A DNA stretch of 51,077 nt, taken from Shigella phage ESh4. The position numbers were made by a program, and so were the translations under genes. Each line of letters opens with the position of its first letter. Within the stretch, counting starts at the first letter, position 1. This document shows positions 1 through 51,077 of the stretch, one piece after another. The notes beneath the pieces were generated by a model. It saw nothing but the letters and a program-made list of their open reading frames with translations. It searched no databases and was not told where the DNA came from. The DNA lies in the sequence record ON528718, one strand, 5' to 3'.

Positions 1-56
1 GGAAGGTATGCAAAACGAATGGGTTAGGGATGTTTTACGGATCGGAGAAATGAGCG

Positions 57-251
57 ATGAAGAATTGTTTACGTCAAATGCTAATAGACAAAATATTGAA
101 GTTCTGCGCCGTAAGTTCAATCTCACATGACGAATTCATGCACGCAATGTTAACGCTCATTCATTCTGACATGCGAGCGTTTAACATATCAGAGCATAAT
201 TTGTGTGATGAAGACGGAGTTTTATTGGTTACTGTAAAGCGTATTGAATAA
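57..251 (+). CDS. hypothetical protein (64 aa)
   Basis: Complete ORF with GGAGAAA RBS-like sequence upstream; followed by hairpin terminator at 255-280. Confidence 0.4.
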   Translation: MKNCLRQMLIDKILKFCAVSSISHDEFMHAMLTLIHSDMRAFNISEHNLCDEDGVLLVTVKRIE

Positions 252-254
252 CAA

Positions 255-280
255 AGGAGGCGTTAAGCCTCCTTTTTGTT
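255..280. terminator. bidirectional intrinsic terminator
   Basis: AGGAGGC-GTTAA-GCCTCCT followed by TTTTGTT; between convergent ORF 57-251 and spanin gene. Confidence 0.6.
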
Positions 281-661
281 GCCTTTGCGGTAGGAAAAGT
301 AAAGCATAGTCAAAAGACCACTGAAAATTGCAGCGCAATAGATTATAGGATCGTACCACTTCCTTTGCTCACCCTGCACGACCTGGATTTTATCAGCCTT
401 GATGGTGTTAGCCTGAATGGTTGACGTAGTAAAATCCTTCTTGCTGGAAGTGTCCACCTTATCAACCGCAGATTCCTTTATTGTAGTTTCCTGTTTTGTA
501 CTGGTGTCCTGCTTTGCGGTAACGCCAACGGCCTGCTTTACGTTCTCCGCTCCTGCCTGTGCTGTGATTTCCGGCTTGCTACCGATTAATCCGGTCAGTG
601 GCTTAACGCTTGAACATCCAGACAAAATAACAGCGATCGCGATTATTGATAACTTTCGCAT
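263..661 (-). CDS. unimolecular spanin (u-spanin-like lipoprotein with C-terminal TMD)
   Basis: N-terminal signal with lipobox LSGC, hydrophobic C-terminal segment; sits distal in holin-endolysin-spanin order as in T1 gp11. Confidence 0.55.
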   Translation of the reverse strand: MRKLSIIAIAVILSGCSSVKPLTGLIGSKPEITAQAGAENVKQAVGVTAKQDTSTKQETTIKESAVDKVDTSSKKDFTTSTIQANTIKADKIQVVQGEQRKWYDPIIYCAAIFSGLLTMLYFSYRKGNKKEA

Positions 662-663
662 AA

Positions 664-1152
664 TTACAGATCCTTAATGCAATATTTAAATTCCACCGCG
701 CGGCGGTTGCGCAGTCCTTTAGACGTTTCTTTCTTTCCAGTTTTTGGATTAGTGTATTTGGTCCATCGCCATAACTGATTGCACGCGTCCATATAACGAC
801 CGTTATTAATCAGCTTAAGCATGGTTGAATTTCTAAATGCACCAGTGCCAGCATTGTATGTGAATGAATACATCGCTGCGCGCATTGTATCAGGAATGTC
901 AACCTTTACACGCTTATCAACTTCATCCTTTGCGATCTTTATATGCTTTGCCAGTAGCGCATTGCACTCTCTCTGTGTGTACGTTTTGCCTGGTATTACG
1001 TCAGGTCCAGTTATTCCGGCGCAAACCGTCCATATCCCAGCAATATCTTTGTACGGCTTATGTTTTACTCCTTCTATTTCCTCCAGTAGCGGAGAAGTAA
1101 GGGCAAGAGCAACGCCAAAAGCCGCAGCGGTCACTCTTTGTTTTATACTCAT
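664..1152 (-). CDS. SAR endolysin, GH24 lysozyme family
   Basis: N-terminal weakly hydrophobic Ala/Gly-rich segment ([17 protein letters not shown]) followed by E-x8-D-x5-T catalytic spacing ([19 protein letters not shown]); start overlaps holin stop. Confidence 0.8.
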
Positions 1153-1367
1153 TATTTACCTCTGATCTCAATAGCTTTCTTAATATCACCGCATTCAAGC
1201 GCGTCACGTAGCGCCTTACTATCACGCCAGCGAAGATAAGCGCCCCACATACCAAATGCAGCCATCAAAACGAAGCTGGCTATTGCGATGGTTGTTTGAC
1301 CAGTTACCGCGCCAGTGATTGACGCGCCGCCAGTTCCGGAAGTTGCAGCGTTTAAAAAATCTTTCAT
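1152..1367 (-). CDS. holin (class III / pinholin-like, 71 aa)
   Basis: Single TMD ([19 protein letters not shown]), charged C-terminus, immediately upstream of the endolysin. Confidence 0.6.
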
Positions 1368-1440
1368 GATTAGATCTCCTGTAAATAAAAGTCAACAATT
1401 AATTGATTGTATCCTAACCATTGAACGCACAAAAAGGAAT

Positions 1441-1470
1441 AAAAAAAGGGCGAAGCAAAATGCCACGCCC
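1441..1470 (-). terminator. putative intrinsic terminator between early gene and lysis cassette
   Basis: GGGCG...CGCCC stem with A-run on plus strand (T-run on minus) right after phosphoesterase stop. Confidence 0.4.
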
Positions 1471-1513
1471 AATTAAATTGATGATTTATATTTATATTTT
1501 AATGATTAAAAGT

Positions 1514-2632
1514 TCAACCAGCCATTTCTGGATAATGCATAAATCGCCCTACTTCTCCGTATTCTTTATCATAAACAATAACCGCCGCACGGCGACGAGA
1601 ACGCCATCCACCGCGCGCAGCATATGCATCTTTTGCCGCCATAGTGCTATGCACTTCAACAATGCCCAAGCTTGTTTCAGTTACTGTTTGATGATGCCAG
1701 TGCCCTACGTGAGCATACATCATTTTTGAATTGCCGAAGTCTTCGCGCCAGTCTGCAGCGCACATCATTAGCAATGTTTCAGGTTTGCGGATAGTATGCC
1801 CGTGATGGTATGCCAGGAACGTTTTGCCATATTGTGTGTGATGAACTACTCGCGGAGATACATCAACATGCACTCGTGGCTCATTCTCATACGCTGCCGC
1901 CATTGCTGCGCGCAACCAGATCATGCCGCTTTGGTCGTGGTTGCCTTCAATTATCTGAATCTCGACGTTTTTGTGTTTTGATAACAGCTTTGTGATTGCT
2001 CGACGCACTGACCGGATGGCAACATAAACAAGTTTTGCGTATCGACTATCTTGATCCAGTACGTGACCGCTTGCAGGTGTCACCGCTTCAAGTCCGTCAC
2101 TATGCAGCATGTCACCACCAATCAGTAAAACAGCCTTTTCACTATCCGGCGCGCACTGGATTGAATAATCAATGAAATTATTCATTACGCGCTCCGCTGT
2201 TGCTGTATCCCAATTCTCGCCGCATTCATGCTTATGCGCCATTGCGCCCAAATGCATGTCAAAGATCGGATACAGTGATAACGTCTCGCTATAATCATTT
2301 TTTGATTCTGGTTGCGGATCAAGTCGCGGAACTTCTTCGCTAAATGCATCCATGGCGGCTTGCATTAATGCTTCTAACTGTTCGCGGTCCTTGCTTGTCT
2401 TAATCCATGTCATAACCACATTGCCATCTTGATCAATTAGCTTTGATTCTCCAGTAACACCAAAACCAGGTGATCCGATGGTTGTAACTTTACCTTGCTT
2501 TGCTAAGCGTGCCGCGCGGCGCTCAATGCTGCGAACGTTCATACCATACTCATTAGCGATCTGCTTATATGTCTTTCCCTGCTTGCGCTCATTGATAAAT
2601 TGTTCATCTGTGATTTTGATTTGCTTCATCAA
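1514..2632 (-). CDS. HTH domain fused to calcineurin-like metallophosphoesterase
   Basis: N-terminal HTH-like segment (YKQIANEYGMNVRSIERRAARL); metallophosphatase motifs GGDMLHSD, GNHD and multiple His clusters (GHWHH). Confidence 0.7.
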   Translation of the reverse strand: MMKQIKITDEQFINERKQGKTYKQIANEYGMNVRSIERRAARLAKQGKVTTIGSPGFGVTGESKLIDQDGNVVMTWIKTSKDREQLEALMQAAMDAFSEEVPRLDPQPESKNDYSETLSLYPIFDMHLGAMAHKHECGENWDTATAERVMNNFIDYSIQCAPDSEKAVLLIGGDMLHSDGLEAVTPASGHVLDQDSRYAKLVYVAIRSVRRAITKLLSKHKNVEIQIIEGNHDQSGMIWLRAAMAAAYENEPRVHVDVSPRVVHHTQYGKTFLAYHHGHTIRKPETLLMMCAADWREDFGNSKMMYAHVGHWHHQTVTETSLGIVEVHSTMAAKDAYAARGGWRSRRRAAVIVYDKEYGEVGRFMHYPEMAG

Positions 2633-2727
2633 AAATTCTCCTTATCTCATTATGACAACATATACAATAGAGATCGCCATCATAACAGGTAAGGGCAAAA
2701 GTAACAAACGCCACATGATAATAATCC

Positions 2728-2970
2728 TCATTTGTAGTATTTGCGCGGCTCGCGAATTTTCGCCATAGCCTCTTTGAAATCAATCTTTGTTGGTATTGCT
2801 GGTACGCGATGCATCTTGCGCGGTCGTTCATTGAGAAATGTCATTTTGTCGCCGCTTATAATGCTTATGTCAGCAATATCAAAATATTTTGCTATCCTGG
2901 CTATGTCTTCAGAGATCCCGCATTCCTTTGCGTGATCCCATACGGCCTGCCGACCTTGTTCAACCTTCAT
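2728..2970 (-). CDS. hypothetical protein (80 aa; track ORF 2728-3018 trimmed to ATG)
   Basis: Track ORF begins at TTG; in-frame ATG (MKVEQG...) at 2970 overlaps stop of upstream small ORF (ATGA-type coupling). Confidence 0.45.
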   Translation of the reverse strand: MKVEQGRQAVWDHAKECGISEDIARIAKYFDIADISIISGDKMTFLNERPRKMHRVPAIPTKIDFKEAMAKIREPRKYYK

Positions 2971-2998
2971 GCTTATAATATGCCTCCGCTGTTTCAAT

Positions 2999-3139
2999 TG
3001 GCGCGTGACCATATGCAACCTTAAGCAAGGTCATTGCTGCAGACCAATCAAACTGATATCCGTTAACTGAACCGCCAGCAACAGATTCGCGTGAAACTTC
3101 TTGAGCAATTTTAAAAGCGCGTGGATCGTAAACAACCAT
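2999..3139 (-). CDS. small hypothetical protein (46 aa, below track size cutoff)
   Basis: ATG at 3139 preceded by GAGGAAAACAA RBS and by promoter-like unit 3172-3218; reads MVVYDPRAFKIAQEVS... Confidence 0.45.
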
Positions 3140-3171
3140 TTTGTTTTCCTCTTGTTCGTTTTGATGAAATA

Positions 3172-3218
3172 ATTATGCCCGACACAAGGCCGGGCGTTTT
3201 AACAAAAAGTGCTATTTT
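3172..3218 (-). promoter_or_regulatory. conserved promoter-like unit (22-bp element + hairpin spacer + CATAAT)
   Basis: Sense: AAATAGCACTTTTTGTTAAAAC-GCCCGGCCTTGTGTCGGG-CATAAT; 22 bp between TTGTTA and CATAAT; stop TAG of upstream ORF lies inside element. Confidence 0.55.
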
Positions 3219-3451
3219 GACGCTAATTCGTAAAACTCTTGCAAGTCTTTACCGATCTGCTCATGCCATTTTTCAAGCGGTAGTTTTCTTGTTTCCTCAA
3301 AACTCATATCTAATGCGCTTGAAAATTCCCACGGATCGCAATCAATCATCTTTTTCACGTTAGGGTTTTTATCAAGTGCATCGCATACCATAGCGCGATA
3401 CAAAAGAAATTCGCCATATTCATTAAGTAAAACTCTTCTTTCTTTCTGCAT
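3212..3451 (-). CDS. hypothetical protein (79 aa)
   Basis: ORF track; stop codon TAG embedded in conserved element AAATAGCAC. Confidence 0.5.
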   Translation of the reverse strand: MQKERRVLLNEYGEFLLYRAMVCDALDKNPNVKKMIDCDPWEFSSALDMSFEETRKLPLEKWHEQIGKDLQEFYELASK

Positions 3452-3455
3452 GGTT

Positions 3456-4157
3456 TTAGCTCCGTTTCCTTGCGCGACGGCCTTTGACAGAAGGGCACAT
3501 ATCGCTTATTTTCACGTAATGCGTTTGCTGTTGCTCTCCGCCTTTCAGTTGGCGCATAACAAAAATAACGCTTCCTTTATTGTTGCCTTGTACGGACTCA
3601 CCAGTCAGGCCAGAAATGAAGGCAAGTCGTCCGGTGCGGGAGCATTCCACACCTCCTTCCTCGTACACCTCGCCAGTGATCCAGATGATTTCCGCAGCGT
3701 GCTTTTGCGCTTCGTAAAACCAGGCTGTCGAGTTGTCCGCTGGCAACAAAATATCAATCTGGTTGTTGTGTTCCATTTGCTCAATCGCCTTCTTAACAAA
3801 TGGCGTAATATTGCTGTACGGTGGATTCAGCCATATATGCTTATTACTACCCCACCAACGCTTTAGGCAGTTGGTTTCCTTGCTATAAAACTTCTCGCAA
3901 ACTGCGTTTTCTGCTGATGCTGCCGCGTCGAGATCGTATTTCCCATATCGTCCAGACATCCACGCAACAACCTCCGGCGGCGATTGCCACAAATCGCGCA
4001 CAATGTCCGGCGTATTGCTGCCGTTATAGCGGTTGCCAGTCACTTTGAAATATTGATTTGGTTTAACAGCCTGATAATGACCACCAGTAGCAAGAGCATT
4101 ACCAATGAATGTTTCGCGTTCTATTTGTTCAAATGTCACTTCAGTTTCTTTGCTCAT
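3456..4157 (-). CDS. dam: DNA N6-adenine methyltransferase (Dam-like)
   Basis: NPPY catalytic motif (WLNPPYSN), DLDAAAS SAM-binding-like motif; typical phage Dam size. Confidence 0.8.
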   Translation of the reverse strand: MSKETEVTFEQIERETFIGNALATGGHYQAVKPNQYFKVTGNRYNGSNTPDIVRDLWQSPPEVVAWMSGRYGKYDLDAAASAENAVCEKFYSKETNCLKRWWGSNKHIWLNPPYSNITPFVKKAIEQMEHNNQIDILLPADNSTAWFYEAQKHAAEIIWITGEVYEEGGVECSRTGRLAFISGLTGESVQGNNKGSVIFVMRQLKGGEQQQTHYVKISDMCPSVKGRRARKRS

Positions 4158-4191
4158 TTCTTAATTACCTGTTGCTTGTTGAACTGGTGTT

Positions 4192-4237
4192 ATTATGGCG
4201 CAATCCTTCGCGCCTGTTTTAACAAAAAGTGCTATTT
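4192..4237 (-). promoter_or_regulatory. conserved promoter-like unit
   Basis: Sense: AAATAGCACTTTTTGTTAAAAC-AGGCGCGAAGGATTGCGC-CATAAT, hairpin GGCGC/GCGCC in spacer; 35 nt upstream of Dam start. Confidence 0.55.
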
Positions 4238-4651
4238 CATCATGTATTCTACCGCGATCATGAATTGCTTATATCCGTATGTTACGGCAGCGAATCCGCC
4301 AAGCTCACGCACACGACGCAAGAAGGCTTTTTGCTCCTTGCTTACTTGTGATGCCTTACCCTTGCCGGACTTATTGACGCGCTTCATCTCTATTGCCGCG
4401 AAAGGGTAACGGCCTTTTAATCCAATCAGGATGATAAAATCACTTACGCCCTTAACAAGCCCAGCTTGCTGATCCATCATTGCGGTGGCGATCCCCTTTT
4501 CCCCCTCATTTTTAGTATGCCATGCCAGCAATTCAGGATGAGCATAAGTTACCCATTGAAACGCGCCTATCTGATGCGATTCTTCTTTTAGTGTATCTGT
4601 CGGATCTCTTTCGTAAAACTCCAGATAATCGCCTTTATCAGTCATTGCCAT
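4232..4651 (-). CDS. VRR-NUC domain nuclease
   Basis: VRR-NUC-like core (SDFIILIGLKGRYPFAAIEMKRV...GKASQVSKEQKAFL); start moved to ATG at 4651 with AAGGA RBS to avoid 47-nt overlap with helicase. Confidence 0.65.
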   Translation of the reverse strand: MAMTDKGDYLEFYERDPTDTLKEESHQIGAFQWVTYAHPELLAWHTKNEGEKGIATAMMDQQAGLVKGVSDFIILIGLKGRYPFAAIEMKRVNKSGKGKASQVSKEQKAFLRRVRELGGFAAVTYGYKQFMIAVEYMMK

Positions 4652-6677
4652 AATTAAATTCCTTCTTGTACAAATTATCTTCACCCTTGCTAGTCTTGCG
4701 GTGAGTTACACGCGATGGTGGCATGATGTGATTCACATATTGCATGATTTTACGTGCATTACGATAGCTCGCCACCATGCCAGCAACACGGCGATCTGGT
4801 ATGTGCTTAAGAGCAACGCTTCGCCATTTTGCGCGGCAAATTTGGCTCTCAGATTCAGGGAAAAATATCTCTCTCGCCCTGAAAGTGTCTATGCCATCGG
4901 AAAGCTCATAATTAAATATTATCCCTTTCTGGTTTTTCGTCATGTCAACCGAGAAAGATTGCACCTGAAACCAGTCGTTTTTTGTGTAGTGCTTTCCGCT
5001 TAACTTCTCGTTAGGGTCAATCAATGACATGTCGCAATGTCTGCATACCCTGGCCGCAATATCATTTTTCGTTCCACAACCGCGCTGAATAATCTTTTTA
5101 GTGCGCGGGTCAATCTGATCATCGCATGTCCTGAATTTAAAGAACCACTCGCATCTGTTGCCGTTTTCGTCTACGTGCATACAGCGACGAGCATAATAGC
5201 TATTAAGAGTTCCGCAAATAGGGCAAGGCTTCGGATCTTTACCATTTCTGAATCGCTTCTGATGCTGCGCCTGTTCAAGTATCGGATCAAAATAAAGCTC
5301 GCCTAACTCATCCATCGTTCCTGAAAAATCCATTACGAGGTGATCATCTTTCTTGAATCCTTGCTCCTTATGCCACTTCTTAAGCAGTCGCATTCCACGC
5401 CCTAAAAGCTGAATCAGCAAAGTTAGCGATCCAATCTTACGCAGAATAACAGACGTATCCCAAAACGGCACGTTAACGCCAGTAGTTAGCGCCTGAACCT
5501 GGAAGATGTATTTTACCTTCCCTTCGTATGCTTCCCTCAACCACTCCTTGCGCTGATTGTCGCCAGTCTTACCAGTAATGATCCTGTAAGTAGTTCCAGG
5601 TGGCAACGCTGCCGCTGCCTCTTTGCAATGCCTTTCTCCTGCACATGTCACAAGTACGCCGTTGCGGTTTTTACAGATCTCGTGAACTTTCGCCATGATG
5701 CGCTTTGTCATGGTCGCTTCTTCATGAATTTTTTGTTCCATCCTGCGAAGCGTTTTAGCGTCAAAGTCTGCAACGCCATCCTCACTGGATGCCTCAAACT
5801 CTGAAAGGTCATACCCTAGATCGCCAACGTCGCCAAAATTTGTTGGCACAACAGAACCGAATTTGATCAGGTAGTTGGTGTCAATATTAGTAACCTGTTC
5901 ACGCCAGAATCCTTTCTGTTTTTTGTCTTCTACCAGGATCGGGACTACGCCGCGAAACTCCGATCCAGTCATGCCAAATATGCGCAGTTCATGGCCATAT
6001 GCTTTCCTGCATCGGCGCATCATTTCCATGATAATGACAGTGTATTGTGTGCGGCCTGTTCCCTCCATTGGCAAGCCATCCTCACCAATCAGGAACTCTT
6101 CGCATTCGTTATCGCTCGTTATGTCATAATCTGGATTTGGTACTTTTTCGCCTTTCTTCGTCGTCATTTGTAAAAATGATTCGTCTTTCTCTATTGCGTC
6201 GGCAAGGTCTTCCCAATCCACCTGGTGACACTCGTCAATCCCGATAACGTGCGGAACATAGTCGCCAAGCGCTTTAAACAGTCCATTAACTACAGTTCCC
6301 TCAGAACCAACAACTATCGGAAAGTATGCGCTTTTTGTCTTCAGTCCTGCGCAATAGATGGAGTTCGGCACGCCAAGATTTGTTATCTCTTCAGAATCCT
6401 GATCCACAATCTCAGCCTGGCGAGCAAGGACCATCATTTTTAATCCCATTTTCCGGCACTGGTGAGCAACCATTGCAAACATCAATGTTTTGCCAGCCGA
6501 TACGGACGCTTTAACAAAGAATGGATGCTCATAATTTTTCATACGTTTTGCGATCTCAGCGTATGCAACGCACTGGTAATGGTAAGGCACAATCTCGCCA
6601 ACAGTGAATCGCTCCTGAATGGATTTAATTACCGCTTCACCAAGTGCTGATATTTGCTTTTCAATGTTTGGAATCAT
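4638..6677 (-). CDS. SF2 DNA helicase with C-terminal zinc-ribbon
   Basis: Walker A (SVSAGKT), DExH box (IGIDECHQV), C-terminal Cys clusters (CPICG...C..C); start set at ATG 6677 (MIPNIEK) with AAAGG RBS, track start 6701. Confidence 0.8.
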   Translation of the reverse strand: MIPNIEKQISALGEAVIKSIQERFTVGEIVPYHYQCVAYAEIAKRMKNYEHPFFVKASVSAGKTLMFAMVAHQCRKMGLKMMVLARQAEIVDQDSEEITNLGVPNSIYCAGLKTKSAYFPIVVGSEGTVVNGLFKALGDYVPHVIGIDECHQVDWEDLADAIEKDESFLQMTTKKGEKVPNPDYDITSDNECEEFLIGEDGLPMEGTGRTQYTVIIMEMMRRCRKAYGHELRIFGMTGSEFRGVVPILVEDKKQKGFWREQVTNIDTNYLIKFGSVVPTNFGDVGDLGYDLSEFEASSEDGVADFDAKTLRRMEQKIHEEATMTKRIMAKVHEICKNRNGVLVTCAGERHCKEAAAALPPGTTYRIITGKTGDNQRKEWLREAYEGKVKYIFQVQALTTGVNVPFWDTSVILRKIGSLTLLIQLLGRGMRLLKKWHKEQGFKKDDHLVMDFSGTMDELGELYFDPILEQAQHQKRFRNGKDPKPCPICGTLNSYYARRCMHVDENGNRCEWFFKFRTCDDQIDPRTKKIIQRGCGTKNDIAARVCRHCDMSLIDPNEKLSGKHYTKNDWFQVQSFSVDMTKNQKGIIFNYELSDGIDTFRAREIFFPESESQICRAKWRSVALKHIPDRRVAGMVASYRNARKIMQYVNHIMPPSRVTHRKTSKGEDNLYKKEFNYGND

Positions 6678-6687
6678 TCTAAAACCT

Positions 6688-6715
6688 TTGAGTAATGCCA
6701 TTTAGCGTGTATAAT
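6688..6715 (+). promoter_or_regulatory. sigma70-like promoter for rightward block
   Basis: TTGAGT-16bp-TATAAT upstream of ORF 6767. Confidence 0.4.
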
Positions 6716-6755
6716 ACACAATCATTAAATCATCGTTTAACAAAAAATGCTATTG
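6711..6755 (-). promoter_or_regulatory. conserved promoter-like unit (helicase)
   Basis: Sense: AATAGCATTTTTTGTTAAAC + 21 bp + TATTAT; divergent with 6688-6715. Confidence 0.5.
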
Positions 6756-6766
6756 GAGAATGAATA

Positions 6767-7240
6767 ATGAAAGAAAAGCGGATCGCGGTATCAACTGGCA
6801 AGATTGACAAACGCACAATCAATGGCAATAACGGAACTCGACGTGGTAAAGATAAGAAAAAGCGAAAGCGCCCTACAGGATACTATGTTTTAAAAGATGA
6901 AGTGCGCGCCGGGCTAAAAGCGCGACTTGATATCCTTATTGAGTATTACGGAAGTGTGTCAGCAATGGCAAAACGTCTTAACGTTAGCCAGCAAACTGTA
7001 AATCAGTGGCGTGTTCGCGGTATGATTTCAGCCGCTGGCGCTCAAAAGGTGCATAACGATTACAAAAAATATGGCTGCCAAGGCTATCGCGCGTCATTCT
7101 GCCGTCCAGATCTGCGATTTGATTCCAATGGTAAACCGCTCACAAAGAGATGTGATAAGCGTGAAATGTTGCGAGTGGTAAGAATGTCAGATTATGAACC
7201 TAGCGGATTCCTGTATAAACCTGAAAGCACTAATTGCTAA
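6767..7240 (+). CDS. HTH DNA-binding protein (Cro/YdaS-like motif)
   Basis: MAKRLNVSQQTVNQWRVRGMIS helix-turn-helix signature; basic N-terminus; GGAGAA RBS. Confidence 0.55.
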   Translation: MKEKRIAVSTGKIDKRTINGNNGTRRGKDKKKRKRPTGYYVLKDEVRAGLKARLDILIEYYGSVSAMAKRLNVSQQTVNQWRVRGMISAAGAQKVHNDYKKYGCQGYRASFCRPDLRFDSNGKPLTKRCDKREMLRVVRMSDYEPSGFLYKPESTNC

Positions 7241-7295
7241 AAACAATGCCTGGCATGATGTTATCATCTGTCAGGCTTTTTTGCTTGAGGTGTAT

Positions 7296-8228
7296 ATGAA
7301 TAACGAAAACTTTATGGTTTATCAAAAGGAAGATGTTCTCCCATATATGCAAGGATTGTGGCGTGAGGCGCTACAAAGTATTTGCGGTCTTCCAAATGAA
7401 GTTTTTAACGGCAAGCATCAATCTTGCCCCCACTGCGGCGGAAAGGATCGCTTCAGATGGACGGATAAACTTGGCGATAAAAAAGGCGATGGCGGTGCGA
7501 TCTGCAACGTGTGCGGTAATGATACCGGAATTGGTTGGATCATGAAGCTAACAGGAGAACCTTACAGCGAAGTGATCAATATTTTGGGCCGTTTTCTTGG
7601 AAAAGTTCCTCAGGACTATAGAATCAAGGCAAATAAGCGAGTATCTCGTGATTCTGGTTATTCGTTTGGGAAACAGGCAAGCCATGAATGCTGCGAGCGC
7701 GTTATGTCAAAAACGCTAAAATTTGATCGCACGCCGTTAAGCACCTATGAAGGGATATATCCTCCTGAAGATGGTCATTATGAATGCGGCGTTAAAGATG
7801 GTCGATACATTCACGCGTTACCATGTTACCTGGTGCATTCCGATGATATTGATGATGAAATGTGCAATGTGCTTTTCATTGATGAAGAAGGTAAACAGTC
7901 TTTTCTCGCAAAGGACTACACGCGCGGGTCTGTTGTGAGAACAGGAAGCACCGATAAGACGATCTATCTTTGCGTTGACTGGATTGATGCGCAACACATT
8001 CACCTTGCAACTGGTCAGGAGGTTTGGGCCTGTTTTGATGCAACTAACATTGAGATTGTGGCTTACAGGTATAAAGGCAACAGAAGAATGCGAGTTGTCT
8101 GTAAGAGCACAGATCGTGACGCGATCATTGCTGCTGAGGAAAGAGGACTTGAAATTATGATGCCGATTAATGATAATTACAGGCAAGGGATAGAGAGGAA
8201 TGTTTACAAACCTGAATCTCTTCTCTAA
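7296..8228 (+). CDS. DNA primase (zinc-ribbon, P4-type primase family)
   Basis: CPHCGGKDRFRWTD...CNVCG zinc-ribbon typical of phage primases; start at ATG 7296 with GAGGTG RBS (track start 7194 overlaps previous gene). Confidence 0.7.
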   Translation: MNNENFMVYQKEDVLPYMQGLWREALQSICGLPNEVFNGKHQSCPHCGGKDRFRWTDKLGDKKGDGGAICNVCGNDTGIGWIMKLTGEPYSEVINILGRFLGKVPQDYRIKANKRVSRDSGYSFGKQASHECCERVMSKTLKFDRTPLSTYEGIYPPEDGHYECGVKDGRYIHALPCYLVHSDDIDDEMCNVLFIDEEGKQSFLAKDYTRGSVVRTGSTDKTIYLCVDWIDAQHIHLATGQEVWACFDATNIEIVAYRYKGNRRMRVVCKSTDRDAIIAAEERGLEIMMPINDNYRQGIERNVYKPESLL

Positions 8229-8243
8229 ATGTCACTGCTACTT

Positions 8244-8268
8244 TGCCCCGCATTGCGGGGTTTTTTTT
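8244..8268 (+). terminator. rho-independent terminator after primase
   Basis: CCCCGC-ATT-GCGGGG hairpin followed by nine T. Confidence 0.75.
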
Positions 8269-8326
8269 TGCCTTAGCAAATGCTATTATCTGCATTGACA
8301 TTAACATGCAACACGGGAGAAACCGC

Positions 8327-10171
8327 ATGGCAATTTACAGAACCGGACAAGCGTCAATGGACGCTCAAGGTTATATCACTGGATACGACACGAAATGGCG
8401 AGAGCAACTAACGCTCATTCGCCCTGGTGCAACAATCTTTTTCATTGATGCACCATTTCAAGCGGCTGTGATCAGTGAAGTTATCAGCGATACACAAATA
8501 CGCGCTATCACAACTGGCGGCGCTGAAATTGGTAGAAGCAACTACATTATTTTGCTGCATGACTCAATCACTGTTGATGGCCTGGCGCAAGATGTTGCGG
8601 AAACTCTTCGCTACTACCAAAGCAAAGAAACTAAGATCGAGGAAGCTATTGAATTTTTCAAAAACTTTGACCTAAAACACTTGGAAGATCTGGCTAATCA
8701 GGTTAAAGGTGATGCAGAGAAAACGGCAGATGATCGTGCTGCTACTGAACAACTGAAAAACGACACTCAACAGATAAAGGATTCTGCTGTTGCTGAAACA
8801 AACCAGATTAAAGTAGACACTGACGCAATCAAGGAGCAAACGCAACAGATTAAAGATTCTGCGATAACGGAAGTTAATTCCGCACGCGATCAAGGTGTTT
8901 TAGCTGTAAACCAGACTAAAGATCAGGCTGTTTCAGAAATGAATCAGATAAAGGGTGATGTTTCGAATCTGAAAAACGAAGCTATTTCAGCAAGGGATTC
9001 CGCACAGCAATACATGAATGGCGCTCAGGCTGCAAATAGCGCCGCTGAAACTGCAAAAAACGGAGCTGTTACTGCGCGAAATGAGGCTGAAGAATTTGCT
9101 AAAGGCCTTAACGCTGAAAATCTGCTTAGAAAAGATGCGAACCTTTCAGATCTGTCTAACGTTGAAATTGCTCGTAAAAACTTAAAAGTACAGTCCGTTT
9201 ATAGTAAAGATCCAGCGACTAATTCAGATCCAGGGGACTATAATTCTTTCAGAAATCCAAATGAGTCGTATGAACTACGAATATCAAATAACGGAAATTG
9301 GTTAGTGGCTAATAATCAAGATGATTCAGTTTCTGCGCTATCTATTGATGCAGGTGGTACTGGAGCGTCGAATGCTTCTGACGCAAGGAAAAATATTGGA
9401 TTAAGCAATACAGATCATGTTTCATTTGAAGGAGTTAACGCAGCAAACGGTTTCTCTTGTACCGTTAGATCTAGCCCGTGGAGTGTTGGATATGATAACG
9501 CGTCGTTTTCAGGTGGATTGATATTCAATAACGATCATGGTTACGTGCCTATAATTTACGGTGGAACACAATCTACATCAGGTTACAGATTAAGGATGGG
9601 GATGGGCGTCCTTCCAAGCGGGAATACAAGCTGGCCTATGGGATTGATTCAAATCCTCGGAGACGACACATACTGGCGCGTGTTTGCGCTAGGTTACGAT
9701 GGGAATCTTCAAACCTGGACTTCAGAATCAGGCGGATGGACTGGTTCTTACGATTTTGCAAAAAATCCAACGTCTGACAGAGATCTGAAAAAAGACATCG
9801 TTTATACGGATGGAAAAGAAAGTTACGATCGCGTAATGCAATGGCTTCCGACAATGTTTAAGTATAAGCGAGATGATGTTCAGCGTTACGGACTGATTGC
9901 TCAAGACATGTTAAAAATCGATCCTCAATATGTGAAACTTGTACAAGGATCACCAGTATTTGAGGATGTGATCGGGGTTGATGACAATGGTGAAGAATAC
10001 ATTGATCGTCAGATTGAAACTGACAGAAATGATGATACATTGGCGCTTGATAGCAACGTTATGCTAACTGATATGGCTTGCGCTATGGTTTACATGGGAG
10101 GAATGATCGAAAAACAGCAAAAGGAGATAGACGAATTAAAGGCGGCTGTTGCTGCACTGCTCAATAAATAA
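8327..10171 (+). CDS. tail fibre protein with C-terminal intramolecular chaperone (peptidase S74-like) domain
   Basis: Repeated ...QQIKDSA... fibrous segments; C-terminal region (DLKKDIVYTDG...YGLIAQDM...LDSNVMLTDMACAMVYM...coiled coil) resembles the autoproteolytic chaperone domain of T5 pb1/endosialidase; ATG 8327 with GGGAGA RBS. Confidence 0.65.
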   Translation: MAIYRTGQASMDAQGYITGYDTKWREQLTLIRPGATIFFIDAPFQAAVISEVISDTQIRAITTGGAEIGRSNYIILLHDSITVDGLAQDVAETLRYYQSKETKIEEAIEFFKNFDLKHLEDLANQVKGDAEKTADDRAATEQLKNDTQQIKDSAVAETNQIKVDTDAIKEQTQQIKDSAITEVNSARDQGVLAVNQTKDQAVSEMNQIKGDVSNLKNEAISARDSAQQYMNGAQAANSAAETAKNGAVTARNEAEEFAKGLNAENLLRKDANLSDLSNVEIARKNLKVQSVYSKDPATNSDPGDYNSFRNPNESYELRISNNGNWLVANNQDDSVSALSIDAGGTGASNASDARKNIGLSNTDHVSFEGVNAANGFSCTVRSSPWSVGYDNASFSGGLIFNNDHGYVPIIYGGTQSTSGYRLRMGMGVLPSGNTSWPMGLIQILGDDTYWRVFALGYDGNLQTWTSESGGWTGSYDFAKNPTSDRDLKKDIVYTDGKESYDRVMQWLPTMFKYKRDDVQRYGLIAQDMLKIDPQYVKLVQGSPVFEDVIGVDDNGEEYIDRQIETDRNDDTLALDSNVMLTDMACAMVYMGGMIEKQQKEIDELKAAVAALLNK

Positions 10172-10186
10172 CAATATTTTTAACTC

Positions 10187-10212
10187 AAGCGCGGCTCATG
10201 CTGCGCTTTTTT
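10187..10212 (+). terminator. rho-independent terminator after tail fibre gene
   Basis: AAGCGC...GCGCTT hairpin followed by TTTTTT. Confidence 0.6.
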
Positions 10213-10349
10213 CGCCTTTATGCCAGTTGCTTACATATCGCTTACAAATGTTTTATATCTATTCCTGACAGTTAGGCGCATACTCTTTGTCGTAACATAA
10301 ATGTTGCAAACTTTTTTTTAATTTTTTTAACGTCAAAGAGGAATTTACT

Positions 10350-11048
10350 ATGTCAGATATGACTTTACTCCCTACTGGTGGTGGTTTTGGTGGCGAAGCT
10401 GGCGCGGCTGGTCTTGGCGGTGCTGTTGGCGGCCTGATTGGGTCATGGTTTGGTAACGGCTTTAATGGTCGTGGTGGTTATGGTGGTGATGGTGCGGCTG
10501 TTGCTGTCGGTGCTAACGCTGTTCTTGATGGTATTAATAACATCCAGACGGGTGTAAACAACCTGGGTCTGCAAACTCTGCAAGGCCAAAACTCCACAAA
10601 CCTTGCCGTTGAGCGCTCCGCCGCATCAACCTTTAACGGCATTACCAGCCAGAATACGCAAAACCTGCTTGCATCGGTGCAAGGCTTCGCCGGACTGAAT
10701 ACCGCGATTGTTAGCGGTACTAACCAGACGGTTGCTGCGATTAATGCTGCTGATGTTAATGCTCTTGAACGTTCCTATCAGGCACAGATTGCAGCGGAGA
10801 GATGTTGCTGCGAGACTAACCTGAACATTGAGCGGCAAGGTAACGCAACGCGAGATCTGATTCGCCAACAGTTTGCTGATTCTCAGGCTGTTTTGATTTG
10901 CGATATGAAAGCTCAGTTGCAGGAGGCTCGTTTTGCTCTTTCTCAGGCAAACCAGACCGCCGCGCTGAATTGCAAAATCAACCAGGTCGAGCAACTGGTA
11001 AACTTCAAGTTGCCTACTCCTCAGACTCCGCCTACTGGCTGTTGCTGA
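10350..11048 (+). CDS. glycine-rich protein with Cys-rich C-terminus
   Basis: N-terminal 80 aa almost pure Gly/Ala (GGGFGGEAGAAGLGG...), central Q/N/T-rich segment, CCC and terminal GCC motifs; AAGAGGA RBS. Confidence 0.5.
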   Translation: MSDMTLLPTGGGFGGEAGAAGLGGAVGGLIGSWFGNGFNGRGGYGGDGAAVAVGANAVLDGINNIQTGVNNLGLQTLQGQNSTNLAVERSAASTFNGITSQNTQNLLASVQGFAGLNTAIVSGTNQTVAAINAADVNALERSYQAQIAAERCCCETNLNIERQGNATRDLIRQQFADSQAVLICDMKAQLQEARFALSQANQTAALNCKINQVEQLVNFKLPTPQTPPTGCC

Positions 11049-11100
11049 TGCTAATAAATCAAGCGCCTTTCGGGGCGCTTTTTTATAAGGGGATATACTC

Positions 11101-11424
11101 ATGAAAATTCGTGTCGCTGGCTATCATTTACCGCGCGTGCATTTGCCGCGAGTAGTAATTGGAGGGAATGGCTATGATGGAGATTATGAACGAGATCATG
11201 AACATGATTCAGTTATGGGAAGTGTTATTGAAAGAACTAAGCACTATCCTAAAACCTGGGACGCGCACATTGACAAGCCAGGCGGCTTAATGTCGATTGT
11301 AGAAATGGAATACAAAGAGCTAATGACCGAAAAGGCAGACGGCTCGCATCATGGCATTGAGAAAGAATTAACCGATCTTGCTGCCGCTTGTATCTGCGCA
11401 TTGCGTAAAATGAAATCAATGTAA
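11101..11424 (+). CDS. hypothetical protein (possible MazG-like acidic motif, weak)
   Basis: ORF with GGGGA RBS; EMEYKE / EKELTD acidic motifs only weakly suggestive. Confidence 0.4.
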   Translation: MKIRVAGYHLPRVHLPRVVIGGNGYDGDYERDHEHDSVMGSVIERTKHYPKTWDAHIDKPGGLMSIVEMEYKELMTEKADGSHHGIEKELTDLAAACICALRKMKSM

Positions 11425-11438
11425 CAAGGTGAACCGAT

Positions 11439-11930
11439 ATGCAAAACATTAATCAAAATGGCGCTGGAGTGACTCAATTCAACGGGATGAGGCCGAAACA
11501 AATCATTGAGATTGGAGGCGTTAAATGGTCGTTACGGCGTGATGCTACTGATTCATCAATGGCGTTTCCTCACCAGAAAGTAAACTGGCTTAACGCTGGA
11601 TGTGAACCTCTTGACGGCAACATTCATTATTGTTGGATAATGGGCGTAATTGCGCCAAATATGGGTACTCTTGAGCGTCCGGCTAATGTGATGTATATCG
11701 GTTTTCATCAACAGAGGATCATGATCGCACCAAATAGCGTTACTGTTGCAGATCTAGACAGGATGCATGTTTATGTAAGCGATAGCTCAAATTTTGTTGG
11801 TGAGTTTGTAGGAAAGTTTTTAGGAATTGAACCTGAAAAGCCAGTAGCAGAAAGGGAATCAATTAGCCCGTGGCCTGTAATGCCAGAACAGCAATCAACT
11901 CCTGAAGGAAAAGAAAATGACGAAAATTGA
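11439..11930 (+). CDS. hypothetical protein (163 aa)
   Basis: ORF with AAGGTGA RBS. Confidence 0.5.
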   Translation: MQNINQNGAGVTQFNGMRPKQIIEIGGVKWSLRRDATDSSMAFPHQKVNWLNAGCEPLDGNIHYCWIMGVIAPNMGTLERPANVMYIGFHQQRIMIAPNSVTVADLDRMHVYVSDSSNFVGEFVGKFLGIEPEKPVAERESISPWPVMPEQQSTPEGKENDEN

Positions 11931-12174
11931 AGGAATTGATCAGGTAGTTAAAGACCTGTCAGAGAGAGCGCATACAATAGCTGATGAGGGTCATTCGCCA
12001 ATATCAATAATGAAATCAGCAATGTCAGATTTTAACGGGCTTGGAAGTATGAGCGGAATGTTGTCAATAATGACCACTGGAAAACTTAACGCTCATCAAA
12101 CTGAACTTGCAAAGCGAATTGCTGTTAAGGTTATTGCCGTGCTTGGGATGGCTGAAAGTGAAAAAGGGGCGTAA
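11917..12174 (+). CDS. hypothetical protein (85 aa)
   Basis: ORF overlapping previous stop; ends in loop of terminator 12161-12186. Confidence 0.5.
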   Translation: MTKIEGIDQVVKDLSERAHTIADEGHSPISIMKSAMSDFNGLGSMSGMLSIMTTGKLNAHQTELAKRIAVKVIAVLGMAESEKGA

Positions 12175-12186
12175 TGCCCCTTTTTT
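12161..12186. terminator. bidirectional intrinsic terminator
   Basis: AAAAA-GGGGC-GTAAT-GCCCC-TTTTTT between convergent genes. Confidence 0.7.
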
Positions 12187-12625
12187 ATGCGTTTAACCCT
12201 TCTCCGTTATCTCTATGCCATTGCTTATGGTGTGCTTGGCATAACCATCTAACTGATAAAGGTTTGCTGTAATCGTCATGGTGTGCAACTGATTTTTCAC
12301 TACCGCAAATTTCACACGGTGATTTTTCCACCTTCCCATCACGTAATGCGTTATTCAATGCATTGTGTGCCTTATACTTTCCTGGAAATTTATTTCTCCA
12401 TTGTTTTAAATATTCTTTGTCTTGCCGGTTTCCTCTTTTTTTATCGTAATCTCTTTTTTCATCTATGTTATCCCATCTGTTTTTTGTGACATCTTTTTTT
12501 GTACATTCTTTGCACTTATTTAAGTGTCCATCAGCCATCCGTTTATGCTTATAAAATTCTTTAAGGGGCTTTACAGCCCCGCATTTAAAGCATTTCTTAA
12601 AGCGCATAGATTCGATGTTTTCCAT
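12185..12625 (-). CDS. HNH homing endonuclease
   Basis: N-terminal Cys pairs (CFKCG...CKEC) and HNH core (CEICG...VAHHDDYSKPL...WLCQAHH). Confidence 0.75.
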   Translation of the reverse strand: MENIESMRFKKCFKCGAVKPLKEFYKHKRMADGHLNKCKECTKKDVTKNRWDNIDEKRDYDKKRGNRQDKEYLKQWRNKFPGKYKAHNALNNALRDGKVEKSPCEICGSEKSVAHHDDYSKPLSVRWLCQAHHKQWHRDNGEGLNA

Positions 12626-13094
12626 ATTGCAATCCTACACTAGCAAAAGGGATGTCGTCGTCAAAGTCCATAGGAGGCTGATTGCTTTGTCTTGGCTGTT
12701 GCGGTTGTTGCGGTTGATTCTGTTGTTGTGGCTGGCCCCATCCTCCTTGAGTTCGCTGCTGATATTGTTGCTGGCTTTCCCCACGCTGACTGAAGATAAG
12801 ATTTGCAAATCCTCCTGGCATTAAGCTTGAATACATCTTTCCGTTATATTCACGCGTCTCAATGCGCAGCGTGTCGCAAGATACAGAAATAACCTTGCCA
12901 ACCTGGAACGCCTCATCATACCAACCATTAAGTCCGTCAGTTTTCGCATTAAAAAAGAAACTGTAGTTTGTATATTGCCAGTTTCCATCTTTATCTTTGT
13001 ATCGCTCTGAAAGTTCAACCACATAAAGTGTGCTTCCGTTAGGCATTTGCTTTACTCGCGGCTCTTTTCTGATCTCACCAGTAATAATATGCAT
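12597..13094 (-). CDS. ssb: single-stranded DNA-binding protein (SSB) with 15-aa C-terminal extension
   Basis: OB-fold-like N-terminus, Gly/Gln/Pro-rich linker, canonical acidic tip DFDDDIPF, but ORF continues ASVGLQYGKHRIYAL into the HNH gene; AGGAGA RBS. Confidence 0.8.
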   Translation of the reverse strand: MHIITGEIRKEPRVKQMPNGSTLYVVELSERYKDKDGNWQYTNYSFFFNAKTDGLNGWYDEAFQVGKVISVSCDTLRIETREYNGKMYSSLMPGGFANLIFSQRGESQQQYQQRTQGGWGQPQQQNQPQQPQQPRQSNQPPMDFDDDIPFASVGLQYGKHRIYAL

Positions 13095-13138
13095 TATTTA
13101 TTCTCCTGTAAGAAAGGGGCGCAAGCGCCCCATGTCAA

Positions 13139-13795
13139 TTATTCAAAATCAGTGATACTTTGTGATTTTACTTGCTCGTCGTTTTTTGTGTCAACGTCTT
13201 GAGCGGCGAGATTTTGCTTTGGTTGCGCTGGATTAAATCCTCGTGCTTTTCCGATCTCAAGCTCTGCTTTGCGTTTTTCGTAATGCTCTTTAATTACCTG
13301 CTTGCTTGCCGGATCGCTTGCCTTCCATGCTGATTTGAGCACTTCTTGTAATTCGTTTACGCTTTCACATTTCTCAATGTCACGCTTCCAGTCATTTGCA
13401 GATTTAACGGCAATCTGTGCGTCATCGTCTGCCTGGCTTAATCCAAATGCGGCTGCGGCTGCATAACGACGAGCATATGTGAATGCAGATCCGACGCCTT
13501 GAGGATCGTTTTTAACTATTGGTAATTCAGCATAGAATTTAACCCACTGACCGGAAACATGCAGGACTGTAGTTTCAACCTTGATTCGGTTAGGTTGTTC
13601 GCTTTCAATCATATCCTGCATCAACATTAGCTCGTTATCGTTGAGTGCTGGAGTGATTGCATCAAGTACGGCATCAAGTGTTGCGTAACGGTTTTTAAGG
13701 TGCGTGTTTTGCTTATCCTTCTTCACCTTTACAAACAAACTGCGCGCCTTATGCAGTGCTGGCAAAACCTTGTCGAATTGCTCTGATAGTTTCAT
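13139..13795 (-). CDS. single-strand annealing recombinase (Erf-like)
   Basis: [18 protein letters not shown] motif and position between exonuclease and SSB. Confidence 0.55.
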
Positions 13796-13840
13796 GATTA
13801 ATTCCCGTAATTAATGGCGGCTTTCGCCGCCTTATTGCTG

Positions 13841-14119
13841 TTAGTGCTTTGTTTCTTCTTTGGTGTGTAATTTAATCAGATTTTCCATCATGCGATCAGA
13901 ACTTTCTTTTACCGCCTTGATTGCTTCATCGTTGTCTTCGCTCATTGTTGCAATAAGTACGACGTTATCGACCGCATCAATTACTTTTCTGATGTACTCC
14001 ATTTCTTCTTCGCCTGCAGTTGGATCAAGTGGCGCCACAAAGTCACGAAGCAACATAGCCATGCCAGTTGCAAAATTGTTGATATGAACTGCCACCTCTG
14101 ACACTTGCTTGTTTTCCAT
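13841..14119 (-). CDS. hypothetical protein (92 aa)
   Basis: ORF with GAGGAA RBS; extended -10 TGTTATAAT about 40 nt upstream. Confidence 0.5.
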   Translation of the reverse strand: MENKQVSEVAVHINNFATGMAMLLRDFVAPLDPTAGEEEMEYIRKVIDAVDNVVLIATMSEDNDEAIKAVKESSDRMMENLIKLHTKEETKH

Positions 14120-14157
14120 GTTTATTTCCTCACGCTTGTTGTTAACTTATGCAGTGA

Positions 14158-14166
14158 ATTATAACA
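14158..14166 (-). promoter_or_regulatory. extended -10 element (TGTTATAAT)
   Basis: TGnTATAAT on minus strand upstream of ORF 13841-14119. Confidence 0.35.
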
Positions 14167-14200
14167 CCGCATTTTTCATTTGTTTAGCTATTTGTGCTGT

Positions 14201-15262
14201 TTAAATAAGATATTGCTTAAACTGGCGGCGCACCCAATCAGGAGTATCAAGGCAAACCTCAGGCTCACCGTTTGAATACGAAGGCCAAACGTCATGTTGC
14301 TGGCACATGGCAAACTGGTTAATCACGCTCATGTACTGAATGCGCCCGATCTTCAACTGCTCGCTATTCATGCGGAAAGCCAACGGCAAATAAGGTTCTT
14401 TCTTCTCTTGCGCTAACAGTCGCACAACTATAGGTCGCTTTTCTTCTGGATACGCTTTTCTGAATAAATCACATTGCAACGCCATTTTCAAATAATAGCC
14501 GTGATTGTAAGCCAGGCGCATAAACTCAGCCGGATTCGCGCTCATTGTTGTTTTGTAGTCAGTAATCACAATCGCCTCTGGATAAATAATATCGCGGCAA
14601 ATCGGTTGACCTTTTTCATCGTAACCATCAATCAGAGTTGCTGTCACGTTCTTTGTTACGTCAACGTGATCGCATCGCACTTTGACTTTTACGCCGTTGA
14701 TTTCACCGAACAACGATAATTCACGTTGTGCTGTCTTGCTATTCATACATGCGTTATGTTCCGGTATTGATTCCAGAACCTGGCGCATTGCCACGCACGA
14801 ATCGTAATCTTTAGCCTCGATTAACTGAACCCCATCGGCCCTAGCCTGGCTTTCTGCGATCATGTCGATTAACCACATGACGTTAAGGTCTTCTCCGCAG
14901 TCAACCATCATTTTTATAAGTTCTGGGTAAGTCTTTCCGGTTGTACCTTTCAGGCCAAATGATTTCAGCTTTGCAGCAAGCGCCGTTTGGCTGGTTATCA
15001 GATCCTTAAAGTCTTCTGGCGCTGGCGCACGGCGATAGGTTTTTTCGAAAAGCTCCTTGCTTTCAAAGTTGGTATGCGACTGCGTACCAAAAACTAGCGC
15101 CTTGCTCTTATCGTCACGAGGCTTGAACTTCCACGCTGCCGGGCATGTGCTGTAAATCTCTGCCAGGCTTGAACCGCTAACATAATCAGCCGTCCACGCT
15201 TCTGGATCGTGATAAAGCTCGTTGCTCATTTCTTCGCTGGTGTACGCCATAAACTTATTCAT
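14201..15262 (-). CDS. PD-(D/E)xK family recombination exonuclease
   Basis: D...ITDYKT core typical of RecB/YqaJ-like nucleases; first gene of leftward recombination operon. Confidence 0.65.
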   Translation of the reverse strand: MNKFMAYTSEEMSNELYHDPEAWTADYVSGSSLAEIYSTCPAAWKFKPRDDKSKALVFGTQSHTNFESKELFEKTYRRAPAPEDFKDLITSQTALAAKLKSFGLKGTTGKTYPELIKMMVDCGEDLNVMWLIDMIAESQARADGVQLIEAKDYDSCVAMRQVLESIPEHNACMNSKTAQRELSLFGEINGVKVKVRCDHVDVTKNVTATLIDGYDEKGQPICRDIIYPEAIVITDYKTTMSANPAEFMRLAYNHGYYLKMALQCDLFRKAYPEEKRPIVVRLLAQEKKEPYLPLAFRMNSEQLKIGRIQYMSVINQFAMCQQHDVWPSYSNGEPEVCLDTPDWVRRQFKQYLI

Positions 15263-15291
15263 GATTTGCCCTCGTTTGTTGGTATGCCTGC

Positions 15292-15319
15292 ATTTTAGCT
15301 ATTTAATGCGTTTAGTCAA
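15292..15319 (-). promoter_or_regulatory. sigma70-like promoter (TTGACT-16-TAAAAT)
   Basis: Good -35/-10 pair 30 nt upstream of exonuclease start. Confidence 0.5.
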
Positions 15320-15429
15320 CAGTTATTTTGTTTTTTCTGTTCTAACAACGTTCCAGACGAATCGAATAACAAAATTTACATGTAAGTGATTGATAAATAT
15401 CTTTGTTGTCTTTTTGTTCCCTTGTTCCT

Positions 15430-15620
15430 CCGTTTGCGCCGGATATAGATATATAGACACACACAAACACTGACACATACACAACCACATAAAAATTACC
15501 AGGCACACAAAATCACACAAAACATAGATAACAAGAAAAAAACAAATATAAATATATATACTACTAACTTATTGATTTATATGTATGTATATATATTTAT
15601 CTGTATGTATAGCGCTCTAT
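15430..15620. repeat. low-complexity CA-rich then TA/TG-rich tract
   Basis: acacacaaacactgacacatacacaaccacata... followed by tatgtatgtatatatatttatctgtatgtata; non-coding divergent junction. Confidence 0.7.
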
Positions 15621-15690
15621 TGATGTTCACTTTTTGAGCTAAATTTAAGCCTCCGCAGATTTGAGAACACTGGAGAACAAAAAGAACAGA

Positions 15691-15733
15691 ATAGCACTTT
15701 TTGCTAAACGCCTACCGTAAGATCATGTATAGT
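15691..15733 (+). promoter_or_regulatory. conserved promoter-like unit (variant TTGCTA)
   Basis: ATAGCACTTTTTGCTAAAC + 21 bp + TATAGT, 32 nt upstream of ORF 15765. Confidence 0.5.
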
Positions 15734-15764
15734 TGCAACTAACAACAACGAAGGAGAAACCAAG

Positions 15765-15995
15765 ATGAAAAAATTAATCGCTGTTTTGATTGCGGCCGTA
15801 ACCCTGACTGGTTGTGCAAATAACCTGAAAAACGGAGACTGTGTTACTTACGCTTACGGATCCTGCATGATGCGCTTTGTTGATGGTAATAAAGTTCCAG
15901 CAGGAGAGATTGATATGCGATTCAAAGGGCTTTCGTCTGACGATAACCAGGGCAATTTCAGTGGTAAGGTATCTGTTAAATCTAGGGAGTGGTGA
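15765..15995 (+). CDS. small lipoprotein (possible Cor/Llp-like superinfection exclusion protein)
   Basis: Signal peptide with lipobox LTGC (MKKLIAVLIAAVTLTGC); 76 aa; located beside tail/host-range genes. Confidence 0.5.
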   Translation: MKKLIAVLIAAVTLTGCANNLKNGDCVTYAYGSCMMRFVDGNKVPAGEIDMRFKGLSSDDNQGNFSGKVSVKSREW

Positions 15996-15998
15996 TTC

Positions 15999-16955
15999 AT
16001 GGGGCATGGTATATATATAAATTTAAATGATGGGCGACCAGCAATGGAAATAACATCAGGATTGCGAGCACCATCATATTGTGGGGCAATACAGGCCGAC
16101 GGTGTTGACTCATCTGGCTCTGTTTTTGATTTCGGCTTACAAATGAGTCCTGGATCTAGCGCTTTTTGCCTTCCATCTCAGGCCGTTTATATTGACGATA
16201 TGGAATACATTCCAGAGGTTTATTATTTAACCAGCTTCCAAAAGGTTAATGATTCAGTAGGCAGAATAACCGTTGGAAACTTTAACGGTAGCGGCGGTCG
16301 CAGGATGAGGTTTTACGGAAATTGCTACGAAATATTACCAGCAAGCACGTATAATCAGGGGATGCTTGTAAGTGATTCAACTGATTTTTCGGCAATACCA
16401 AATAACGCGAGATTGATGAGCGCCGCATTCGTTGGTGGGATTAATGTTAATGGGTATGCTCAACTTCCAGTACCAGGAATCCCATTTGGAATGTGGGATA
16501 ATCCGAATGTGACGCTTGAATCTGATGGTAATGGAATATGGTGTCGTGATGCTAACTATAATGGTACTGATGATGTTGCTGGCAGCACATACGTTCAGTT
16601 GGTGATATTTAATAACACTCCGCCACCACCAGGACCAGGAATAACAATGAGTAATGCCTCCGGTCAGATAGTATTTTCAAGCGTTAGACGTCCATTTGTT
16701 CTTGCTGGGTTTATGGGTATTAGTGATACATGGCAGTGGTGCGGAGGTTTTTTTCCAATAATGAGAACCGGAACAATATGCAGGGTTGTCGGTGGATACA
16801 ACAACATAAGATATAAAGGTGTGTGCATGAGTGGAGGTAATGTCAGGTCATCTCCAGGCACAAGAGTTGGTAACTATTCAACTCAAGGCGGAGCAAACTT
16901 TCCATTCAATATAAATATTTCAATGCCAATACCATTTACTCCAAATATGTATTAA
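15999..16955 (+). CDS. hypothetical protein (318 aa, Gly/Asn/Ser-rich, PPPPGPG motif)
   Basis: ORF immediately after lipoprotein gene; ends at bidirectional terminator. Confidence 0.5.
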   Translation: MGHGIYINLNDGRPAMEITSGLRAPSYCGAIQADGVDSSGSVFDFGLQMSPGSSAFCLPSQAVYIDDMEYIPEVYYLTSFQKVNDSVGRITVGNFNGSGGRRMRFYGNCYEILPASTYNQGMLVSDSTDFSAIPNNARLMSAAFVGGINVNGYAQLPVPGIPFGMWDNPNVTLESDGNGIWCRDANYNGTDDVAGSTYVQLVIFNNTPPPPGPGITMSNASGQIVFSSVRRPFVLAGFMGISDTWQWCGGFFPIMRTGTICRVVGGYNNIRYKGVCMSGGNVRSSPGTRVGNYSTQGGANFPFNINISMPIPFTPNMY

Positions 16956-16978
16956 AAAAGGGGGCAATAGCCCCCTTT
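16954..16978. terminator. bidirectional intrinsic terminator
   Basis: AAAAAA-GGGGGC-AATA-GCCCCC-TTTAAA between convergent 15999-16955 and J. Confidence 0.6.
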
Positions 16979-16981
16979 AAA

Positions 16982-19900
16982 TTACCACACACCAACAACA
17001 ACTCGTCCACCATTGGGAAGGTTTACAGTGATGCCATTGTTATTTATAACAACGGTGTTATTTGTTCCATTAAAAGCAAAACTACCGTTTGAAGCATAAA
17101 GCGATCCTCTAACAGTAACATTGTTCAACTCGGCTGCTCCTGATTTGTTAATCATCCACCCCTGCACTCCAGATACGAAGTTGTTTGATTGAATAACGTT
17201 ACCGATCTTAGCATTTGTGATTGAACCGTCTTTCACCAACAGGCTGTTAATGAATACCTGGTTATTTTCCACCACAAAAGGCAACGTATACGATCCTCCA
17301 GTAGAACTTGTCATGATAGCGAACCTGTTCGCATCAAACAAAATCTGCGAAATAAGGCCGGATGAACCCTGTGAAAGCTGCATCACCATACCAGCGCTGT
17401 ACTTCTGACCGTTATATGTCAATCCCAATTTCATTGCGTACTGTGCGCCAACTCCATTAACGCCAGCCCATGAATCAAGTTTTTCAGTAAGTGCCGATTC
17501 AACATCTCCAAACTTCGCTGTTAATGCTGTATCAGCCGAAACGCGCGCCTCTGTTTCGCTTGCAATCGCCTCCTCAACCCGCGTTAATTGCCCCTGAATA
17601 TCATCATCAATCTGTGATTTCAATTCCTCAATGGCTGTTGCTCGCGTTTCCGATTCTGTTGCAATTGCCTGATCAAGCCTTGTTACTTCGCTAGTTATTT
17701 CCTCGTCAAATTCAGCCTTGAGTTGCGTCATTGCGGTAACGCGCGCCTCAGTTTCATCTGCGATCAACTGTATTGATTGCCTGAATTCGGCTTTGCGTTT
17801 TCCGTTTTCCTTCATCATAATCCTAACGTCTGCATCATTCGCCAATGCGTTTTGAATGATGCTTTGTGCCTGATCCTTGATTTTGTTTGCGCTATCAATG
17901 GCATTCTCTTTCAGATCCTTTCCTGCTTCAGTGTCAAAAATCTTATCAAGAATATCTCCTAAAACAGCCTCCACATCATCTGAAGCCATACCTCTAACAA
18001 AATTAGTCCAGCCGGAGACGTTGCCGATTCTGTCAACGCTGCGGATCCTATACCAGACAACATGACCAGCCGGAAGCGTACCGTGCCAGTATTCATATTG
18101 TGGATACGGGATCAGCGTTAGCAGGCTTGAGTTTTCAGCCGTTCCATCCGGCGACTGGTGAAGCTCAATGTATGCCGTGTCTCCGCTCCCTTCTGGCATA
18201 CCCCACTTAACACGAATGCCAAACACCTCATTGTCGGATGCTGTTAAGTTAACTGGCGCGCCTGGCTCTCCCACCTTACCAGTCAGTGAAGCTGTCACAA
18301 TTCTGGACCACGGAGAAGTAGAACCTGAAGCGGAAACAGATCTGACCCTTACTTGGTAGTTTCCTGAATAAATACCTTCAACCTCAATTTCTTTGTTTGC
18401 AGTCTGTGGTGTATTCAGCCAGTTGCCATCACCTTTTCGCCACTGCATTTCATACAGCGATGCGTAAGGTACTTTATCCCACGACACAACCATTGTTTCA
18501 ACGCTTGCACCCTGGACAATTCGCGAGTATGAGGATATTTGCACGTTTTCCGGTGCTGCCATTTTGTCAGGCTGGACAATTGACGTTGGCCTGTCGTCAA
18601 TGTTTACTCCGTAATCAATCTCGTCGTATTTGTTAGGGTCATATTCAACAGCCGTGATGGAGTATGTAAATTCATCATCACCATCACCTTTGCCGATACT
18701 CGTTACAACGTATTGCTGCAATGCAATATCAGTGCGGTCGATTGCAAAAACCGTGTCAGGTTTAACTTCAAATCCAAACCCAATATTTAGCTCAATGGTT
18801 TTTCCGTCACCGCTTACTTTTGAGATTGTGCGCTTAACTGGCTTTCCGTCCGGCTTGTTGATGATAATGAAATCACCTGGTCTAGCATCAATCTTAAACG
18901 GAACGAACACCTGCAAGCCGGAAACTTCCATCACGCGCCCTGATAGGTTTAACTTCAGGTTGCTGCTGTGAAAGTTGTCAGCAATAGCAATCACATCACC
19001 TATTGATGGGATCATGCCTTCCAGTCCAGTAGCAAAGTTTACCGTAGTGCTGCGCAAGTTGGTTTTTAGTATCCATCGACCTCGCCGATTAGCCTCACTC
19101 CTGCGTGTACATCCGATCGCTGTTATGCTTGTCGGATTGTATCCAAAGCGTAGTGCCGCCTCAGTATCAAACACGCCTTCTACGTCCTGCTGATACATGT
19201 TTTGTTCGTCGTCGAACGTCACATTGCACTGCGTGTACATGCTCTTTTCACTTGCTGTTGTGTACTGGAAATCACCATCAACAACATTGTCATTTGTGAA
19301 GATGTACGACGGATCGCGCGGCTTATCAATGACGATTGACAAGCTCTCCCCATTCCAAAAGCTCATGCCTCTGAATATTGAGCAAATATCACGAATAAGC
19401 TGATAAGCCTCAATCTGACTCTGGATAACAACATCACATAGATAGCGTGGCTCTGTGCCTCCTTTTCCGTCTGGAACTTTCTGATCGCAGTATTGCGCAG
19501 CTTCGTAAAGACTCCACTTATCAACCTGTACACCAAGCTCTCGCTGATCTAATCCGTATCGCTGGTTTGTGATAATGTCATAAAGTACCCACGCCGGATT
19601 GTTAGACCACGCTTTCTTGAACGTACCATTCCATGAGCCGTGATACTCTCGCATTACCGGATCGTAATTGCTCGGAACATTAATCAACTTCCATTTCTTC
19701 TTGATTGAAATGTTAGGGATCTGGTTAGGGAACAACTCGCTGTCAAATTCAACGTATACAAGGCCAGTCAGAGGGTAACGGAATTTTGCATCAATAACCT
19801 CAGCGTAACTTTGTAGCTTAATCAGATCAGTAACGCGAGAAGATGCGCTGTCTGCCGTTACCCTTCTAACCCTAAGCAATACGCGATCATTAAATGCCGG

Positions 19901-20437
19901 AAGGTCAATCCTTCGGCTTCTGTCGTAACCGGAACGCGTTTTACCTTCGATAGTGTCTCGCAATACTTCTTTGTAAGAGTCTCCGTCAACAGCCATATCA
20001 ACAGCATAAGTAACCTTAACGCCGACAAGATCGCCGTTATCCTCTTGCTTAATGCCTGTTGGCATTAGCATTTTGATTCTGATAGCAGATAATGTTTTGT
20101 TGGTTACGGAAATCACATAAGGATTTGACGTGGTAATATCACGCGCCAGCGTCACTTCGCTTGATGTGTCAGTAAATCCCTGGATGTAATCTTGAGTCTG
20201 TGTACCTGGGCGAAACTCTGCGCTCACACCTTGGTAGTTAACAGTTCCGTCGTCTGCAATTACCGGAACATCATCAAGATACAGATCGCGAAGTGTAAAA
20301 TCTGGATCGCACTCGCCATCGGAAACGGCAAGAAGGATTTTGATTTTGTTGATTGAGATCAGGTTATCTTCCATCTCTTTCGGAACATAAGGTTTTGATG
20401 ATCCTCCCTTACTTCCCGTTATCATATTTTCAGCCAT
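16982..20437 (-). CDS. tail tip/host specificity protein J (central tail fibre)
   Basis: 1151 aa; size, position after I/K/L/M and lambda gpJ-like organisation. Confidence 0.85.
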   Translation of the reverse strand: MAENMITGSKGGSSKPYVPKEMEDNLISINKIKILLAVSDGECDPDFTLRDLYLDDVPVIADDGTVNYQGVSAEFRPGTQTQDYIQGFTDTSSEVTLARDITTSNPYVISVTNKTLSAIRIKMLMPTGIKQEDNGDLVGVKVTYAVDMAVDGDSYKEVLRDTIEGKTRSGYDRSRRIDLPAFNDRVLLRVRRVTADSASSRVTDLIKLQSYAEVIDAKFRYPLTGLVYVEFDSELFPNQIPNISIKKKWKLINVPSNYDPVMREYHGSWNGTFKKAWSNNPAWVLYDIITNQRYGLDQRELGVQVDKWSLYEAAQYCDQKVPDGKGGTEPRYLCDVVIQSQIEAYQLIRDICSIFRGMSFWNGESLSIVIDKPRDPSYIFTNDNVVDGDFQYTTASEKSMYTQCNVTFDDEQNMYQQDVEGVFDTEAALRFGYNPTSITAIGCTRRSEANRRGRWILKTNLRSTTVNFATGLEGMIPSIGDVIAIADNFHSSNLKLNLSGRVMEVSGLQVFVPFKIDARPGDFIIINKPDGKPVKRTISKVSGDGKTIELNIGFGFEVKPDTVFAIDRTDIALQQYVVTSIGKGDGDDEFTYSITAVEYDPNKYDEIDYGVNIDDRPTSIVQPDKMAAPENVQISSYSRIVQGASVETMVVSWDKVPYASLYEMQWRKGDGNWLNTPQTANKEIEVEGIYSGNYQVRVRSVSASGSTSPWSRIVTASLTGKVGEPGAPVNLTASDNEVFGIRVKWGMPEGSGDTAYIELHQSPDGTAENSSLLTLIPYPQYEYWHGTLPAGHVVWYRIRSVDRIGNVSGWTNFVRGMASDDVEAVLGDILDKIFDTEAGKDLKENAIDSANKIKDQAQSIIQNALANDADVRIMMKENGKRKAEFRQSIQLIADETEARVTAMTQLKAEFDEEITSEVTRLDQAIATESETRATAIEELKSQIDDDIQGQLTRVEEAIASETEARVSADTALTAKFGDVESALTEKLDSWAGVNGVGAQYAMKLGLTYNGQKYSAGMVMQLSQGSSGLISQILFDANRFAIMTSSTGGSYTLPFVVENNQVFINSLLVKDGSITNAKIGNVIQSNNFVSGVQGWMINKSGAAELNNVTVRGSLYASNGSFAFNGTNNTVVINNNGITVNLPNGGRVVVGVW

Positions 20438-20482
20438 GCTTTTTCACCTTTTGTGCTATTTGATTTGTTGAATTATACGGGC

Positions 20483-20508
20483 AAAAAAAAAGCCGCGCAA
20501 CGCGCGAC
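20483..20508 (-). terminator. intrinsic terminator between I and J
   Basis: GC hairpin (GCCGCGCAACGCGCG) followed on minus strand by nine T. Confidence 0.6.
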
Positions 20509-20517
20509 TCTTTTATA

Positions 20518-21114
20518 TTAAGCCTTATCTTCTGCATAACTCCCAGCAGACCAGATAGCTCCGCCGACGGTCCTTTGACCGTATGGCAATGGTATTGGGT
20601 ATCCTGCCGCCGTTGTGTTAACTGCACCGCCAAAAGCGTAAGACGGCTTATTTTCTGCTGATTGGGATGATAACCGCGACCCGCCTTGCTGTGGTGAAAT
20701 CATCTGCATTACGCCACCCAGCACCATAGCGCCACCCATCATGAAAGCAGACGATGCAAAAGCGCCCATCAAAGCAAGTGAGGAGCCGCCAGTGAAAAAT
20801 GCAGTCGCCATAATAACCGCCCCAAGAACAACCTGAAACAACCCGCCAGACTTTGATCCTGTTGGGATGGGGATAATCCTCACTTCCTTTGCGCATTGCC
20901 ACGCTTTTTCATCGTGCTGCCCTACATTATTACCGTCAACAAATACAGCATAACGCATTCGCGATCCTACTTCGCTTTGCATGTAGTCCTTGAATCCTTC
21001 CACCTGCGAAGATAGCGCACGGATTGCTTCAGGGTATGAGTCAACAGCCAGCTTATGAAATACACCAAATCTTCGCCCTAAAGATCCAGATAATTTAATC
21101 GTTTTCAGTGTCAT
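20518..21114 (-). CDS. tail assembly protein I (lambda gpI-like)
   Basis: C-terminal Gly/Ala-rich hydrophobic region typical of gpI; start at ATG 21114 (track M is GTG at 21120). Confidence 0.6.
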   Translation of the reverse strand: MTLKTIKLSGSLGRRFGVFHKLAVDSYPEAIRALSSQVEGFKDYMQSEVGSRMRYAVFVDGNNVGQHDEKAWQCAKEVRIIPIPTGSKSGGLFQVVLGAVIMATAFFTGGSSLALMGAFASSAFMMGGAMVLGGVMQMISPQQGGSRLSSQSAENKPSYAFGGAVNTTAAGYPIPLPYGQRTVGGAIWSAGSYAEDKA

Positions 21115-21667
21115 AATCACCTCTACTTTTTCTTAACGCGACGATTGCAGGCGCTATGTACTTTAAAAATTCCTCGTGCGTGTAGTTATGCATTCGCGTT
21201 ACGTTGCAAAGCTGGCAGCAAGTGACGCAATTATCTTTAGTGTGTCCTTTTGTGTTATCTATCCTGTCGAAGCCGTTACATAGTGGATCTATGTATCCGC
21301 AGTATACGCAAGGCTTTACTAGTTCCTTAATGCAGTAATCAACATCCAAATCATTCTCAAGATTCTTTTTTTTATCTATTTTTTGGTAGCCTTTTAGTCT
21401 TAATATTTGCGGATTGTTGATTCTGTATCTTCTGCCGTATTCGCTTTTTTTAGCCTTTCCCTCTGGCGTACTGAGCAATCTTTTGTTGTATGCTCTCTGG
21501 CTTGCAAGATACTTGTCCTTGTTGTCCCCCTTCCATTTCTTTTGCCTGTCGTAGTCGCATGTTTTGCATTTATTCCTATGACCATCGGCGCAAGTCTTCG
21601 CCTTCGGAAACTCGCTTAATTTTTTAACCTCTCCGCAGACGTTGCATTTCTTCTCTACTGTCAACAT
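21095..21667 (-). CDS. HNH endonuclease inserted in tail module
   Basis: Cys pairs (CNVCG...CKTC) and HNH-type core (CVYCG...GFDRIDNTKGHTKDNCVTCCQLCN); overlaps both neighbours. Confidence 0.7.
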   Translation of the reverse strand: MLTVEKKCNVCGEVKKLSEFPKAKTCADGHRNKCKTCDYDRQKKWKGDNKDKYLASQRAYNKRLLSTPEGKAKKSEYGRRYRINNPQILRLKGYQKIDKKKNLENDLDVDYCIKELVKPCVYCGYIDPLCNGFDRIDNTKGHTKDNCVTCCQLCNVTRMHNYTHEEFLKYIAPAIVALRKSRGDYDTEND

Positions 21668-22379
21668 GTTTTAGATCCTTATGCCTAACAACTAGCGCGG
21701 TATGCTCTTGATACCAGCCAGAATATAAATCAATTCGAGACAGCTTTCCATAAGTATGGTGTAGCAGTTGGTTATCGCCCAAGTAAATCCCAGCATGATT
21801 GATAACATCGGATTGCAATATCATCATCACCATATCACCAGGTTTTGGCGGATCCCCTGTTTCAACAAAACCCTCTTTCAGATAATTTTCTTGGTAAAGA
21901 TTTTCACCGTGCTCAGGCTTCCACCATTCATATGGCTTCCTGAAATCATTCAGGATAACGCCATGTTGCTTGTGCCATGCCATAATAAGCCCCCAGCAAT
22001 CATAAGCACCAAGCGACCACGGGCGACAAATCAGGGGACGAGATTCAGGCTCTATGATTCTCATGTCACCTTCTGGCCATGACACAATAACCCATGAAAC
22101 ACCCATTTCATCACACATGCATGTGTCATGGGCGCTTGGAATTGTACTTGCCCCGTCTCCTGTGTGGCTATGCACAACAGCAATAAGCTCACCGCTTTCA
22201 CACGCCTCAACGTATTCAATTGCGTCCATCTCAAAATGATTTTCAGGATCATCATGCACGTTTGTTATTCGGTGATATTTTTGTACCCGCGACTTTTGAG
22301 TGATAACCCCGCACGCCTCGCGCGGGTATTCATCTTTTACGTGCTGCATTATTTCAAGTTTTATTTTTGCACTAATCAT
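21624..22379 (-). CDS. tail assembly protein K (JAB/MPN + NlpC/P60-like)
   Basis: JAMM-like HSHTGDGASTIPSAHD and Cys...His motifs (DCWGL...H.GIYLG); ATG 22379 with AAGGAGA RBS. Confidence 0.8.
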   Translation of the reverse strand: MISAKIKLEIMQHVKDEYPREACGVITQKSRVQKYHRITNVHDDPENHFEMDAIEYVEACESGELIAVVHSHTGDGASTIPSAHDTCMCDEMGVSWVIVSWPEGDMRIIEPESRPLICRPWSLGAYDCWGLIMAWHKQHGVILNDFRKPYEWWKPEHGENLYQENYLKEGFVETGDPPKPGDMVMMILQSDVINHAGIYLGDNQLLHHTYGKLSRIDLYSGWYQEHTALVVRHKDLKHVDSREEMQRLRRG

Positions 22380-23140
22380 CACTGATTTCTCCTTAACAGG
22401 CTTGCTACTGGCGCACCGCCAAAATCAAGCTGCTGATCTGCACCAAAACGAAGTTTGCACGCTGTTACAGTTCCGGCGCAAAAGTCTTGAGATGGATCGG
22501 TTACAGGATTGTTGTCTTTGTCAAACATTCGCGATCCATTGTATCCGCAACCCTTTCCGCTTCGATACCATCCACGCTGCGCCCAATAACAAACGCTTTG
22601 AGTTATTCGCGGAGGAATCATTATTCCATCCATATCATAAGGCGATGTCAGATCAAACTTTGCCATCATTCTATTGTAATGGCTTGGGCGCTCAATGTAA
22701 TAAACCAGCTTTCTTGAAGCGCCATCTTTAATGCTGCCATCTTTCCCCATTAATTCCGCTGGCGTGATCCAGATTGTAACCTTAGCTTGCATCATGCCGT
22801 TAAAGTTACGAATCATCGCACTCACCTGGCTATCAAGGTTTGATAGTATCAATTGTGGCTTATCAGCCTTTCCGTTGCTTGTGAAGTTGATTCCAGATAT
22901 TCCGAACGGGCGCGCGCCGTAAACCTCACCACGGAATGTAATCTCTTTTGGCGGAAGAACTCCAGTTTCTCGCGCCTGCAATAATTCTTCCGCAGTGTAT
23001 GAGATGTTCTCATTGTGTATGCGGTAAATGTTTGCGCCAAACTTTGTGCCGTCAATTTCAATTAGCGTGATAATATCGCCAGGGTAAAGGCTTTGCAGAC
23101 AATTTTCAAGATCCGCGCGACCTGTTGTTTCATTAGCCAT
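22379..23140 (-). CDS. minor tail protein L
   Basis: Position between M and K; ATG at 23140 with AAGGAGGTG RBS (track start 23173). Confidence 0.75.
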   Translation of the reverse strand: MANETTGRADLENCLQSLYPGDIITLIEIDGTKFGANIYRIHNENISYTAEELLQARETGVLPPKEITFRGEVYGARPFGISGINFTSNGKADKPQLILSNLDSQVSAMIRNFNGMMQAKVTIWITPAELMGKDGSIKDGASRKLVYYIERPSHYNRMMAKFDLTSPYDMDGIMIPPRITQSVCYWAQRGWYRSGKGCGYNGSRMFDKDNNPVTDPSQDFCAGTVTACKLRFGADQQLDFGGAPVASLLRRNQ

Positions 23141-23171
23141 AATTGCACCTCCTTTCGTGCATTGTATCATC

Positions 23172-23198
23172 AATAAAAAAGCCGCACAAAGGCGGCTT
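23172..23198 (-). terminator. hairpin-Trun attenuator between M and L
   Basis: AAGCCGC...GCGGCTT followed on minus strand by TTTTATT. Confidence 0.45.
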
Positions 23199-23201
23199 GA
23201 A

Positions 23202-23558
23202 TTATTGCATTGATGTAAATTGCTCAGTAAATGTTGCTTTCACTTCCTGAACGGTTGCTGATACAGGAGTTAACCCAACGCTACCGGATTTAACCCTGAA
23301 TAGACCAGGTTGACCGTCAGGCATAAACCATAAAAACGGCTTCAGCCTGTGCCCATTCAGGAAGTCAACAACGTCTCTGTAATCCTTGCCAACATAGACA
23401 ATAGAAAACTCCCTGCGTACCGTGTTAAACCCTCCTGACGCAACCTGCGTGTAACCATTACCAAATGAGATTTCCCTGTCGTTATTTGATGTAGTCATAG
23501 CGCCGCCGCCTCCTTGCGTTTGCGTGCACCATTTGAATTGCTCAAGTTTCACTATCAC
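23202..23558 (-). CDS. minor tail protein M
   Basis: Lambda gpM-like N-terminus (FKW...), GTG start overlapping tape-measure stop. Confidence 0.7.
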   Translation of the reverse strand: MIVKLEQFKWCTQTQGGGGAMTTSNNDREISFGNGYTQVASGGFNTVRREFSIVYVGKDYRDVVDFLNGHRLKPFLWFMPDGQPGLFRVKSGSVGLTPVSATVQEVKATFTEQFTSMQ

Positions 23559-26227
23559 CCCCGCTTAGACATAACAAATTCGTAAACTTCCCCACCCTGC
23601 GTACATGAACGCTTAATCATATCAGTGAAAATCATTTTTACGCCAGTCTCCAACCCTTTCGGATCGCTTCCGTTGTTAATATCAACGCTGATCCCGCCAA
23701 TATTAAGATTTGTTGCTCCAGATGAAACTCCGCCGCCAGTGTATGAAGTGCCGCCAACAACGCCTCCATTTGCATAACCGCGCATCATTTTGTAAAGATT
23801 TCCAACTCCGATCCGCTTCGTTGCCTCCTTCGTCATGACAAACTCGCCTTTATGGACAACACCTGCTGGCTCATACTTCCCACCATCGCCAGTGTATCCA
23901 CCAGTTGCAAATCCAACATTTTTAAGAAGGCTTCCAATCGTCCAAGTGTCACCGCCAGTCGCACCAGATATGGCATTAAAGATAACCATCTTTGTTATCA
24001 TCTGGATAATCATTTGGATGATTGACGTTGCGAAGCTCTTAAAGTTTGCCTTGCCTGTTGCAAGGAATGTAGCCATTTGGTTGGTTAGACCGTTGAGCGC
24101 CTCGCTTGCAATATCTTGCACGTTGCCGTACATATCCATTGCATCTTGTCCGTAAACCTCCCATGCGTTTTTTGCTCCTGCAATCCAGTTATTTCTTAGC
24201 TGATCCTCAGTGGCGTAATACTCCTTCAGCTTTGCTTCCATCTGCTGATAAATTTCATCGTCGATACTACCGCCGCCAGCAACATAATCAGTTCGCAACT
24301 TCTTCAACTCAAGCTCTCGCTGGATTTGCAGATCTGTAGCTCCAGACTGTCGCAAGTTCATAGCGTCAATAGCATCCGATGTTTGCTGAATGAACTTTAG
24401 CCCTTCCTGATATTGCTTGTTCTTTCTTTGTTGCAAAACAATCTGATCGCCTATCTCGGCCTTTTCTTTTGCCATAGCAAGAACTGTTTTTTGCTCGTTT
24501 AGTAACGCCTGTTCCGCTTTTGTTAGCTTACGTTTGCTTTGCGCTTCCTCTAGGATCTGGATCTGCTTTTCAATACTCCACAAAGATTGCCTCTGGCGTG
24601 AAATAACATCATTTACAGTTCGGTGCTCTTTCAGAGTTTCAAGTTGCGCCTTGAGAACATATAGCTCCTTATCAAGCTGCTCTGTTGGTGCTTTTACAAC
24701 TCCACCAACTTTTTCCTTTTGCTGCTGCGCCTTCTTCGCCTCTTCAAGCTCTTTTCGCCTGAACTCCACGTTCTCAGCCGCTCGTTTTTTCAAATCTTCG
24801 TCTGCTGTCCTTGCTACGTTCTTCTGATCCTCTATGGCTTTGTTTAAAGCCTCTTGCGCCGCTCGAACTCTGTTTAAGGAAAGGTTTTCTCTGTCGATGC
24901 GTGCTGCTCGTTCCGCCATATCCCTATTCGCATCTTTTACGATCTTTCCTATATCCTCATAGGTGTTCTTCGCAAATTGCAACATAGGATTTACATAACC
25001 AAGCTCTTTCCCCAACAGCCCGCCGGACGGTGAAGCATAATCACGTTTTGCTTTTAAGACCGCATACCATGAATCGCCAAGCTCAAGAACTTTGTTTTTG
25101 TGATCAGCAATTTCATTGTTAAGACTTACAAAACTTGATGCGTTTTTGTATTCGTTTACTTTTGCCTTTGCTTCGTCATAGGTAAATCCAACATCGACGA
25201 GTTTTTGTATAGCCTCGCTTGCTCCATCCTTAGTGCTTATATAAGCCTTTGCGATATTGTCGGCGCTCTCTCCTGTCTTGTCAGATAGCGCCTGAATTCC
25301 AGTTGCGATCCGCTCTGCAAACTCACCTGAAAGACCTGTTGCCTCCTGAACGGTTTTTGTGATCTCCTTCAGTTGTGCATTTGTTTTGTATGCATTATAT
25401 GCAGCATAACCAAGAGCACCAGTCAGCGCCGTCATTCCTACACTTAAAGGCGTGACAAATGTCATTAGCGCTTTAAACGTATTAGCAACACCGCCGAATG
25501 AGTCCTTGATTTGCCCCCCTTGCTGTATTGCGATCATCCATACTGGCATACCTGAAGCGAGAGAAGTAACAACGTCAGTGATTTGCATTGGCAATTGCGC
25601 CATTGCTTGCTTGTACTGCCCCATAGAAACGCCAAGTTTTGAGGCTTGTTTTTCCTGCTCCTTCATTTTTGCAATAAATGGCGCTGCCTCAGCACTAACT
25701 CCAAGTTGTGCGGCTCTCATTTCTACAAGCTCTGATTTTGTTTTTTCCGCTGCGTCAGCTTGCGCCTGCAATGCCGCAATAAACTTTCTTGCCTCAGCCT
25801 CTGCCCTTGCCTTGTTTTTTGCTTCCTCAAGCGCCGCGCGACCTTCTTCAGTTAGCGCCTTTTTAGTTGCGATCAGTTTGTTTTGCTGCGTCTCAAGAAT
25901 TGATCCTAACTCAAAGAATGTATCATCCGGCACAATTCCTTTTTTCCAAAGCGCATCAAGCTGTGTTGCTGCCTGGCGCAACTTATCCATTTTGCTTGCT
26001 GTCGGATCTATTGCCGACTGAATTGCTTTAAATTCCTGTTTCTGCTTCGCCAATTCCTCAGCCAATTGTTTGGCTCTTTGCCTTGCAACAACCTCTGAAT
26101 CAACAAAGCTCTCAACGCTTCCCTTTGCGTCGTCGTTTGCCTTTTTGAATTGCTGCAAAGATTTTACAGCATTGTTGAGTTGAGATACATCAACCCCAAG
26201 CGTCAATCCTGCGTATTGTTCTGACAT
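23555..26227 (-). CDS. tail tape measure protein
   Basis: 890 aa, long Ala/Lys/Glu/Gln coiled-coil region, C-terminal Gly-rich segment; GGAGGA RBS. Confidence 0.85.
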   Translation of the reverse strand: MSEQYAGLTLGVDVSQLNNAVKSLQQFKKANDDAKGSVESFVDSEVVARQRAKQLAEELAKQKQEFKAIQSAIDPTASKMDKLRQAATQLDALWKKGIVPDDTFFELGSILETQQNKLIATKKALTEEGRAALEEAKNKARAEAEARKFIAALQAQADAAEKTKSELVEMRAAQLGVSAEAAPFIAKMKEQEKQASKLGVSMGQYKQAMAQLPMQITDVVTSLASGMPVWMIAIQQGGQIKDSFGGVANTFKALMTFVTPLSVGMTALTGALGYAAYNAYKTNAQLKEITKTVQEATGLSGEFAERIATGIQALSDKTGESADNIAKAYISTKDGASEAIQKLVDVGFTYDEAKAKVNEYKNASSFVSLNNEIADHKNKVLELGDSWYAVLKAKRDYASPSGGLLGKELGYVNPMLQFAKNTYEDIGKIVKDANRDMAERAARIDRENLSLNRVRAAQEALNKAIEDQKNVARTADEDLKKRAAENVEFRRKELEEAKKAQQQKEKVGGVVKAPTEQLDKELYVLKAQLETLKEHRTVNDVISRQRQSLWSIEKQIQILEEAQSKRKLTKAEQALLNEQKTVLAMAKEKAEIGDQIVLQQRKNKQYQEGLKFIQQTSDAIDAMNLRQSGATDLQIQRELELKKLRTDYVAGGGSIDDEIYQQMEAKLKEYYATEDQLRNNWIAGAKNAWEVYGQDAMDMYGNVQDIASEALNGLTNQMATFLATGKANFKSFATSIIQMIIQMITKMVIFNAISGATGGDTWTIGSLLKNVGFATGGYTGDGGKYEPAGVVHKGEFVMTKEATKRIGVGNLYKMMRGYANGGVVGGTSYTGGGVSSGATNLNIGGISVDINNGSDPKGLETGVKMIFTDMIKRSCTQGGEVYEFVMSKRG

Positions 26228-26244
26228 TATTAATCCTCCAGGTA

Positions 26245-26268
26245 ATAAAAAAGCGCCCGTAGGCGCTT
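26245..26268 (-). terminator. hairpin-Trun attenuator upstream of tape measure gene
   Basis: GCGCC-TACG-GGCGC followed on minus strand by TTTTTTATT, then RBS. Confidence 0.45.
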
Positions 26269-26895
26269 ATTTTGAATGCATCATTTCAAGTGCTTTTTGC
26301 TCCATGATTCGCAAGTCGTTTAGCGCCATCTCGCGATCCTCAACCTTGTAAATCTCAAAAAGCATAGGCAAGACATTATAATCAAATCCGTAAGCGCCAC
26401 CGCCTGAACATCTCCATTGTGTTTGCATTGCGCAAAATATATCCCATGATTGCATCATGCTTTCATCAAATATAACCTCTGGCGGATCTTCTCCTTCATA
26501 GTCTGCCCTTGTAAGGCCAACAGCCTCAAGCTCTGCATCTGTCGGCGGTTTCTGATAAAACAGGTAAACCGCCCTTTTTAGTTTTTTACTCGCTGCCCCG
26601 CAAGCGCTTTCATGTATGCGCTAGTTAATCCGATTGCTGTCGCTGGGTAGTAATCAAGAAGCTGTTTAATATTTTCTTCGTTAAATTCATCATCAAGATT
26701 CCAACCGGAAGCAAGGAAGGTGATCATTTCAACATCGCTCATCGGGGTGTCGGACGTGTAGCGTTCGTGAATCTCACTTGTTTTTCGGTGGCGAACTGTG
26801 AAGATAATTGTTTGATCTTCTCCGTTAGGCATTGCAAATTTCACTGGTAATTTAAAGTCAGGAAGCGGCCCAAGAGTTAATTTCATTTTTGACAT
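26267..26895 (-). CDS. tail assembly chaperone GT fusion via -1 programmed frameshift
   Basis: Slippery heptamer A_AAA_AAC (plus coords 26581-26587) overlapping G stop; -1 frame is open and runs into track ORF 26267-26458. Confidence 0.55.
26578..26895 (-). CDS. tail assembly chaperone G (zero-frame product)
   Basis: 105-aa ORF between major tail and tape measure genes; AAGGAGAAAGAA RBS. Confidence 0.7.
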   Translation of the reverse strand: MSKMKLTLGPLPDFKLPVKFAMPNGEDQTIIFTVRHRKTSEIHERYTSDTPMSDVEMITFLASGWNLDDEFNEENIKQLLDYYPATAIGLTSAYMKALAGQRVKN

Positions 26896-26906
26896 TTCTT
26901 TCTCCT

Positions 26907-26952
26907 TGATAGCACTTTTTGTTAAAAGAATTGATTATGAATCGTGTATCAT
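26907..26952 (+). promoter_or_regulatory. conserved promoter-like unit in inverted (antisense) orientation
   Basis: Plus strand ATAGCACTTTTTGTTAAAAG + 22 bp + TATCAT, pointing rightward into the leftward tail operon. Confidence 0.4.
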
Positions 26953-26965
26953 GATTGTACAGTAA

Positions 26966-26989
26966 CAAAAAAAGGGGCGCAACGCCCCT
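26966..26989 (-). terminator. intrinsic terminator after major tail protein gene
   Basis: GGGGCG-CAAC-GCCCC followed on minus strand by TTTTTTT. Confidence 0.7.
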
Positions 26990-26994
26990 TGTGA

Positions 26995-27657
26995 TTATGC
27001 TACTTGAGAAGGTAGGAAGGTGAATCGACCTTTCAGGGATACAGACAGGGAAACAGTTTCCATTTCGTTAACGGTCGTTTGTGGGATCTCGTTAAACGAA
27101 AGGACACCAGCCCAGCAACGCATTTCTTTTGCTTTTGGTACATACATGCGAAGCGCCGTTACAGCGCCTGACTCATCTGCTGAACGCAATAGCGGATAGA
27201 TCGCGTTATCGTATTCGTGCGCAAAAGTGTAGGTAAGAGAAACGGCGCTCTTATAGGTAGGTAACTGCTGTTCCTGGTCGTCTGCCAAACACTGATAAGT
27301 ATAGTATTGCTGTTCGCCGCCGTCCTGCGACAAATCCTGAACGCAAGGGATCTCAGTCCATGCATCAATCTTGGCAAAAGATGCAGTGCCGCCAGTCGGG
27401 AACACGTTCTGATCGGTAGTATCAACACCCTCAAGAGTCACGCTTGTTTCTTCACCGTCAGCCTTTACACGCATAACACGATCAATCAGCTTGCCCCAGG
27501 AGGACGCAGTGATGATTACATAATCGCCTTTCTTGTACGCAGTGCCACCAGATGCAACAGTGAAAACGGGATCTTTAGCGTTTGACACTGCGGTTGCTTG
27601 GATTTCGCTGCCGCGATTGCTCTCAACGAAAATTTGCGATCCATTTGGTAAATGCAT
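26995..27657 (-). CDS. major tail protein (gpV-like)
   Basis: 220 aa ORF upstream of G/GT with its own terminator; AAGGAG RBS. Confidence 0.7.
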   Translation of the reverse strand: MHLPNGSQIFVESNRGSEIQATAVSNAKDPVFTVASGGTAYKKGDYVIITASSWGKLIDRVMRVKADGEETSVTLEGVDTTDQNVFPTGGTASFAKIDAWTEIPCVQDLSQDGGEQQYYTYQCLADDQEQQLPTYKSAVSLTYTFAHEYDNAIYPLLRSADESGAVTALRMYVPKAKEMRCWAGVLSFNEIPQTTVNEMETVSLSVSLKGRFTFLPSQVA

Positions 27658-27662
27658 AATTT

Positions 27663-28061
27663 TTACTCCTTTGTTTCAATTCTAACATAAAATCTTATTG
27701 GGAGAAGCCATCCGCTTTCACTCTTGAGCGGCTTGTGAACTCTTGCACCCTCATATATATAACCATGCTCCAACATTTTACCATCGTAAAAGAATTGCGC
27801 AATCTCTTTAGCGAGCACACGCGGTCTGTCAGTTCCGTAACCTGGCGGGAACACAATGCCAACCTGAATCATTCCGATATAGGAAACACATTTGCGATCC
27901 AATGACAAGTATTCTGTGTCAACTTCGGTATAGTCAAATTTCAACCACGGCGAACCGTCACCAGGTGGAGTAAACTCTACGTTTTCATAAGCGATCATGA
28001 ATCTGTTCTCGTATTCAGTCGCCAGCGCCTTACGCGCCGATAGCATTAATTCATAGTGCAT
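27663..28061 (-). CDS. tail terminator protein (gpU-like)
   Basis: Position immediately upstream of major tail gene; 132 aa. Confidence 0.5.
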   Translation of the reverse strand: MHYELMLSARKALATEYENRFMIAYENVEFTPPGDGSPWLKFDYTEVDTEYLSLDRKCVSYIGMIQVGIVFPPGYGTDRPRVLAKEIAQFFYDGKMLEHGYIYEGARVHKPLKSESGWLLPIRFYVRIETKE

Positions 28062-28494
28062 TTTTTGCCCTCGACTCTTTTATTGCCTCAGCCATATAAG
28101 ATCTCAACTTAACCGCTACAATCCCAAGCACACCCGCTGGCGCTTGTTTTGAATGACCGTATTCAAGCGCATTAGCGTAAATAAGCATATTTGAAAAATA
28201 AATAGCCCTTACCGCTCCGCCACCTCTCAATATTGCGTATATAGCTCTCTTACCTTCCGCGATCGTTTTGTCGCCGTGCTTATCGTACTGGTTAAGAGCA
28301 TGCAATGGCGGCTTATTTGCTGTTACCTGCCAGTTTCCACGGTAACGACCAGTATCTACCGGAGAACGCTTAACCAAATCTGTGTGTACTTTTTCTGCGA
28401 ATAACTCCATGCAATCTTTTAGTCCACTATCAACGGCGTTTATCCACGCATCAATGTTGCCGTGAAATTCCCTTATCGTGTAGTTTTTAGCCAT
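28051..28494 (-). CDS. head-tail joining protein (HK97 gp10-like)
   Basis: DTGRYRGNW motif region and position in neck module. Confidence 0.5.
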   Translation of the reverse strand: MAKNYTIREFHGNIDAWINAVDSGLKDCMELFAEKVHTDLVKRSPVDTGRYRGNWQVTANKPPLHALNQYDKHGDKTIAEGKRAIYAILRGGGAVRAIYFSNMLIYANALEYGHSKQAPAGVLGIVAVKLRSYMAEAIKESRAKNAL

Positions 28495-28858
28495 GCACAG
28501 AAATCCTTCTCAAAACAGGCCGATAAGCAACAGTGACATTGGTTTGCCTGATTGGCCTTGCTTCAACTACAACATATAATTCACCATCAACATCAATATG
28601 ATACCCGCTCTTAATTTCAACTTTATTGTTAAAAACTCCCAACTTATCTGTTACTCGTATTGTCTCGCCGTCAACCTCTCGGACTTTTGGGGATCGAATT
28701 AAACCCTTAATCATTACACTAATCTCTGGCTTTTCTACTTCTTCGCCTCCGATGATTTCAACGCTTCCACGCTGCGTTATGCACTTAAACTCACCGTTGC
28801 TATCACTAAATAAGTTAATTCCTTCGGTTGCCATTCTTGCGATCTCGTTATAGTTCAT
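28487..28858 (-). CDS. head-tail adaptor / head closure protein
   Basis: Position and size (123 aa) in neck module. Confidence 0.45.
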
Positions 28859-29271
28859 TTGCAGCGCCTCCGAAATCCAGTCACAAGGCCAAATCCACCG
28901 CCTTTCTTACGATTTAGCGTTTCGTACATTTTCCCCCATGGAGTTTGTCTAATCTCTTTTCCGCCAGAGTCGCCTGACACTCGATCAAAAGTCTGGCTAA
29001 ATTCACCAGTCAGGGAAAATGACGCAACTCGCCTAGAGTAACTTTCTACGCTTTCCCCTTCTTGCTTCATGGCTCCATCAAGCGTCATAAGGTGCAACGT
29101 ATAAAGAGCAACCGCTTTAGGATATGACTCTTTAAACCGCTTCTTGCAAACAAATTCCTTTGCAAGCTCAATCCATGCCACCATTAAATCTGGATCAATC
29201 TGCTTCATCGGTGGCGCTAATTTCACGATTTGCTGCGTGATTTCTGCGTCAGTGAAAAATTCATCAACCAT
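28855..29271 (-). CDS. head-tail connector protein
   Basis: Position in neck module, overlapping start/stop with neighbours. Confidence 0.45.
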
Positions 29272-29318
29272 TTTGTTTCCTCCAGATATGACAAAGGGCG
29301 CTTATAGCGCCCTCTTTA

Positions 29319-29591
29319 TTAATAGATGCCGCCGTCTTCAAGTTCGGCTTTGCTCTTGCCCTCTCGCGGGTCTTTTTTACGTTTGCTTGCTGCGCTCTGT
29401 TTGATTTCTTCGTTCAATGCGGAGTTATCTTTGACCTCCAGATCGCCTTTTGCAATTAGATATTCAAACGCGCTTGTTTTCAACTTTGATTCTTCTACGT
29501 CAAACTCTTTGCCTGGATGATAATGCTCACCATCAACAATGATAAGGCATACGCCGGAAACCTTTAGCGTTACAGTTTTTTCTTTAGCCAT
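29319..29591 (-). CDS. hypothetical protein (90 aa)
   Basis: ORF with GGAGG RBS directly after capsid terminator. Confidence 0.5.
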   Translation of the reverse strand: MAKEKTVTLKVSGVCLIIVDGEHYHPGKEFDVEESKLKTSAFEYLIAKGDLEVKDNSALNEEIKQSAASKRKKDPREGKSKAELEDGGIY

Positions 29592-29604
29592 TTCATAACC
29601 TCCA

Positions 29605-29634
29605 ATAAAAAAGGGAATCCAGTTAAGGATTCCC
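29605..29634 (-). terminator. intrinsic terminator after major capsid gene
   Basis: GGGGAATCC-TTAACT-GGATTCCC followed on minus strand by TTTTTTATTGG and RBS. Confidence 0.7.
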
Positions 29635-29647
29635 CAATGTTATACGA

Positions 29648-30622
29648 TTAACCTGATTTTTTCAAGCCAGTAATAAGCACTAGCGTAAACGGACGGTAAA
29701 TCGTCAGGCCAGTACATTTTGAAGTGCACGGAACTTTGAAATGCAGATCTTTTGGCTGCGCCGGAAGCATGTTAAATGCTTCTGGAATCTCGATCGACAT
29801 ATTCATTGGGTCTTTCTCATATACCAGGCAACCTTTAGTTCCAGCGCCATCAATATCCTCAAGCTCTGCGATTGAGTCGATGGTGATTCCGCTGTTTTGT
29901 TTCTGGAAGTATTCCAGATAACTTTCAGTGGTGTTTTCCATTCGAACGGAAAGAACCTTGCGCATAGACGGCGGAATCAGGATGTTGGTTGCTCGGTGCT
30001 GACCATTGGTGATGGTCTGAATGGTTTCAATAGCCTTTTCCAGTTCATCAGATGCTGCCTGCGGGAACTTAGTGTTTTCATCAGCACTTAACCAGCCAGT
30101 TGACACGATCTTTGTCAGGTTAGGGTGTTCAAACACCGAAAGAATCTTATGCGGCTTTGAACCCTTAAACACCAGGCGGTTAACCTCCTGATCATGAGCG
30201 TTTTGCGCTGCGTTTGCCTTGCGAGTGGAAAGGCTCTTACCAGTGCGCTGACCAGCCTTGATTTCGTCAATGGAGATCAAGAACGCGTTACCCAGGCGGA
30301 ATACTTTACCGAATTCGCTAGACATCAGCGCGTCAACGGTCGGCAGGTCGTCGGTGTAATCAGCGATAATTTTTGCGTAACCAACTTTGTCAAACATCTG
30401 ATATTCAAAAGTCTTATCAGTATCAGAAAGCTCATTAGTTACAGGGAATACACGAAGCGCTGAACCTGCCGGATATTCTTTCTCGTAAGCATTAGAGCGA
30501 ATCTTATGCAGTTCTTGAGCGGCCCAAATACCCATATCGGACGCATCACCTTTAACGCCGCGAGTAGCCAGATAGCTAGAAACAATATCCGCATCTAGCT
30601 GATCAAATTTTTCTTTTTCCAT
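29648..30622 (-). CDS. major capsid protein
   Basis: 324 aa, flanked by strong promoter-like sequence upstream and terminator downstream; T1-type capsid gene position. Confidence 0.75.
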   Translation of the reverse strand: MEKEKFDQLDADIVSSYLATRGVKGDASDMGIWAAQELHKIRSNAYEKEYPAGSALRVFPVTNELSDTDKTFEYQMFDKVGYAKIIADYTDDLPTVDALMSSEFGKVFRLGNAFLISIDEIKAGQRTGKSLSTRKANAAQNAHDQEVNRLVFKGSKPHKILSVFEHPNLTKIVSTGWLSADENTKFPQAASDELEKAIETIQTITNGQHRATNILIPPSMRKVLSVRMENTTESYLEYFQKQNSGITIDSIAELEDIDGAGTKGCLVYEKDPMNMSIEIPEAFNMLPAQPKDLHFKVPCTSKCTGLTIYRPFTLVLITGLKKSG

Positions 30623-30665
30623 TTTCTTCCTCCATATATAAAGGTCGTTAGTATGTAACGGACCA

Positions 30666-30693
30666 ATGATAGCATTTTTTGTTAAACGTGCAA
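30666..30693 (-). promoter_or_regulatory. sigma70-like promoter for major capsid gene (TTGCAC-16-TATCAT)
   Basis: Built from an inverted copy of the conserved element (plus 30669-30687). Confidence 0.45.
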
Positions 30694-30705
30694 CATAATT
30701 TTGTG

Positions 30706-31140
30706 TTATGGGTCAATGCTTACCCCGACAATATATGAATCATGATCAACCTTTACATGTTCGCCAGTAAATATCCAACCAATCAGCAAGTCGCCTTCAC
30801 TGTATGCCACATCTCCATCTTGCGTTACAAATACTTTATCTCCATATTCTGGCGCTTCGCTCTCAGAAGTTAAGCACCAAACATTACCACGACTAACCAC
30901 ATTAACTGGATCGCCCTCCTCATATATGCACGAGTCCGGCGGCCTTACTGCCACTCCAATAACCAGATCACCATTAACACTGACTATTTTATATCCGCTT
31001 GATATATATGATAACCTTACAATCTTACCTGGTGAAATAAACTCGTCTCCACATACAAAAGAACCATTAATCACCATTATTGAAGAATCAACCATGCATC
31101 CTGGCGACTCAGCGCCAACAATGACTGAATAATCACTCAT
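30706..31140 (-). CDS. capsid-associated protein, paralog A (decoration-like)
   Basis: Shares motifs with 31186-31698 (GVAV..., E.G...NV...G.VW.L....AP.[FY]G); same module. Confidence 0.5.
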   Translation of the reverse strand: MSDYSVIVGAESPGCMVDSSIMVINGSFVCGDEFISPGKIVRLSYISSGYKIVSVNGDLVIGVAVRPPDSCIYEEGDPVNVVSRGNVWCLTSESEAPEYGDKVFVTQDGDVAYSEGDLLIGWIFTGEHVKVDHDSYIVGVSIDP

Positions 31141-31154
31141 GAGAACTCCAAATA

Positions 31155-31178
31155 TAAAAAAGGCGCTCAGTGAGCGCC
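31155..31178 (-). terminator. intrinsic terminator
   Basis: GGCGCTC-ACT-GAGCGCC followed on minus strand by TTTTTTATATTTGGAG. Confidence 0.65.
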
Positions 31179-31185
31179 ATATTTA

Positions 31186-31698
31186 TTAACCTGCTGAAAC
31201 TGCCGGAACTTTTTGCACCTGAACCTCTACCAGCTTCAAGTCTTGAAACTTGGTGAAATCACCAGTCGCGATCCAGTTTGTTTCGATAGTGCCAGACGTG
31301 GTATCAACCTGACCATCATCAGACAGTTTGATTGTAGTGCCGAACGCTGGCGCGGAAGCGTCTTTAGCCAGCATCCAAACACGCCCTTCAGTCATTACGT
31401 TGATTCCGCCGCCAGATTCATAAATCATTCGACCGTCAGACGAAGTTGTCTGAAAGTGAGATCGAATTGCAACGCCGTAAGCCTTGCCGCTTGCCGCCAT
31501 CGGCTTAATTAGCTTATTGCCCATAGCGTCAACTCCGCCATGCTGGACCGCCACACCAACAAAAACAGACTGATTCTGATTGCCTGCCGCATTCTCAAGA
31601 ACACAAGCGCCATCAATATTATAAGCTGAAGTGTCAGAAACCTGACCAGGTAACGCACGAGACATTACAGCAAAATAACTTGCTCCAATTGTAGCCAT
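31186..31698 (-). CDS. capsid-associated protein, paralog B (decoration-like)
   Basis: Paralogous to 30706-31140; followed by terminator. Confidence 0.5.
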   Translation of the reverse strand: MATIGASYFAVMSRALPGQVSDTSAYNIDGACVLENAAGNQNQSVFVGVAVQHGGVDAMGNKLIKPMAASGKAYGVAIRSHFQTTSSDGRMIYESGGGINVMTEGRVWMLAKDASAPAFGTTIKLSDDGQVDTTSGTIETNWIATGDFTKFQDLKLVEVQVQKVPAVSAG

Positions 31699-31710
31699 GT
31701 TTATTTCTCC

Positions 31711-32823
31711 TTATTTAAGTTTTTTCAAACGCGCAGTCGGATCAAGGGAGTCGGTTTTTTCACTCTTGCCAGATTCGAAAGAGTCGCCCTTAACAGATTT
31801 ACGCTGCGCCGCCATTTTATCAGACTGCTTCGCAAGGTCAAAAGCTGTTTCAATATATGCATCGGCTTTTTCTGAAATATCAGCGCCAGTGACTTCTTTG
31901 ACGTAAGCAACCTTAATCGCTTTAGCGTCCAAGCCGTCACACTTGATGCCAATTTCAGTTGCATCTGCAACCAGCTTGGCGTGTTCTTCTGCGTCAGTCT
32001 TCGCCTTCTTAACAGCTTCTGCAATCTGCGCCGGAATGCCATCGACTTTAGTTTTCAGGGCGTCGCGCTCTGCCTCAAGGCCATCAGCTTTTTCGGTTGC
32101 AGCTTTTGCATCTGCCTTTAACGCCTCAATATGATCAGCAACGGCCTTTGGAACATCAAATTCTACCGCGCCATCAAGTTTAATTTTTACTGTCATTTCC
32201 TCATCTCCTTTGTCATTTAGAACCTCGTCACTATACGGAAAATCTTGTTCACTATCAAGATTTAATTTGGCAATGCCAGCACGACCACGAAAGACAAGTG
32301 CAATGTGATTAACACGGATATTCGTCTGAATGGCGTCAAATTTAACCCAATCAGGAGAATCTGGATTCCAGTCTTCCTTGAGATCTTCCTCAAACAAGTA
32401 ATCACCGGTTTTATTATTACCCCAGCCTGGCTTGTCAATATCAACCGATGTGTAACCAACTGAAATTTCCGCCGTGTCTTTCTTTTTTGCGCTCTCAATT
32501 GCTCGCTTTGAGTAAATGCTTAACGGAACTTCAACGCCAATCCCATTTGGAACACCAGCGCCAGCGCATGAACCAACAACAACCTGATCCGCATTATCTG
32601 GCGTCACTGTGACGTGACCGATAGTGATTGGCTTGCCTGCGAACGTAGCAAGCGAATCAGCCTTAAACACTTCTGACGCTGGTCGGAACTCTCGTCTGAT
32701 TCCATACGGCGTGCGGTACTCCTGCAAGCCAATTCGCGCCACAATTGGGCGATCCACTAAAAATCCATTATCATCAAAATGCGCCTTAACTTGGACGCTA
32801 TCAAATCTTTGTTTTGCCTTCAT
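31711..32823 (-). CDS. head scaffolding protein (possibly with N-terminal protease-like domain)
   Basis: C-terminal half Ala/Lys/Glu/Asp-rich coiled coil; position between minor head and capsid genes. Confidence 0.5.
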   Translation of the reverse strand: MKAKQRFDSVQVKAHFDDNGFLVDRPIVARIGLQEYRTPYGIRREFRPASEVFKADSLATFAGKPITIGHVTVTPDNADQVVVGSCAGAGVPNGIGVEVPLSIYSKRAIESAKKKDTAEISVGYTSVDIDKPGWGNNKTGDYLFEEDLKEDWNPDSPDWVKFDAIQTNIRVNHIALVFRGRAGIAKLNLDSEQDFPYSDEVLNDKGDEEMTVKIKLDGAVEFDVPKAVADHIEALKADAKAATEKADGLEAERDALKTKVDGIPAQIAEAVKKAKTDAEEHAKLVADATEIGIKCDGLDAKAIKVAYVKEVTGADISEKADAYIETAFDLAKQSDKMAAQRKSVKGDSFESGKSEKTDSLDPTARLKKLK

Positions 32824-32826
32824 TAA

Positions 32827-33591
32827 TTACTCTCCTTTATTATTCCAATCTGGAATCGCCCAGCAACGGCAACCCCACGGCTCACCAGGGAAATCATGAA
32901 TTGCATCAAGCGCTATTCTTTTACCTTCCCATAATACATGCTGCAATCGCTCTCTATCATCTAACATCCCATGCCAGAAATAATGAGTCACCTTAGCATC
33001 ATAAAGGCGCTGGCGCATCAGGCGACTATTCCACGCGCCGATAATGTTTTCTGATCTAGTTTTACCCCAGGAGCTATAAACAGCAAATCTCTTTTCTGCA
33101 AGATCATTAACCTGTTTATCATTGCTTCCGCGAAAGTTTGCATTGCGAATGTTTGTTGACCAGTCAGAAACAATGTTTGTGAATAACTTCCTTAGCGATG
33201 ATTCTGTAAGGCCGTGCCATTGACCGTAAAGCGTCTGATACCACTCCTCGTTAGCGTTAGCGCCAACCGCGATCAAAACAATTACCGCCGTATTATTCTT
33301 TCCGCCAGTTGACTTGGCAACATTTATGAACTGCTTCGCATTGAATTTATAAATGGTCAACGCGATTGCAGGAAGAGTTGAAACAATGCCAGCTATAAGG
33401 TCAGTTGCCAGACTGTTAATTTCATCTTCTGCGCTGTTGATCTCATTATCTGTTGCGTCAAACTTCATCGCCTTTGTTCGCTTGCGCATGAGAACCACAA
33501 GATCTCTAATTGCCTCCTGAATTGAGCGGCTAAATTGCCGCTCGCTTGCTTCAGGAAAGCGCCATTGTTTAACGACGCCCTTCACTTTCAT
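32827..33591 (-). CDS. minor head protein (Mu F-like / SPP1 gp7-like)
   Basis: WHGMLDDRERLQH...CRCW motif region; directly downstream of portal. Confidence 0.65.
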   Translation of the reverse strand: MKVKGVVKQWRFPEASERQFSRSIQEAIRDLVVLMRKRTKAMKFDATDNEINSAEDEINSLATDLIAGIVSTLPAIALTIYKFNAKQFINVAKSTGGKNNTAVIVLIAVGANANEEWYQTLYGQWHGLTESSLRKLFTNIVSDWSTNIRNANFRGSNDKQVNDLAEKRFAVYSSWGKTRSENIIGAWNSRLMRQRLYDAKVTHYFWHGMLDDRERLQHVLWEGKRIALDAIHDFPGEPWGCRCWAIPDWNNKGE

Positions 33592-34871
33592 TACTCATTC
33601 CCCTGTGTGCCTGGCTCCGGCTCAGTTGGCTCCGGCAGCTTGATTTTATTAGTGTCCTTTAGTTTAACGCTTGGGGCGATTGCTCGCAACGTGTCTCGCG
33701 CTTCTTCAACATCAAGGAACTGACCATCAATAGCCTTGCTGATTGAGTCGATATTCTTATTCAGAATTTCAGCCTGATCTTTATCGCTAGGCACGCTCAA
33801 AGGTGAAAACTCAATGCTCCACTCCTGCTCACTAATGATGAACGGCAATAGAAATTCAAGGATGGGCTTGTAATCCTCGACGCGTTTTCGCTCAATAAGT
33901 TTATAGAATGTTTCAAGCGCCGTGTTTTGGCTTGCGCTAACGCCGCCAACGTTTTTATTTTTCAGGATGATTTCATGAATACCTGAAAGGGAAACGATGC
34001 GATCCATTTTCTTTTCCAGAAAAGAATCAACGCCGCTAATGTCAGAATTAAGAACATCATATTCCTCATCCTCAGCATCAATACCAATTGCTTTTCCAAC
34101 ACCGCCCTCGTCGTCAACCTGCGCAAGTCTCAGGCGTGCCGCGCTAACACCTTCCTCATCATCGCACAAGTCAGCGAGTCCTTTAGCTTTCCATACTGCC
34201 TGTTGCTTCCGCCGCAATAATTGCGTTGCCAATGTTTCACAATAATTATAATCAACAATAGCCTCAACAAGTCTCTTGTTAAGAACTGACTCACCCCAGC
34301 CATCATTGCTGCGTCGCTTTGCGTTAGGTATCCGCTCACCGTCAATAATGCAAACGCGCGTATAGTGTACTTGGTATTCCGGCAAGTCTCCGCCTGGCGT
34401 TACAGTGTAAAGCACTGGCTCACCATAGCGAACCTTGCGGGGATTAGTTTCGCGCGCTTCAACGCGAATCTGATAACGATCATAAACGCGCACATCTTCC
34501 AGCATGGCACCAGGCTTTACAGGTGATTTGAGCGCTCGCCCATCCTGAACAAGAGCAATGATTGCAGATCCACCAAACAAACGCGACCAACAAAGCGCAT
34601 CAATAATTTTTGCATTGAGTCGCTTCTCATCCCACAAAGAACGGAATGCTGCCTCGTCTGCCACGCCGTCAACAGTAAAGCCAGGGGAAACCATTTCCTC
34701 TGGTACTACGTCAATAATCCTTTTTGCCAGACCATCTTTTTCGTAAAAGTCAGCGAGTGTCTTGTATGGCATTGATTGCATGTAGAATGGTTGCTCTACT
34801 CGCGATTTGCAATTCTCGCCTTTAAAGATCTCATTATAGCCGTCAGCCTTAACGATTCGTGATTTACTCAT
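33591..34871 (-). CDS. portal protein
   Basis: 426 aa, acidic C-terminal region, position directly after TerL. Confidence 0.75.
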   Translation of the reverse strand: MSKSRIVKADGYNEIFKGENCKSRVEQPFYMQSMPYKTLADFYEKDGLAKRIIDVVPEEMVSPGFTVDGVADEAAFRSLWDEKRLNAKIIDALCWSRLFGGSAIIALVQDGRALKSPVKPGAMLEDVRVYDRYQIRVEARETNPRKVRYGEPVLYTVTPGGDLPEYQVHYTRVCIIDGERIPNAKRRSNDGWGESVLNKRLVEAIVDYNYCETLATQLLRRKQQAVWKAKGLADLCDDEEGVSAARLRLAQVDDEGGVGKAIGIDAEDEEYDVLNSDISGVDSFLEKKMDRIVSLSGIHEIILKNKNVGGVSASQNTALETFYKLIERKRVEDYKPILEFLLPFIISEQEWSIEFSPLSVPSDKDQAEILNKNIDSISKAIDGQFLDVEEARDTLRAIAPSVKLKDTNKIKLPEPTEPEPGTQGNE

Positions 34872-34884
34872 TATCTTTCCTCCA

Positions 34885-34909
34885 ATAAAAAAGGCTGGAT
34901 TTACCAGCC
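34885..34909 (-). terminator. hairpin-Trun attenuator between TerL and portal
   Basis: GGCTGG-TAAAT-CCAGCC followed on minus strand by TTTTTTATTGGAGG. Confidence 0.6.
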
Positions 34910-34939
34910 TTTGATTATATATTGGTTTGTCGATTCGTG

Positions 34940-36508
34940 CTATTTGTTCCGCAAACCTGCCAATTTTTTCATTCTTCCTACCGGATCATCTGCCATGTTC
35001 ATTTCAATGTTAACAGCATCAATGATGTTATCAACAATATCATCATGAGGATGGCTATCATCGAATGTAAACGCCGCAACTTCAGCGAGAATCTCAGCCA
35101 GCATAGGATGAGATTCTGGAAGTGCCACGCGTCCGGCGCGCATTACTGGTGCTGCGTCCATTGCGCGAGTAACCTTGTCTTTATCTCGCTGAACTGGATT
35201 GATCTTGATCATGATTTTTTTCGCTGCGCTCTGAATCAAGCCAGTGCCAGATGACTTGTCTTCAACATGAATCCTTCGCAACGTTCCGCATTCTTTATTG
35301 CGCTTCCAGCACTGATTAACGAACGCAACAAAATTCGTCTCAAGGTCCGGTGCTTCCCATTTTCCGCGAACGCCATCAATGAAGTAGACACGATCTTTAT
35401 ACATCCCCCAATAACAGATCACGGAATAGTCGTTAAGCTCACCTGTTTTCTGCGCGGTATCAACCGTGATAAATGTATATTCAAAGCGATCCGGTTTTGG
35501 TAGTGTGCATTTCTCGCTGCTGCCGTAATACTGAAACCACTCTGTTTTAAACACGTTGCCGCCAAGCGCAACAGGCTGTTGCTGATACTGACTAGCGAAC
35601 GTGTACGGATCAGCATTTCGAAGTGCAAGTAATTCCTCCGCGCTTTCCTTAGCAGGCCAGAATGAATAATGAGCAACTCCATCAATCATCACTGGCTTAC
35701 TGGACAAAACATCGCGATCAAACTCAGGCTTTAACCAATCAGGAAGCGTTTCGCGATATTCCTTAGTAACTAGCGCCGGAATACTGACCACCTTAAACTG
35801 GATGCCGCCCATGCCGCCGTTTGTCATGAACCATGTTGAATCATTGACGTGTAGCCGTTGCTGGACCATTACGATTGGCGTTGTGTCCTTCATTCTACGC
35901 GATCGCACCGTGTTCTTTAGGCGCATGTGTCCGGCTTCGCGCTTCACCTTAGAAAGCATATCATCCGGTTTGTCTGGATCATCAAGAACCAGCATACCAG
36001 TAAATCCATCGTCCATGTAGCCGCCACGCAGACCAGTAACCTGACCACCGATAGAGCGCGAGTTAACTTGCAATTTAACCTTGCCACCATCGGTTACAAT
36101 TAAATCCTTTGCGCTCGCCTTCGCCAGTTTTCCAGGCCATAGCTCCTGCCATTCTGGAGAACCAATAATCTCTTTGATGCGGTTGCTATTCTGCTGGACA
36201 AGGCCATCACTAAACGAAAGATTAAGATTTCGCACCTTCTTACTTTTCAATGACGCATAAGGTGACATGTGGATCGAGAATATCTCTGTTTTACCGCTGC
36301 CTGGCGTTATGTTGAAAATTACGTTTTGTGACTCGCCTTTGATGATTTTTTCAACTTCGCTGCATAGGTAGCTGAAATGCCAGTTTCCTAAGAATTTCTG
36401 ACCTTGCAATAATTGAAACCAAATGCGGATCATCTTTTCGAATGAATATTCGCTCATTTCCTTAACGGCGCGTTTCTGCGCCGCTGTTAAGTCTTCCCAA
36501 ATCAGCAT
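34940..36508 (-). CDS. terL: terminase large subunit
   Basis: Walker A-like ITPGSGKT, Walker B-like LVLDDPD, C-terminal nuclease-like acidic residues; 522 aa. Confidence 0.85.
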   Translation of the reverse strand: MLIWEDLTAAQKRAVKEMSEYSFEKMIRIWFQLLQGQKFLGNWHFSYLCSEVEKIIKGESQNVIFNITPGSGKTEIFSIHMSPYASLKSKKVRNLNLSFSDGLVQQNSNRIKEIIGSPEWQELWPGKLAKASAKDLIVTDGGKVKLQVNSRSIGGQVTGLRGGYMDDGFTGMLVLDDPDKPDDMLSKVKREAGHMRLKNTVRSRRMKDTTPIVMVQQRLHVNDSTWFMTNGGMGGIQFKVVSIPALVTKEYRETLPDWLKPEFDRDVLSSKPVMIDGVAHYSFWPAKESAEELLALRNADPYTFASQYQQQPVALGGNVFKTEWFQYYGSSEKCTLPKPDRFEYTFITVDTAQKTGELNDYSVICYWGMYKDRVYFIDGVRGKWEAPDLETNFVAFVNQCWKRNKECGTLRRIHVEDKSSGTGLIQSAAKKIMIKINPVQRDKDKVTRAMDAAPVMRAGRVALPESHPMLAEILAEVAAFTFDDSHPHDDIVDNIIDAVNIEMNMADDPVGRMKKLAGLRNK

Positions 36509-37029
36509 TATATCTTCTCCAGAATGTCAATTACCGCCTCTTTGACTTCCTCCGCCGTTACAGCGTCAACGCTTGCGCTTGTATTATTCTCAATGGTAAC
36601 GGTAGCTGGCTTTTCAATGCCGATCTCTTTACCAATGAATCCGGCGTTAACAATATTGTTTGCAGCAAGCTGGAATTTTTGCTCGTAAACAACGCCGTCG
36701 ATAAAGTCCATAACCTCGCTGAATCCTGGCTCACGTCGCCATTTTTCAAGTACGGAAGCAGAAAGGCCAGCGAATAATCGGAATCCGTTTAAGGTGAACA
36801 CGCGCGGCTTGTAAATCTTGCTTTCGTATACGTCACCCTGAAAGGATGCCGTTTCCGCAGCCTGTATATGATTTTCCTCGGCCCACGTAAAGTAACGAAC
36901 AGCAAGATCAAATACCTGTTCCGGCGTGTACTTGTGCGCCTTTGTCATTTTTGCAATATCGCCATATTGCTTATTATATAGTTTTTTAAAATTGCAAGCC
37001 TTTACTGCTGGCTCAACGTTTTTAGCCAT
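36508..37029 (-). CDS. terminase small subunit (candidate)
   Basis: Gene immediately upstream of TerL; ATG at 37029 with AAGGAGGG RBS (track ORF extends to 37200). Confidence 0.55.
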   Translation of the reverse strand: MAKNVEPAVKACNFKKLYNKQYGDIAKMTKAHKYTPEQVFDLAVRYFTWAEENHIQAAETASFQGDVYESKIYKPRVFTLNGFRLFAGLSASVLEKWRREPGFSEVMDFIDGVVYEQKFQLAANNIVNAGFIGKEIGIEKPATVTIENNTSASVDAVTAEEVKEAVIDILEKI

Positions 37030-37058
37030 AATTCGCCCTCCTTTATAACAAAGCCTCA

Positions 37059-37064
37059 TTATAG
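37059..37064 (-). promoter_or_regulatory. -10-like TATAAT upstream of terminase genes
   Basis: TATAAT on minus strand between terminator 37079-37102 and TerS RBS; no clear -35. Confidence 0.3.
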
Positions 37065-37078
37065 ACAAATTGCAGACA

Positions 37079-37102
37079 ATAAAAAACCCGCCATTTGGCG
37101 GG
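37079..37102 (-). terminator. intrinsic terminator separating early region from packaging genes
   Basis: CCCGCC-AAAT-GGCGGG followed on minus strand by TTTTTTATT. Confidence 0.65.
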
Positions 37103-37109
37103 TAGTTTG

Positions 37110-37349
37110 TCAATACTTGTATTTTACTTTTTCTGGATTTGTTTTCATAGCGCTGTGAATCTTGCCACCGATTGATAAGTAGTGACCGCGAACCTGCCAA
37201 ACTTTCTGCTCTTCATCCCAAAACGCTAAAGCAAATTCTCCTTTTTTTGACTTATAGCGAACGCCAACAGCCAACACGAAAGATACAGCAACAAAACCGA
37301 TTAGAACACCAACAATTAAAGCAACCAAACCAATAATTACAGAACTCAT
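37110..37349 (-). CDS. small membrane protein (79 aa)
   Basis: N-terminal TMD (VIIGLVALIVGVLIGFVAVSFVLAV). Confidence 0.45.
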   Translation of the reverse strand: MSSVIIGLVALIVGVLIGFVAVSFVLAVGVRYKSKKGEFALAFWDEEQKVWQVRGHYLSIGGKIHSAMKTNPEKVKYKY

Positions 37350-37531
37350 GATATTTTCCTTACAAGATCTATTGAAAACTGGTGAGTGTCTTGATTAGCG
37401 CCGGACAACTCTTTTGCTCTTGCTGCTGCCTCAAGCTCTCCGCGCGCTTCAACCTCACATTCAAAACTTTGTTTGCATGACGAGCAATTACGCCCCATTC
37501 GCCTGATCGTCAGCTTTACTTTGTACTTCAT
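37346..37531 (-). CDS. hypothetical protein (61 aa, Cys pair)
   Basis: ORF track; overlapping stop/start with neighbours. Confidence 0.4.
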   Translation of the reverse strand: MKYKVKLTIRRMGRNCSSCKQSFECEVEARGELEAAARAKELSGANQDTHQFSIDLVRKIS

Positions 37532-37721
37532 CTTTTACGATCTCGCGTTTGATGCAATTGATATTGTGAACTGGGTACAAGTATTCACCAATTCGAATGA
37601 ATTTGCCATCATCATCAATTTCATCCTCATTCACGGTAACAGAAAAGCTATTGCAAGCGTAACCATTTAATGGATTCATCACCATACTATTAAACATGAA
37701 AGTTAATTTGTACTTTTCCAT
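37488..37721 (-). CDS. hypothetical protein (77 aa)
   Basis: ATG at 37721 with AGGTGA RBS (track start 37799). Confidence 0.4.
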   Translation of the reverse strand: MEKYKLTFMFNSMVMNPLNGYACNSFSVTVNEDEIDDDGKFIRIGEYLYPVHNINCIKREIVKDEVQSKADDQANGA

Positions 37722-37867
37722 ATATTCACCTATAAAAAAGGCGATACGTCTTACGGTAAAAACCTGCATATCGCCGTTGTTGCGTGGCAACCGCGCCACC
37801 CGTTCGGCACTAACGCCGCTCTTATGTAAACACCGAAGATGTTAACCAATCAGGAAATCGTTGTCAA

Positions 37868-38098
37868 TCATTCGCGGTCAAACGCGTTTCCCCATCGCCC
37901 ACGAAGATAACCACACAACCAGATGAATTGGGTAATTGTCAGCATTGGCGCAACTGGCTGATAATGTTCGGAAATAATGCCCTTCATAACTTCATCAACA
38001 TACTTCCCGCGCTTTTCAACATCCGCCTTCATTGCCTCGCCGCACTTCTTAGCCTGGCGTTTTGCAGCGTTGAATTGTGCCTCGTTCATTCCAAACAT
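37868..38098 (-). CDS. hypothetical protein (76 aa)
   Basis: ORF track; start overlaps stop of small upstream ORF. Confidence 0.45.
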   Translation of the reverse strand: MFGMNEAQFNAAKRQAKKCGEAMKADVEKRGKYVDEVMKGIISEHYQPVAPMLTITQFIWLCGYLRGRWGNAFDRE

Positions 38099-38226
38099 TA
38101 CAGACCTCTACCCTTCCACAAGTTGTACATTTCGAAATAATGCATTGCCGTTTCAGTGTCGCCGCGCTCTAATGCTTCATCTTGCTTCTGTGCGCACCAC
38201 TGCGACGGTTTTATGTAGTTATCCAT
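38098..38226 (-). CDS. small hypothetical protein (42 aa, below track cutoff)
   Basis: ATG at 38226 with AGGTGA RBS; MDNYIKPSQWCAQKQDE...; stop overlaps next start. Confidence 0.3.
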   Translation of the reverse strand: MDNYIKPSQWCAQKQDEALERGDTETAMHYFEMYNLWKGRGL

Positions 38227-38296
38227 TGAATCACCTTACCTAAAAAATGCCTCGTCAAAATGCGTCCTGTTCGCTGTATGAGGCATTCAATTTTAA

Positions 38297-38611
38297 TTAA
38301 AAATCGTCGAGCAACTCACGAAAGTTGTTAAGCGTTGCAACTTTAGCGCAATCCCACTCCGTCGACCCGGCTTCTTCCCACGGAGAACAAGGCCCGTGAT
38401 TTGTCATGTCGTCGATTAGTGATGAAATTTCATCAACAACAATCTCTTTCAAATGCTCTCGGTGCTCTATGTCTTCAACTGGCTCAAAAGCCTGAATTAC
38501 GCCACCCAAAACGCGTTGCTGTTCTTTCGCATCGTCGAGCGTGTCACAAATTGCTCTGCGCTCCTGCTTGTTTTCGTTTGTCCCGATCTGGTAGTAGTGA
38601 ATGAAAATCAT
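38297..38611 (-). CDS. hypothetical protein (104 aa)
   Basis: ORF track. Confidence 0.45.
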   Translation of the reverse strand: MIFIHYYQIGTNENKQERRAICDTLDDAKEQQRVLGGVIQAFEPVEDIEHREHLKEIVVDEISSLIDDMTNHGPCSPWEEAGSTEWDCAKVATLNNFRELLDDF

Positions 38612-38916
38612 TTATATTTCTCCGCTACATGCTTTGCAACTGATTGTGCGTAATTGGCAAATGCCGACTCCACGCTTTCATTCTTTCGCTTCCAGTTGTG
38701 AACTTTTAAAGCCGTGTATCCATTCTCAGCAAGCCATTTTGCAGTTTCTGCCGCGTCAGTCGGACGTGGTGAGAATTTTTGCTCAAGCTGAGTAAAAAGC
38801 TCTCTTGCAACCTCATGATCAATCATCATTTCATCGGTTGATCCGCAAAGCGCACGAGAACCTACAGCATGCAGGAGTTTCTTTGCTTGTTCTTCTGAAA
38901 GGTTAATCGTGATCAT
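38608..38916 (-). CDS. hypothetical protein (102 aa)
   Basis: ATG 38916 with AGAGGA RBS, overlapping stop of upstream ORF. Confidence 0.45.
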   Translation of the reverse strand: MITINLSEEQAKKLLHAVGSRALCGSTDEMMIDHEVARELFTQLEQKFSPRPTDAAETAKWLAENGYTALKVHNWKRKNESVESAFANYAQSVAKHVAEKYK

Positions 38917-39125
38917 TCCTCTACTACCTCGCATTCGTCATGGTTTACGCCGATGTTATCACCGATTCTAATTTCTTCTGTGTTGCGGATTGCTAACACG
39001 CAGTAAGAACCATCGCGAAAGAATCCGTCAACCTCTACAATGTCTCCAACTTTGAACCCGCATTGCTCAAGGGTAATGCTTCCGTCGTTGTGGTCAATGT
39101 CAACATTGGTGATTCGAATTTTCAT
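38913..39125 (-). CDS. hypothetical protein (70 aa)
   Basis: ORF downstream of promoter-like unit 39158-39202. Confidence 0.5.
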   Translation of the reverse strand: MKIRITNVDIDHNDGSITLEQCGFKVGDIVEVDGFFRDGSYCVLAIRNTEEIRIGDNIGVNHDECEVVEE

Positions 39126-39157
39126 TTTGATTTCCTCTGTTTCGCTTCAATGAGGAC

Positions 39158-39202
39158 ACTTTAACAAATGCCCTCGCGGAAGTTTTAACAAAAAGTGCTA
39201 TT
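39158..39202 (-). promoter_or_regulatory. conserved promoter-like unit
   Basis: Sense AATAGCACTTTTTGTTAAAAC + 22 bp + TAAAGT; upstream gene stop TAA abuts element. Confidence 0.45.
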
Positions 39203-39488
39203 AGCTCATGTAATAGATTTCATCGCGCACAAAATCGTCAAAATCAGATTGCGTTAATGGTCGATCCTCTAGTGCGGCCTGCTCAATCATTTCAACAAGG
39301 GCGCAATCCATATCAAGGTAATGCGCATCAAGATCATACCATGAAGCCATTTGACGCGCCCAGGAGCGGCAATTCTTGAGTCCGTAACGTCGGATACAGT
39401 TTGCCGTGTGAAATGAGTCATTCCAACCACACTCAAGCGCTGCCTTTTCGAATGCGTTAATCAACATCTTACGATTGCTTTTAGCCAT
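39201..39488 (-). CDS. hypothetical protein (95 aa)
   Basis: ORF track. Confidence 0.5.
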   Translation of the reverse strand: MAKSNRKMLINAFEKAALECGWNDSFHTANCIRRYGLKNCRSWARQMASWYDLDAHYLDMDCALVEMIEQAALEDRPLTQSDFDDFVRDEIYYMS

Positions 39489-39531
39489 TTGTTTCCTCCT
39501 TTTAGCGCCACAGAAGCGGCGCTGTTAAACA

Positions 39532-39729
39532 TTATTTCTTCCCAGTCAGGATGTAACGCTTGCCATTTTTAAATCCATCGCCGTAGCCGTAATATGCGCC
39601 AGCCAGGAAGATAATCATTCCGCCGATTGACTCAACAATACCGCTATACCCATAAGCCAAGTGGGAACCAGCGATAATGGCAATAAAAGTGATAATTACT
39701 CTTTTCATACGTGATCCCATACTTCGCAC
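39532..39729 (-). CDS. small membrane protein (65 aa)
   Basis: Two hydrophobic segments (VIITFIAIIAGSHLAYGY, IGGMIIFLAGAYYGYG). Confidence 0.4.
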   Translation of the reverse strand: MRSMGSRMKRVIITFIAIIAGSHLAYGYSGIVESIGGMIIFLAGAYYGYGDGFKNGKRYILTGKK

Positions 39730-39968
39730 TTTTTGACAACCAGCAAACGCAGTTTGTAAGGTCGGAACTTGTGCAACTTTTTAGCGTACTCACGCGCTTC
39801 ACTGTAGCTATTGAACTCCATAGCCCAAAAGCCGAAAGCGTCATCCGTCAGATATTCCCAATCGCCACTGATAACGCGGCGGCGTTGCAGGTAATAAATC
39901 TTGCATTCTGTGCAAGCAACGATCCGGTATTCAGGTTTAAAGATTCGTTTTAGTGCGTTAAAAACCAT
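39705..39968 (-). CDS. hypothetical protein (87 aa)
   Basis: ORF track. Confidence 0.4.
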   Translation of the reverse strand: MVFNALKRIFKPEYRIVACTECKIYYLQRRRVISGDWEYLTDDAFGFWAMEFNSYSEAREYAKKLHKFRPYKLRLLVVKKCEVWDHV

Positions 39969-40081
39969 AGTGCGGCCCTCACTGAATAAATAACTAAGAG
40001 AATCAAGAATAACACAATCATGATTTCATGAAAATCAAATGGCGGCTTTGGATTTGTTGCGTTGTTGTTATTTCCCAGCAT
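39950..40081 (-). CDS. small membrane protein (43 aa, trimmed from track ORF)
   Basis: ATG 40081 with AAGGGA RBS; C-terminal TMD (IMIVLFLILLVIYSV). Confidence 0.3.
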   Translation of the reverse strand: MLGNNNNATNPKPPFDFHEIMIVLFLILLVIYSVRAALWFLTH

Positions 40082-40472
40082 TTCGCGCAATCCCTTTGTA
40101 CATGACGTAAAAATCATTACCAGGCTTTTTGAACTTGATCGCATTTCGCACAAGTCGGCGCATACGTCGCGCATCGTATCGCGCTCGCTGAAATGGCATT
40201 TTCATTGTCTTAACATGGCAGCCGCGATGATCGCTGATTCGCTTAAGCTCAATCAAAACTCCTTGAGTCGCCACCACACAATAATGATCAAAGCCAAGTC
40301 GTCGAGTAATGATATAGCCATTCTTGATGCGTGGTCGGTTAAACTCTTTTAACGATCCGATATAGCGATCGGAAGCCGTTACAATCTCACCTTTACGAAT
40401 GCCGCATCGCTCATCATACACCCAGGTTACAACAAATTTTGTGCCTACGCGGATTTTGTGAAGATCTAACAT
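40068..40472 (-). CDS. hypothetical protein (134 aa)
   Basis: ATG 40472 with AAAGGA RBS, 30 nt downstream of TATAAT of unit 40503-40548. Confidence 0.5.
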   Translation of the reverse strand: MLDLHKIRVGTKFVVTWVYDERCGIRKGEIVTASDRYIGSLKEFNRPRIKNGYIITRRLGFDHYCVVATQGVLIELKRISDHRGCHVKTMKMPFQRARYDARRMRRLVRNAIKFKKPGNDFYVMYKGIARNAGK

Positions 40473-40502
40473 GTTCAAGTCCTTTCGTTGATTGGTGTTT
40501 GC

Positions 40503-40548
40503 ATTATAGCGAGGCATTGCGCCCCGCTTTTAGCAATTCGTGCTATTT
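40503..40548 (-). promoter_or_regulatory. conserved promoter-like unit (variant)
   Basis: Sense AAATAGCACGAATTGCTAAAAG + 22 bp + TATAAT; kinase stop TAG inside element. Confidence 0.55.
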
Positions 40549-41133
40549 GATCTTGATGTGTTGCCACTGGACCGTTTTGATGATCTCGTCAACAGTTTTT
40601 TCTGGCTCGCCATCAATCATTGTGAAGTCGTAATGTTTGACGCGGTAATGGTATCCGCTCAGGTCAATATAGTTTCGTGAATCGCCATCAAAAGTGAATC
40701 CCTCGCGATGCAGTCGGCAAATGTGAACCTCATGGCCTGCCTTAACTAGCGGCTTGATTTCCTCAGGGAATCCGCCGTCACTAATTACAACAGCTAAATC
40801 TCTGTACATCTCGTGTACTTGCTCAACCATGCGATTTCCGAAATATTGCTTGCCAAAAGCTGGCTTCATAACTTCTTCGCTAATCCAGATCATGAACTGG
40901 CGAGGAGACTTGCCTTGCAAGATTGCTTGAGGCTTTTCTTTCTGCTCGCGGTCGTTATACAGATCAATGAACTCGTCATATCGGTAAACGCCAAGCATGG
41001 AAAACGCAATATCAAACATAGGCTGTTTAAACGACGCTTTAACCGCTGCGTAACGATGGCCCGTTAGGTATGCCGCAAGAGTATCCTTGCCAACTCCTGG
41101 CGGTCCGTTAAGGATGATAATGTCGCGTTTCAT
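40543..41133 (-). CDS. deoxynucleoside monophosphate kinase-like P-loop kinase
   Basis: Walker A GPPGVGKDT (GKDT as in T4 gp1 dNMP kinase), size about 200 aa; start set at ATG 41133. Confidence 0.55.
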   Translation of the reverse strand: MKRDIIILNGPPGVGKDTLAAYLTGHRYAAVKASFKQPMFDIAFSMLGVYRYDEFIDLYNDREQKEKPQAILQGKSPRQFMIWISEEVMKPAFGKQYFGNRMVEQVHEMYRDLAVVISDGGFPEEIKPLVKAGHEVHICRLHREGFTFDGDSRNYIDLSGYHYRVKHYDFTMIDGEPEKTVDEIIKTVQWQHIKIK

Positions 41134-41134
41134 A

Positions 41135-41272
41135 TTAGTTGTCTCCATATCGGCTTGAATGTTTACCTGGGTGCTGGCGCTTCTTGCGATAGCGTTGATT
41201 CATCTCGCGGTGCTCGTCGTAGCTGTAGCGCTTCTTCTTTGTTACGATTTTTTCGAAGTTTCGCATCTTCAT
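41135..41272 (-). CDS. small basic protein (45 aa, below track cutoff)
   Basis: ATG 41272 with AGGAGA RBS; MKMRNFEKIVTKKKRYSYDEHREMNQRYRKKRQ... Confidence 0.3.
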   Translation of the reverse strand: MKMRNFEKIVTKKKRYSYDEHREMNQRYRKKRQHPGKHSSRYGDN

Positions 41273-41327
41273 GATCTCCTGTTGTTATCTCAATATAGCG
41301 CACTGCATGAATGCGCTATAGCAAGAA

Positions 41328-41513
41328 TCACCACTTAAAGCCGCTTTCATCCCGCACAATCTGGTAAAGCGCCACCCAAAACCACACAAACCAGAACATC
41401 AGAACAAGAGGCTGATCTTTATCAGTGCAATCACACTCTTTAACCAATGTTAGGGAGATGAATAAACCTGAAATATAAAAGAAAACCACTAAAAATACAA
41501 GTAACCAAATCAT
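41328..41513 (-). CDS. small membrane protein (61 aa)
   Basis: Two TMDs (MIWLLVFLVVFFYISGLFISL, LVLMFWFVWFWVALY). Confidence 0.4.
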   Translation of the reverse strand: MIWLLVFLVVFFYISGLFISLTLVKECDCTDKDQPLVLMFWFVWFWVALYQIVRDESGFKW

Positions 41514-41773
41514 TTGTTGACTCCTTCAATTACCAGCGTGTAAAGCAGAACTGGATTTTGCATGTCGCGGCGGCGCGGCTCTAGTGGCGAATCGTTCCAT
41601 GCACATTTCCCGTTTGCCACAATATGACCCACCAAGTCACTAAGTTTTGAGATTCCATCTCGACTGATAACATTGTACCCAATATCCTCGCCGTCAATAG
41701 AATGGATAGCAAAGAAGCTCGGCGCACCATCAATCCTGTCTACTGCTTTGAAAAACTCAACTTTATTAGCCAT
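41510..41773 (-). CDS. hypothetical protein (87 aa)
   Basis: ORF downstream of promoter-like unit 41805-41851. Confidence 0.5.
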   Translation of the reverse strand: MANKVEFFKAVDRIDGAPSFFAIHSIDGEDIGYNVISRDGISKLSDLVGHIVANGKCAWNDSPLEPRRRDMQNPVLLYTLVIEGVNK

Positions 41774-41804
41774 GATTTAATCCTCGTTTGTTGTAGATGG
41801 GCTT

Positions 41805-41851
41805 ACTATACCGAAAGCCCGATAATCTGTTTTTGCAAAAAGTGCTATTTT
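41805..41851 (-). promoter_or_regulatory. conserved promoter-like unit (variant TTGCAA)
   Basis: Sense AAAATAGCACTTTTTGCAAAAAC + 22 bp + TATAGT; upstream gene stop TAG inside element. Confidence 0.5.
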
Positions 41852-42384
41852 AATTCATCCACGCCGTGCGATTGGATGTGATTATGTGGCTTGTCGTATT
41901 CCGTGACCTGATAGGTTGTGATTCCCAGGCTGCGGAAGTGCTTAACCACGTTCGGCGAATCATCAAAAGCGCACACAATGTTTTCCAGTCCGATAGCGCG
42001 CAAGACTTCTTCTTTGATGATTGTGTCTTTGCGATTGTCTTCCTTGCGGCGCATGATTAACGCATCGTACTTGATGCCGTTTTCGTTAAGCCATTTGCAG
42101 GTGTCCTCCATCACTTCATCGCTACGTCCGGTCAGGATAACCACGGCAAATCCTGACATCCACAATCCGTTAACCACTGCAACCGTGCTTTTAATCGGCG
42201 AATCTCCAACAGCCGCTTTATTGAACTCAGACCAGCTTTCTGTAAGGTGTAAATCTTCTGTCGGCAGCAGGTGCAAGCGATGCGTTCCGTCTGATAACGT
42301 TCCGTCCAGGTCAACGATAACAATCGGCTTGCTCGTGGAAAAATGGTATTTGCTGCCCCAAAGTTCAAATTCGTATTTTTTCAT
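41845..42384 (-). CDS. HAD-family phosphatase (polynucleotide kinase 3'-phosphatase-like)
   Basis: HAD motif I VIVDLDGTL, later SGR and RKD...KEE and DD signature resembling T4 Pnkp phosphatase domain; ATG 42384 with GGAG RBS. Confidence 0.6.
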   Translation of the reverse strand: MKKYEFELWGSKYHFSTSKPIVIVDLDGTLSDGTHRLHLLPTEDLHLTESWSEFNKAAVGDSPIKSTVAVVNGLWMSGFAVVILTGRSDEVMEDTCKWLNENGIKYDALIMRRKEDNRKDTIIKEEVLRAIGLENIVCAFDDSPNVVKHFRSLGITTYQVTEYDKPHNHIQSHGVDELK

Positions 42385-42566
42385 TTTACGCTCCATTTGT
42401 CGCCATCATATGTTGGATCATCAAGTTTTATCTCGCGTATTGTTACTTCGTCGTAACAATCCGGAAGCGTCTCAGCGTGCTGTTCTGCCTTATCAAATGC
42501 GCTGAAGGCTCCCTCAAAGTATTCTCCGTCGTAGTAAATATCACCATGCACAACGTAGACAATCAT
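42381..42566 (-). CDS. hypothetical protein (61 aa)
   Basis: ORF track, translationally coupled. Confidence 0.45.
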   Translation of the reverse strand: MIVYVVHGDIYYDGEYFEGAFSAFDKAEQHAETLPDCYDEVTIREIKLDDPTYDGDKWSVK

Positions 42567-42784
42567 TCTTTCACTTCCTCAAATTCAGCAATTACCATAG
42601 CGTACGCCATAACCTTAGTGCCTTCTCCGCCGTTCAGGAACATTCGATGCCCCTTACTATTGCTCACGTAAAAAGATCCGGTTGATGATTTCAACTTTTG
42701 CGCCATATAGATTTCACCAGGCTTGAACATTCCAGCACAACCATAGTTAACGGAAACGCATTTCATCTTCTTGTTAATGTACAT
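42563..42784 (-). CDS. hypothetical protein (73 aa, trimmed)
   Basis: Track start is TTG inside promoter unit; ATG 42784 with GAAGGGGA RBS lies 30 nt downstream of TATAAT. Confidence 0.45.
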   Translation of the reverse strand: MYINKKMKCVSVNYGCAGMFKPGEIYMAQKLKSSTGSFYVSNSKGHRMFLNGGEGTKVMAYAMVIAEFEEVKE

Positions 42785-42814
42785 CGTTTTATCCCCTTCG
42801 TTGAAAGTGAGGCC

Positions 42815-42859
42815 ATTATACCTGGCCCCGCATTTGAGTTTTAACAATTCGTGCTATTT
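42815..42859 (-). promoter_or_regulatory. conserved promoter-like unit (variant)
   Basis: Sense AAATAGCACGAATTGTTAAAAC + 21 bp + TATAAT with GGCC...GGCC dyad around -10. Confidence 0.55.
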
Positions 42860-43748
42860 ACACTTTGACCTTCCACTTAACCATCGTTCCGCGCTTGATG
42901 CTAATCTCACCAGCAACGGTACGGTTTTTAGCGCCGCCATAGTGAAGCAGAAGAATAACAACATCATCATGAATCTCGATCGTCTTTGGCTTTGCCGTCA
43001 CCTCAAACCACATACCATCATCAAGCTGAACGCCTTTTAGTGTGGCGGCAACTGGCATATCTTCAATGGCGCCCTGCGTTACGATTTCTTGATTGGCAAA
43101 GGCGCTCTTATCAATACGCCAGCCTCCAGGTGCTTTCATTTTAACGGCTGCATTGTGGATCTCCTCGCCAATGGTTTTTTGAATTGACGTCTTCCCGCCG
43201 CCGAATGGTGTTTCCCCAAACAAGTGTTTTGTAATGTCTTCCACGTAGTACACCTTATCTTCTTCATTGTGTGGATTGAATTTGTTATGAGCGTTGACAA
43301 AGAAATCAACCTTAAGCTCTGATTTCTGACCGTCGCTATAAACGCCGTTGTCTTGTGACGTATAGCGAATCGTTGAGTTACCAACCGTGCGGAATACGAT
43401 CGGATACTTGATGTTATCCACGCTTAAGCACCACAATTTTTTATAGTCGCAGGTTTTCATATCTACCGTATGAATCTCTGCGCGTTCCGGTGAGCGCACT
43501 GGCAACACCTGGCCTTTATATGGCTTGTAGTGAAAACATGTGTATCCTGGCATTGCGTAACCGTAGTCTCTGAGTGAGTTGTAGTGTTTATTGTGCGCTT
43601 CAATTAAGTGTTCAATCTCCATTTTTGAAACATCAGGCTTTCCGTATTCGTTAAACTTAGTGCATGTATTTTTGTCTGAAAACATGAAGTGACCAACGCC
43701 GCGAGATTCGAAGGTGATTGGGAATTTAATGTTAGCAAGTTTTAACAT
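42858..43748 (-). CDS. hypothetical protein (296 aa)
   Basis: Largest unassigned early ORF; CAGGAGAAATAACC RBS. Confidence 0.55.
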   Translation of the reverse strand: MLKLANIKFPITFESRGVGHFMFSDKNTCTKFNEYGKPDVSKMEIEHLIEAHNKHYNSLRDYGYAMPGYTCFHYKPYKGQVLPVRSPERAEIHTVDMKTCDYKKLWCLSVDNIKYPIVFRTVGNSTIRYTSQDNGVYSDGQKSELKVDFFVNAHNKFNPHNEEDKVYYVEDITKHLFGETPFGGGKTSIQKTIGEEIHNAAVKMKAPGGWRIDKSAFANQEIVTQGAIEDMPVAATLKGVQLDDGMWFEVTAKPKTIEIHDDVVILLLHYGGAKNRTVAGEISIKRGTMVKWKVKV

Positions 43749-43803
43749 GGTTATTTCTCCTGATTGGTTTAACTGGGCGACGCCGTGCCGCCCTATGTGA
43801 TTT

Positions 43804-43849
43804 ATTATGCCTGGTTATCGTTTTTGAGTTTTAACAAAAAATGCTATTT
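43804..43849 (-). promoter_or_regulatory. conserved promoter-like unit
   Basis: Sense AAATAGCATTTTTTGTTAAAAC + 22 bp + CATAAT. Confidence 0.55.
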
Positions 43850-44033
43850 AGAATTTTACCTCTTCCACAAGCTCAACCATTTTATAACCAAGCCGATAAG
43901 AGTCACCGAACAACAAGATCCCCATAAATTCATCGTGGATTATTGACTCTTTGCCAACCGTTCTAAGCTCGCCGTTGTGAATCACAGTATCGCCGATCTT
44001 GATTTCTGATTTATGGACTAATTTCGTTTTCAT
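43848..44033 (-). CDS. hypothetical protein (61 aa)
   Basis: ORF track; stop TAA abuts conserved element. Confidence 0.45.
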   Translation of the reverse strand: MKTKLVHKSEIKIGDTVIHNGELRTVGKESIIHDEFMGILLFGDSYRLGYKMVELVEEVKF

Positions 44034-44048
44034 TTATTCACCTGCTAA

Positions 44049-44234
44049 TTAAAAGAAAGCTACATAGTTTGCAATGCCTTTGGCGTCGTCGTTTGGCATT
44101 GCCTTTACAGCCAGGTCATAACCTGATTCTACCTTCTGCTTTGCTGTTTCTTCGTTGTAACCCCAGATAACTAGGATTTTAACTACGTTTTCTTTGTTCA
44201 GGACTTTAAGGTCTTTGGTGATGCGACGTGCCAT
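44049..44234 (-). CDS. hypothetical protein (61 aa, trimmed)
   Basis: ATG 44234 with GAGGAAAACAAAA RBS downstream of unit 44268-44313 (track M is TTG). Confidence 0.45.
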   Translation of the reverse strand: MARRITKDLKVLNKENVVKILVIWGYNEETAKQKVESGYDLAVKAMPNDDAKGIANYVAFF

Positions 44235-44267
44235 TTTTGTTTTCCTCAATCTCGTTTCGATGAGGCT

Positions 44268-44313
44268 ATTATGCCAGGCTTTGCACCTGGCGTTTTAACA
44301 AAAAGTGCTATTT
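44268..44313 (-). promoter_or_regulatory. conserved promoter-like unit with CCAGG/CCTGG hairpin
   Basis: Sense AAATAGCACTTTTTGTTAAAAC-GCCAGGTGCAAAGCCTGG-CATAAT, near-identical to unit 48478-48524. Confidence 0.55.
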
Positions 44314-44317
44314 CCGC

Positions 44318-44566
44318 TCAGAGTCCAACATTCTCCTCATCGAATGCAGCCACAAGCCTTGCAAATACAGGATCTCCAGGCATTTCAATTTCAATGACCT
44401 TGATTTCCCTCCCGCATAGGCTTGTGTAAATCTCGCTCGCATCAGATAGCATGTCGCTAAACTCCTGCGCGGTGATTTCACATGCGGTCAAGTGGAAATC
44501 AACCGGTTTGTTAAAGCCCACCTCATCAATTTTTTCCATCAGCTCATCAAGAGTAAGTTTGCTCAT
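44318..44566 (-). CDS. hypothetical protein (82 aa, trimmed)
   Basis: ATG 44566 with GAGGAG RBS, overlapping stop of upstream ORF. Confidence 0.45.
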   Translation of the reverse strand: MSKLTLDELMEKIDEVGFNKPVDFHLTACEITAQEFSDMLSDASEIYTSLCGREIKVIEIEMPGDPVFARLVAAFDEENVGL

Positions 44567-44567
44567 T

Positions 44568-45038
44568 TTATTTCTCCTCATCGTTAAGGTATGTTTCTTT
44601 AATGATCGCGTGAAAGTCTGCGATCGCCTTAGCAAGTGTTTCATATTCATCTGGCGAGTAGTTCGCTAGGTTTGGTGAGACTTTAAGCATCGACTCAGCA
44701 ACCTGGCGTTTTGCTTTCGCTACAGCCTTCTCAAGCGCGGCCTTGTTGTATACCCTGCGATTAGGCGCACTAACAATCGCCACATCAAAGTAATTTTCCC
44801 CGAAATATTTGTGATCAGGGCCGTAAGGTTTCTTTGAAACTGAAACCCTCCCTTTCTCCGCCACTTCTGGAACTCGCCCCATAATCTGACGCAGATATGA
44901 TCCGGCATTGCTGGCTGACTTCTTGCCCTCCAGGTGCTGCCTTACCCATCTTTCAGGTATCTGGATCGATTCGTGCAATCCAGATGCGAGCGCAGTAGCA
45001 ACCTTGCGAAGCTCATTTGTAAATACAGATTCACTCAT
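44568..45038 (-). CDS. hypothetical protein (156 aa), first gene of leftward early operon
   Basis: ORF with GAGAGGG RBS downstream of TTGACA-17-AATAAT promoter. Confidence 0.5.
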   Translation of the reverse strand: MSESVFTNELRKVATALASGLHESIQIPERWVRQHLEGKKSASNAGSYLRQIMGRVPEVAEKGRVSVSKKPYGPDHKYFGENYFDVAIVSAPNRRVYNKAALEKAVAKAKRQVAESMLKVSPNLANYSPDEYETLAKAIADFHAIIKETYLNDEEK

Positions 45039-45069
45039 GCTTTATACCCTCTCGTGATTCAGTGGCTGC

Positions 45070-45098
45070 ATTATTATTTACCATTCCTGGCGTGTCAA
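45070..45098 (-). promoter_or_regulatory. sigma70-like early promoter (TTGACA-17-AATAAT)
   Basis: Perfect -35 TTGACA on minus strand, 17-bp spacer, AATAAT; 30 nt upstream of ORF 44568-45038. Confidence 0.5.
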
Positions 45099-45229
45099 AT
45101 GTTTTTTATTGTTATTGGCAGTTTTTCAATGTTGTCTTTTCATAGCACAACAAGATTCTCGTTTTTCTCCTTATAAATCAATGTTATTTTGGCGTGTTAT
45201 CTAAAAATGCGCGGATTCGCCCCTACCCC

Positions 45230-45370
45230 ATATATACATACCTGCCAACACACAACCACATACAATCACCAAAAATACATCAGACATCAATATGACCACA
45301 TAACATACATAACAGATAGTAATTTATAGATACATATAAATAAATAATCCTTATTTTTTAGTATGTTATA
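45230..45370. repeat. low-complexity CA-rich / TA-rich tract
   Basis: ccaacacacaaccacatacaatcacc...cataacatacataacagatag...; shares the 13-mer acacaaccacata with region 15430-15620. Confidence 0.6.
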
Positions 45371-45422
45371 TGGATTTCTCTTGTTATTTTTTGTTATGCG
45401 ATTCCACGCCGGAATAACACGC

Positions 45423-45460
45423 ATAACAGCGATAACAGAAGATAACAGATGTGCGCGCCA
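45423..45460. repeat. ATAACAG direct repeats (3-4 copies)
   Basis: cATAACAGcgATAACAGaagATAACAGatg; iteron-like. Confidence 0.5.
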
Positions 45461-45579
45461 GGATTGCCGAAAAGGACGCAAGAGGACCGCGTTTATCTAT
45501 CCCCTCCACACAAAAAGTTAATCAACTGATTAAAATTGATCAAACTCAAAGTCTCACAATCCAGGTGATCGCGAATGAG

Positions 45580-45619
45580 TTATTCCTGTTATTCCTGATT
45601 AATGGAATAGATGGAATAA
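45580..45619. promoter_or_regulatory. operator-like array of four TTATTCC half-sites
   Basis: TTATTCCTG TTATTCCTG attaat GGAATAGAT GGAATAAT: two direct repeats and two inverted copies with 9-bp period, just upstream of promoter unit 45632-45677. Confidence 0.5.
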
Positions 45620-45631
45620 TCGCCAGTTGAG

Positions 45632-45677
45632 AAATAGCACTTTTTGTTAAAACTGAATCCGCCTGATCGGGTACATT
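45632..45677 (+). promoter_or_regulatory. conserved promoter-like unit (first rightward gene)
   Basis: AAATAGCACTTTTTGTTAAAAC + 22 bp + TACATT, 40 nt upstream of ORF 45717. Confidence 0.5.
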
Positions 45678-45716
45678 ACACACATCGAAACGAGACACCC
45701 ATCAGGAGACGGTAAG

Positions 45717-45989
45717 GTGAACATCAGCAAAACCACTTTCAACTTTGCAAAGCGTCACGGTCTGGATCTGACTGTTGAAGACTTCGGCGATGTTCTGCAA
45801 CTCTGCATTTGGGAAGCGGATAACGATTGCGAGTGGCTTTGCTCTTATCGTATCAATTACGATTGCTTAACCTGGCACGGTAATATCTATCTGCCGCAAG
45901 AAGTGAAAGAGGAATTGCCAGCTACCATCAATAATGAAGTGTTTTTGCGCAAAGTCCTGAAGTTTATTGCTGATGAGATCAAGAAATGA
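45717..45989 (+). CDS. hypothetical protein (90 aa)
   Basis: ORF with AGGAGACGG RBS, GTG start. Confidence 0.5.
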   Translation: MNISKTTFNFAKRHGLDLTVEDFGDVLQLCIWEADNDCEWLCSYRINYDCLTWHGNIYLPQEVKEELPATINNEVFLRKVLKFIADEIKK

Positions 45990-46231
45990 TTAGTGAAGTG
46001 GATTTTGAACTTGCCGAGGCCCAGGTAAGGGCCAAAAAGATGGGTTTGCGTATACTGACGAAAACCGTGGAGTTTCCGTCGATGCCGTTCGCATCATTCC
46101 ATAAAGTGACGGTGTTCAGTAGCAAACGCGAGTTTAACGCGCTAATCCCTGCTGGTGATGATAAGCGCATGGCAAAATTTATTAACGAGTCCTGTGATGT
46201 TCTGATGGCAGTTAAACACGATCAACAATGA
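45986..46231 (+). CDS. hypothetical protein (81 aa)
   Basis: ORF track, ATGA overlap with upstream gene. Confidence 0.5.
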   Translation: MISEVDFELAEAQVRAKKMGLRILTKTVEFPSMPFASFHKVTVFSSKREFNALIPAGDDKRMAKFINESCDVLMAVKHDQQ

Positions 46232-46244
46232 AGGAGAAATAAAG

Positions 46245-46511
46245 ATGGCGCGAATCAATGCACCTATTCCAGTTAAGCGCAAAGCACGACTGCTTAACAA
46301 TGGATGTTACGCCCTGCGGCCTGATTTTAAAAAACGCACCTTTCCGGTTATCGTCAACGTGTCGCACGTAAGCCGTAGCGGGAATCTGGCCTTTGTTAAC
46401 GGTGAAGATCTGGCGGCGCTTGGATTCTATGGCGGTATTTACGGCGAACCGCTCGGATTCTGGCTTGTAAATCCGTCAACTGGAGAACGTGAAATCGAAT
46501 TCCTGGACTAA
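46245..46511 (+). CDS. hypothetical protein (88 aa)
   Basis: ORF with GGAGAAATAAAG RBS; stop TAA abuts conserved element. Confidence 0.5.
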   Translation: MARINAPIPVKRKARLLNNGCYALRPDFKKRTFPVIVNVSHVSRSGNLAFVNGEDLAALGFYGGIYGEPLGFWLVNPSTGEREIEFLD

Positions 46512-46555
46512 ATAGCATTTTTTGTTAAAACCGATGCGCCTATGATTGGTATATT
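46510..46555 (+). promoter_or_regulatory. conserved promoter-like unit
   Basis: AAATAGCATTTTTTGTTAAAAC + 22 bp + TATATT; -10 lies in loop of CGATGCGC...GCGCATCG dyad. Confidence 0.55.
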
Positions 46556-46586
46556 ATGCGCATCGACAACGAACGAGGATTTAAAA

Positions 46587-46751
46587 ATGGAAACACAGGT
46601 TGATGTTAAAGTTATTAAGCGCGACAAATCTCACGAGAAAGGAATCTTTAAGAAAGGCACTATCATCACCATTGATCTTGAGGATATGGAGGCTTACCAC
46701 TCAGGTCTAACTTGGAACGTGCGCAAATGTGAAAACGGCCTGTTCAAGTAA
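46587..46751 (+). CDS. hypothetical protein (54 aa, trimmed)
   Basis: ATG 46587 with GAGGA RBS; track start 46542 would lie inside the promoter unit. Confidence 0.4.
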   Translation: METQVDVKVIKRDKSHEKGIFKKGTIITIDLEDMEAYHSGLTWNVRKCENGLFK

Positions 46752-46783
46752 AATGGCTTTGAAACATACATGGAGATCATCTA

Positions 46784-46984
46784 ATGGCAAAGAAATTAAA
46801 ACTTAAATGCGTAGAAACTTATAACTCAACTTGGAAATTCACGCGAGGGAAAGAATACCCAATAATGGGAAATCTCAAAGAAGATCCTCATTTAATTTCA
46901 GATAATTGTTTAATGGAATGCAACGATGGATATATCGGTGCTGGTGTTCCAGGCCATAAATTTAAGCTGAAAAATAAGAAATGA
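46784..46984 (+). CDS. hypothetical protein (66 aa)
   Basis: ORF track; Lys-rich. Confidence 0.45.
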   Translation: MAKKLKLKCVETYNSTWKFTRGKEYPIMGNLKEDPHLISDNCLMECNDGYIGAGVPGHKFKLKNKK

Positions 46985-47080
46985 GGCTATTTATTTTCAA
47001 AAACGCTTGGATGGTGGCGGTTGCAAATGACCATTATGGTGGAGACGGCAAGCGAGCAAATCGCCATAGCTATTTCAACT

Positions 47081-47124
47081 AATAGCACGAATTGCTAAAC
47101 AATATTTCTCAAACCTGGTATAGT
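47081..47124 (+). promoter_or_regulatory. conserved promoter-like unit (variant)
   Basis: AATAGCACGAATTGCTAAAC + 21 bp + TATAGT. Confidence 0.5.
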
Positions 47125-47154
47125 TACCACGCCAAATATAATGAGGATTGCATA

Positions 47155-47382
47155 ATGAAAGCTAAAGTCACTAACATCATGCACACTGTTGATGCACATC
47201 ACCGCGTCGCCATTAAGATGGATAAATCTTGCGGAATCAACCAGTTAACCATCACGAGTGGTAAAGGTGTGTTTGTTGTTGGCTCACATCCAGGTAGTAA
47301 AATCCGCAAATATACACGCGAAGAATTGATTAAATTGCTTGAAGAAAACAGCATGTTTATTGAAAGCTGGAAAGCTGTATGA
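47155..47382 (+). CDS. hypothetical protein (75 aa, trimmed)
   Basis: ATG 47155 with GAGGA RBS downstream of unit 47081-47124. Confidence 0.45.
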   Translation: MKAKVTNIMHTVDAHHRVAIKMDKSCGINQLTITSGKGVFVVGSHPGSKIRKYTREELIKLLEENSMFIESWKAV

Positions 47383-47389
47383 TTAATCA

Positions 47390-47417
47390 ATGGGAGATTT
47401 CCGCCTCCCATTTTATC
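47390..47417 (+). terminator. possible hairpin terminator/attenuator
   Basis: ATGGGAG-N8-CTCCCAT followed by TTTATC. Confidence 0.35.
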
Positions 47418-47429
47418 AATGGGGAATAA

Positions 47430-47543
47430 ATGATTAAGGCGCTTGATATTTTATTTGGTGTTATGATTGGCCTTGTGGGTTTGCTTGTTTTTACTGCCGG
47501 GCTTGTAATTATTATTGCTGTTATTAAGGAGTTTATTAAATGA
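47430..47543 (+). CDS. small membrane protein (37 aa, below track cutoff)
   Basis: ATG 47430 with GGGGAATAA RBS; single TMD (ILFGVMIGLVGLLVFTAGLVIIIAVI); stop overlaps next start. Confidence 0.35.
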   Translation: MIKALDILFGVMIGLVGLLVFTAGLVIIIAVIKEFIK

Positions 47544-47764
47544 GTCAAGACGGTTTTTTTGAGCGACTGCAAAAAGCGGAAGATGCCGGACTGAATAAAG
47601 AGGCTGCGCTTGAAGTGGCATATAAGATCAGGACGCTTGATGATGCGCTTGGTGAAATGGATATGGATCATGAATGTGGCGCTGCGTTTGCAGATCCAAC
47701 GATGATTGTTAATGATTGTGGATGCAATTTTGATCCTAACTGTGCGCGATGCTTTCCGTTTTGA
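47540..47764 (+). CDS. hypothetical protein (74 aa, Cys-rich C-terminus)
   Basis: ORF with AAGGAG RBS; HECG...CGC...CARC motifs. Confidence 0.45.
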   Translation: MSQDGFFERLQKAEDAGLNKEAALEVAYKIRTLDDALGEMDMDHECGAAFADPTMIVNDCGCNFDPNCARCFPF

Positions 47765-47773
47765 GGTGATGAA

Positions 47774-48484
47774 ATGTATAAAGGTTTAATTTTCTCTTTG
47801 TTTGATGGATCTGGTAAAGCCGTTAAAGATTGGGCCGACGCTGGATATAAGTGCATTTGCTTTAATGCTGACGGTGGCGATCATGGTGATTACCAGTCAG
47901 TGCGCATACAGCATGAGAATATCGAATACGTTAACTTCTGGATTGATGAAAGATTTTACCACCGCGCGCGCTGGGAGGAATGGGGTATTCCTGACTTTAT
48001 TATGGCATTTCCTCCTTGCACACAATTAGCAAATAGCGGATCTCGTCATTGGGCTAAAAAGCGCGTGGAAAATCCTAACTTCCAGGATGAGGCCGCAGAC
48101 ACTTGCAAAATTGCGGCGCATATCGCTGATTATTTCGGTGTTCCGTACATGATAGAGAATCCTGTAGGAAAGTTATCAACGTTATGGCGGAAGCCTGATT
48201 ATACTTTCCATCCGTGCGATTATGCTGGCTATCTGCCGGAAGATGATAAGCATCCCGACTTCCCTGATATTATTCCGGCGCGGGATCGCTACTTTAAGAA
48301 AACATGCCTTTGGACTGGAAACGGATTTGTTATTCCTCCGCGCGCAACAATCCTTCCTAAAGAGGGCGACAAGGATAATCCTGGCTGGGCCAAAACTGGC
48401 GGAAAATCATCTCGCACAAAGATGATTCGCTCCCTCACACCGCGCGGTTTTGCTCGCGCCGTCTTTGAAGTAAACGCAAAATAG
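47774..48484 (+). CDS. DNA cytosine-5 methyltransferase-like protein (compact)
   Basis: Motif I-like LFDGSG, motif IV-like FPPCTQLANSG (Pro-Cys), motif VI-like MIENPVG; 236 aa; stop TAG inside conserved element. Confidence 0.5.
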   Translation: MYKGLIFSLFDGSGKAVKDWADAGYKCICFNADGGDHGDYQSVRIQHENIEYVNFWIDERFYHRARWEEWGIPDFIMAFPPCTQLANSGSRHWAKKRVENPNFQDEAADTCKIAAHIADYFGVPYMIENPVGKLSTLWRKPDYTFHPCDYAGYLPEDDKHPDFPDIIPARDRYFKKTCLWTGNGFVIPPRATILPKEGDKDNPGWAKTGGKSSRTKMIRSLTPRGFARAVFEVNAK

Positions 48485-48524
48485 CACTTTTTGTTAAAAG
48501 CCAGGTGTAAAAGCCTGGCATAAT
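48478..48524 (+). promoter_or_regulatory. conserved promoter-like unit with CCAGG/CCTGG hairpin
   Basis: AAATAGCACTTTTTGTTAAAAG-CCAGGTGTAAAAGCCTGG-CATAAT; 31 nt upstream of ORF 48556. Confidence 0.55.
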
Positions 48525-48555
48525 CACTTCACCGAAACGAAAGGAGGAATAAACG

Positions 48556-48942
48556 ATGAAAGTTATCTGCAATAAAACCAACGTTTTGATGAACGGTCGT
48601 TATAAAGCTGTATACGAAAAAATTGCTGGTAGCGATGATGTGATCGAGTTGGAACAATTCCAGGTAAAGAGCATTACAAAGGGTAGCAAGTGGCAAAACG
48701 CTGTTGAGTCTGACTATCGTCATATCAAGACAAAAACAATTAAATGCACCTTTGTAGATCACAAGATCCCGTGTAAAAAGCATTTCAAAGAAGGAAAGCG
48801 TTACCAGATTGAGCAAGGTCGCGCTCTTGGTGCTGTTGCTGGTTATGTTTTTGATGAAGCTGGCGACCGCTGGACGCTATACCGCGAAGAAGTAGGATTT
48901 TCCGCTGGTGGCTGTCATTTGTTTGAGGCTATGTATAAGTGA
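48556..48942 (+). CDS. hypothetical protein (128 aa)
   Basis: ORF with AAAGGAGGAATAAACG RBS. Confidence 0.5.
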   Translation: MKVICNKTNVLMNGRYKAVYEKIAGSDDVIELEQFQVKSITKGSKWQNAVESDYRHIKTKTIKCTFVDHKIPCKKHFKEGKRYQIEQGRALGAVAGYVFDEAGDRWTLYREEVGFSAGGCHLFEAMYK

Positions 48943-49160
48943 TCAAGACTGAATATCGCTATAAGGTGACTTATTCAGCAACAAAAACCTTCAAGCCTGG
49001 CGATATAGTCAGGCCAATAAAGAAAACGACGGTTGGATGGCTGATTGGTCTTTCTTACCACAAATCACTTTATTTTGATTTTGCTGATTCCGTAACCGCG
49101 CATTGCCATAGCGCAAGGGAACCAGAAAAAATCTTGGTTAGCATAGAGCGGATCAAATAG
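48939..49160 (+). CDS. hypothetical protein (73 aa)
   Basis: ORF track; stop TAG inside conserved element. Confidence 0.45.
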   Translation: MIKTEYRYKVTYSATKTFKPGDIVRPIKKTTVGWLIGLSYHKSLYFDFADSVTAHCHSAREPEKILVSIERIK

Positions 49161-49200
49161 CATTTTTTGTTAAATGCGGGTAGCATTGTTGCGGTATTAT
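49155..49200 (+). promoter_or_regulatory. conserved promoter-like unit
   Basis: AAATAGCATTTTTTGTTAAATG + 22 bp + TATTAT. Confidence 0.55.
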
Positions 49201-49228
49201 TGCCGCATCAAAAAAGGAGTTATCATCA

Positions 49229-50812
49229 ATGAATTTTTCGTTTGAAACCAATAAACTAACACCAAAACAAATTATCGAATTAGCTGATGCACAAGGATTG
49301 TCTCCGGTGCGCGTGTCCATTCAGGCAAACGGATACCGTCAATCGTCCAGCTTTTGGGGTGAGGTTAATGATGTTAATAACGGAAACGATCGCTACCCTG
49401 TAATTTCTCTTGGCAATGATGTTGATATTGTTGGAAAGTTAGCGCGCAACATTGCTCGCTCTGTTCAATTCCCTGAATCATCGGCCTATATGCATTTTAT
49501 CGGCTGCGTGTCTGCTGCAATGCTTGGGCGATTCACGGTTGAGTATCACGGAACGGATCAGCCAACCGCTCTTTATGTTGTCACAAGTCAGCCTCCTTCA
49601 ACTGGTAAATCTGCCGTTAACAGCCTGGCTCTTGCTCCAATGGTTGCAGAAGTGGAAAGAATTAACGATCAGCGAAAGAAGGAAAGAAAAAAGATTCAGG
49701 CAAAGTTGGCAGGTCTTGCAAAAGAGATGAAAAGCGAGCGCTCCGGCGCTGATATGGAATCTCTGTACCAGGAGAAAGAAGATCTGGAAGAAAAACTGGA
49801 AAAGATGTGTGACATCGTTTTCCCTGTGTCCGACACCACGCCGGAAGGACTTGCAAGAATCAACAATCGCCAGGGTAACTTTGCTGTGATTTCAGACGAG
49901 GCAACAAGTATTAACAGCCTTTTAGGTCTGACATATGCCAATAGCGAACGTAAAACCAACAGCGAACTTGTTCTGAAAGCATGGGATCATGGTCATGTTT
50001 CTATAGCTCGTGCAAACGCTGACAACAATATGAGTTTTAAAGCTCTTGGCTGCATGGCGGTAATTGCCCAGGATGAAACAATCAATGCCATCATGGATGC
50101 AGGATCGCGAGGTATTGGTGTAAGTGAGCGTTATTTGCTTGTGCGTGAAGAATCATTTTTAGGTCGTCGAAAGTTTGTTGATGATAACGGTGATTCGACT
50201 TATGAGCCTGTTGATGGAGAACTGAAAAGCCAATATTTTAAGCTGATCCATAACATCATGAGTGAATCAAACATCCAGCTTAAGATCAGTAAATCAGCAA
50301 TGCGAGTTCTTAACATGGCTCGTCAGGAGATGGAGCCGCACCTTGCTGATGGAGGAAAGTATTCGCATACAATGCTGCGCGGTGCGCTTGGCAAAATGGA
50401 TAAGCAGGTGATCAGGATTGCTTCGGTTTTGCACACTATCCGCAATTGGTTTAATCCTGGTGGATACCCTCAGAAGTCGAAAGAGATTGAAGTTGAAACC
50501 GTTCAGGAAGCACTGTTGATGTTTAGCGAGTTGAGCAAAACATACATTAGCGCCGCCAACGCTTCTGGCTATGCTGGTGATGATGCTGAGATGGGTAAAC
50601 TAATCGAGATTATCACTCGACACGGTAAGGCTAACAAGGGGATCTTGAATGTGCGCGCCATATATGAGGCTGCACGAAAAGTTAAGCCGTTTGTTGGTCA
50701 GGCTGGCGTAATGAAGCGTATGGAAACGCAACTGCTGCCGATGCTTGAAGAAAGAAATTATATTTGTGTGATTAATGGCGTTGTTTTTGTAAATCCAACA
50801 TTGCTGGGGTAA
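49229..50812 (+). CDS. P-loop NTPase (DUF3987-like; possible replication/helicase-associated ATPase)
   Basis: Walker A-like VVTSQPPSTGKSAV and Walker B-like NFAVISDEAT; 527 aa; AAAAAAGGAG RBS. Confidence 0.5.
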   Translation: MNFSFETNKLTPKQIIELADAQGLSPVRVSIQANGYRQSSSFWGEVNDVNNGNDRYPVISLGNDVDIVGKLARNIARSVQFPESSAYMHFIGCVSAAMLGRFTVEYHGTDQPTALYVVTSQPPSTGKSAVNSLALAPMVAEVERINDQRKKERKKIQAKLAGLAKEMKSERSGADMESLYQEKEDLEEKLEKMCDIVFPVSDTTPEGLARINNRQGNFAVISDEATSINSLLGLTYANSERKTNSELVLKAWDHGHVSIARANADNNMSFKALGCMAVIAQDETINAIMDAGSRGIGVSERYLLVREESFLGRRKFVDDNGDSTYEPVDGELKSQYFKLIHNIMSESNIQLKISKSAMRVLNMARQEMEPHLADGGKYSHTMLRGALGKMDKQVIRIASVLHTIRNWFNPGGYPQKSKEIEVETVQEALLMFSELSKTYISAANASGYAGDDAEMGKLIEIITRHGKANKGILNVRAIYEAARKVKPFVGQAGVMKRMETQLLPMLEERNYICVINGVVFVNPTLLG

Positions 50813-50814
50813 TT

Positions 50815-51077
50815 ATGTTTCTTCTGGATCTGTATCGCTGGTGTGAGTCATTCGAATGGTTTACACGTCAACATATAGCAAAATTTATCTTTCAGCATAG
50901 AGAATGTGAGCGGCTCGCAAGGGCCGCAGGATTTACGCCGAGAATGTTTGCGACTGCCGTTTCAAAAGAGTTTTGCGCAAGAATGATGACCGCTGGTTAT
51001 CTTGATGGAGTTGGCGGAAAGTTCTGGTGTAAGAAAGGATCCGCAAATAGACCTTTCTCGTTTGAACTTTACAGCCT
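50815..51077 (+). CDS. hypothetical protein, 3'-truncated by window end
   Basis: ATG 50815 just after previous stop; open to end of window (MFLLDLYRWCESFEWF...). Confidence 0.35.
   Translation, partial: MFLLDLYRWCESFEWFTRQHIAKFIFQHRECERLARAAGFTPRMFATAVSKEFCARMMTAGYLDGVGGKFWCKKGSANRPFSFELYS

Follow-up and report, generated by a model that had tools for sequence, protein, structure and literature searches.

Conserved predicted intrinsic terminators appear to divide the late genes of the T1-like Shigella phage ESh4 into promoter/terminator modules

The late genes of Shigella phage ESh4 (ON528718) carry a series of hairpin plus T-run elements that, judged from the sequence, are real intrinsic transcription terminators, and their conservation is strong. 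Annotations of phage T1 and its relatives already include them, so that they are known elements rather than new ones. The late genes appear to be partitioned by these terminators into modules of promoter and terminator instead of forming a single attenuated operon. The explanation that we consider likely is that intrinsic terminators for the host RNA polymerase (RNAP) divide the T1-like late (packaging-head-tail) region into conserved modules, using two classes of site. The window analyzed here is the whole 51,077-nt stretch, and ESh4, a Hanrivervirus (Drexlerviridae), is a T1-like siphovirus with a virulent lifestyle; the window shares 96-97% identity with SFP17, grams and pSf-1. The tail genes of the window are lambda/N15-like. 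A lambdoid prophage was considered as its identity and rejected in favor of a T1-like virulent phage.

Under strict criteria (a perfect stem of at least 5 bp, dG <= -10 and at least six T in eight), nine sites were found on the coding strand between 16900 and 37200, versus 0.025 +/- 0.16 expected from 40 dinucleotide-preserving shuffles. The plus strand has just two strict matches, each of which is one of these palindromes read in reverse complement. All sites were recovered by two independent scans, and all lie in intergenic spacers on the coding strand, co-oriented with the genes, with the hairpin starting -2 to +27 nt relative to the upstream stop codon. The first-pass annotation had listed seven hairpin plus T-run sites, and each of them is present on the minus (coding) strand, no more than 1-3 nt from where it had been placed; a T5-7 run comes next, in most cases as TTTT(T)ATT. 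The gene labels in that annotation are broadly right. Three further members of the series were absent from it: 29314-29294 (after g90), 20514-20486 (after the I-like gene) and 16978-16957 (after the J-like gene). The ten hairpins have stems of 7-13 bp and dG of -10.4 to -16.5 kcal/mol, in keeping with the GC-rich stem-loop of an intrinsic terminator (~5-14 bp, loop of 3-8 nt), and at nine of the ten sites T5-T9 stands directly 3' of the stem. The T-run after g90 is weak in ESh4 but is T5 in T1. In phiX174, hairpin energy was found to be no predictor of termination efficiency (bioRxiv 10.1101/2020.03.05.979765).

Only their palindromic nature would favor reading these elements as chance palindromes, or as dispersed REP-like or mobile repeat copies without a role in transcription, and the probability of this is negligible. 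Chance is refuted by the excess over the shuffled expectation, by co-orientation with the genes, by positions kept in ~90 genomes and by covarying stems. A REP-like or mobile repeat family was rejected on the result of a repeat search: stem sequences are unlike between sites, which have in common only the T-run, the Shine-Dalgarno sequence (SD) and -35/-10 motifs. The same search independently grouped three terminator-promoter composite units.

Conservation was assessed in 91 Drexlerviridae genomes, in which a terminator was scored after orthologous genes. A terminator follows the major capsid protein (MCP) gene in 87/87 genomes, the major tail protein gene (V) in 89/89, the I-like gene in 83/84, M in 82/87 and g170 in 78/81, and precedes the tape measure protein (TMP) gene in 88/90. 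It is found after g90 in 54/61 genomes, after TerL in only 51/79, after J in 23 of the 27 genomes whose locus extends far enough, and before TerS in all 21 genomes with a detectable upstream ORF. At dG <= -9, a terminator was hardly ever scored at coupled junctions (1/87 genomes after g123, 1/85 after L), and after TMP it was scored in 0/80. Each junction has 22-38 distinct stems, and the stem sequence turns over completely with compensatory changes. For instance, 96.4% of cells are paired in the pre-TMP helix and five of its seven pairs have changed on both sides (0/500 shuffles), compared with 40-62% paired in slid controls. The site is kept in 78-89 of ~80-90 genomes at six junctions, the pattern of selection for structure over sequence. 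Sequence and statistics thus support the proposal of terminators between late genes, as do covariation and the conservation of their positions throughout the family; from these we infer termination itself at the ESh4 sites, and its efficiency, as well as the activity of the promoters described below. A search of the literature returned neither mapped transcript ends (5' or 3') nor transcript coverage for any member of the Drexlerviridae.

The first class of sites (class A) comprises those after TerL, g170, MCP and g90 and before TMP, in which the predicted U-tract abuts the next SD:

34883..34912, minus strand: t(TerL), class A; hairpin AAAGGCTGGTAAATCCAGCCTTT (34912-34890, -13.5 kcal/mol) plus TTTATT, T-run directly into GGAGG, portal ATG at 34871; ortholog annotated in T1 at 10545-10573.
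31155..31178, minus strand: t(g170), class A in ESh4; hairpin GGCGCTCACTGAGCGCC (31178-31162, -11.6 kcal/mol) plus TTTTTTATATTT, then GGAG, g144 ATG at 31140; ortholog annotated in T1 at 14235-14267.
29605..29635, minus strand: t(MCP), class A; hairpin GGGGAATCCTTAACTGGATTCCCT (29635-29612, -15.0 kcal/mol) plus TTTTTATT, then GGAGG, g90 ATG at 29591; 38 distinct stems among the 87 genomes; ortholog annotated in T1 at 16107-16137.
29294..29314, minus strand: t(g90) hairpin, class A; GAGGGCGCTATAAGCGCCCTT with a poor T-run in ESh4 (TGTCATATC), then GGAGG, g138 ATG at 29271; ortholog annotated as a terminator in G29-2 and T1 (16445-16470).
26245..26268, minus strand: t(pre-TMP), class A; hairpin AAGCGCCTACGGGCGCTT (26268-26251, -10.4 kcal/mol), then TTTTATTACC and GGAGG, TMP ATG at 26227; there is overlap between the hairpin and the stop codon (TAA) of the gpT-like ORF that extends the chaperone by frameshift.

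In all distinct sequences after TerL (36/36), after g90 (41/41) and before TMP (47/47), no more than 15 nt separate the SD from the T-run, and there is no -10. Essential genes are found behind the class A sites (portal, head-tail connectors, major tail protein and tape measure). Because an SD this close to the T-run leaves no room for a promoter and the genes downstream are essential, partial read-through would be needed. Class A sites would thus be leaky terminators inside a module, with read-through as the only way to express the essential genes downstream. Transcription would be stepped down after products required in large amounts, namely the decoration-type protein, MCP and the tail chaperone G/GT, and the upstream mRNA would keep a protective 3' hairpin; g170 and g144 encode paralogous virion structural/decoration-type proteins. 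A step-down at t(TerL), ahead of the portal and protease genes, is at odds with a simple stoichiometric logic.

The second class (class B) comprises the sites before TerS and after V, M and I, in which the terminator is overlapped or followed by a promoter-like motif; they are given here with the terminator at the end of the late block:

37079..37103, minus strand: t(pre-TerS), class B; hairpin ACCCGCCAAATGGCGGGT (37103-37086, -13.3 kcal/mol) plus TTTTTTATT; lies at the end of the leftward block of early genes, before the packaging genes; ortholog carries a terminator annotation in T1 (8322-8344), G29-2 and Snook.
37058..37063, minus strand: -10-like TATAAT of a candidate TerS/TerL promoter, called from motif conservation only; it has no good -35, and the T-run sits at the -35 position.
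26954..26990, minus strand: t(V) plus candidate P_V, class B; hairpin AAGGGGCGTTGCGCCCCTT (26990-26972, -12.8 kcal/mol) plus T7; -35-like TTGCGC (26982-26977) in the loop and 3' arm, 17-nt spacer, -10 TACAAT (26959-26954).
23161..23198, minus strand: t(M) plus candidate P_M, class B; hairpin AAGCCGCCTTTGTGCGGCTT (23198-23179, -10.4 kcal/mol) plus TTTTATT; -35-like TTGTGC (23189-23184) in the loop, 17-nt spacer, extended -10 TGA-TACAAT (23166-23161), then SD and L-like ATG at 23140; ortholog annotated in T1 at 22793-22816.
20472..20514, minus strand: t(I) plus candidate P_I, class B; hairpin AAAAGAGTCGCGCGTTGCGCGGCTTTTTT (20514-20486); -35-like TTGCGC (20500-20495), 17-nt spacer, TATAAT (20477-20472), J-like ATG at 20437; ortholog annotated in T1 at 24972-24994.
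16950..16978, minus strand: t(J), end of the late block; hairpin AAAGGGGGCTATTGCCCCCTTT (16978-16957) plus TTTAAT; ortholog annotated in T1 at 28568-28594.

At V, M and I the composite has one geometry, a -35-like TTGCGC or TTGTGC and a TAnAAT -10, with a spacer in the window of exactly 17 nt each time. The -35s match the consensus at only 3/6 positions and were called from position and conservation. Among phylogenetically related sequences, the -10 was found in 53/55 distinct sequences after I, 46/62 after V (39 of these 46 with TTG at -35) and 41/56 after M, with the -35 position inside the hairpin; before TerS, 21/21 have a -10 with a score of 5/6 or better between hairpin and SD. TTG is in the loop of 27/32 distinct hairpins after V and, less consistently, of 11/28 after M and 15/28 after I. 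In such composites the loop would hold the -35-like motif, the 3' arm and T-run would form the 17-nt spacer and TAnAAT would follow; upstream transcription would be stopped, and the next module would restart at its own promoter strength. The two classes also bear on the suggestion that each T-run is directly followed by an RBS and ATG. This holds after TerL, g170 and MCP and before TMP (hairpin end 18-23 nt from the ATG) and only loosely after M, where 38 nt intervene with a -10-like TGATACAAT; it does not hold after V (76 nt to the ATG) or before TerS (56 nt), both of which have promoter-like sequence in the spacer.

MCP sits behind two class A terminators and has two elements of its own upstream:

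30666..30693, minus strand: candidate P_MCP; -35 TTGCAC (30693-30688), 16-nt spacer that is the reverse complement of the family 'DR' repeat, extended -10 TGC-TATCAT (30671-30666); A-rich tract upstream.
30643..30664, minus strand: MCP 5'-UTR hairpin; GGTCCGTTACATACTAACGACC, then TTTATATAT plus GGAGG.

The ESh4 -35 matches the consensus at only 3/6 positions and was likewise assigned by its position and conservation. Among the distinct sequences upstream of MCP, 77/78 contain TTGnnn-N16-TAnnnT, and 64 of these have TGn as well; the T1 motif is TTGACG-N16-TATTAT. A strong promoter (UP-like A-tract, TTGACG-type -35, TGn extended -10), the 5'-UTR hairpin and t(MCP) would together make a nearly self-contained high-expression cassette.

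The stems of the MCP 5'-UTR hairpin covary among genera (in T1, for example, AAGCCGTGA...TCACGGCTT plus TTTTTTATT) but its T-run is not conserved, and the hairpin may be a 5' mRNA stabilizer and/or a terminator for read-through from g144. The same format at a place where termination would be counter-productive, together with the T-run abutting the SD at class A sites, suits the view that the hairpins act mainly after transcription as 3' (or post-cleavage 5') mRNA stabilizers, with the T-run as an AU-rich translation enhancer. Stem-loops at 3' ends are established barriers to 3'-5' exonucleases. As the main role this is unlikely, since different genera keep the T-run directly behind the stem also at sites whose RBS lies 40-75 nt further on (after V and I, before TerS) and is therefore a signature of termination and not of translation enhancement. 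Moreover, the stems are too short for RNase III, and the sites have no common processing motif; RNase III processing sites of the T7 type (imperfect duplex of ~20 bp or more, with an internal loop) were rejected, the stems being perfect helices followed by T-runs. The two roles are compatible and not exclusive, and mRNA 3'-end protection alongside termination is plausible. Effects of the sites on stoichiometry or mRNA stability are predicted from the sequence.

Graded attenuation along one long late transcript had been proposed at first pass. In its pure form, a single promoter upstream of TerS would give one transcript, and serial partial terminators alone would make a monotonic gradient that sets stoichiometry. 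The promoter-less class A sites ahead of essential genes agree with this, as does the placing of terminators after the abundant MCP, decoration-type and major tail genes. The gradient would, however, run TerS/TerL > portal > MCP > tail, the opposite of what MCP requires. A conserved strong promoter motif also stands directly upstream of MCP, conserved -35/-10 pairs overlap the terminators after V, M and I, a -10 follows the pre-TerS terminator, and the published T1 annotation likewise invokes internal promoters. Because these motifs are conserved, the late region is probably not one attenuator-graded transcript, and we regard such a gradient as very unlikely. Of the original proposal, partial read-through at class A sites is retained, and the single long transcript gives way to internal promoters.

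Alternatively, the terminators could be a temporal gate, efficient with unmodified host RNAP, that silences late genes early, until a phage factor or RNA makes RNAP termination-resistant late in infection. The presence of some ten terminators within 20 kb, of which the promoter-less ones precede essential genes, would fit such a gate, and so would a pre-TerS terminator that separates co-directional early and late genes and the terminator-like hairpin plus T6 after the MCP promoter in T1 and some relatives. We give it only a slim chance. The annotations of T1, TLS and relatives list neither a Q/N-like antiterminator nor a sigma factor or RNAP; absence of the latter two is also what the TLS paper reports, and no put-like or other Rfam RNA element was found in the window. 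Given multiple conserved internal promoters, processive antitermination would be unnecessary.

The modular arrangement that we favor can be compared with several known systems. Like lambda, ESh4 has a long co-directional head-tail block with lambda/N15-like tail genes and terminators to pass for late expression. Lambda uses a single late promoter and the Q antiterminator (pR'-tR'), whereas ESh4 has multiple conserved candidate internal promoters and no antiterminator was identified, so that its late region does not conform to a lambda-type operon under processive antitermination. In phiX174, the terminators TJ, TF and TG block 20-40% of transcription and TH 70% (bioRxiv 10.1101/2020.03.05.979765). 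Here too, intrinsic terminators follow capsid and structural genes in co-directional strings, and in phiX174 read-through yields nested mRNAs and tunes structural protein ratios. That phage, an ssDNA microvirus of 5.4 kb, has three promoters, and its efficiencies were measured, whereas those of ESh4 are inferred. In T7, gene 10 (MCP) has the phi10 promoter, a 5' stem-loop, a strong RBS and the incompletely efficient Tphi, read-through of which feeds later structural genes. The ESh4 MCP gene resembles this cassette in its candidate promoter, 5'-UTR stem-loop, RBS and terminator directly downstream, although T7 transcribes from class III promoters with an RNA polymerase that it encodes itself and the T1-like phage uses host sigma70 RNAP. 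The closest system is T1, whose late region is described as terminator-flanked modules ('transcriptons') with sigma70 promoters in an account that restates earlier work (PMC11447400, restating Roberts, Martin & Kropinski 2004); T1-like genomes are reported with 18-21 rho-independent terminators (PMC4070988). The records of T1 (NC_005833), G29-2 (MK373798) and Snook (PQ337356) place rho-independent terminators at the junctions described here, and T1 shares the orthologous junctions before TerS, after TerL, ST49, MCP, ST46 and the major tail gene, before TMP, and after ST37, ST34 and J. With these junctions and putative sigma70-type promoter motifs inside its modules, ESh4 appears to be organized as T1 is, and nothing essential differs. 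To the T1 comparison, the present analysis adds the 91-genome counts, the split between direct-RBS and promoter-overlapping sites, the geometry that places a -35 in the loop, and an MCP promoter that is spelled out.

All seven late-gene junctions at which the first-pass annotation had placed a hairpin and T-run carry real elements, on the minus strand. Each has a perfect GC-rich hairpin of 7–9 bp (ΔG −10.4 to −15.0 kcal/mol) lying −2 to +27 nt from the stop codon and followed by T5–7, mostly TTTT(T)ATT. The further claim that the T-run leads directly into GGAGG and ATG applies after TerL (terminase), g170 and the major capsid protein gene (MCP) and before the tape measure gene (TMP), where the hairpin ends 18–23 nt from the ATG; it applies loosely after M (38 nt) and fails after V, the major tail protein gene (76 nt), and before TerS (56 nt). 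Three members of the series had been missed:

29314-29294, minus strand: hairpin with a poor T-run after late gene g90
20514-20486, minus strand: hairpin and T-run after the I-like gene
16978-16957, minus strand: hairpin and T-run after J

Under strict criteria, the coding strand of 16900-37200 holds 9 sites against 0.025 ± 0.16 expected from 40 dinucleotide-preserving shuffles, and the opposite strand gives only two matches, both of them listed palindromes read backwards. No stem is a copy of another, and a repeat search groups the sites only through T-run, Shine-Dalgarno (SD) and promoter motifs; an origin from a dispersed repeat or mobile element was rejected on this ground. An Rfam scan of the entire window returned no family at threshold. 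Two further strong hairpins with T-runs lie outside the late block, the second of which looks like a bidirectional terminator:

37740-37775, minus strand: ΔG −13.8, TTTTTTATAG, upstream of the pre-TerS ORFs
253-275, both strands: between convergent genes, near the window start

The 9-kb stretch around the sites is 96–97% identical to Shigella phage SFP17, Escherichia phages grams and haarsle, and pSf-1, all of genus Hanrivervirus (Drexlerviridae, subfamily Tempevirinae). The window is thus a virulent T1-like siphovirus of ~51 kb and not a lambdoid prophage, which corrects the context from that of a lambdoid late operon; its lambda/N15-like tail genes account for the V, M, L and tape-measure labels used previously. 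PHROG searches named the flanking genes:

31711-32823: head maturation protease
31186-31698: g170, virion structural/decoration-type, paralogue of g144
30706-31140: g144, virion structural/decoration-type, paralogue of g170
26578-26895: tape-measure chaperone, G part
26267-26458: tape-measure chaperone, T part
20518-21120: I-like tail assembly protein
21095-21667, minus strand: inserted endonuclease VII/HNH-type ORF, 190 aa (PHROG 1035, E = 3e-24)

The endonuclease ORF is flanked by the K-like and I-like tail genes and is likely a homing endonuclease insertion, since none was found at the K/I position in G29-2, T1 or the other relatives examined. The J-like gene (16982-20437) contains three 33-nt segments in 17535-17765, spaced exactly 99 nt apart with 64–79% identity, a sequence pattern that suggests that the central tail fibre protein has a 33-aa domain repeated in tandem. 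Twenty-odd GenBank records labelled as Campylobacter jejuni phages, among them MG065643.1 and MG065673.1 ("Campylobacter phage E6 / A119"), encode an MCP 99% identical to that of ESh4 and probably reflect T1-like coliphage contamination or mislabelling.

The conservation set comprised the window, 10 GenBank genomes that represent at least four subfamilies, and 80 IMG/VR loci found by means of a major-tail-protein alignment. A terminator was scored as present when a hairpin and T-run occurred within 130 nt after the orthologous late gene.

Genomes with a terminator at each late junction
After MCP: 87/87
After V: 89/89
After the chaperone T ORF (pre-TMP): 88/90
After I-like: 83/84
After M-like: 82/87
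After g170: 78/81
After g90: 54/61
After J: 23/27
Before TerS: 21/21
After TerL: 51/79
After late gene g123 (translationally coupled): 1/87
After L (coupled): 1/85
After MuF (coupled): 4/75
After TMP (coupled): 0/80 at ΔG ≤ −9

The proteins flanking these junctions share only 35–80% identity, and each junction has 22–38 different stem sequences. Pairing in the pre-TMP helix holds for 96.4% of cells, and 5/7 pairs show both-sided changes, values attained in 0/500 shuffles; sliding the partner by 1–3 columns lowers pairing to 40–62%. Fixed position, stem turnover and pre-TMP covariation together point to selection on the hairpin and T-run, the pattern expected, at the sequence level, of functional terminators.

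The junctions fall into two classes. In class A, the T-run passes straight into the next ribosome-binding site (RBS): no more than 15 nt separate the hairpin from the SD, with no −10-like hexamer between them, after TerL (36/36), after g90 (41/41) and before TMP (47/47), as well as in most sequences after g170 (36/58) and MCP (39/63). The genes downstream (portal, connector proteins, major tail protein and tape measure) are essential, and because no promoter fits at these sites, substantial read-through would be needed. TTG in the loop is rare here (2/20, 3/24 and 4/22).

In class B, the terminator is overlapped by promoter-like elements. After the T-run comes a conserved TAnAAT, often (C/G)TGTAnAAT; at a distance of exactly 17 nt upstream of this hexamer, within the loop and 3′ arm of the hairpin, is a −35-like TTGCGC or TTGTGC. 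The −10 is present in 53/55 sequences after I, 46/62 after V (39 with TTG), 41/56 after M and all 21 pre-TerS sequences; TTG in the loop is frequent after V (27 of 32 distinct hairpins). The repeat search independently joins the composite units after V, M and I as one 37-nt family. Three promoters are predicted in the window:

P_V, after V: −35 at 26982-26977, spacer 17 nt, −10 at 26959-26954
P_M, after M: −35 at 23189-23184, spacer 17 nt, −10 at 23166-23161
P_I, after I: −35 at 20500-20495, spacer 17 nt, −10 at 20477-20472

Upstream of MCP, an A-rich tract precedes TTGnnn-N16-TAnnnT, which is found in 77/78 distinct sequences, 64 of them with a TGn extended −10. The motif reads TTGACG/TATTAT in T1, TTGACG/TATTCT in Webervirus and TTGCGT/TATAAT in Braunvirinae. 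The corresponding elements in the window are:

30693-30666, minus strand: candidate promoter P_MCP, TTGCAC/TGC-TATCAT
30664-30643, minus strand: covarying MCP 5′-UTR hairpin, then a T-rich stretch and SD

By its sequence features, MCP is a cassette of predicted promoter, 5′ hairpin, ORF and terminator, and the T7 phi10-gene 10-Tphi unit is its functional likeness. The 5′-UTR hairpin begins 2 nt past the −10, so locally initiated MCP RNA would include the 5′ arm only in part; transcripts reading through from g144 would carry the entire hairpin (with a T6 run in T1). Such an arrangement could terminate read-through transcripts only.

A 19-nt direct repeat of the family, DR (ATAGCACnnnTTGnTAAAA), has been reported in TLS (PMC11447400). 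Allowing up to 3 mismatches, the window contains 21 copies of ATAGCACnnnTTGnTAAAA where 3.0 would be expected, including the following:

Minus strand: 3197-3215, 4217-4235, 6735-6753, 14182-14200, 39183-39201, 40528-40546, 41830-41848, 42839-42857, 43829-43847, 44293-44311
Plus strand: 15691-15709, 45634-45652, 46512-46530, 47082-47100, 48481-48499, 49157-49175

In the early arms, DR is co-oriented with the genes at a fixed 18–19 nt upstream of a −10-like hexamer (CATAAT, TATAAT or TATAGT), with RBS and ATG ~35–40 nt further on. DR thus has the appearance of an upstream element in a promoter class specific to the phage; the TTGnTA within it lies 22 nt from the −10, beyond the normal −35 range, which suggests an activator site. 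A GC-rich inverted repeat of varying sequence, without a proper T-run, lies within the 19-nt spacer between DR and −10 in many DR promoters (3177-3195, 4197-4214, 40500-40527, 44265-44292 and 48500-48520; examples are gcccggccttgtgtcgggc, ggcgcgaaggattgcgcc and gccaggtgcaaagcctggc). It may be either the remnant of a promoter-overlapping terminator for upstream transcription or a structural feature of the promoter class. In the V-to-chaperone spacer (26909-26952, plus strand), a perfect DR antisense to the late genes is followed after 19 nt by TATCAT. All lineages with a reversed DR here keep TAnnnT at N19 (TAGGAT in T1; TAGAGT, TAGCAT or TACAGT in others), and the element resembles a conserved promoter directed antisense into the major tail gene and facing the sense promoter P_V; in Rtp and ACG-M12, DR is forward-oriented at this junction. 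In P_MCP the spacer consists of DR in reverse complement, which would place any factor that binds DR on this promoter. An antisense promoter before MCP was rejected: the antisense −10 is poor (TATGGG), and on the sense strand DR supplies the spacer and extended −10 of a canonical promoter shared across the family. DR-like matches at 34925-34943 (upstream of the TerL hairpin) and 20441-20459 (before J) are probably chance, since they have 3 mismatches, lack the fixed N19 to a −10, and about 3 such matches are expected.

We consider it likely that the hairpins are intrinsic terminators for host RNA polymerase (RNAP), with class B sites placed between modules and class A sites leaky within modules. 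Shuffle statistics and conservation at fixed positions uphold the terminator call, with read-through needed at some sites. Class B sites would insulate modules and then restart each at a set strength. Class A sites would reduce transcription beyond genes whose products are needed in abundance (decoration-type protein, MCP, and chaperone G/GT ahead of the low-copy tape measure) and would leave the upstream mRNA with a stable 3′ end. A purely post-transcriptional stabilizing role for the hairpins is less well supported, because the T-run is conserved even at sites with a distant RBS. Graded attenuation of a single late transcript, as first proposed, agrees with the terminators and with read-through at some sites, but the late architecture is modular, with promoters, and the single-transcript model is therefore incomplete. 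Attenuation of one transcript hairpin by hairpin would leave TerS/TerL mRNA above MCP mRNA, the wrong order; conserved internal promoters resolve this.

At most sites the stem lies −2 to +12 nt from the stop codon, so that a ribosome terminating there could mask the 5′ arm, and read-through may be coupled to translation of the upstream gene. Antitermination-gated timing of the late genes is less well supported: no antiterminator, sigma factor or RNAP is annotated in the family, and internal promoters make antitermination unnecessary. A lambda-like Q framing, drawn from the V/M/L labels, was dropped for a virulent T1-like phage with multiple internal promoters. It is improbable that promoter-interleaved terminators tell read-through and local transcripts apart, possibly together with antitermination late in infection or read-through that depends on ribosomes. 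In this reading, the predicted promoter and the hairpin are interleaved at class B sites and in the MCP 5′ UTR (−35 in the loop, or start site inside the 5′ arm), such that upstream transcripts would contain the full terminator and locally initiated ones would not; the promoter-less class A terminators might also be overridden late, either by an unrecognized antitermination activity of the phage or by ribosomes that stall at the stop codons, which lie just −2 to +12 nt from the stems. If true, this would be moderately interesting, making T1-like late expression a terminator-gated temporal switch run wholly on host RNAP.

The late terminators are already known, since they have been annotated and discussed for T1 (from 2004) and several relatives, and finding them adds nothing new. 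Features labelled "rho-independent transcriptional termination site" mark each orthologous junction in the T1 record (NC_005833): the one before TerS and those after TerL, ST49, MCP, ST46, major tail, ST39 (pre-TMP), ST37, ST34 and ST33. The sites are present as ARNold terminators in G29-2 (97% identical), and five are annotated in Klebsiella phage Snook. The TLS re-annotation paper (PMC11447400) summarizes the 2004 T1 paper, and other T1-like genome papers give 18–21 (PMC4070988) or 8 (PMC7718038) terminators per genome; the terminators in these records and genome papers are all in silico calls. A literature search on Drexlerviridae/T1 transcriptomics, transcription start sites and Term-seq found no transcript mapping for any family member, so the ten sites and P_MCP are concrete, cheap predictions for transcript-end mapping. 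The family-wide map separates universal, must-be-read-through and promoter-fused terminators in common therapy and BASEL-type model phages, and the ten sites also offer compact parts, both terminators and terminator-promoter units.

Textbook phage biology includes leaky terminators that modulate the expression of structural genes, as in phiX174 and at T7 Tphi. The best experimentally characterized analogue is phiX174, in which TJ, TF and TG block only 20–40% of transcription and TH 70%, and the measured efficiencies show no correlation with folding energy (bioRxiv 10.1101/2020.03.05.979765).

Follow-up and report, generated by a model that had tools for sequence, protein, structure and literature searches.

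Two adjacent genes between the head maturation protease and the major capsid protein of Shigella phage ESh4 raise the question of whether they are copies of one head protein and, if so, what each copy does in the virion. The window, that is, the whole stretch of 51,077 nucleotides that was analyzed (record ON528718), comes from a phage of the genus Hanrivervirus, a T1-like coliphage of the Drexlerviridae (Tempevirinae). The 3.3 kb around the pair is 96-98% identical at the nucleotide level (~97%) to vB_Eco-B1.3, vB_EcoS_G29-2, SFP17, haarsle and about 50 further genomes. The whole head module is encoded on the minus strand, where the order is protease/scaffold, p1, an intrinsic terminator, p2, a promoter-like element and the major capsid protein gene (Table 1). 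The original prediction had drawn the two open reading frames with the limits given in the table, and these are correct; it left their strand unstated, and as this is minus, the 170-aa gene (p1) is transcribed before the 144-aa gene (p2). The flanking genes were also named correctly, the 'scaffold' being the DUF2213 protease with its C-terminal extension, upstream of the pair, and the capsid gene (PF09950, 2e-54) lying downstream. By synteny, the protease gene is the counterpart of T1 gp50.

Table 1. Features of the head module around the tandem pair, in minus-strand order
Feature	Coordinates	Strand	Details
Portal	34871-33591	-	Family assignment by profile search
Mu F-like head morphogenesis protein	33591-32827	-	Family assignment by profile search
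Head maturation protease with long C-terminal scaffold-like extension, upstream of p1	31711..32823	-	Pfam DUF2213 7.4e-27; PHROG 530 1.3e-111
Sigma-70-like promoter match in the 3' end of the protease gene	31814..31841	-	TTGACC, 16-nt spacer, TG, TAAAAT; 10/12 matches
p1, 170 aa, main capsid cement protein	31186..31698	-	Ortholog of T1 gp49 / FCWL1 'cement protein II'
Intrinsic terminator between p1 and p2	31156..31178	-	7-bp stem (6 G-C pairs), 3-nt loop, U6
p2, 144 aa, minor cement paralog	30706..31140	-	Counterpart of T1 gp48 / FCWL1 'decoration protein gp29'; no C-terminal Big_2 domain
Promoter-like element before the capsid gene	30666..30693	-	TTGCAC, 16-nt spacer, TGcTATCAT (extended -10)
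Hairpin immediately downstream of the -10 element, where the capsid mRNA is predicted to start	30643..30664	-	GGTCCGTTA-CATAC-TAACGACC
Major capsid protein, HK97 fold family, T1 gp47 counterpart	29648..30622	-	PF09950 2.2e-54; PHROG 264 9e-99
90-aa DUF7444 protein	29591-29319	-	Family assignment by profile search

The two proteins align in BLASTP with 29% identity across ~100 residues (E = 3e-14). Their Smith-Waterman score is 134, as compared with 29.9 ± 5.1 and a maximum of 62 when both sequences were shuffled 2000 times, which corresponds to z = 20 and a Gumbel p of ~1e-12. The claim that p1 and p2 are related therefore survives pairwise alignment against shuffled controls. The sequence core on which it was founded is largely present as described, with GVA[VI]R, YE.G...NV...G.VW.L, AP.[FY]G, DG.V and W..[TA]G all found, but the spacing 'L....AP' had been given one residue short, as five residues separate these positions in both proteins. 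That the similarity is a compositional or chance effect can be dismissed, since none of the 2000 composition-matched shuffles reached the observed score and since p1 and p2 have two Pfam families and one PHROG in common.

Those two families, PF22758 (Phage_cement, with E217 gp24 and Pam3 gp6) and PF23982 (XM1_gp53_minor_capsid), are overlapping Pfam families of capsid cement proteins with the same curated gathering cut-off of 27 bits, and on whole-protein scores p1 and p2 exceed it in both. PF22758 gives 92.0 bits for p1 (E = 5e-26) and 55.5 bits for p2 (E = 9e-15), whereas PF23982 gives 92.2 bits for p2 (E = 4e-26) and 65.5 bits for p1 (E = 6e-18). PHROG 1989 contains both proteins, and no NCBIfam model matches either of them. 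The different best Pfam families could be read as separate origins for p1 and p2, a reading that we rejected, as PF22758 is the higher-scoring family for T1 gp48 and for several further p2 proteins. By sequence, then, p1 and p2 are diverged copies of a cement protein of phage heads, and the decoration-like role first proposed for them is supported by the Pfam cement families and by their T1 counterparts, gp49 and gp48.

The pair is the Hanrivervirus form of a known cement pair, already represented in Pfam and in two structures from 2025, those of phage T1 (PDB 9KZJ, capsid; Viruses 2025, PMC11945409) and of the T1-like phage FCWL1 (PDB 9KMG and 9KMH, capsid and portal vertex; cited in PMC13033339 as Cai et al., Structure 2025). 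The finding was thus correct and its biology is largely explained already. p1 is 52% identical to T1 gp49 (E = 4e-54) and, over residues 1-162, matches the 158-aa chain found in 9KMG, 9KMH and 9KZJ (9kmg_a, E = 2.8e-46), this chain of FCWL1 being identical in sequence to T1 gp49. p2 is 32% identical to residues 1-143 of T1 gp48 (E = 8e-11) and matches the 255-aa chains 9KZJ_H (E = 1.3e-9) and 9KMH_ak (~1e-9) over residues 9-142. The T1 genome has the same order as the window, with ST49 (158 aa), a terminator, ST48 (255 aa) and the capsid gene ST47, and the two phages also have in common the beta-tulip cement fold and a class difference at the N terminus. Both T1 gp48 and FCWL1 gp29, however, have a 255-aa architecture with a C-terminal Big_2 domain, whereas p2 of the window stops right after the cement domain.

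The scores of p2 against T1 gp49 and gp48 are about equal, and its assignment to the gp48 class draws on synteny, the tree described below and the N-terminal signature. The N termini are class specific: p1 proteins have 15-16 residues ahead of an invariant PG motif and the pattern 'MA.I.ASY', whereas p2 proteins have 12 residues and begin with MSDYG or MAYEN. This agrees with the T1 structure, in which the N-terminal arm of gp49 inserts under the shell and reaches its inner surface, whereas gp48 sits on the outside only (PMC11945409).

Structure prediction, which had been suggested as a check on the pair, yields a confident model of p2 with a cement fold. An alignment of 80 sequences, obtained by a wider search, gave an AlphaFold2 model with a pLDDT of 85.7 and a pTM of 0.82. 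The p2-only homolog search had found 23 near-identical proteins, too shallow a set, and a model built from 15 sequences, mostly >85% identical, was discarded (pLDDT 53, with residues 1-84 below 50). In a Foldseek search of the PDB, the top five matches of the retained model are all cement chains of FCWL1 and T1 (TM 0.73-0.78, E 1e-10 to 1e-8), the closest being those of FCWL1 (TM 0.78 for 9kmg_b and 0.77 for 9kmh_ak). These are followed, in order, by Pam3 gp6 (E = 9e-5), a Borrelia BB1 decoration protein and XM1 gp53 (3e-4), and more weakly by the base of the phi29 gp8.5 head fiber (~2e-2) and TW1 gp56 (3.5e-2). On this model, p2 has the beta-tulip cement fold, as reported for both T1 gp49 and gp48 (PMC11945409).

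Beyond the T1-like phages, the resemblance extends to trimeric cement proteins encoded by single genes, namely Pam3 gp6 and E217 gp24 (PF22758), XM1 gp53 (PF23982), TW1 gp56 and the base of phi29 gp8.5, although the sequence identity is just 11-18%. XM1 gp53 and the TW1 protein are described as trimers of one protein, and we know of no second, vertex-specific paralog for the remaining single-gene cement proteins. The lambda protein gpD (PF02924) is likewise a trimeric beta-tulip stabilizer at the threefold sites of a T=7 head, but lambda has a single gene, without an Ig-bearing or vertex-specific paralog. Neither p1 nor p2 matches PF02924 at E ≤ 1, and the relation to gpD is one of fold and function only, an analogy that the T1 authors also draw (PMC11945409).

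What the pair does in the head can be approached from T1. Taking the evidence as a whole, we put the probability at about 85% that a single explanation holds, in which p1 and p2 are paralogous cement proteins with a T1-like assembly and with p2 dosed by read-through of the terminator. The T1 head is a T=7 shell of 415 gp47 subunits with 80 homotrimers of gp49 and 60 heterotrimers, each of gp48 and two gp49, as seen by cryo-EM (PMC11945409). On this pattern, a T=7 shell of the HK97 type would form first, after which cement trimers would bind its capsid protein at 140 threefold and quasi-threefold positions, each clamping three capsomers. From the T1 and FCWL1 structures, p1 would supply 80 homotrimers and one p2 would join two p1 subunits at each of 60 further sites, so that a head would carry ~360 p1, 60 p2 and 415 copies of the capsid protein. 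The heterotrimers, the copy numbers and the read-through are extrapolated from T1 and FCWL1 to a phage with a short p2; a literature search for proteomic data on virions of Hanrivervirus and other T1-like phages (Drexlerviridae) yielded nothing usable.

The geometry of the shell indicates where p2 would sit. Each hexon of a T=7 lattice contacts two penton-hexon-hexon junctions, one strict threefold axis and three general hexon-only junctions. Around one T1 hexon there are four homotrimers and two heterotrimers (PMC11945409, legend of Figure 2A). With two heterotrimers per hexon and 60 in total, the heterotrimers would therefore form a ring of five round each vertex, a placement that PMC11945409 does not itself state but that fits the five chains of the p2 homolog, gp29, in the FCWL1 portal-vertex entry 9KMH. 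We infer that p2 is a low-copy cement subunit adjacent to the vertices and made by terminator read-through; it would be the symmetry-breaking subunit beside the fivefold vertices. In T1, the Big_2 domain of gp48 is flexible, protrudes from the head and is proposed to aid adsorption (PMC11945409). Since p2 of the window has no Big_2, it would serve as cement only, with no protruding adhesin-like module.

p2 could instead assemble unlike T1 gp48, for example as 20 homotrimers on the strict threefold axes, which would also require 60 copies, or at the portal vertex only. Its lack of Big_2, its identity of just 32% to gp48 and its rank as the fastest-evolving gene of the module would all be compatible with such a departure. 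Yet two independent structures, those of T1 and FCWL1, both from phages with a long p2, put the p2 cement domain in mixed trimers, and the p2 clade is monophyletic with short and long forms interleaved (see below), which speaks for a single, retained role of the cement domain. We regard a different assembly as very unlikely.

To place the pair among its relatives, 78 related loci from IMG/VR were surveyed. The tandem pair is present in 52 of them (contigs of ~49-53 kb), all with the order protease, p1, terminator, p2 and capsid gene, whereas 24 have a single cement gene ahead of the capsid gene; phage Rtp is among the latter (100% identity). Three loci (L037, L058 and L059), in which apparent frameshifts, probably assembly errors, split or fuse the cement or the capsid genes, were left out of the tree and of the length survey. 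Of 49 clean tandem loci, 25 have a p2 of 143-168 aa and 24 a p2 of 255-338 aa. The Pfam scan of the window p2, which ends at residue 144, shows no match to Big_2 (Ig-like). Among the long forms, the domain was detected in T1 gp48 and in six of eight others scanned, one of which has two copies; the other two gave no match to Big_2. Because 25 of the 49 loci are without the extension, Big_2 is an optional rather than a defining part of the p2 clade.

In a neighbor-joining tree of 53 sequences, comprising p1, p2 and single-copy cement proteins, p1 and p2 form separate clades (bootstrap 98 and 87, respectively), each spanning phages of the T1, TLS and Hanrivervirus types. The branches of p2 are much longer. 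Short and long p2 proteins are interleaved in all three p2 subclades, which implies several losses or gains of the Ig-like domain. No other gene of the module evolves as fast as p2, whose dN/dS among Hanriverviruses is 0.07-0.21, indicating purifying selection. Such values, together with an intact reading frame of 143-168 aa in all 25 short-form loci, the 92 bits on a Pfam family and the confident fold model, make it highly improbable that p2, having lost the Ig-like domain, is decaying and no longer contributes anything to the virion, even though it is shorter than T1 gp48, lies behind a terminator without a promoter of its own and has a higher dN than its neighbors.

The dS of p2 is also unusual. 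Among near-identical Hanriverviruses it ranges from 0.10 to 0.79, in most cases above the values of the p1, capsid and protease genes and often two to three times as high. In addition, the trees of p1 and p2 show incomplete congruence. The raised dS and the incongruence suggest exchange of alleles at this locus. The p2 stop codon and the 'TAACACAAAAA' context that follows it are common to most short and long forms of p2, which, together with the raised dS, suggests a cassette-like swapping of p2 alleles between conserved flanks.

The pair had been attributed to an ancient tandem duplication. Its age holds relative to the group, as p1 and p2 form separate clades and only one copy is present in Rtp-like and other relatives; a tandem origin is favored but weakly resolved. 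The alternative is capture, in which recombination would have brought p2 from another phage into the interval between the terminator and the promoter. The node that joins p1 and p2 against the single-copy genes has a bootstrap of 33, which leaves room for capture, and the same interval holds unrelated inserted genes in Rtp/Rogue1-like phages and so accepts foreign DNA; the partial incongruence of the trees and the raised dS of p2 suggest allele exchange and point the same way. Nevertheless, p2 is sister to p1 in the neighbor-joining tree, a p2 profile ranks p1 (137 bits) above the single-copy cement genes (121 bits), and none of 366 database homologs represents a closer donor lineage. We therefore consider capture unlikely and favor, if weakly, local tandem duplication as the probable origin of p2.

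How the two copies could be made in different amounts is suggested by the signals between the genes. The terminator predicted between the open reading frames is real: within the 45-nt intergenic region, GGCGCUC-ACU-GAGCGCC is followed by U6 and folds with -14.8 kcal/mol (z = -4.0; none of 200 shuffles is equally stable), and a terminator is annotated at this position in the G29-2 and T1 records. A hairpin and T-tract separate p1 and p2 in all 52 tandem-pair loci. As these hairpins have at least 10 different stem sequences, it is the structure that is conserved and not the sequence. Between the starts of p1 and p2, no sigma-70-like promoter was matched in 19 of 20 representative loci. With a terminator upstream of p2 and the next promoter downstream of it, expression of p2 from read-through transcripts only is the simplest reading, and it agrees with the T1 head, where gp49 and gp48 occur at 6:1. 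Good Shine-Dalgarno sequences precede p1, p2 and the capsid gene alike, and thus translation does not obviously lower the level of p2. Transcription would then be cut back by the conserved terminator after p1, would reach the promoterless p2 by read-through and would restart for the capsid gene at the conserved promoter-like element, the net levels being high for p1, low for p2 and high for the capsid protein.

Two promoter-like matches frame this arrangement. [quoted passage not shown] It may boost transcription of p1, but its conservation is weak evidence because the match is inside a coding sequence and may just reflect the protein. The other precedes the capsid gene in a spacer of 83 nt that holds, in succession, the promoter-like element, a hairpin and a strong ribosome-binding site. 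This element is present in every distinct tandem-pair intergenic region in which the interval was captured whole, and also in several single-copy relatives. In the latter, for example Rtp, the order is cement gene, terminator, promoter-like element and capsid gene, with nothing between terminator and promoter, and the Rtp element reads TTGCGT, 16 nt with TG, and TATAAT.

The element before the capsid gene contains one copy (30669-30686) of an 18-nt repeat of the phage, TTTAACAAAAAATGCTAT, and this repeat (TTTAACAAAAANTGCTAT) occurs 15 times in the window as compared with 0.47 expected. We considered a promoter specific to this locus and rejected it, the core of the element being instead one of the 15 copies of a genome-wide repeat; for the same reason, we treat a promoter function as provisional. 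Described as a direct repeat in TLS and other T1-like phages, TTTAACAAAAANTGCTAT has an unproven function (PMC11447400). Its copies in the window start at 3198, 4218, 6736, 15691, 26909, 30669, 39184, 41831, 42840, 43830, 44294, 45634, 46512, 48481 and 49157. The repeat includes a TGnTAT core like an extended -10, and several copies directly follow a short G+C-rich hairpin; it may mark points at which transcription restarts after terminators.

The hairpin that follows the -10 element is weak when taken alone, a truncated fold lacking the three outer stem pairs giving -6.6 kcal/mol (z = -1.6). The stems of equivalent leader hairpins in relatives (loci L006-L059) differ in sequence and stay complementary, for example GGCTGTTA/TAACAGCC and AGCCGTGA/TCACGGCT. 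The leader hairpin could act as a 5'-terminal stabilizer of the capsid mRNA.

A broader reading, to which we would give even odds, is that the gap between terminator and promoter is a conserved low-expression slot where minor head-surface proteins of T1-like phages evolve; p2 would be kept there mainly as a vertex-adjacent subunit that breaks the symmetry of the cement lattice and is made by read-through at ~1/6 of the level of p1, with the Ig-like domain as an add-on repeatedly lost or gained. If so, the Hanrivervirus p2 without Big_2 is a natural experiment in which the structural role can be viewed apart from the adhesin role. In half of the relatives surveyed, p2 is without the Ig-like domain and under purifying selection, which suggests that the duplicate is needed for the lattice and not for adhesion to the host. 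The invariant terminator before p2 would offer phages a simple and testable route for setting a subunit ratio of ~6:1. Beyond what the T1 and FCWL1 structures show, the pair adds little that is new: a minor paralog naturally without Big_2, the repeated loss or gain of that domain within the clade and an invariant terminator by which the dose of the minor subunit is probably set.

In single-cement relatives of the Rtp/Rogue1 type, the interval from the terminator of the cement gene to the capsid gene holds variable inserts. These lie at 3562-6411 in L061, 3572-4457 in L064, 3562-5007 in L068, 3798-4841 in L069, 3745-5733 in L070, 3619-4308 in L072 and 3563-4825 in L079. They include proteins with a common N-terminal domain, starting with 'MAYTE' or 'MALEF', followed by collagen-like GPQ repeats; the GPQ-repeat proteins may be head fibers.

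The analysis also bears on existing annotation. Two genes listed as 'hypothetical' in dozens of Hanrivervirus genomes can now be named major and minor capsid cement protein. In addition, p1 is labeled 'putative zonula occludens toxin' in NC_049828 (haarsle, gp21) and in at least a dozen other GenBank/RefSeq records of Hanrivervirus. The Pfam matches of p1 at E ≤ 1 include no Zot family, and there is likewise no NCBIfam match; judged by these searches, the label is a propagated misannotation. Our literature search found nothing usable that discusses it. The label can be removed, which is of practical value: as candidates for therapy, these coliphages undergo screening for toxin genes, and the label could wrongly flag one of them.

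Other records carry further inconsistencies. In PP988008 (phiE31-2, locus L002), p1, the true capsid protein and the 90-aa DUF7444 protein are all named 'major capsid protein', a p2 without Big_2 is named 'BIG2 domain-containing protein', and a 123-aa gene in the head-tail joining region is named 'ribonucleoside-triphosphate reductase'. About 20 records labeled 'Campylobacter phage', with Campylobacter jejuni as host, match the head module of this E. coli phage, and one of these phages, A121 (MG065670), has close matches to both cement genes. The assignment of these ~20 records to a C. jejuni host looks doubtful.

What the first reader, a model, noticed from the sequence alone, without database searches (positions are those of the whole stretch)
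40543..42384. Nucleotide kinase and PNK-type 3'-phosphatase encoded as separate early genes
A P-loop kinase with the GKDT Walker A variant characteristic of T4 dNMP kinase (40543-41133) and a HAD phosphatase whose motifs (DLDGTL, SGR, RKD..KEE, DD) resemble the phosphatase domain of T4 polynucleotide kinase (41845-42384) lie about 700 bp apart, separated by three small ORFs including two membrane peptides. In T4 the kinase and phosphatase are fused in Pnkp and work with RNA ligase to repair host-cleaved tRNA. Here the two activities are unlinked and no ligase is recognisable, although the 296-aa ORF 42858-43748 is unassigned. The pair may be an end-healing or nucleotide-salvage module.
Basis: partly seen in the sequence, partly recalled or inferred. 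Interest (0 to 1): 0.45.

Follow-up and report, generated by a model that had tools for sequence, protein, structure and literature searches.

The report
Phage dNMP kinase plus PNK-type phosphatase
These are two ordinary genes of a T1-like phage, a nucleotide (dNMP) kinase whose near-identical copy has already been tested in the lab and a stand-alone phosphatase related to half of T4 polynucleotide kinase; they form a conserved pair most likely used to recycle DNA building blocks, not a split RNA-repair enzyme.

Summary
The window is Shigella phage ESh4, a T1-like Hanrivervirus. Both genes exist as described, on the minus strand: a 196-aa P-loop kinase (40543-41133) and a 179-aa HAD phosphatase (41845-42384).

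**Kinase.** It is a dNMP kinase (DNK), not a polynucleotide kinase.
- It is 96% identical to the KarlJaspers DNK, which triggers the Kongming defence system.
- It is 46% identical to Rao1 DNK, which phosphorylates dAMP, dGMP, dCMP and dTMP in vitro.

**Phosphatase.** It belongs to Pfam HAD_PNKP. It keeps the catalytic residues of the T4 Pnkp 3'-phosphatase. It has no kinase domain.

**Linkage.**
- The phosphatase lies upstream of the kinase on the same strand in 70 of 80 related phage loci.
- The two are directly adjacent in about 21 of these loci.
- They are fused into one protein in two metagenomic lineages.
- The Hanrivervirus layout with three small ORFs between them looks derived.

**Other points.**
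- No ligase is recognisable.
- ORF 42858-43748 shows no ligase signature. Its fold could not be modelled.

**Verdict.** This is most likely a nucleotide-salvage cassette, and the phosphatase substrate is still untested. The finding is largely already known and of low to moderate interest.

The parts
40543..41133 (-). dNMP kinase (DNK), 196 aa, T4 gp1-like P-loop kinase
41080..41106 (-). Walker A / P-loop GPPGVGKDT (aa 10-18)
   Evidence: G15, K16, D17 and T18 are invariant in 26 homologues. The equivalent Lys15 of Rao1 DNK is needed for Kongming triggering.
40759..40782 (-). SDGGFPEE motif (aa 118-125) after strand beta-3; invariant D119-G-G-F
   Evidence: Alignment A1, secondary structure, coordinates.
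41845..42384 (-). Stand-alone HAD_PNKP-family phosphatase, 179 aa, no kinase domain
   Evidence: Pfam PF25109, 79.8 bits, E 2.9e-22. PHROG 415, E 4.5e-67. PDB hits Pnkp1 4xrp (3.9e-9) and T4 Pnkp 1ltq (1.3e-5). 98% identical to the KarlJaspers protein and 58% to Rao1 gp57.
42295..42312 (-). HAD motif I, DLDGTL (D25 nucleophile, D27 acid/base by homology to T4 D165/D167)
   Evidence: Residue roles in T4 Pnkp come from PMC3592404.
42124..42135 (-). HAD motif II, LTGR (T85 aligns with T4 S211, R87 with T4 R213)
42007..42036 (-). NRKDTIIKEE (D120 aligns with T4 D254, K124 with T4 K258, the motif III lysine)
41953..41967 (-). HAD motif IV, FDDSP (D141/D142 align with T4 D277/D278)
41510..41773 (-). 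87-aa soluble ORF lying between the phosphatase and the kinase
   Evidence: (PHROG 25318, unknown function). No such spacer exists in relatives where the two genes abut.
41328..41513 (-). 61-aa hydrophobic (membrane) peptide lying between the two genes; its start overlaps the stop of the 87-aa ORF
   Evidence: Maximum Kyte-Doolittle 2.68. PHROG 9755, E 7.7e-25, unknown function.
41135..41272 (-). 45-aa strongly basic ORF lying between the two genes; not a membrane peptide
   Evidence: 15 K+R in 45 aa. Weak Pfam Phage_1_1 hit, E 0.024, below the cut-off.
42858..43748 (-). 296-aa ORF of unknown function. It was assessed as a ligase candidate and is not part of the module
   Evidence: PHROG 7116, unknown function. 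No Pfam or NCBIfam hit. No KxDG motif. Internal duplication of aa 2-98 and 108-203. Present in 28 of 80 related loci. AlphaFold2 pLDDT 39.8.
45070..45098 (-). Sigma-70-like promoter match (TTGACA, 17 nt, AATAAT) at the head of the leftward gene run that contains the module
   Evidence: This is a consensus match only.

Best explanation
The two genes are a conserved nucleotide-salvage cassette of T1-like phages.

**Kinase (shown for homologues)**
- The downstream gene encodes a broad-specificity deoxynucleoside-monophosphate kinase (DNK).
- It uses ATP to convert the dNMPs released by DNA breakdown into dNDPs.
- Host Ndk then converts these to dNTPs for phage replication.

**Phosphatase (inferred)**
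- The upstream gene encodes a stand-alone Mg-dependent DxDxT (HAD) phosphomonoesterase of the same family as the 3'-phosphatase domain of T4 Pnkp.
- I infer that it works in the same pathway. It would remove 3'-phosphates from 3'-phosphorylated deoxynucleotides (3',5'-bisphosphates, 3'-dNMPs) or from 3'-phosphate-blocked DNA fragments.
- That would turn them into, or allow them to be degraded to, the 5'-dNMPs that DNK accepts.

**Status of each step**
- Shown here: family membership, conserved catalytic residues, and the gene linkage and fusion.
- Shown in the literature for homologues: dNMP kinase activity.
- Inferred: the substrate of the phosphatase and its coupling to the kinase.
For: **Kinase**
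- PHROG 139 'dNMP kinase', E 6.5e-51.
- hhalign against T4 gp1 gives probability 83% and E 9.5e-6, with shared GKDT, DRE and L-x-GKSP motifs.
- Viral structural neighbours are dNMP and phosphomevalonate kinases, none a polynucleotide kinase.
- The protein is 96% identical to QXV82329.1 of phage KarlJaspers. That is the exact protein tested as 'DNK' and found to trigger Kongming toxicity.
- It is 46% identical over its full length to Rao1 DNK. Rao1 DNK phosphorylates dAMP, dGMP, dCMP and dTMP in vitro, and its deletion lowers dATP during infection.
- More distant relatives sit beside dUTPase, thymidylate synthase, ribonucleotide reductase, DNA ligase and exonucleases.

**Phosphatase**
- Pfam HAD_PNKP, 79.8 bits.
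- Alignment to T4 Pnkp residues 201-298 conserves the counterparts of S211, R213, D254, K258, D277 and D278. Motif I (D165/D167) is also conserved. Residue roles are taken from PMC3592404.

**Coupling**
- The phosphatase is upstream of the kinase on the same strand in 70 of 80 loci, down to 44% kinase identity. The aligned segments are 21 nt or less apart in 21 loci.
- The stop and start overlap by 4 nt in Webervirus, where the order is exonuclease, HAD, DNK.
- The same trio is found in Rao1 as gp56-58.
- The pair is adjacent in Kagunavirus, after an Mre11-like nuclease.
- Natural HAD_PNKP-DNK fusion proteins exist: P0376 (403 aa, on 3 contigs) and P0383 (461 aa).
- A 43%-identical stand-alone HAD sits directly after nrdB in a Krischvirus that also has a true pseT and rnlA.
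- PMC13164509 independently notes the pair and suggests nucleotide supply.
Against: - No activity of the HAD protein has been measured for any member of this clade. Its family's characterised members act on polynucleotide ends.
- A source of 3'-phosphorylated deoxynucleotides in T1-infected cells is not established.
- The kinase occurs without the HAD in 10 of 80 loci and in Chaseviridae, Vequintavirus and Kuravirus. The kinase therefore does not need the phosphatase.
- Deleting dnk in Rao1 had no evident fitness cost, so salvage is not essential under laboratory conditions.
- Neighbourhoods rich in nucleases and ligase fit DNA-end processing as well as salvage.
- In the fusion protein P0376 the counterpart of T4 D254 is Ser.
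Confidence: 0.6

Rival explanations
1. End-healing module. The HAD protein removes 3'-phosphates (or 2',3'-cyclic phosphates) from broken DNA or RNA. The P-loop kinase has been recruited, by non-orthologous displacement of the Pnkp kinase, to phosphorylate the 5'-OH ends. A host ligase (LigA for DNA) then seals the break.
For: - HAD_PNKP phosphatases characterised so far are polynucleotide 3'-phosphatases, and the catalytic residues are conserved here.
- The pair is tightly linked and sometimes fused in the order phosphatase-kinase. From my own knowledge, this is the arrangement in mammalian PNKP.
- The cassette often follows a DNA-repair exonuclease.
- In Chaseviridae the kinase gene overlaps a DNA ligase gene.
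- No published test of these kinases on 5'-OH polynucleotides was found.
Against: - Homologues at 46% and 96% identity behave as free-dNMP kinases.
- No conserved acidic residue follows strand beta-2, where T4 Pnkp has its general base Asp35. The invariant residues there are K36, P38, M39 and F40.
- The phage has no ligase.
- From my own knowledge, E. coli RtcB would not need healed RNA ends.
Confidence: 0.17
2. Counter-defence role. The HAD protein protects a DNK-carrying phage from immunity that senses DNK or nucleotide signals. It would act like T5 Dmp, which depletes dAMP and blocks Kongming, or would dephosphorylate another immune nucleotide.
For: - Phage DNKs trigger Kongming. Phage nucleotidases (Dmp) co-occur with DNKs and neutralise it.
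- T5, Bas26 and VPG01 Dmp share the DLDGT-x5-HR signature with this HAD.
- Tight DNK-HAD linkage is what a trigger-antidote pair would show.
Against: - Rao1 carries the orthologous HAD (gp57, 58% identity) directly upstream of its DNK. Rao1 is nevertheless strongly restricted by Kongming, and it is rescued only when T5 Dmp is supplied in trans.
- T5 Dmp is not detectably in the same family. It has no Pfam hit, and hhalign gives probability 21% over 47 columns.
Confidence: 0.1
3. Deoxynucleoside salvage by phosphotransfer. The HAD enzyme acts as a nucleoside phosphotransferase, as class B acid phosphatases can, and makes 5'-dNMPs from deoxynucleosides. DNK then converts these to dNDPs. This would give the phage a route that E. 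coli lacks for dA, dG and dC.
For: - The HAD also passes the Pfam cut-off for Acid_phosphat_B (39.6 bits against 27).
- Fusion and adjacency with DNK fit two consecutive steps.
- A relative of the kinase is fused to a nucleoside 2-deoxyribosyltransferase domain in BFVD (rank 15).
Against: - The idea is purely inferential. The best family match is HAD_PNKP, not class B phosphatases.
- No phosphotransferase activity is known for the Pnkp-type clade.
Confidence: 0.06

Closest known systems
Phage DNKs of the Kongming study: Rao1 R1DNK (XGX96911.1) and KarlJaspers DNK (QXV82329.1) (bioRxiv 10.1101/2024.12.20.629578)
   Same: Same protein family and same length. All conserved motifs are shared (ILNGPPGxGKDT, SFKxPMF, DRxxKE, RQFMIWISE, DGGF, RLHRxGxTFxGDSR). 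Identity is 96% to KarlJaspers and 46% to Rao1. The upstream HAD partner is also the same.
   Different: The ESh4 protein itself has not been assayed. In ESh4 and KarlJaspers three or four small ORFs separate HAD and DNK. In Rao1 the two genes are 49 nt apart.
T4 gp1 deoxynucleoside monophosphate kinase (PDB 1DEK)
   Different: Identity is only 15-17%. The profile alignment covers the N-terminal 73 columns only. The window protein is 196 aa against 241 aa. According to the T4 record's annotation, gp1 accepts dTMP, dGMP and hm-dCMP but not dAMP or dCMP, whereas Rao1 DNK accepts all four dNMPs.
T4 polynucleotide kinase-phosphatase (Pnkp/PseT), C-terminal 3'-phosphatase domain; Capnocytophaga Pnkp1 (4xrp)
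   Same: Same Pfam family (HAD_PNKP). The DxDGT motif, S/T-G-R, the RKD...K motif and DD are conserved.
   Different: The window protein has no N-terminal Pnkp kinase domain and no partner ligase in the genome. The counterpart of T4 R279 is Ser. A 43%-identical stand-alone copy coexists with a true pseT in Krischvirus, which implies a separate role.
T5 Dmp deoxynucleoside-5'-monophosphatase (anti-Kongming factor)
   Same: Both are phage DxDGT phosphatases that co-occur with a DNK and act in dNMP metabolism. They share the DLDGT-x5-HR signature.
   Different: No family-level similarity was detected. T5 dmp lies in the pre-early terminal repeat. The Rao1 orthologue of this HAD does not protect against Kongming.

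Membership tests
gp1/DNK-type phage dNMP kinase | P-loop with the GK-D-T variant | tested here: met
   GPPGVGKDT at aa 10-18. G15, K16, D17 and T18 are invariant in 26 homologues. The same GKDT is found in T4 gp1.
gp1/DNK-type phage dNMP kinase | Fold closest to T4 gp1 among solved structures | tested here: met
gp1/DNK-type phage dNMP kinase | Sequence-profile membership | tested here: met
   PHROG 139, E 6.5e-51. hhalign against T4 gp1 gives probability 83%, E 9.5e-6. BLASTP against Rao1 DNK gives 5e-58. No Pfam or NCBIfam model matched beyond the P-loop, and PDB sequence searches did not reach 1DEK.
gp1/DNK-type phage dNMP kinase | ATP-dependent conversion of dNMP to dNDP | not testable with these tools
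   Published for Rao1 DNK in vitro (46% identity). Shown indirectly, as Kongming triggering, for the 96%-identical KarlJaspers protein.
T4 Pnkp-type polynucleotide 5'-kinase | General-base Asp (T4 Asp35) after strand beta-2, plus Arg126 | tested here: not met
   The segment after beta-2 (aa 30-33) has S34, K36, P38, M39 and F40 invariant or nearly so, with no conserved acidic residue. Residue roles come from PMC3592404. The positional equivalence was inferred by inspection, not from a structural alignment.
T4 Pnkp-type polynucleotide 5'-kinase | Structural or sequence proximity to Pnkp-type kinase domains | tested here: not met
T4 Pnkp-type polynucleotide 5'-kinase | Phosphorylation of 5'-OH DNA or RNA ends | not testable with these tools
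   No assay on polynucleotides was found in the papers read.
HAD_PNKP (DxDxT) 3'-phosphatase | Pfam PF25109 above the gathering score | tested here: met
   79.8 bits against a cut-off of 27.6, covering profile positions 3-140 of 143.
HAD_PNKP (DxDxT) 3'-phosphatase | Catalytic residues: Asp nucleophile and Asp acid/base (DxDxT), motif II Ser/Thr, motif III Lys, motif IV Asp | tested here: met
   D25 and D27 in DLDGT, T85 (aligned with S211), K124 (with K258) and D141/D142 (with D277/D278), from the alignment to 1ltq/5uj0. All are invariant in 16 homologues.
HAD_PNKP (DxDxT) 3'-phosphatase | Hydrolysis of 3'-phosphate from nucleotides or polynucleotides | not testable with these tools
   No biochemical data were found for any stand-alone member of this clade.
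Pnkp-ligase RNA or DNA repair (end-healing and sealing) system | A ligase encoded with the healing enzymes | tested here: not met
   No ligase domain in ORFs of at least 180 aa. None is annotated in JakobBernoulli. ORF296 has no KxDG motif and no family hit. Its fold is untestable.
T5 Dmp-type 5'-dNMPase (anti-Kongming) | Sequence family membership and protection from Kongming | tested here: not met
   hhalign probability 21%. No shared Pfam family. Rao1, which carries the orthologous HAD, is Kongming-sensitive and is rescued by T5 Dmp in trans.

The most novel reading that the evidence does not exclude
The HAD_PNKP-type phosphatase and DNK form a dedicated two-step enzyme pair, and in some phages a single fused polypeptide. 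The pair would act on mononucleotides rather than on polynucleotide ends. It would convert 3'-phosphorylated deoxynucleotides, or deoxynucleosides by phosphotransfer, into dNDPs. This would be a mononucleotide analogue of Pnkp and a phage salvage route that has not been described. It could also affect how much DNK-dependent signal reaches systems such as Kongming.
Probability: 0.3. Interest if true: 0.5.

Novelty: already known. Interest (0 to 1): 0.22.

Why it matters
- The kinase is of practical interest because DNKs of exactly this family are the viral trigger of the Kongming dITP immune pathway. ESh4-like phages should therefore be Kongming-sensitive.
- The public annotation of the HAD gene as 'polynucleotide kinase' or 'kinase-phosphatase' is misleading. 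The protein has only the phosphatase half.
- The open point is why a Pnkp-type phosphatase is so persistently linked, and occasionally fused, to a dNMP kinase. Answering that would assign a function to a gene present in thousands of phage genomes, and would show whether Pnkp-type phosphatases have a role in nucleotide metabolism.
- The point has precedent in the older, unresolved reports of T4 3'-phosphatase involvement in DNA metabolism (cited from my own knowledge, not checked here).

Tried and rejected
- **PDB sequence searches with the kinase.** Searches with the single sequence and with a 26-sequence profile returned only generic P-loop matches. The relationship to T4 gp1 appeared only through fold search and hhalign.
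- **ORF296 as a ligase.** The AlphaFold2 model built on 10 close homologues reached pLDDT 39.8, so no fold search was run. All 120 listed homologues were at least 83% identical, so no deeper alignment could be built. The fold question stays open. Only the absence of sequence signatures is shown.
- **T5 Dmp homology of the HAD.** Tested and rejected.
- **HAD as an anti-Kongming factor.** Considered unlikely because of the Rao1 phenotype.
- **Retron Eco2 paper.** It was retrieved by keyword and mentions PNK only as a reagent.
- **Rao1 taxonomy.** A search of the NAR 2026 paper for Rao1's taxonomy gave nothing. It was settled by reading the GenBank record.
- **Literature on the phosphatase.** A search for a defence-related role of the phosphatase found only genome-announcement annotations.
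Full report
**Identity of the window.** The 296-aa ORF at 42858-43748 is 100% identical to a protein of Shigella phage ESh4, whose contig is 51077 bp, the length of the window. The region 40000-44000 is 89-94% identical in DNA to Hanrivervirus phages (Drexlerviridae, Tempevirinae) such as vojen, egaa, JakobBernoulli, KarlJaspers and pSf-1. The window is therefore a complete T1-like phage genome. All genes discussed here are on the minus strand.

**Check of the observation.**
- The ORF listing gives 40543-41148 (201 aa) and 41845-42396 (183 aa).
They give the lengths seen in nearly all homologues and annotated relatives. The products are 196 and 179 aa.
- GPPGVGKDT, DLDGTL, NRKDTIIKEE and FDDSP are present.
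- The 711-nt spacer holds three ORFs of 87, 61 and 45 aa. Only the 61-aa ORF is hydrophobic. The 45-aa ORF is very basic and the 87-aa ORF is soluble. 'Two membrane peptides' is therefore wrong.
- A strong sigma-70-like site at 45098-45070 heads the leftward gene run. No terminator-like site lies on that strand. This fits one transcription unit but does not prove it. 'Early' expression was not tested.

**The kinase.**
- Pfam and NCBIfam detect only a P-loop. PDB sequence searches detect only generic P-loops.
- PHROGs places the protein in family 139, 'deoxynucleoside monophosphate kinase', at E 6.5e-51.
- An AlphaFold2 model from 26 homologues is confident (pLDDT 90.4, pTM 0.84).
- The next matches are adenylate kinase relatives and phosphomevalonate kinase. 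T4 Pnkp is absent from both lists.
- In BFVD the neighbours are dNMP and phosphomevalonate kinases.
- hhalign of the family profile against T4 gp1, taken from the T4 record, gives probability 83% and E 9.5e-6 across the P-loop to the L-x-GKSP motif.

**Published experiments on this kinase family.** The decisive evidence comes from the Kongming study (bioRxiv 10.1101/2024.12.20.629578).
- It shows that phage DNKs trigger that defence system.
- One tested trigger is the DNK of phage KarlJaspers, QXV82329.1. That protein is 96% identical to the window kinase.
- The study's model enzyme, Rao1 gp58 (R1DNK), is 46% identical over its full length, E 5e-58.
- R1DNK phosphorylates dAMP, dGMP, dCMP and dTMP, and weakly dIMP, with ATP. 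It loses its effect when the P-loop Lys is mutated. Its deletion moderately lowers dATP during infection without a fitness cost.
- The kinase is therefore a dNMP kinase of an experimentally characterised family.

**The phosphatase.**
- Pfam HAD_PNKP scores 79.8 bits against a cut-off of 27.6, covering almost the whole model. PHROG 415 scores E 4.5e-67.
- PDB searches hit only Pnkp-type phosphatases: Capnocytophaga Pnkp1 and T4 Pnkp.
- The alignment to T4 residues 201-298 pairs T85, R87, D120, K124, D141 and D142 with S211, R213, D254, K258, D277 and D278. DLDGT matches the D165/D167 motif. The roles of D165, D167, S211, K258 and D278 are taken from PMC3592404.
- All 120 listed relatives are 167-264 aa and carry HAD domains only. 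None has a kinase domain. The database names 'polynucleotide kinase' and 'kinase-phosphatase' overstate what is encoded.

**Linkage of the two genes.**
- I took 80 viral contigs that encode a relative of the kinase (44-98% identity). In 70 of them a homologue of the HAD lies upstream on the same strand. The aligned segments are 21 nt or less apart in 21 loci. They are 700-2200 nt apart in Hanrivervirus and its nearer relatives.
- In Webervirus the order is DNA-repair exonuclease, HAD, DNK (4-nt overlap), holin.
- Rao1 has the same trio as gp56-58. Its HAD is 58% identical to the window's.
- In Kagunavirus (Guernseyvirinae) the pair follows an Mre11-like nuclease and a calcineurin-like phosphoesterase.
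- The cassette therefore moves as a unit. The ESh4 layout looks like a cassette that has been split by small ORFs.
- A profile search of 1.84 billion representative proteins found 4164 relatives, mostly about 190 aa. It also found two proteins in which an N-terminal HAD_PNKP domain is fused to a C-terminal DNK. These are P0376 (403 aa, present on three contigs, one of 60.7 kb) and P0383 (461 aa).
- PMC13164509 had already noted that 'PNK' and 'dNMP kinase' genes follow the repair exonuclease in many Drexlerviridae, and it proposed a role in nucleotide supply.

**Limits of the linkage.**
- The kinase occurs without the HAD in 10 of 80 loci.
- More distant relatives also lack it. In these the kinase sits next to DNA ligase and dUTPase (Chaseviridae), to thymidylate synthase and ribonucleotide reductase (Vequintavirus), or to a 5'-3' exonuclease (Kuravirus).
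- A 43%-identical stand-alone HAD lies directly after nrdB in a Krischvirus that also has a true pseT and RNA ligase. This argues that the clade is not simply a substitute for Pnkp.

**Ligase question.**
- No ligase domain was found in any non-structural ORF of at least 180 aa.
- The 372-aa ORF at 1514-2632 is the 'DNA repair exonuclease' (PHROG 704).
- JakobBernoulli, a close relative (about 92% DNA identity across this region), has no annotated ligase.
- ORF296 belongs to an unannotated PHROG and has no KxDG motif. It contains an internal duplication. It is present in only 28 of 80 kinase loci.
- Its structure could not be modelled (pLDDT 39.8), so a ligase fold is not formally excluded.

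**Interpretation.**
- The best-supported reading is a nucleotide-salvage cassette. The kinase step is shown for homologues. The phosphatase step is inferred from family, conserved residues, gene context and fusion.
- The end-healing reading keeps some weight because the HAD family's known substrates are polynucleotide ends, and because the neighbours are nucleases. It would need the dNMP kinase to have a second activity for which there is no evidence.
- A Dmp-like anti-Kongming role is unlikely. Rao1 carries the HAD yet is restricted by Kongming and is rescued by T5 Dmp supplied in trans. T5 Dmp is not detectably of the same family.

**Novelty and verdict.** The genome, both gene families, the kinase's activity and even the pairing are already in the literature or the databases. 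What remains unknown is the substrate of the phosphatase and the reason for its coupling to DNK. The natural HAD-DNK fusions seen here did not appear in the papers I read. I score the finding as already known, of low to moderate interest.

Noticed in passing
P0376 (L090:6001-7212) and P0383 (L091:498-1883): These are natural single-polypeptide fusions of an N-terminal HAD_PNKP domain and a C-terminal DNK, joined by a 65-110 aa linker that shares a GPELHG motif. In P0376 the counterpart of T4 D254 is Ser. A PAPS-reductase-like gene lies two genes downstream in L090.
   Followed up: partly
window 41845 (HAD stop) to 41773; L001:4748-5461; L002:4846-5007; L093:2043-2204: The 3' end of the HAD gene varies. 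Many relatives have a 236-237 aa form with a C-terminal extension of about 55 aa. vojen and KarlJaspers have that segment as a separate 53-aa ORF. ESh4 lacks it altogether.
   Followed up: partly
window 42858-43748 (-): The 296-aa ORF contains an internal duplication (aa 2-98 against 108-203, 24% identity, E 1e-6). Its distribution among related phages is patchy (28 of 80 loci). Its function is unknown.
   Followed up: partly
window 41135-41272 (-): This 45-aa ORF is very basic (15 K+R) and overlaps the longer ATG-41148 reading of the kinase ORF. It has a weak, sub-threshold match to T7 gene 1.1 protein (Pfam Phage_1_1, E 0.024). In JakobBernoulli the gene immediately upstream of the kinase is annotated 'putative DNA-binding protein'.
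   Followed up: no
window 42381-42566 (-): This small acidic DUF7336 protein (Pfam E 1.1e-16) lies directly upstream of the HAD gene. Its stop falls just before the HAD start codon.
   Followed up: no
search results: Between 20 and 39 GenBank records named 'Campylobacter phage', with host Campylobacter jejuni, carry near-identical T1-like coliphage sequence. This looks like contamination or mislabelled hosts.
   Followed up: no
L083:7929-8606: In one viral contig the kinase is split into two adjacent ORFs (7929-8210 and 8214-8606). This is either a pseudogene or an assembly error.
   Followed up: no
L094:124-858 (T5 dmp) and the Dmp sequences in the Kongming supplement: T5, Bas26 and VPG01 Dmp carry a DLDGT-x5-HR signature like HAD_PNKP proteins, yet they match no Pfam family at E up to 0.1. 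Their place within the HAD superfamily seems unassigned.
   Followed up: partly
L084:3250-4624 (Escherichia phage MLP1, Chaseviridae): A 38%-identical relative of the kinase overlaps by 8 nt the end of a small DNA ligase gene and is followed by dUTPase.
   Followed up: no
window 45070-45098 (-): This is a near-consensus sigma-70 promoter match (TTGACA, 17 nt, AATAAT) at the head of the leftward run of small ORFs. It is the only site in 39900-45300 with 11 of 12 matches.
   Followed up: no

Follow-up and report, generated by a model that had tools for sequence, protein, structure and literature searches.

Hairpins nested in the promoter cassettes of a T1-like Shigella phage are candidate sense-strand stem-loops between cistrons

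mRNA-stabilising intercistronic stem-loops are known from the REP elements of E. coli and from the intercistronic C(UUCG)G hairpins of phage T4. In T1-like phages, 21-nt direct repeats (aaATAGCACnnnTTGnTAAAA) were described for TLS and noted in T1, Rtp and Rogue1, and their function was left open among a stoperator, an enhancer and a UP-like element (PMC11447400). The DNA analysed here (51,077 nucleotides of Shigella phage ESh4, ON528718; the whole stretch is referred to as the window) is a nearly complete T1-like coliphage genome (Drexlerviridae, Hanrivervirus-like). The "promoter units" in it correspond to a direct repeat already known from Drexlerviridae, AATAGCACTTTTTGTTAAAA, present in 16 copies; the motif was counted 15–16 times in the window versus 0.01 expected. 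The window units and the TLS/T1 repeats are identical in sequence and likewise oriented with transcription, and in both, start codons lie ~76 nt downstream and there are 16–21 copies per genome. Based on sequence, we assign the window units to this T1-like repeat family. The published account of the repeats describes neither the constant 19 nt between repeat and extended -10, nor a stop codon within the repeat, nor hairpins nested in the core.

Downstream of the repeat, every unit has a spacer fixed at 19 nt, then an extended -10 (G-14, TATAAT-like), a start at C-1/A+1 and a leader rich in A and C. A position matrix of 399 units placed the extended -10 and TATAAT-like hexamer 19 nt from the repeat without variation, followed by the C-1/A+1 start, the leader and an ATG ~76 nt from the repeat, bearing out the suggestion in the first-pass annotation that the units are promoters. 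Like extended -10 and class II activator-type sigma-70 promoters, the cassettes combine a TATAAT-like hexamer with T-15 and G-14 (86%), lack a usable -35 at 17 bp, and have an upstream site centred at ~-41.5. Unlike in those promoters, this upstream element spans 20 nt, is non-palindromic and hardly varies, and the distance from its TTG to the -10 is 22 bp. We read the units as compact cassettes, each with an early/middle promoter, the 20-nt repeat at about -51 to -32 and a Shine-Dalgarno sequence in the A/C-rich leader; the transcription start sites, read-through and 3' ends of the cassettes are all predicted.

The first-pass annotation had placed a GC-rich hairpin between the upstream element and the -10. 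All sequences that it quoted were found where it had located them, and such hairpins were confirmed, being strong in five units, where they fill the spacer; these include the analogous stems reported for the units at 3172 and 4192. The spacer hairpin of unit 40528(−) was missing from its list. The dyads that it noted at 46511(+) and 42839(−) are real, and dyads of the same kind are present at 39183(−), 41830(−) and 49156(+). These five hairpins enclose or overlap the -10 (-10.5 to -17.5 kcal/mol) and are conserved in orthologues. The cassettes of the window are as follows (DR, direct repeat).

44268–44312 (−): focal cassette 1; DR 44293–44312; spacer hairpin GCCAGGTGCAAAGCCTGGC 44273–44291; -10 CATAAT 44268–44273; has orthologues; drives ORF 44049–44249(−)
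48480–48524 (+): focal cassette 2; DR 48480–48499; spacer hairpin GCCAGGTGTAAAAGCCTGGC 48500–48519; -10 CATAAT 48519–48524; has orthologues; drives ORF 48556–48942(+)
3172–3216 (−): spacer-hairpin cassette; DR 3197–3216; hairpin GCCCGGCCTTGTGTCGGGC 3177–3195 with a sense G·T; -10 CATAAT 3172–3177
4192–4236 (−): spacer-hairpin cassette; DR 4217–4236; hairpin GGCGCGAAGGATTGCGCC 4197–4214; -10 CATAAT 4192–4197
40503–40547 (−): spacer-hairpin cassette; DR 40528–40547; hairpin (A)GCGGGGCGCAATGCCTCGC(T) 40508–40528(−) with one sense G·T wobble; -10 TATAAT 40503–40508
39145–39202 (−): cassette with hairpin enclosing the -10; DR 39183–39202; hairpin 39145–39182, core GAGGGCA...TGTCCTC, -17.5 kcal/mol sense vs -11.1 antisense; -10 TAAAGT 39158–39163
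41795–41849 (−): cassette with hairpin overlapping the -10; DR 41830–41849; hairpin 41795–41828, core GGGCTT...AAGCCC; -10 TATAGT 41805–41810
42807–42858 (−): cassette with hairpin enclosing the -10; DR 42839–42858; hairpin GCGGGGCCAGGTATAATGGCCTCAC 42807–42831
46511–46565 (+): cassette with hairpin enclosing the -10; DR 46511–46530; hairpin 46532–46565 (GATGCGC...GCGCATC); -10 TATATT 46550–46555
49156–49211 (+): cassette with the -10 at the hairpin apex; DR 49156–49175; hairpin 49186–49211; -10 TATTAT 49195–49200; drives helicase ORF 49229–50812
43804–43848 (−): internal cassette, core without hairpin, hairpin further downstream in the leader; DR 43829–43848; -10 CATAAT 43804–43809
45633–45677 (+): cassette without significant hairpin; start of the rightward early block
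6710–6754 (−): cassette without hairpin; first promoter of the leftward helicase/replication block; no co-directional upstream gene
15690–15734 (+): cassette without hairpin; no co-directional upstream gene; drives a small ORF whose position matches cor in relatives
26908–26952 (+): reverse-oriented cassette, core without hairpin; late-module gap
30668–30712 (+): reverse-oriented cassette, core without hairpin; late-module gap

The hairpins are non-random. In the window, 5/16 units have spacers with an MFE of -11 or lower, compared with 0.6% of genomic 27-mers and 1–12% of GC-matched ones, and in the related-phage comparison set (about 400–460 unique units) hairpins are 6–30-fold enriched over background. 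Spacer hairpins of -9 or lower occur in 108/399 unique related-phage units; when the remaining units were folded over -33 to +11, 56% reached -10 or lower vs 9% of shuffles. The 3' arm of spacer hairpins ends at -12, and that of hairpins around the -10 near -1 to +9, many at -1/+1. Compared with units without a hairpin, those with one have lost T-15, and their -10 hexamer is better.

The 20-nt repeat, a GCCAGG...CCTGGC stem and CATAAT are common to both focal units, which are two substitutions and a 1-nt indel apart, in agreement with the first-pass observation of near-identical units with one stem before CATAAT on opposite strands; a repeat search recovered them as inverted repeat I1 (62 nt, 81% ungapped). 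Their hairpins fold in the sense strand with -13.4 and -13.7 kcal/mol (z -3.5 and -4.2; 0/200 shuffles as good), and neither sense tail (AUAAUAGC and AUAAUCAC) is a U-tract. The other spacer hairpins, of units 3197(−), 4217(−) and 40528(−), have -11.4 to -14.5 kcal/mol, and the orthologue of unit 3197 in L009 has a compensatory C-G to A-T change in the stem. Among orthologues of unit 44293, the flanks are identical but the spacer between them comes in two unrelated alleles. The near-identity of the focal pair probably stems from cassette homology by duplication, gene conversion or patch exchange between identical flanks, and not from a special paired function.

The stop codon of the upstream gene is usually inside the repeat (TAG of AATAGCAC): the TAG in DR 48480–48499 is the stop of ORF 47774–48484, and ORF 44318–44650(−), upstream of focal cassette 1, stops 6 nt before the DR. 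Of units that abut the stop of a co-directional ORF, 97/288 have a spacer hairpin, vs 4/99 of those without such a stop (p=1.4e-10). Any core hairpin is found in 74% of units with a co-directional upstream ORF vs 39% without; across 192 orthologue clusters the values are 76% vs 32% (p=3.6e-7), and because the unit sets are phylogenetically related, such cluster-level tests lessen but do not remove bias. In the window, 10 of 11–12 internal units have hairpins vs 0 of 4–5 first-in-block units. We conclude that the hairpins are linked to co-directional upstream ORFs and not to convergent transcription.

Several sequence features point to the sense strand as the one on which selection acts. The sense fold is the more stable in 87 and the antisense fold in 18 of 109 hairpins, and in 5/5 spacer hairpins of the window. 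GNRA (35) and UNCG (6) loops make up 41 of 57 sense-strand tetraloops vs 0/39 antisense. Counting internal pairs under a strand-symmetric definition, G·T:A·C is 47:1 in spacer hairpins (17:1 for 27 stem families) and 115:25 in hairpins around the -10; this excess argues against an antisense RNA, which would carry A·C mismatches. The 83 distinct hairpin sequences share one location in the cassette. In a fixed-register set, whose aligned members were chosen for predicted folding, both sides change in 5/8 pairs, compensatory cells number 26 vs 4.4 in shuffles (0/500), and the covariation score is 0.456 vs 0.05–0.16 for slid partners. RNA is the probable folding molecule; since single-stranded DNA tolerates GNRA-type loops and G·T pairs too, a hairpin of the non-template DNA strand is a less probable candidate.

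Like intrinsic terminators, including bidirectional ones and the T1 'transcripton' proposal, the cassette hairpins have a GC-rich stem and stable tetraloop right after a stop codon and lie between an upstream A-tract and downstream AU-rich sequence. Sense-strand rho-independent terminators are annotated exactly on two such hairpins in T1 (GenBank), TLS terminator T62 begins directly after DR12, and one subfamily reads AAAA-CCCGC-UUCG-GCGGG-UUUUGUAUUAU. Unlike intrinsic terminators, ~93% of the hairpins, those of both focal units included, have no U-tract, and the hairpin lies inside the next promoter rather than before it. Only 21/320 hairpins (~7%) have at least 5 T in the 8-nt sense tail, the two annotated as terminators in T1 belonging to this U-rich group, and tails of hairpins around the -10 are U-depleted (0.72 T of 8). 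Because tails are not T-richer in hairpin units than in hairpin-less units (p=0.13), canonical termination cannot be the general function. A consensus terminator scan of both strands flagged no cassette hairpin site, and other terminator-like sites in the early region were not above chance (11 vs 12 expected).

We consider it fairly probable that the hairpins are sense RNA stem-loops between cistrons that would give read-through transcripts a 3'-end barrier or a leaky terminator inside a compact promoter cassette. By comparison, REP and T4 stem-loops likewise are stable, lack U-tracts, lie between co-transcribed genes, often carry extra-stable tetraloops and are under strand-specific selection; unlike them, the cassette hairpins are nested at fixed positions in the promoter core.

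The same sense-strand and upstream-gene evidence would also fit an action on the downstream message, either as a 5'-terminal protective stem-loop after cleavage in the AU-rich repeat or as an insulator of the unstructured leader and ribosome-binding site from upstream RNA in read-through transcripts. Many -10 hairpins end at -1/+1, so that what follows the hairpin in the RNA is identical to the primary transcript, and the tails are A-rich and unstructured. However, spacer hairpins stop short of the start site, at -12, and a minority of the hairpins are clear terminators, making this option unlikely.

Quite unlikely, in our view, is an element acting at the DNA level, in which hairpin or cruciform extrusion or altered spacer mechanics would adjust the strength of the promoter or its sensitivity to supercoiling, or offer sigma-70 a single-stranded -10, as in the hairpin promoters of N4. 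The fixed places of the 3' arms in the core promoter and the altered promoter details of hairpin units are in its favour, as are C-GAAA-G loops, which are very stable in DNA also. A promoter-intrinsic role does not predict that hairpins are largely missing without a co-directional upstream gene; moreover, UNCG loops, stable in RNA but not in DNA, are enriched (6/57), A·C mismatches in the arm on the template strand make cruciforms less likely, and the -31 to -12 region is not melted in open complexes. N4 early promoters, in which a DNA hairpin is recognised by the virion RNA polymerase, resemble the cassettes in having a short GC-rich hairpin within a repeated phage promoter; N4 hairpins have 3-nt loops and are obligatory in every promoter, whereas cassette loops are 4–16 nt and first-in-block promoters have no hairpin. 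N4 hairpins also need the N4 virion RNA polymerase; the window encodes no phage RNA polymerase.

The first-pass annotation proposed that the hairpin and the repeat complement (GUUUUAAC) terminate antisense read-through while the same DNA serves as sense promoter spacer. The perfect focal stems do fold in the antisense strand (-12.1 and -11.0 kcal/mol), followed by 4 U, and the layout of A-tract, hairpin and AU-rich sequence resembles a bidirectional terminator. The T-rich GTTTTAAC is indeed present after the hairpin on the opposite strand, but it is no hairpin-linked adaptation: it is the complement of the invariant repeat 3' end (TTAAAA[C]) and occurs in every unit, with or without a hairpin. 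This U-run is just 4 U, the scan passed these sites over, and next to hairpins enclosing the -10 there is no U-run on either strand. The strand asymmetries in stability, loops and wobbles, the dependence on co-directional upstream genes, and the lack in the window of an antisense promoter facing the focal units at close range all speak against antisense termination, which we regard as very improbable. What stands of the dual-use architecture is that promoter DNA doubles as a structured nucleic-acid element; the antisense direction and the terminator mechanism are not supported.

That the palindromes are operators of a dimeric regulator, with shared GCCAGG/CCTGGC half-sites co-regulating the focal pair, possibly via Dcm (CCWGG) methylation, is extremely unlikely: the common half-sites match CCWGG, unit 48480 contains the end of a gene that is annotated in relatives as a 'Dcm-like' methyltransferase and the window encodes HTH proteins, but complementarity rather than sequence is conserved among the 83 stems, wobbles are strand-asymmetric, arm spacing varies (loops of 4–16 nt), CCWGG is neither avoided nor special (111 sites vs about 67 expected), and the methyltransferase-like ORF has no Pfam match.

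Returning to sense-strand stem-loops between cistrons, because genes are packed tightly and the upstream stop usually lies inside the repeat, the spacer and discriminator are the sole bases free to vary, and it is there, wholly in the spacer or around the -10, that evolution may have placed an RNA stem-loop. Because the cassette's own transcripts start downstream, the hairpin would be present solely in read-through RNA from the upstream gene. We suggest that the hairpin defines where the upstream message ends and shields that 3' end, either by blocking 3' exonucleases or by setting a processing boundary; its function would then be 3'-end formation or stabilisation. The minority with a U-rich tail may be true intrinsic terminators, and the next gene would be re-initiated from the overlapping promoter.

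The window is ~92–95% identical to Hanrivervirus phages, and in the region analyzed here the identity to Hanrivervirus/T1-like coliphages (pSf-1, damhaus, JakobBernoulli, vojen) is 91–94%. The 51 kb of the window represent essentially one complete Drexlerviridae genome. According to annotated relatives, small early genes extend from ~45.3 kb in both directions, to ~38.5 kb on the left and to ~51 kb on the right; the structural late genes occupy the minus strand between ~16 and 38.5 kb, and the replication and lysis genes lie at 1–15 kb. An Rfam search of the window gave no match at the gathering score and a tRNA scan found no tRNA.

A 20-nt repeat has been recognized in T1-like phages ever since T1 was sequenced. 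In their 5' part, the units analyzed here have in common a 20-nt motif, AATAGCACTTTTTGTTAAAA, which is present in the window in 15 copies if up to three mismatches are allowed (0.01 expected) and in 16 if up to four are allowed, and which corresponds to the known Drexlerviridae 21-nt direct repeat. For this repeat, a 2024 study of phage TLS gives the consensus aaATAGCACnnnTTGnTAAAA, an orientation with transcription, a position ~76 nt upstream of start codons and an occurrence also in T1, Rtp and Rogue1, and leaves open whether it functions as a stoperator, an enhancer or an UP-like element (PMC11447400); this paper was the only one that our literature search on T1-like transcriptomes or the repeat sequence returned, and the search gave no transcript data. 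In the window, the orientation of the units likewise follows transcription and the distance from repeat start to the start of the downstream ORF is mostly 73–84 nt. Among 399 unique units that we collected from ~1 Mb of related DNA in IMG/VR, the ATG lies at a modal distance of 75–79 nt. In the position matrix of these units, the repeat is near-invariant. Next comes a spacer that measures exactly 19 nt in 343 units (86%), then an extended −10 (G-14 in 86%, T-15 in 43%) with a TATAAT-like hexamer (A-11 in 87%, T-7 in 88%), a discriminator rich in C, C-1/A+1 and a leader rich in A and C that contains a Shine-Dalgarno sequence. Thus, the matrix bears out the reading of the units as promoters in the first-pass annotation, and we predict that they are promoters of the extended −10 sigma-70 type with the repeat at about −51 to −32. 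The repeat is not a canonical −35 element because its TTG(T/C)TA and the hexamer are separated by 22 bp rather than 16–18 bp. A consensus sigma-70 scan detected one unit only, and the early region shows no enrichment of canonical sigma-70 sites, with fewer than in shuffles (12 vs 23.7). The best of these sites, TTGACA-17-AATAAT at 45070–45098 (−) with 11/12 matches, heads the leftward early block; as it lacks the 20-nt repeat, it may be the true immediate-early promoter. The repeat also resembles the sigma-54 −24/−12 element (TGGCAC-N5-TTGC). We rejected this reading because AG replaces the GG that such elements require, the two parts are 2 nt too close together and a conserved −10 follows the repeat. 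A search among the window proteins for a binder of the repeat gave only the product of 6767–7240 (+), a "transcriptional regulator" adjoining the primase gene with a weak, sub-threshold and hence uninformative match to a Cro/YdaS-like HTH; we regard it as a candidate. In the leader, from +1 to about +25, composition is conserved and sequence partly so (C-A-T/C-C-G-A-A-A-C-G-A...GGAG); it is A/C-rich and U/G-poor, suggesting an unstructured, translation-enhancing leader common to all cassettes.

The hairpins of the window fall into those within the spacer and those around the −10. Units are named by the first coordinate of their repeat:

44268–44312, minus strand: focal unit 44293, spacer hairpin with GCCAGG...CCTGGC stem
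48480–48524, plus strand: focal unit 48480, near-identical twin of 44293, same stem
3197, 4217 and 40528: further units with a spacer hairpin
39183, 41830, 42839, 46511 and 49156: units with a hairpin enclosing or overlapping the −10
6735, 15690, 26908, 30668 and arguably 45633: first-in-block or reverse-oriented units, no hairpin

The stems originally described between upstream element and −10 are present in the window as quoted, and the observation proved more general than stated, extending to five plus five window units and across the family. In the sense strand, the five spacer hairpins are stable GC-rich stem-loops of −11.4 to −14.5 kcal/mol with folding z-scores of −3.0 to −4.2, whereas −11 kcal/mol is attained by just 0.6% of 27-mers of the genome; the five hairpins around the −10 have −10.5 to −17.5 kcal/mol. 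In the related units, a spacer hairpin of ≤−9 kcal/mol is present in 108 of 399, and when the segment −33 to +11 was folded, 56% of the remaining units reached −10 kcal/mol, compared to 9% of shuffles in which the −10 element was held fixed. This result supersedes an earlier dyad test around the −10 (3.8% vs 4.7%, no enrichment), in which the segment was too narrow and the loop rule too strict. Altogether, a core hairpin is present in ~70% of units and missing from 30%, its presence or absence goes with orthologous promoter position, and the preferred end of its 3' arm is either −12 or the interval from −1/+1 to +9. Among the 399 units, those with a spacer hairpin have T-15 in 13% vs 55% and A-8 in 94% vs 43%, with a more consensus hexamer (CATAAT/TATTAT against TATAGT), suggesting two promoter sub-classes.

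Several lines of evidence indicate which strand folds. Of 109 spacer hairpins, 87 are more stable in sense and 18 in antisense, and all five in the window fold better in sense. Stable tetraloops make up 41 of the 57 tetraloops on the sense strand (35 GNRA and six UNCG) and none of the 39 on the antisense strand. With G·T and A·C scored equally under a strand-symmetric definition, we counted 47 internal G·T mismatches vs one A·C in spacer hairpins (17 vs one when 27 stem families were considered) and 115 vs 25 in hairpins around the −10; because a sense G·T is an A·C mismatch on the antisense strand, these counts argue against antisense folding. Moreover, the 83 distinct hairpin sequences have diverse stems in which complementarity is kept. 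RNAalifold on 52 hairpin units of mixed register gave no consensus structure, because the stems begin at different offsets, and was replaced by the strand-symmetric counts and a fixed-register subset. In this subset, five of eight pairs changed on both sides, compensatory cells numbered 26 vs 4.4 in shuffles (0/500 shuffles), the covariation score was 0.456 vs 0.05–0.16 for slid partners, and pair 18–25 was G·U in 17 and G-C in eight sequences. The percentage of paired cells in this set carries no independent weight, because its sequences were pre-selected for folding. In orthologues of unit 3197, a C-G pair is cleanly exchanged for A-T and a G·T is replaced by A-T, and an orthologue of 48480 has a T·G compatible with sense pairing. 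Compensatory changes and strand-specific wobble, in sequences pre-selected for folding, are those of a conserved RNA secondary structure.

The hairpins are also linked to the upstream gene. The cassette's own transcripts are predicted to begin downstream of the hairpin and, therefore, a sense RNA hairpin could form only in transcripts from upstream. In most units, the upstream gene has its stop codon within the repeat or directly adjoining it: the TAG of AATAGCAC is the upstream stop codon in 198 of 288 units (window 48482–48484, for example), and in most others the repeat's first A(s) double as the final base(s) of an upstream TAA or TGA, so that the cassette fills the entire intergenic space. 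Spacer hairpins are present in 97 of 288 units that abut a co-directional upstream ORF vs four of 99 that do not (p = 1.4e-10). For any core hairpin the difference is 74% vs 39%, and with one vote per orthologue cluster 76% vs 32% (p = 3.6e-7). In the window, 10 of 11–12 internal units and none of the 4–5 first-in-block or reverse-oriented units have a hairpin. Of the clearly internal cassettes, only 43829 lacks a core hairpin, which is missing also from the arguably internal 45633; the leader of 43829 contains a GC-rich hairpin, GGGCGgcacggcgtCGCCC, at 43770–43800 (−), ~10–30 nt into its own transcript.

What do the hairpins do? It had been proposed that each of them, followed on the opposite strand by the T-rich complement of the repeat, could terminate antisense read-through. 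The tail is there, with four U, but is supplied by the invariant repeat, and the antisense strand has no stable tetraloop. The strand asymmetry (47:1 and 115:25) is decisive against this mechanism, and the invariant tail and the gene context also argue against it. We also rejected a canonical terminator in the sense direction as the general role, including at both focal units. The tails of the focal hairpins, AUAAUAGC and AUAAUCAC, lack a U-tract, at least five T in the 8-nt tail are found in only 21 of 320 hairpins, the tails of hairpins around the −10 are U-depleted, and a consensus terminator scan flagged no unit hairpin of the window on either strand. Because hairpin units are no more T-rich downstream than hairpin-less ones, we do not file the structures as canonical terminators. 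Some members of the family do look like terminators. In one subfamily, AAAA-CCCGC-UUCG-GCGGG-UUUUGUAUUAU, the U-tract runs into the extended −10, TLS terminator T62 starts directly after DR12, and rho-independent terminators on the sense strand are annotated in the T1 GenBank record exactly on two such hairpins:

41978–42000, sense: T1 terminator within the spacer of the unit at 41955
35930–35969, sense: T1 terminator enclosing the −10 of the unit at 35935–35996, T6 next

We infer that, most economically, the hairpin is a boundary or stability stem-loop of read-through transcripts, with true terminators where a U-tail is present. A live alternative is a role in the downstream message, as a 5' stem-loop after processing or as insulation of the leader. 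A purely DNA-level promoter element is unlikely, as it predicts neither the dependence on an upstream gene nor the UNCG loops. We consider it improbable that the hairpin is, beyond an end-of-message structure, a device that couples read-through transcription to the embedded promoter. In one version, a non-template-strand hairpin would be extruded transiently behind a passing polymerase and would offer the −10 to sigma-70, in the loop or at the fork junction at −12. If so, upstream transcription would activate re-initiation at internal promoters, making the cassettes a host-polymerase analogue of N4 hairpin promoters. N4-type promoters themselves have a 5–7 bp stem and a 3-nt loop at every promoter and use a phage-encoded virion RNA polymerase, whereas loops in the units are 4–16 nt and 30% of units have no hairpin; neither annotated relatives nor the TLS analysis include a phage RNA polymerase. 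A protein operator was dropped since complementarity, not sequence, is conserved. Regulation through Dcm sites in the CCAGG/CCTGG arms was rejected because CCWGG is not depleted (111 vs ~67 expected) and occurs in few hairpins of relatives, and because no Pfam family matches, at E≤0.01, the neighboring ORF at 47774–48484 (+), which is labelled "Dcm-like C5 cytosine methyltransferase" or "site-specific DNA methylase" in relatives.

The near-identity of the focal copies holds: 44293 (−) and 48480 (+) share an identical motif and −10, differ in the spacer by two substitutions and one indel, and were recovered as a 62-nt inverted repeat in a repeat search of the window. Orthologues of 48480 retain the GCCAGG hairpin, while those of 44293 have two alleles within near-identical flanks, one with the GCCAGG hairpin and one with a weak hairpin unrelated to it, ctcgatcggtgcgatttgg; a GCCAGG-type stem is found at a third promoter position, in the 3197 orthologue of L009. 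Because 20 identical bases upstream, and the −10 and leader downstream, are common to the units, the 45-bp near-identity would be explained most simply if cassettes were duplicated or exchanged patches, and nothing suggests an interaction between the two copies. In L123 (IMGVR_UViG_2974632794_000001), positions 3550–4312 hold two tandem 48480-type cassettes and the start of the cassette's gene, with the stem re-paired (GCGGTGTAAAAGCACGGC) and a 1-nt deletion in the repeat.

Two cassettes, at 26908–26990 (+) and 30668–30712 (+), are antisense within the minus-strand late module, in gaps that adjoin an ORF of major-tail size (26995–27657) and one of capsid size (29648–30622). The start of the former faces an A7/T7-flanked hairpin, GGGGCGcaaCGCCCC, at about 26971–26990 and, therefore, its product could only be an RNA of ~45 nt or an antisense RNA. 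Reverse-oriented repeats lie at comparable places in T1 (15026–15087 and 18790–18851, minus strand) and in TLS (DR7, beside T35).

Our preferred description of the structure is an intercistronic RNA stem-loop that forms on the sense strand and is nested in the promoter core of the Drexlerviridae repeat units. Terminators, stabilizer hairpins and overlapping signals are already known; what is new is the nesting and its regularity, and we regard the result as of moderate rather than fundamental interest. The repeat is now placed at −51 to −32 of a predicted extended −10 promoter, which may aid annotation of Drexlerviridae genomes, and a promoter with a nested boundary hairpin may provide parts for synthetic biology. 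In ~70% of the family's cassettes, the little free sequence of the core promoter accommodates the stem-loop, which is linked to the point where the upstream gene ends. This offers a model of transcription punctuation in a very compact phage genome, in which each small gene receives an end structure and a restart within ~45 bp.

Follow-up and report, generated by a model that had tools for sequence, protein, structure and literature searches.

In phage T1, independent work placed the packaging start site (pac) at the left end of the map and cloned it, which is consistent with the terminal repeat annotated at 1..2800 in the T1 record. For TLS, pac was mapped by restriction digests from a submolar pac fragment, and the TLS paper reports that the record is numbered from pac. 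Both positions come from restriction mapping at low resolution, and for TLS the assignment finally made leaned on a 6-nt resemblance to the pac of P22. The paper on phage SU57 places the T1-like pac in the untranslated region that we examine here, where its authors also saw an abrupt change in read depth. A 21-nt repeat, aaATAGCACnnnTTGnTAAAA, has already been published for the Drexlerviridae and TLS, with suggested functions as a stoperator, an enhancer or an UP-like element (German, Kropinski, Misra et al., 2024, PMC11447400); the TLS authors reported that no iterons or origin were found (PMC11447400). Beyond the TLS and SU57 papers, we found in the literature no mapped T1-family origin or transcription starts and no fine-mapped pac.

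The window that we analysed, 51,077 nucleotides of Shigella phage ESh4, is a complete ~51-kb Hanrivervirus genome (Drexlerviridae, T1-like), and its nearest relatives are Hanrivervirus phages. It contains a gene-free gap of 678 bp (45039-45716) between two divergent arms of small early genes: on one side lies a leftward block that extends as far as terS, ~8 kb away in that direction, and on the other a rightward block that reaches the methyltransferase and helicase genes. The left ends of T1 (NC_005833) and TLS (NC_009540) occupy the same position, between the first gene (the TLS gp01/DUF7174 homologue) of the arm that leads to terS and the opposite small-gene arm. Related loci were sought with the DUF7174 protein, which returned three close loci, and other relatives were compared individually. 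On balance, we favour reading this gap as the form that the T1-family left-end control region takes in Hanrivervirus, one that would combine divergent early promoters, pac and one of two origin-like (or enhancer-like) modules. Because it is the family's known left-end and pac region, the locus itself is ordinary; the main new result of our analysis is that its AT-rich repeat module is duplicated elsewhere in the genome. Table 1 lists the features discussed below.

Table 1. Features of the gene-free gap, its flanks, the paralogous module and the replication-related genes of ESh4.
Feature	Coordinates	Strand	Description
DUF7174 gene	44568-45038	leftward	First gene of the left arm; DUF7174 E 3e-27; TLS homologue 30% identity
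Leftward sigma-70 promoter	45070-45098	-	-35 TTGACA 45098-45093, 17-nt spacer, -10 AATAAT 45075-45070
Left TGTTAT (= ATAACA) group	45100-45200		Copies at 45110, 45182, 45195; includes the invariant AAATCAATGTT
CA-rich tract	45221-45300	+	Strand-asymmetric, alternating purine/pyrimidine, CATATATACATAC...ACACACAACCACATACAATCACC
AT-rich core (candidate unwinding element)	45300-45397; core ~45317-45362		ATAACA at 45300, 45309; TGTTAT at 45364, 45382, 45392
Tandem ATAACA(C/G) array	45414-45448	+	ATAACAC at 45414; ATAACAG at 45423, 45432, 45442; spacing 9, 9, 10 bp
Conserved single-copy block	45450-45516		GCGCGCCAGG..GAAAAGG..GCAAGAGG..CTATCCCCTCC; conserved in relatives
TGATT/AATCA- and GATC-rich block	45517-45579		TTAATCAACTGATTAA 45518-45533, TTGATCAA 45536-45543, GTGATCGC 45565
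Inverted repeat	45580-45619		(TTATTCC x2)-TGATTAAT-(GGAATA x2); TTATTCC at 45580, 45589; GGAATA at 45604, 45613; half-sites 9 bp apart
Rightward promoter (predicted)	45632-45677	+	21-nt repeat AAATAGCACTTTTTGTTAAAA (45632-45652), 20-nt spacer, -10 TACATT 45672-45677
Ribosome-binding site; GTG start	45704-45709; 45717	+	AGGAGA; downstream of the rightward promoter
Module A	15263-15765		Paralogue of the CA-rich tract, TA-rich core and iteron architecture
Module A sigma-70 promoter	15319-15292	leftward	TTGACT-16-TAAAAT, toward an exonuclease VIII-like (recE-like) gene
Module A AGAACA x3 tandem array	15664-15689		Abuts the 21-nt cassette (15689) driving the gene that starts at 15766
Cro-like helix-turn-helix (HTH) protein	6767-7240		Gene upstream of, and overlapping, the primase gene
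P4-alpha-like primase	7194-8228		Homologous to P4 alpha residues 22-262, E 8e-13
MCM-like DUF3987 helicase	49229-50812		C-terminal winged helix (residues ~445-527); structure model pLDDT 88.9

A first-pass annotation, made from the letters alone, had described the gap as a non-coding, divergent control region with an ordered series of promoters, tracts, repeats and palindromes. Essentially all of these features are present at 45039-45716, and most exceed chance expectation; two corrections are needed, in that the IHF match is weak and several of the features also occur elsewhere in the genome. Its statement that the gap holds no credible ORF is well founded: the ORFs within the gap (45287-45481, 45451-45630 and others) and those annotated there by relatives gave no Pfam match, with one weak PHROG match (E 0.004) over all ORFs checked, and relatives annotate either differing, non-homologous small ORFs at this place or no ORF at all. 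An Rfam scan of the gap up to E 1 returned nothing, ARAGORN found no tRNA or tmRNA, and GC skew tracks gene orientation and nothing else.

The leftward sigma-70 promoter, which had been called canonical, scores 11/12 and is the only promoter-like match inside the gap; the second match of a 2-kb promoter scan, at 46185, lies outside it. Genome-wide, no site exceeds this score and one intragenic site equals it. Both hexamers are kept in damhaus, pSf-1, 2019SD1, A143 and atuna, and herni, tonn, T1 and TLS have equivalents, so the promoter is conserved across the family. Transcription is predicted to start at ~45063, and unmodified host RNA polymerase could use this promoter at once, which would express the small early genes of the leftward arm.

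The promoter unit that had been proposed for the right side is real and exactly delimited, but it belongs to a set of 14-18 copies of the known 21-nt repeat that are dispersed over the genome. The whole genome holds 14 copies at up to 3 mismatches to the 21-mer and 18 copies of its 18-nt core at up to 4 mismatches, and all the copies found are co-directional with downstream genes. The copy in the gap is intergenic, fits the published consensus exactly and has 0 mismatches to the commonest variant; its distance from repeat start to start codon is 85 nt, compared with ~76 nt reported for TLS (PMC11447400). In 17 of the 18 copies a -10 hexamer follows 19-20 nt past the motif. Since this -10-like hexamer stands at a fixed distance from the repeat, the arrangement reads as a promoter without a -35 element, and together with the partly palindromic motif it points to the cassettes being activator-dependent promoters. 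For the rightward promoter, where transcription is predicted to start at ~45684, the conserved element TAGCA-N5-TGYTA, which is partly palindromic, occupies about -52 to -32. This element would be the binding site of an activator at a class II activator position, and the phage's conserved Cro-like HTH protein is a candidate for that activator. The fixed -10 behind the repeat provides a testable promoter model for 18 genes or gene groups preceded by a cassette.

The first-pass interpretation stands in part. The gap is genuinely non-coding and has divergent promoters, a conserved sigma-70 promoter on its left and a promoter unit on its right. The further suggestion that it is the main regulatory hub of the genome does not hold up: the rightward promoter is built on a family-wide repeat that has at least 18 copies in the genome, the repeat module is duplicated at 15.3-15.8 kb, and three further sigma-70-like sites scoring 10/12, apparently intergenic, lie at 15319, 6688 and 37867.

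Most of the gap's left part is taken up by the AT-rich repeat module (45100-45450), which we call module B. The hexamer ATAACA/TGTTAT occurs 13 times in the 678 bp against 0.83 expected (p about 6e-12). These include the ATAACAG direct repeats noted earlier, of which there are three plus one ATAACAC in a tandem array that is retained in place, in variant form, in A143 and atuna. In the left group, the TGTTAT positions are kept where the neighbouring sequence has diverged among relatives, and repeat positions are 76-81% identical compared with 54-61% for their flanks (permutation p 0.003 and 0.016). The adjoining CA-rich and TA-rich tract is likewise as described. Its first part, 45221-45300, is 80% C+A and ranks second in the genome for skew, the top place being in module A, and it has equivalents in all relatives; 45301-45400 is 80% A+T and is the second most AT-rich 100 bp genome-wide. 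The AT-rich core, a candidate DNA-unwinding element, shares homology with its counterpart in module A and is conserved with atuna and tonn.

The ATAACA copies overlap neither promoter core, so they are not classical operators. The anatomy is of the iteron type, with 13 hexamers, many of them 9-10 bp apart, around an 80% A+T core, which makes a replication-origin function of the gap plausible.

The module is present a second time, as module A, where the elements run in the order leftward promoter, TGTTC repeats, TATATA/CA-rich tract and AT-rich core. Modules A and B are the genome's two most AT-rich and two most CA-skewed places, and both lie between divergent promoters, with a sigma-70 promoter on one side and a cassette on the other. 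Equivalents of module A were found in T1, TLS, atuna and Rtp, so that the pair is present in all five of the T1-like genomes examined (5/5). Within each of the five, the A and B cores are alike, at 67-83% identity; in Rtp the match extends over 123 bp (83% identity, E 1e-33). By NNAACA density, A and B are the top two 500-bp windows in ESh4 and atuna and are among the top three in T1 and TLS; in Rtp, whose repeats are GTAAC-type, they are not among the top windows. The repeat consensus varies among phages and also between A and B of one phage (ATAACA, GAACA, GTAACA, TTAACA), so a single binding protein would have to be tolerant.

These data bear on whether the gap beyond its two promoters could be inert AT-rich spacer produced by mosaic recombination, with repeats that arose by slippage. 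The gap is a mosaic junction, in which similarity breakpoints cluster at 45161, 45421-45452, 45603 and 45632, and its left half is wholly replaced in herni and JakobBernoulli. However, the ordered architecture persists over four Drexlerviridae subfamilies despite sequence turnover, the repeat positions are preferentially conserved, and the module is kept in two copies per genome with cores of the similarity given above. We regard an inert spacer as very improbable.

T1 and TLS share the same order of elements with ESh4: sigma-70 promoter, short repeats, CA-rich and TA-rich tracts, TGATT-rich block and 21-nt cassette. Only short islands can be aligned, CCAGG and CTATC(C)CC among them, and identity elsewhere is low. 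The repeat word itself is ATAACA in ESh4, GTTAATCG in T1 and GTGAACA in TLS.

Phage P4 offers a comparison for the repeats. Its ori and crr carry type-1 repeats, TGTTCACC, at 9-11-bp spacing, which are bound by the alpha primase-helicase. ESh4 resembles P4 in having short repeats with an AACAG/GAACA core, in both orientations, at similar spacing, near AT-rich DNA and in two separated regions, yet its words ATAACAG and AGAACA share only the AACA(G) core with the TGTTCACC repeats. TLS comes nearest to P4 in repeat word (GTGAACAG vs GGTGAACAG). For origin repeats in two distant regions there is, besides P4, a precedent in oriL and oriR of the Bacillus phage SPP1. We considered a P4-type alpha protein, combining primase, helicase and a C-terminal origin-binding domain, and rejected it: only the primase domain is homologous, the ESh4 helicase is MCM-like and not alpha-like, and the window holds no sequence homologue of the helicase and origin-binding domains of P4 alpha. 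In structure comparisons the helicase model matches MCM2-7 subunits best, and Orc1/Cdc6 ranks lower. Neither the helicase nor the primase sequence gave a match in the PDB, and a fold search with the helicase C-terminal domain returned generic winged helices only, with no match to P4 alpha.

As the AT-rich repeat module exists in two copies, the pair is a candidate for the T1-family replication origins, and the duplication strengthens the case for an origin. We propose, with less certainty than for the promoters or for packaging, that modules A and B are two sites of the origin type, at which loading and unwinding would take place. Their repeats would be bound by a DNA-binding protein of the phage, and divergent transcription would help to melt the AT core; the MCM-like helicase and the P4-alpha-like primase would then start replication. 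In its full form, the proposal is that T1-like phages use two paralogous origins, one at the pac end and one beside the recombination genes, and that the loader is either the MCM-like DUF3987 helicase, acting via its winged helix, or the Cro-like protein. We offer this full form tentatively, as a conjecture that could well be wrong.

The same arrays and AT-rich cores could instead be transcriptional enhancer or regulator arrays that set the early-to-middle switch. Their occupant would be a phage or host protein that boosts or times the flanking divergent promoters, perhaps the ATAGCAC-recognising cassette protein or one of the nucleoid proteins (Fis, IHF or H-NS, for example). Such a role would suit the location of both modules, each set exactly between one sigma-70 and one cassette promoter, as well as the tandem array that lies directly against the cassette in module A and in T1 region B. 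The repeat ATAAC(A)C/G is also one base from the cassette half-site ATAGCAC, three of the genome's seven IHF-consensus matches lie inside A or B, and strong phage early promoters typically have AT-rich DNA upstream. However, the repeats are scattered over ~350 bp, at distances of up to 350 bp from either promoter core, and in region B 190 bp separate the four-copy array from the cassette. Relatives do not conserve the IHF match in B, and the combination of an 80% A+T core, inverted repeat sets and a strand-skewed tract goes beyond known UP or enhancer elements and matches the usual anatomy of an origin. We consider an enhancer role conceivable but rather doubtful, and keep the two-origin reading as our working proposal for the modules.

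To the right of module B, the gap changes character. The block 45450-45630 has no second copy in the genome, and identity above 90% with many relatives begins at about 45421-45452. The equivalent of 45450-45516 in T1 is an intact second 21-nt cassette promoter within the gap, which ESh4 lacks. Further right, the palindromes TTAATCAACTGATTAA and TTGATCAA follow one another, starting one base away from the position first given. TTAATCAACTGATTAA reads TTAATCA-AC-TGATTAA, and its TTAATCA-NN-TGATTAA form is conserved in relatives. The first-pass annotation had also seen an IHF site here. The IHF consensus WATCAANNNNTTR is indeed matched at 45520-45532, but the genome contains 7 matches against 4.3 expected, which is not an enrichment, and the core reads ATCAC in damhaus, pSf-1, 2019SD1, A143 and herni. 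With ATCAC at the core of most relatives, the IHF match is not conserved.

Next to the rightward cassette lies the array of TTATTCC half-sites, two direct and two inverted with 9-bp spacing, just as it had been described. As an inverted repeat it is significant (z = -4.2), and it is unique in the genome: its GGAATA cluster is the only one in the window, and T1 has its only GGAATA/TATTCC cluster at the same position beside the cassette. Other relatives carry different words in this place, TGATTAC x3 in atuna and tonn and GACCAATCGGTC x2 in TLS, where the latter replaces the GGAATA repeat. The inverted repeat is a candidate binding site, either for the terminase or for a protein that regulates the promoter beside it. 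We searched for its binding protein by co-variation with the three repeat types (GGAATA in ESh4 and T1, TGATTAC in atuna and tonn, GACCAATCGGTC in TLS) and no partner emerged. TerS, over all its segments, follows the phylogeny with no co-variation with inverted-repeat type, and proteome-wide no protein is nearer to T1 than to atuna, except for a 296-aa protein that is also in TLS.

In GenBank, the records of T1, TLS and Rtp all start within the gap that is homologous to this one. For T1 and TLS, the first position of the record is the mapped pac end, and its positional equivalent in ESh4 is ~45500-45575, inside the single-copy block and assigned here to the TGATT/AATCA- and GATC-rich block (45517-45579). 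This homology fits the earlier suggestion of a packaging-initiation region, and the gap probably holds the DNA-packaging start site, which has been mapped for T1 and TLS and is placed in ESh4 by position. A post-hoc test showed an enrichment of TGATT around position 1 of T1, TLS and atuna (p 0.005 to 1e-5); in the window the enrichment is only marginal (p 0.09). The haarsle record is cut between 45506 and 45507, the only cut of a relative inside the block and weak evidence; the egaa and vojen records start near the block but outside it, and the starts of relatives' records are mostly arbitrary.

The terminase would recognise the block 45450-45630, for which the TTAATCA/TGATTAA palindrome, the TGATC(A/G) sites and the TTATTCC/GGAATA inverted repeat are candidate recognition elements. 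The first cut would fall at ~45500-45575, and packaging would run to the left, across the repeat module and on into the left early arm.

The TGATC(A/G) sites invite comparison with P1, whose pac has such hexamers with Dam sites flanking the cut, in clusters of 4 + 3, plus an IHF site. As in P1, all three GATC sites of the gap (45537, 45566, 45664) stand in TGATC(A/G) context, an IHF-consensus match (not conserved in relatives) lies beside one of them, and these T1-like phages encode a Dam methylase. However, about 21% of the genome's GATC sites share this context, so the likeness to P1 is weak and post hoc, and we rejected a P1-type pac because the gap has 3 hexamers against 7 in P1.

A different location for pac must also be weighed. 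It could be inside terS or adjacent to it (about 36.5-37.0 kb), as in P22, in which case the record starts of T1, TLS and Rtp would be inherited numbering and the block 45450-45630 an operator of the rightward promoter or a decayed second cassette promoter. P22 pac lies within gene 3, and the ESh4 TerS belongs to the P22 gp3 family. A site near terS would also be in keeping with the lack of co-variation between TerS and inverted-repeat type, with the intact cassette that T1 carries in place of 45450-45516 and with the failure of PhageTerm to define ends in several T1-like phages. Set against this are the independent mapping of T1 pac at the left end of its map, the experimental mapping of TLS pac from a submolar fragment, set at position 1 of its record, and the SU57 read-depth change in the same region. 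A pac at terS seems to us unlikely, and a packaging start within the gap remains our preferred reading.

T1-like phages are common laboratory contaminants and phage-therapy candidates. Their left-end gap, as seen in ESh4, splits into a single-copy block associated with pac and a module that is present in two copies per genome and kept in four subfamilies, and this split opens the way to concrete, cheap experiments to locate the origin or origins and pac. If true, the two-origin reading would locate the T1-family origin and tie it physically to the packaging start.

The 51,077-bp window is a whole siphovirus genome; the phage is T1-like and belongs to the genus Hanrivervirus (Drexlerviridae, Tempevirinae). 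The 1.4 kb round its gene-free divergent region at 45039-45716 (678 bp, "the gap") show 92-95% identity with vB_EcoP_06, pSf-1, 2019SD1, damhaus and vojen. About 20 GenBank "Campylobacter phage" records, marked unverified (MG0656xx), share 86-94% identity with this coliphage-type Hanrivervirus; they probably stem from contamination of Campylobacter phage preparations with E. coli phages. The homologous gap of damhaus and JakobBernoulli divides two small-gene blocks: a leftward one of ~8 kb, ending at the small terminase gene, and a rightward one that extends to genes for a Dcm-type methyltransferase and a helicase. Separately, a 296-aa protein encoded at 42858-43748 (-) belongs to no Pfam family; T1 and TLS encode homologues at 31-39% identity, but atuna, a much closer relative, has none.

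We find that the gap is a real non-coding, functional locus, and nearly all of the features listed in the first-pass annotation are present in its sequence. Its statement that no credible ORF lies here holds: gap ORFs gave no Pfam match and a single weak PHROG match, and relatives are annotated with differing ORFs or none. Rfam and ARAGORN scans of the gap for RNA genes returned nothing. The proposed leftward sigma-70 promoter is the only promoter-like site within the gap; in a genome-wide scan no site scores above it and one intragenic site ties. The divergent-promoter reading is also supported. The CA-rich/TA-rich low-complexity tract is borne out by base composition (see table), as are the ATAACAG direct repeats by their recurrence at 45423, 45432 and 45442, with ATAACAC ahead of them at 45414. 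In the 678 bp we count 13 copies of the hexamer ATAACA/TGTTAT, against 0.83 expected. The two TTATTCC and two GGAATA copies of the array at 45580-45619 form a significant inverted repeat (z = -4.2); GGAATA clusters nowhere else in the genome.

The interpretations placed on these features are supported in part. The match to the IHF consensus at 45520-45532 is real, but the IHF reading is unsupported as stated. Genome-wide, the pattern occurs 7 times against 4.3 expected; its core is ATCAC in most relatives and ATCAA in the window, and the part conserved among relatives is the palindrome TTAATCA-NN-TGATTAA. Nor did we find support for an operator array, or for a main regulatory hub as proposed, the rightward promoter being one of many dispersed repeat copies.

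Features of the gap, its flanks, the paralogous module A and related genomes
Feature	Position	Strand	Detail
First gene left of gap	44568-45038	leftward	DUF7174 protein
Leftward promoter	45098-45070	-	TTGACA-17-AATAAT; 11/12 positions match
CA-rich tract	45221-45300		80% C+A
TA-rich tract	45301-45400		80% A+T
Palindrome	45518-45533		TTAATCAACTGATTAA
Palindrome	45536-45543		TTGATCAA
-10-like hexamer of gap cassette	45672-45677	+	TACATT
First gene right of gap	45717-45989	rightward	PHROG of unknown function
21-nt repeat copies	3215, 4235, 6753, 39201, 40546, 41848, 42857, 43847, 44311	-	
21-nt repeat copies	7224, 15691, 26909, 30669, 45634, 46512, 47082, 48481, 49157	+	
Module A, leftward sigma-70 promoter			TTGACT-16-TAAAAT; toward exonuclease VIII-like (recE-like) gene
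Module A, next elements in order			TGTTC repeats, TATATA/CA-rich tract, AT-rich core
Module A, last element			tandem AGAACA x3 array abutting 21-nt cassette
A-B core match, Rtp			123 bp, 83% identity, E 1e-33
A-B core match, atuna			140 bp, 71% identity, E 2e-11
A-B core match, T1			91 bp, 75% identity, E 3e-10
A-B core match, TLS			123 bp, 68% identity, E 6e-6
A-B core match, window			137 bp, 67% identity, E 3e-4
T1 record	48674; 539	- (last gene)	starts of last and first gene; terminal repeat annotated 1..2800
TLS record	49707; 589	- (first listed)	starts of corresponding genes
Rtp record	45749; 546	- (first listed)	starts of corresponding genes

As a locus, the gap is nothing new: it is the left-end and pac (packaging start site) control region recognised in T1-like phages, and it carries one copy of a published repeat. 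Packaging initiation, as had been suggested, is supported. In GenBank, T1, TLS and Rtp each have a record that starts within the homologous gap. The TLS paper identifies record position 1 with the pac end: a submolar HindIII fragment served to map it, and the sole refinement was 6 nt that resemble P22 pac; the SU57 paper places the pac of T1-like phages in this untranslated region. In both T1 and TLS, pac has been located only roughly. The window lies in the opposite orientation to the three records, and aligned architectures would put the equivalent of T1/TLS position 1 roughly at ~45500-45575, a TGATT/AATCA- and GATC-rich block holding the palindromes, from which packaging would run toward lower coordinates. 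This block, 45450-45516 and the GGAATA repeat have no second copy in the genome (together the pac-associated block, ~45450-45630). As in the window, the only GGAATA/TATTCC cluster of T1 sits at this place, ~30 bp from T1 position 1. Besides the coarse mapping, two further points weaken the packaging case: among relatives' records, only that of haarsle is cut inside the block, between 45506 and 45507, and TerS, a P22 gp3-family protein, does not co-vary with the repeat type at the 45580-45619 position.

Similarity breakpoints against other Drexlerviridae cluster at 45161, 45421-45452, 45603 and 45632. The right part of the gap, from the pac-associated block through the inverted repeat to the cassette, is >90% identical in herni, JakobBernoulli, slyngel and aaroes, in which the left part is unrelated; the gap is thus a recombination junction between exchangeable modules.

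The proposed rightward promoter unit is present at 45632-45677, but as one copy of a known dispersed repeat. Its 45632-45652 segment (AAATAGCACTTTTTGTTAAAA) is the published 21-nt repeat aaATAGCACnnnTTGnTAAAA of TLS, T1 and Rtp, whose function is listed as an open question (PMC11447400). Across the whole genome it has 14 copies at <=3 mismatches, against 0.01 expected, and relaxing the search to its 18-nt core (<=4 mismatches) brings the number to 18, each co-directional with the downstream gene. A -10-like hexamer (CATAAT, TATAAT, TATAGT and similar) lies 19-20 nt past the motif in 17/18 copies, so the motif covers about -52 to -32; a conserved leader (CATCGAAACGA..GAGGA) and a ribosome-binding site follow. 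No -35 hexamer is present at these cassettes (repeat copy plus hexamer). The motif is an imperfect palindrome, TAGCA-N5-TG(C/T)TA, with the form TAGCA-N5-TGCTA in many copies in the window and most in Rtp. We infer that the cassettes would be promoters needing a dimeric activator, bound at the class II activator position; a conserved Cro/YdaS-like HTH protein (6767-7240) is a candidate for this role. Several copies carry a G+C-rich hairpin in the spacer, whose opposite strand resembles an intrinsic terminator. In Rtp region B, at 45750-46160 (minus strand), two cassettes stand ~220 nt apart; the unannotated sequence between them is G+C-richer and could contain a small gene or an RNA.

The most informative result is a pairing of modules. 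A second divergent gap at 15263-15765 (module A) repeats the element order and anatomy of the flagged gap, whose repeat module (B) spans ~45100-45450. These are the genome's two most AT-rich and two most CA-skewed places, A ranking first in both, and they have 82 eight-mers in common, no other window exceeding 36. They are also the top two 500-bp windows for [ATG][ATG]AACA (13 each; genome mean 3.8), many same-strand copies being spaced at 8-11 bp. The pair is also found in T1, TLS, atuna and Rtp, and the A and B cores resemble each other within each of the five genomes. A143 and atuna have a diverged left half of the gap, yet in both the ATAACA hexamers are better kept than their surroundings (76-81% identity vs 54-61% elsewhere; permutation p 0.003 and 0.016). 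These results therefore identify the CA-rich tract, TA-rich core and "iterons" as a maintained two-copy module, which is not packaging-site-specific. In each of the two modules a short CGCGGA / TTTCCGCGGAA-type element (45205-45222 and 15431-15447) lies immediately to the left of the TATATA/CA-rich tract; it is found again, in clearly palindromic form, in both Rtp modules and in atuna and TLS.

The modules have the anatomy of a replication origin and may serve as one, a role to which we give somewhat less than even odds. Repeat sets in both orientations bracket an easily melted core, which transcription from the divergent promoters on either side would unwind. Suitable proteins are encoded: a primase homologous to the P4 alpha primase domain (E 8e-13) and a DUF3987 helicase (49229-50812, +). 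The confident AlphaFold model of the latter (pLDDT 88.9) best matches MCM subunits of eukaryotes and archaea, MCM2-7 among them, in the PDB, with Orc1/Cdc6 initiators lower down, and ends in a winged-helix domain (residues ~450-527); the protein thus resembles a replicative helicase or initiator of the MCM-like kind. Two widely separated origin-repeat regions have a precedent in P4, where ori and crr carry TGTTCACC repeats at 9-11-bp spacing; SPP1 oriL and oriR are another. The TLS repeats (GTGAACAG) closely resemble those of P4. The phage falls outside the P4-type origins, having no alpha-like helicase or origin-binding domain. The repeat words of the window have only AACA(G) in common with those of P4. 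The main rival is a purely transcriptional role, in which the arrays would act as enhancer or regulator sites serving the promoters on either side; we rate it slightly below the origin role. In its favor, the array directly abuts the cassette in module A and in T1 region B, and ATAACAC differs by one base from the cassette's ATAGCAC. Origin and transcriptional roles are not mutually exclusive.

For the T1-like phages, the analysis thus makes two additions: the 21-nt repeat gains a promoter model, and the gap resolves into two parts, a pac-associated block present once and an origin-like module present twice in the genome.
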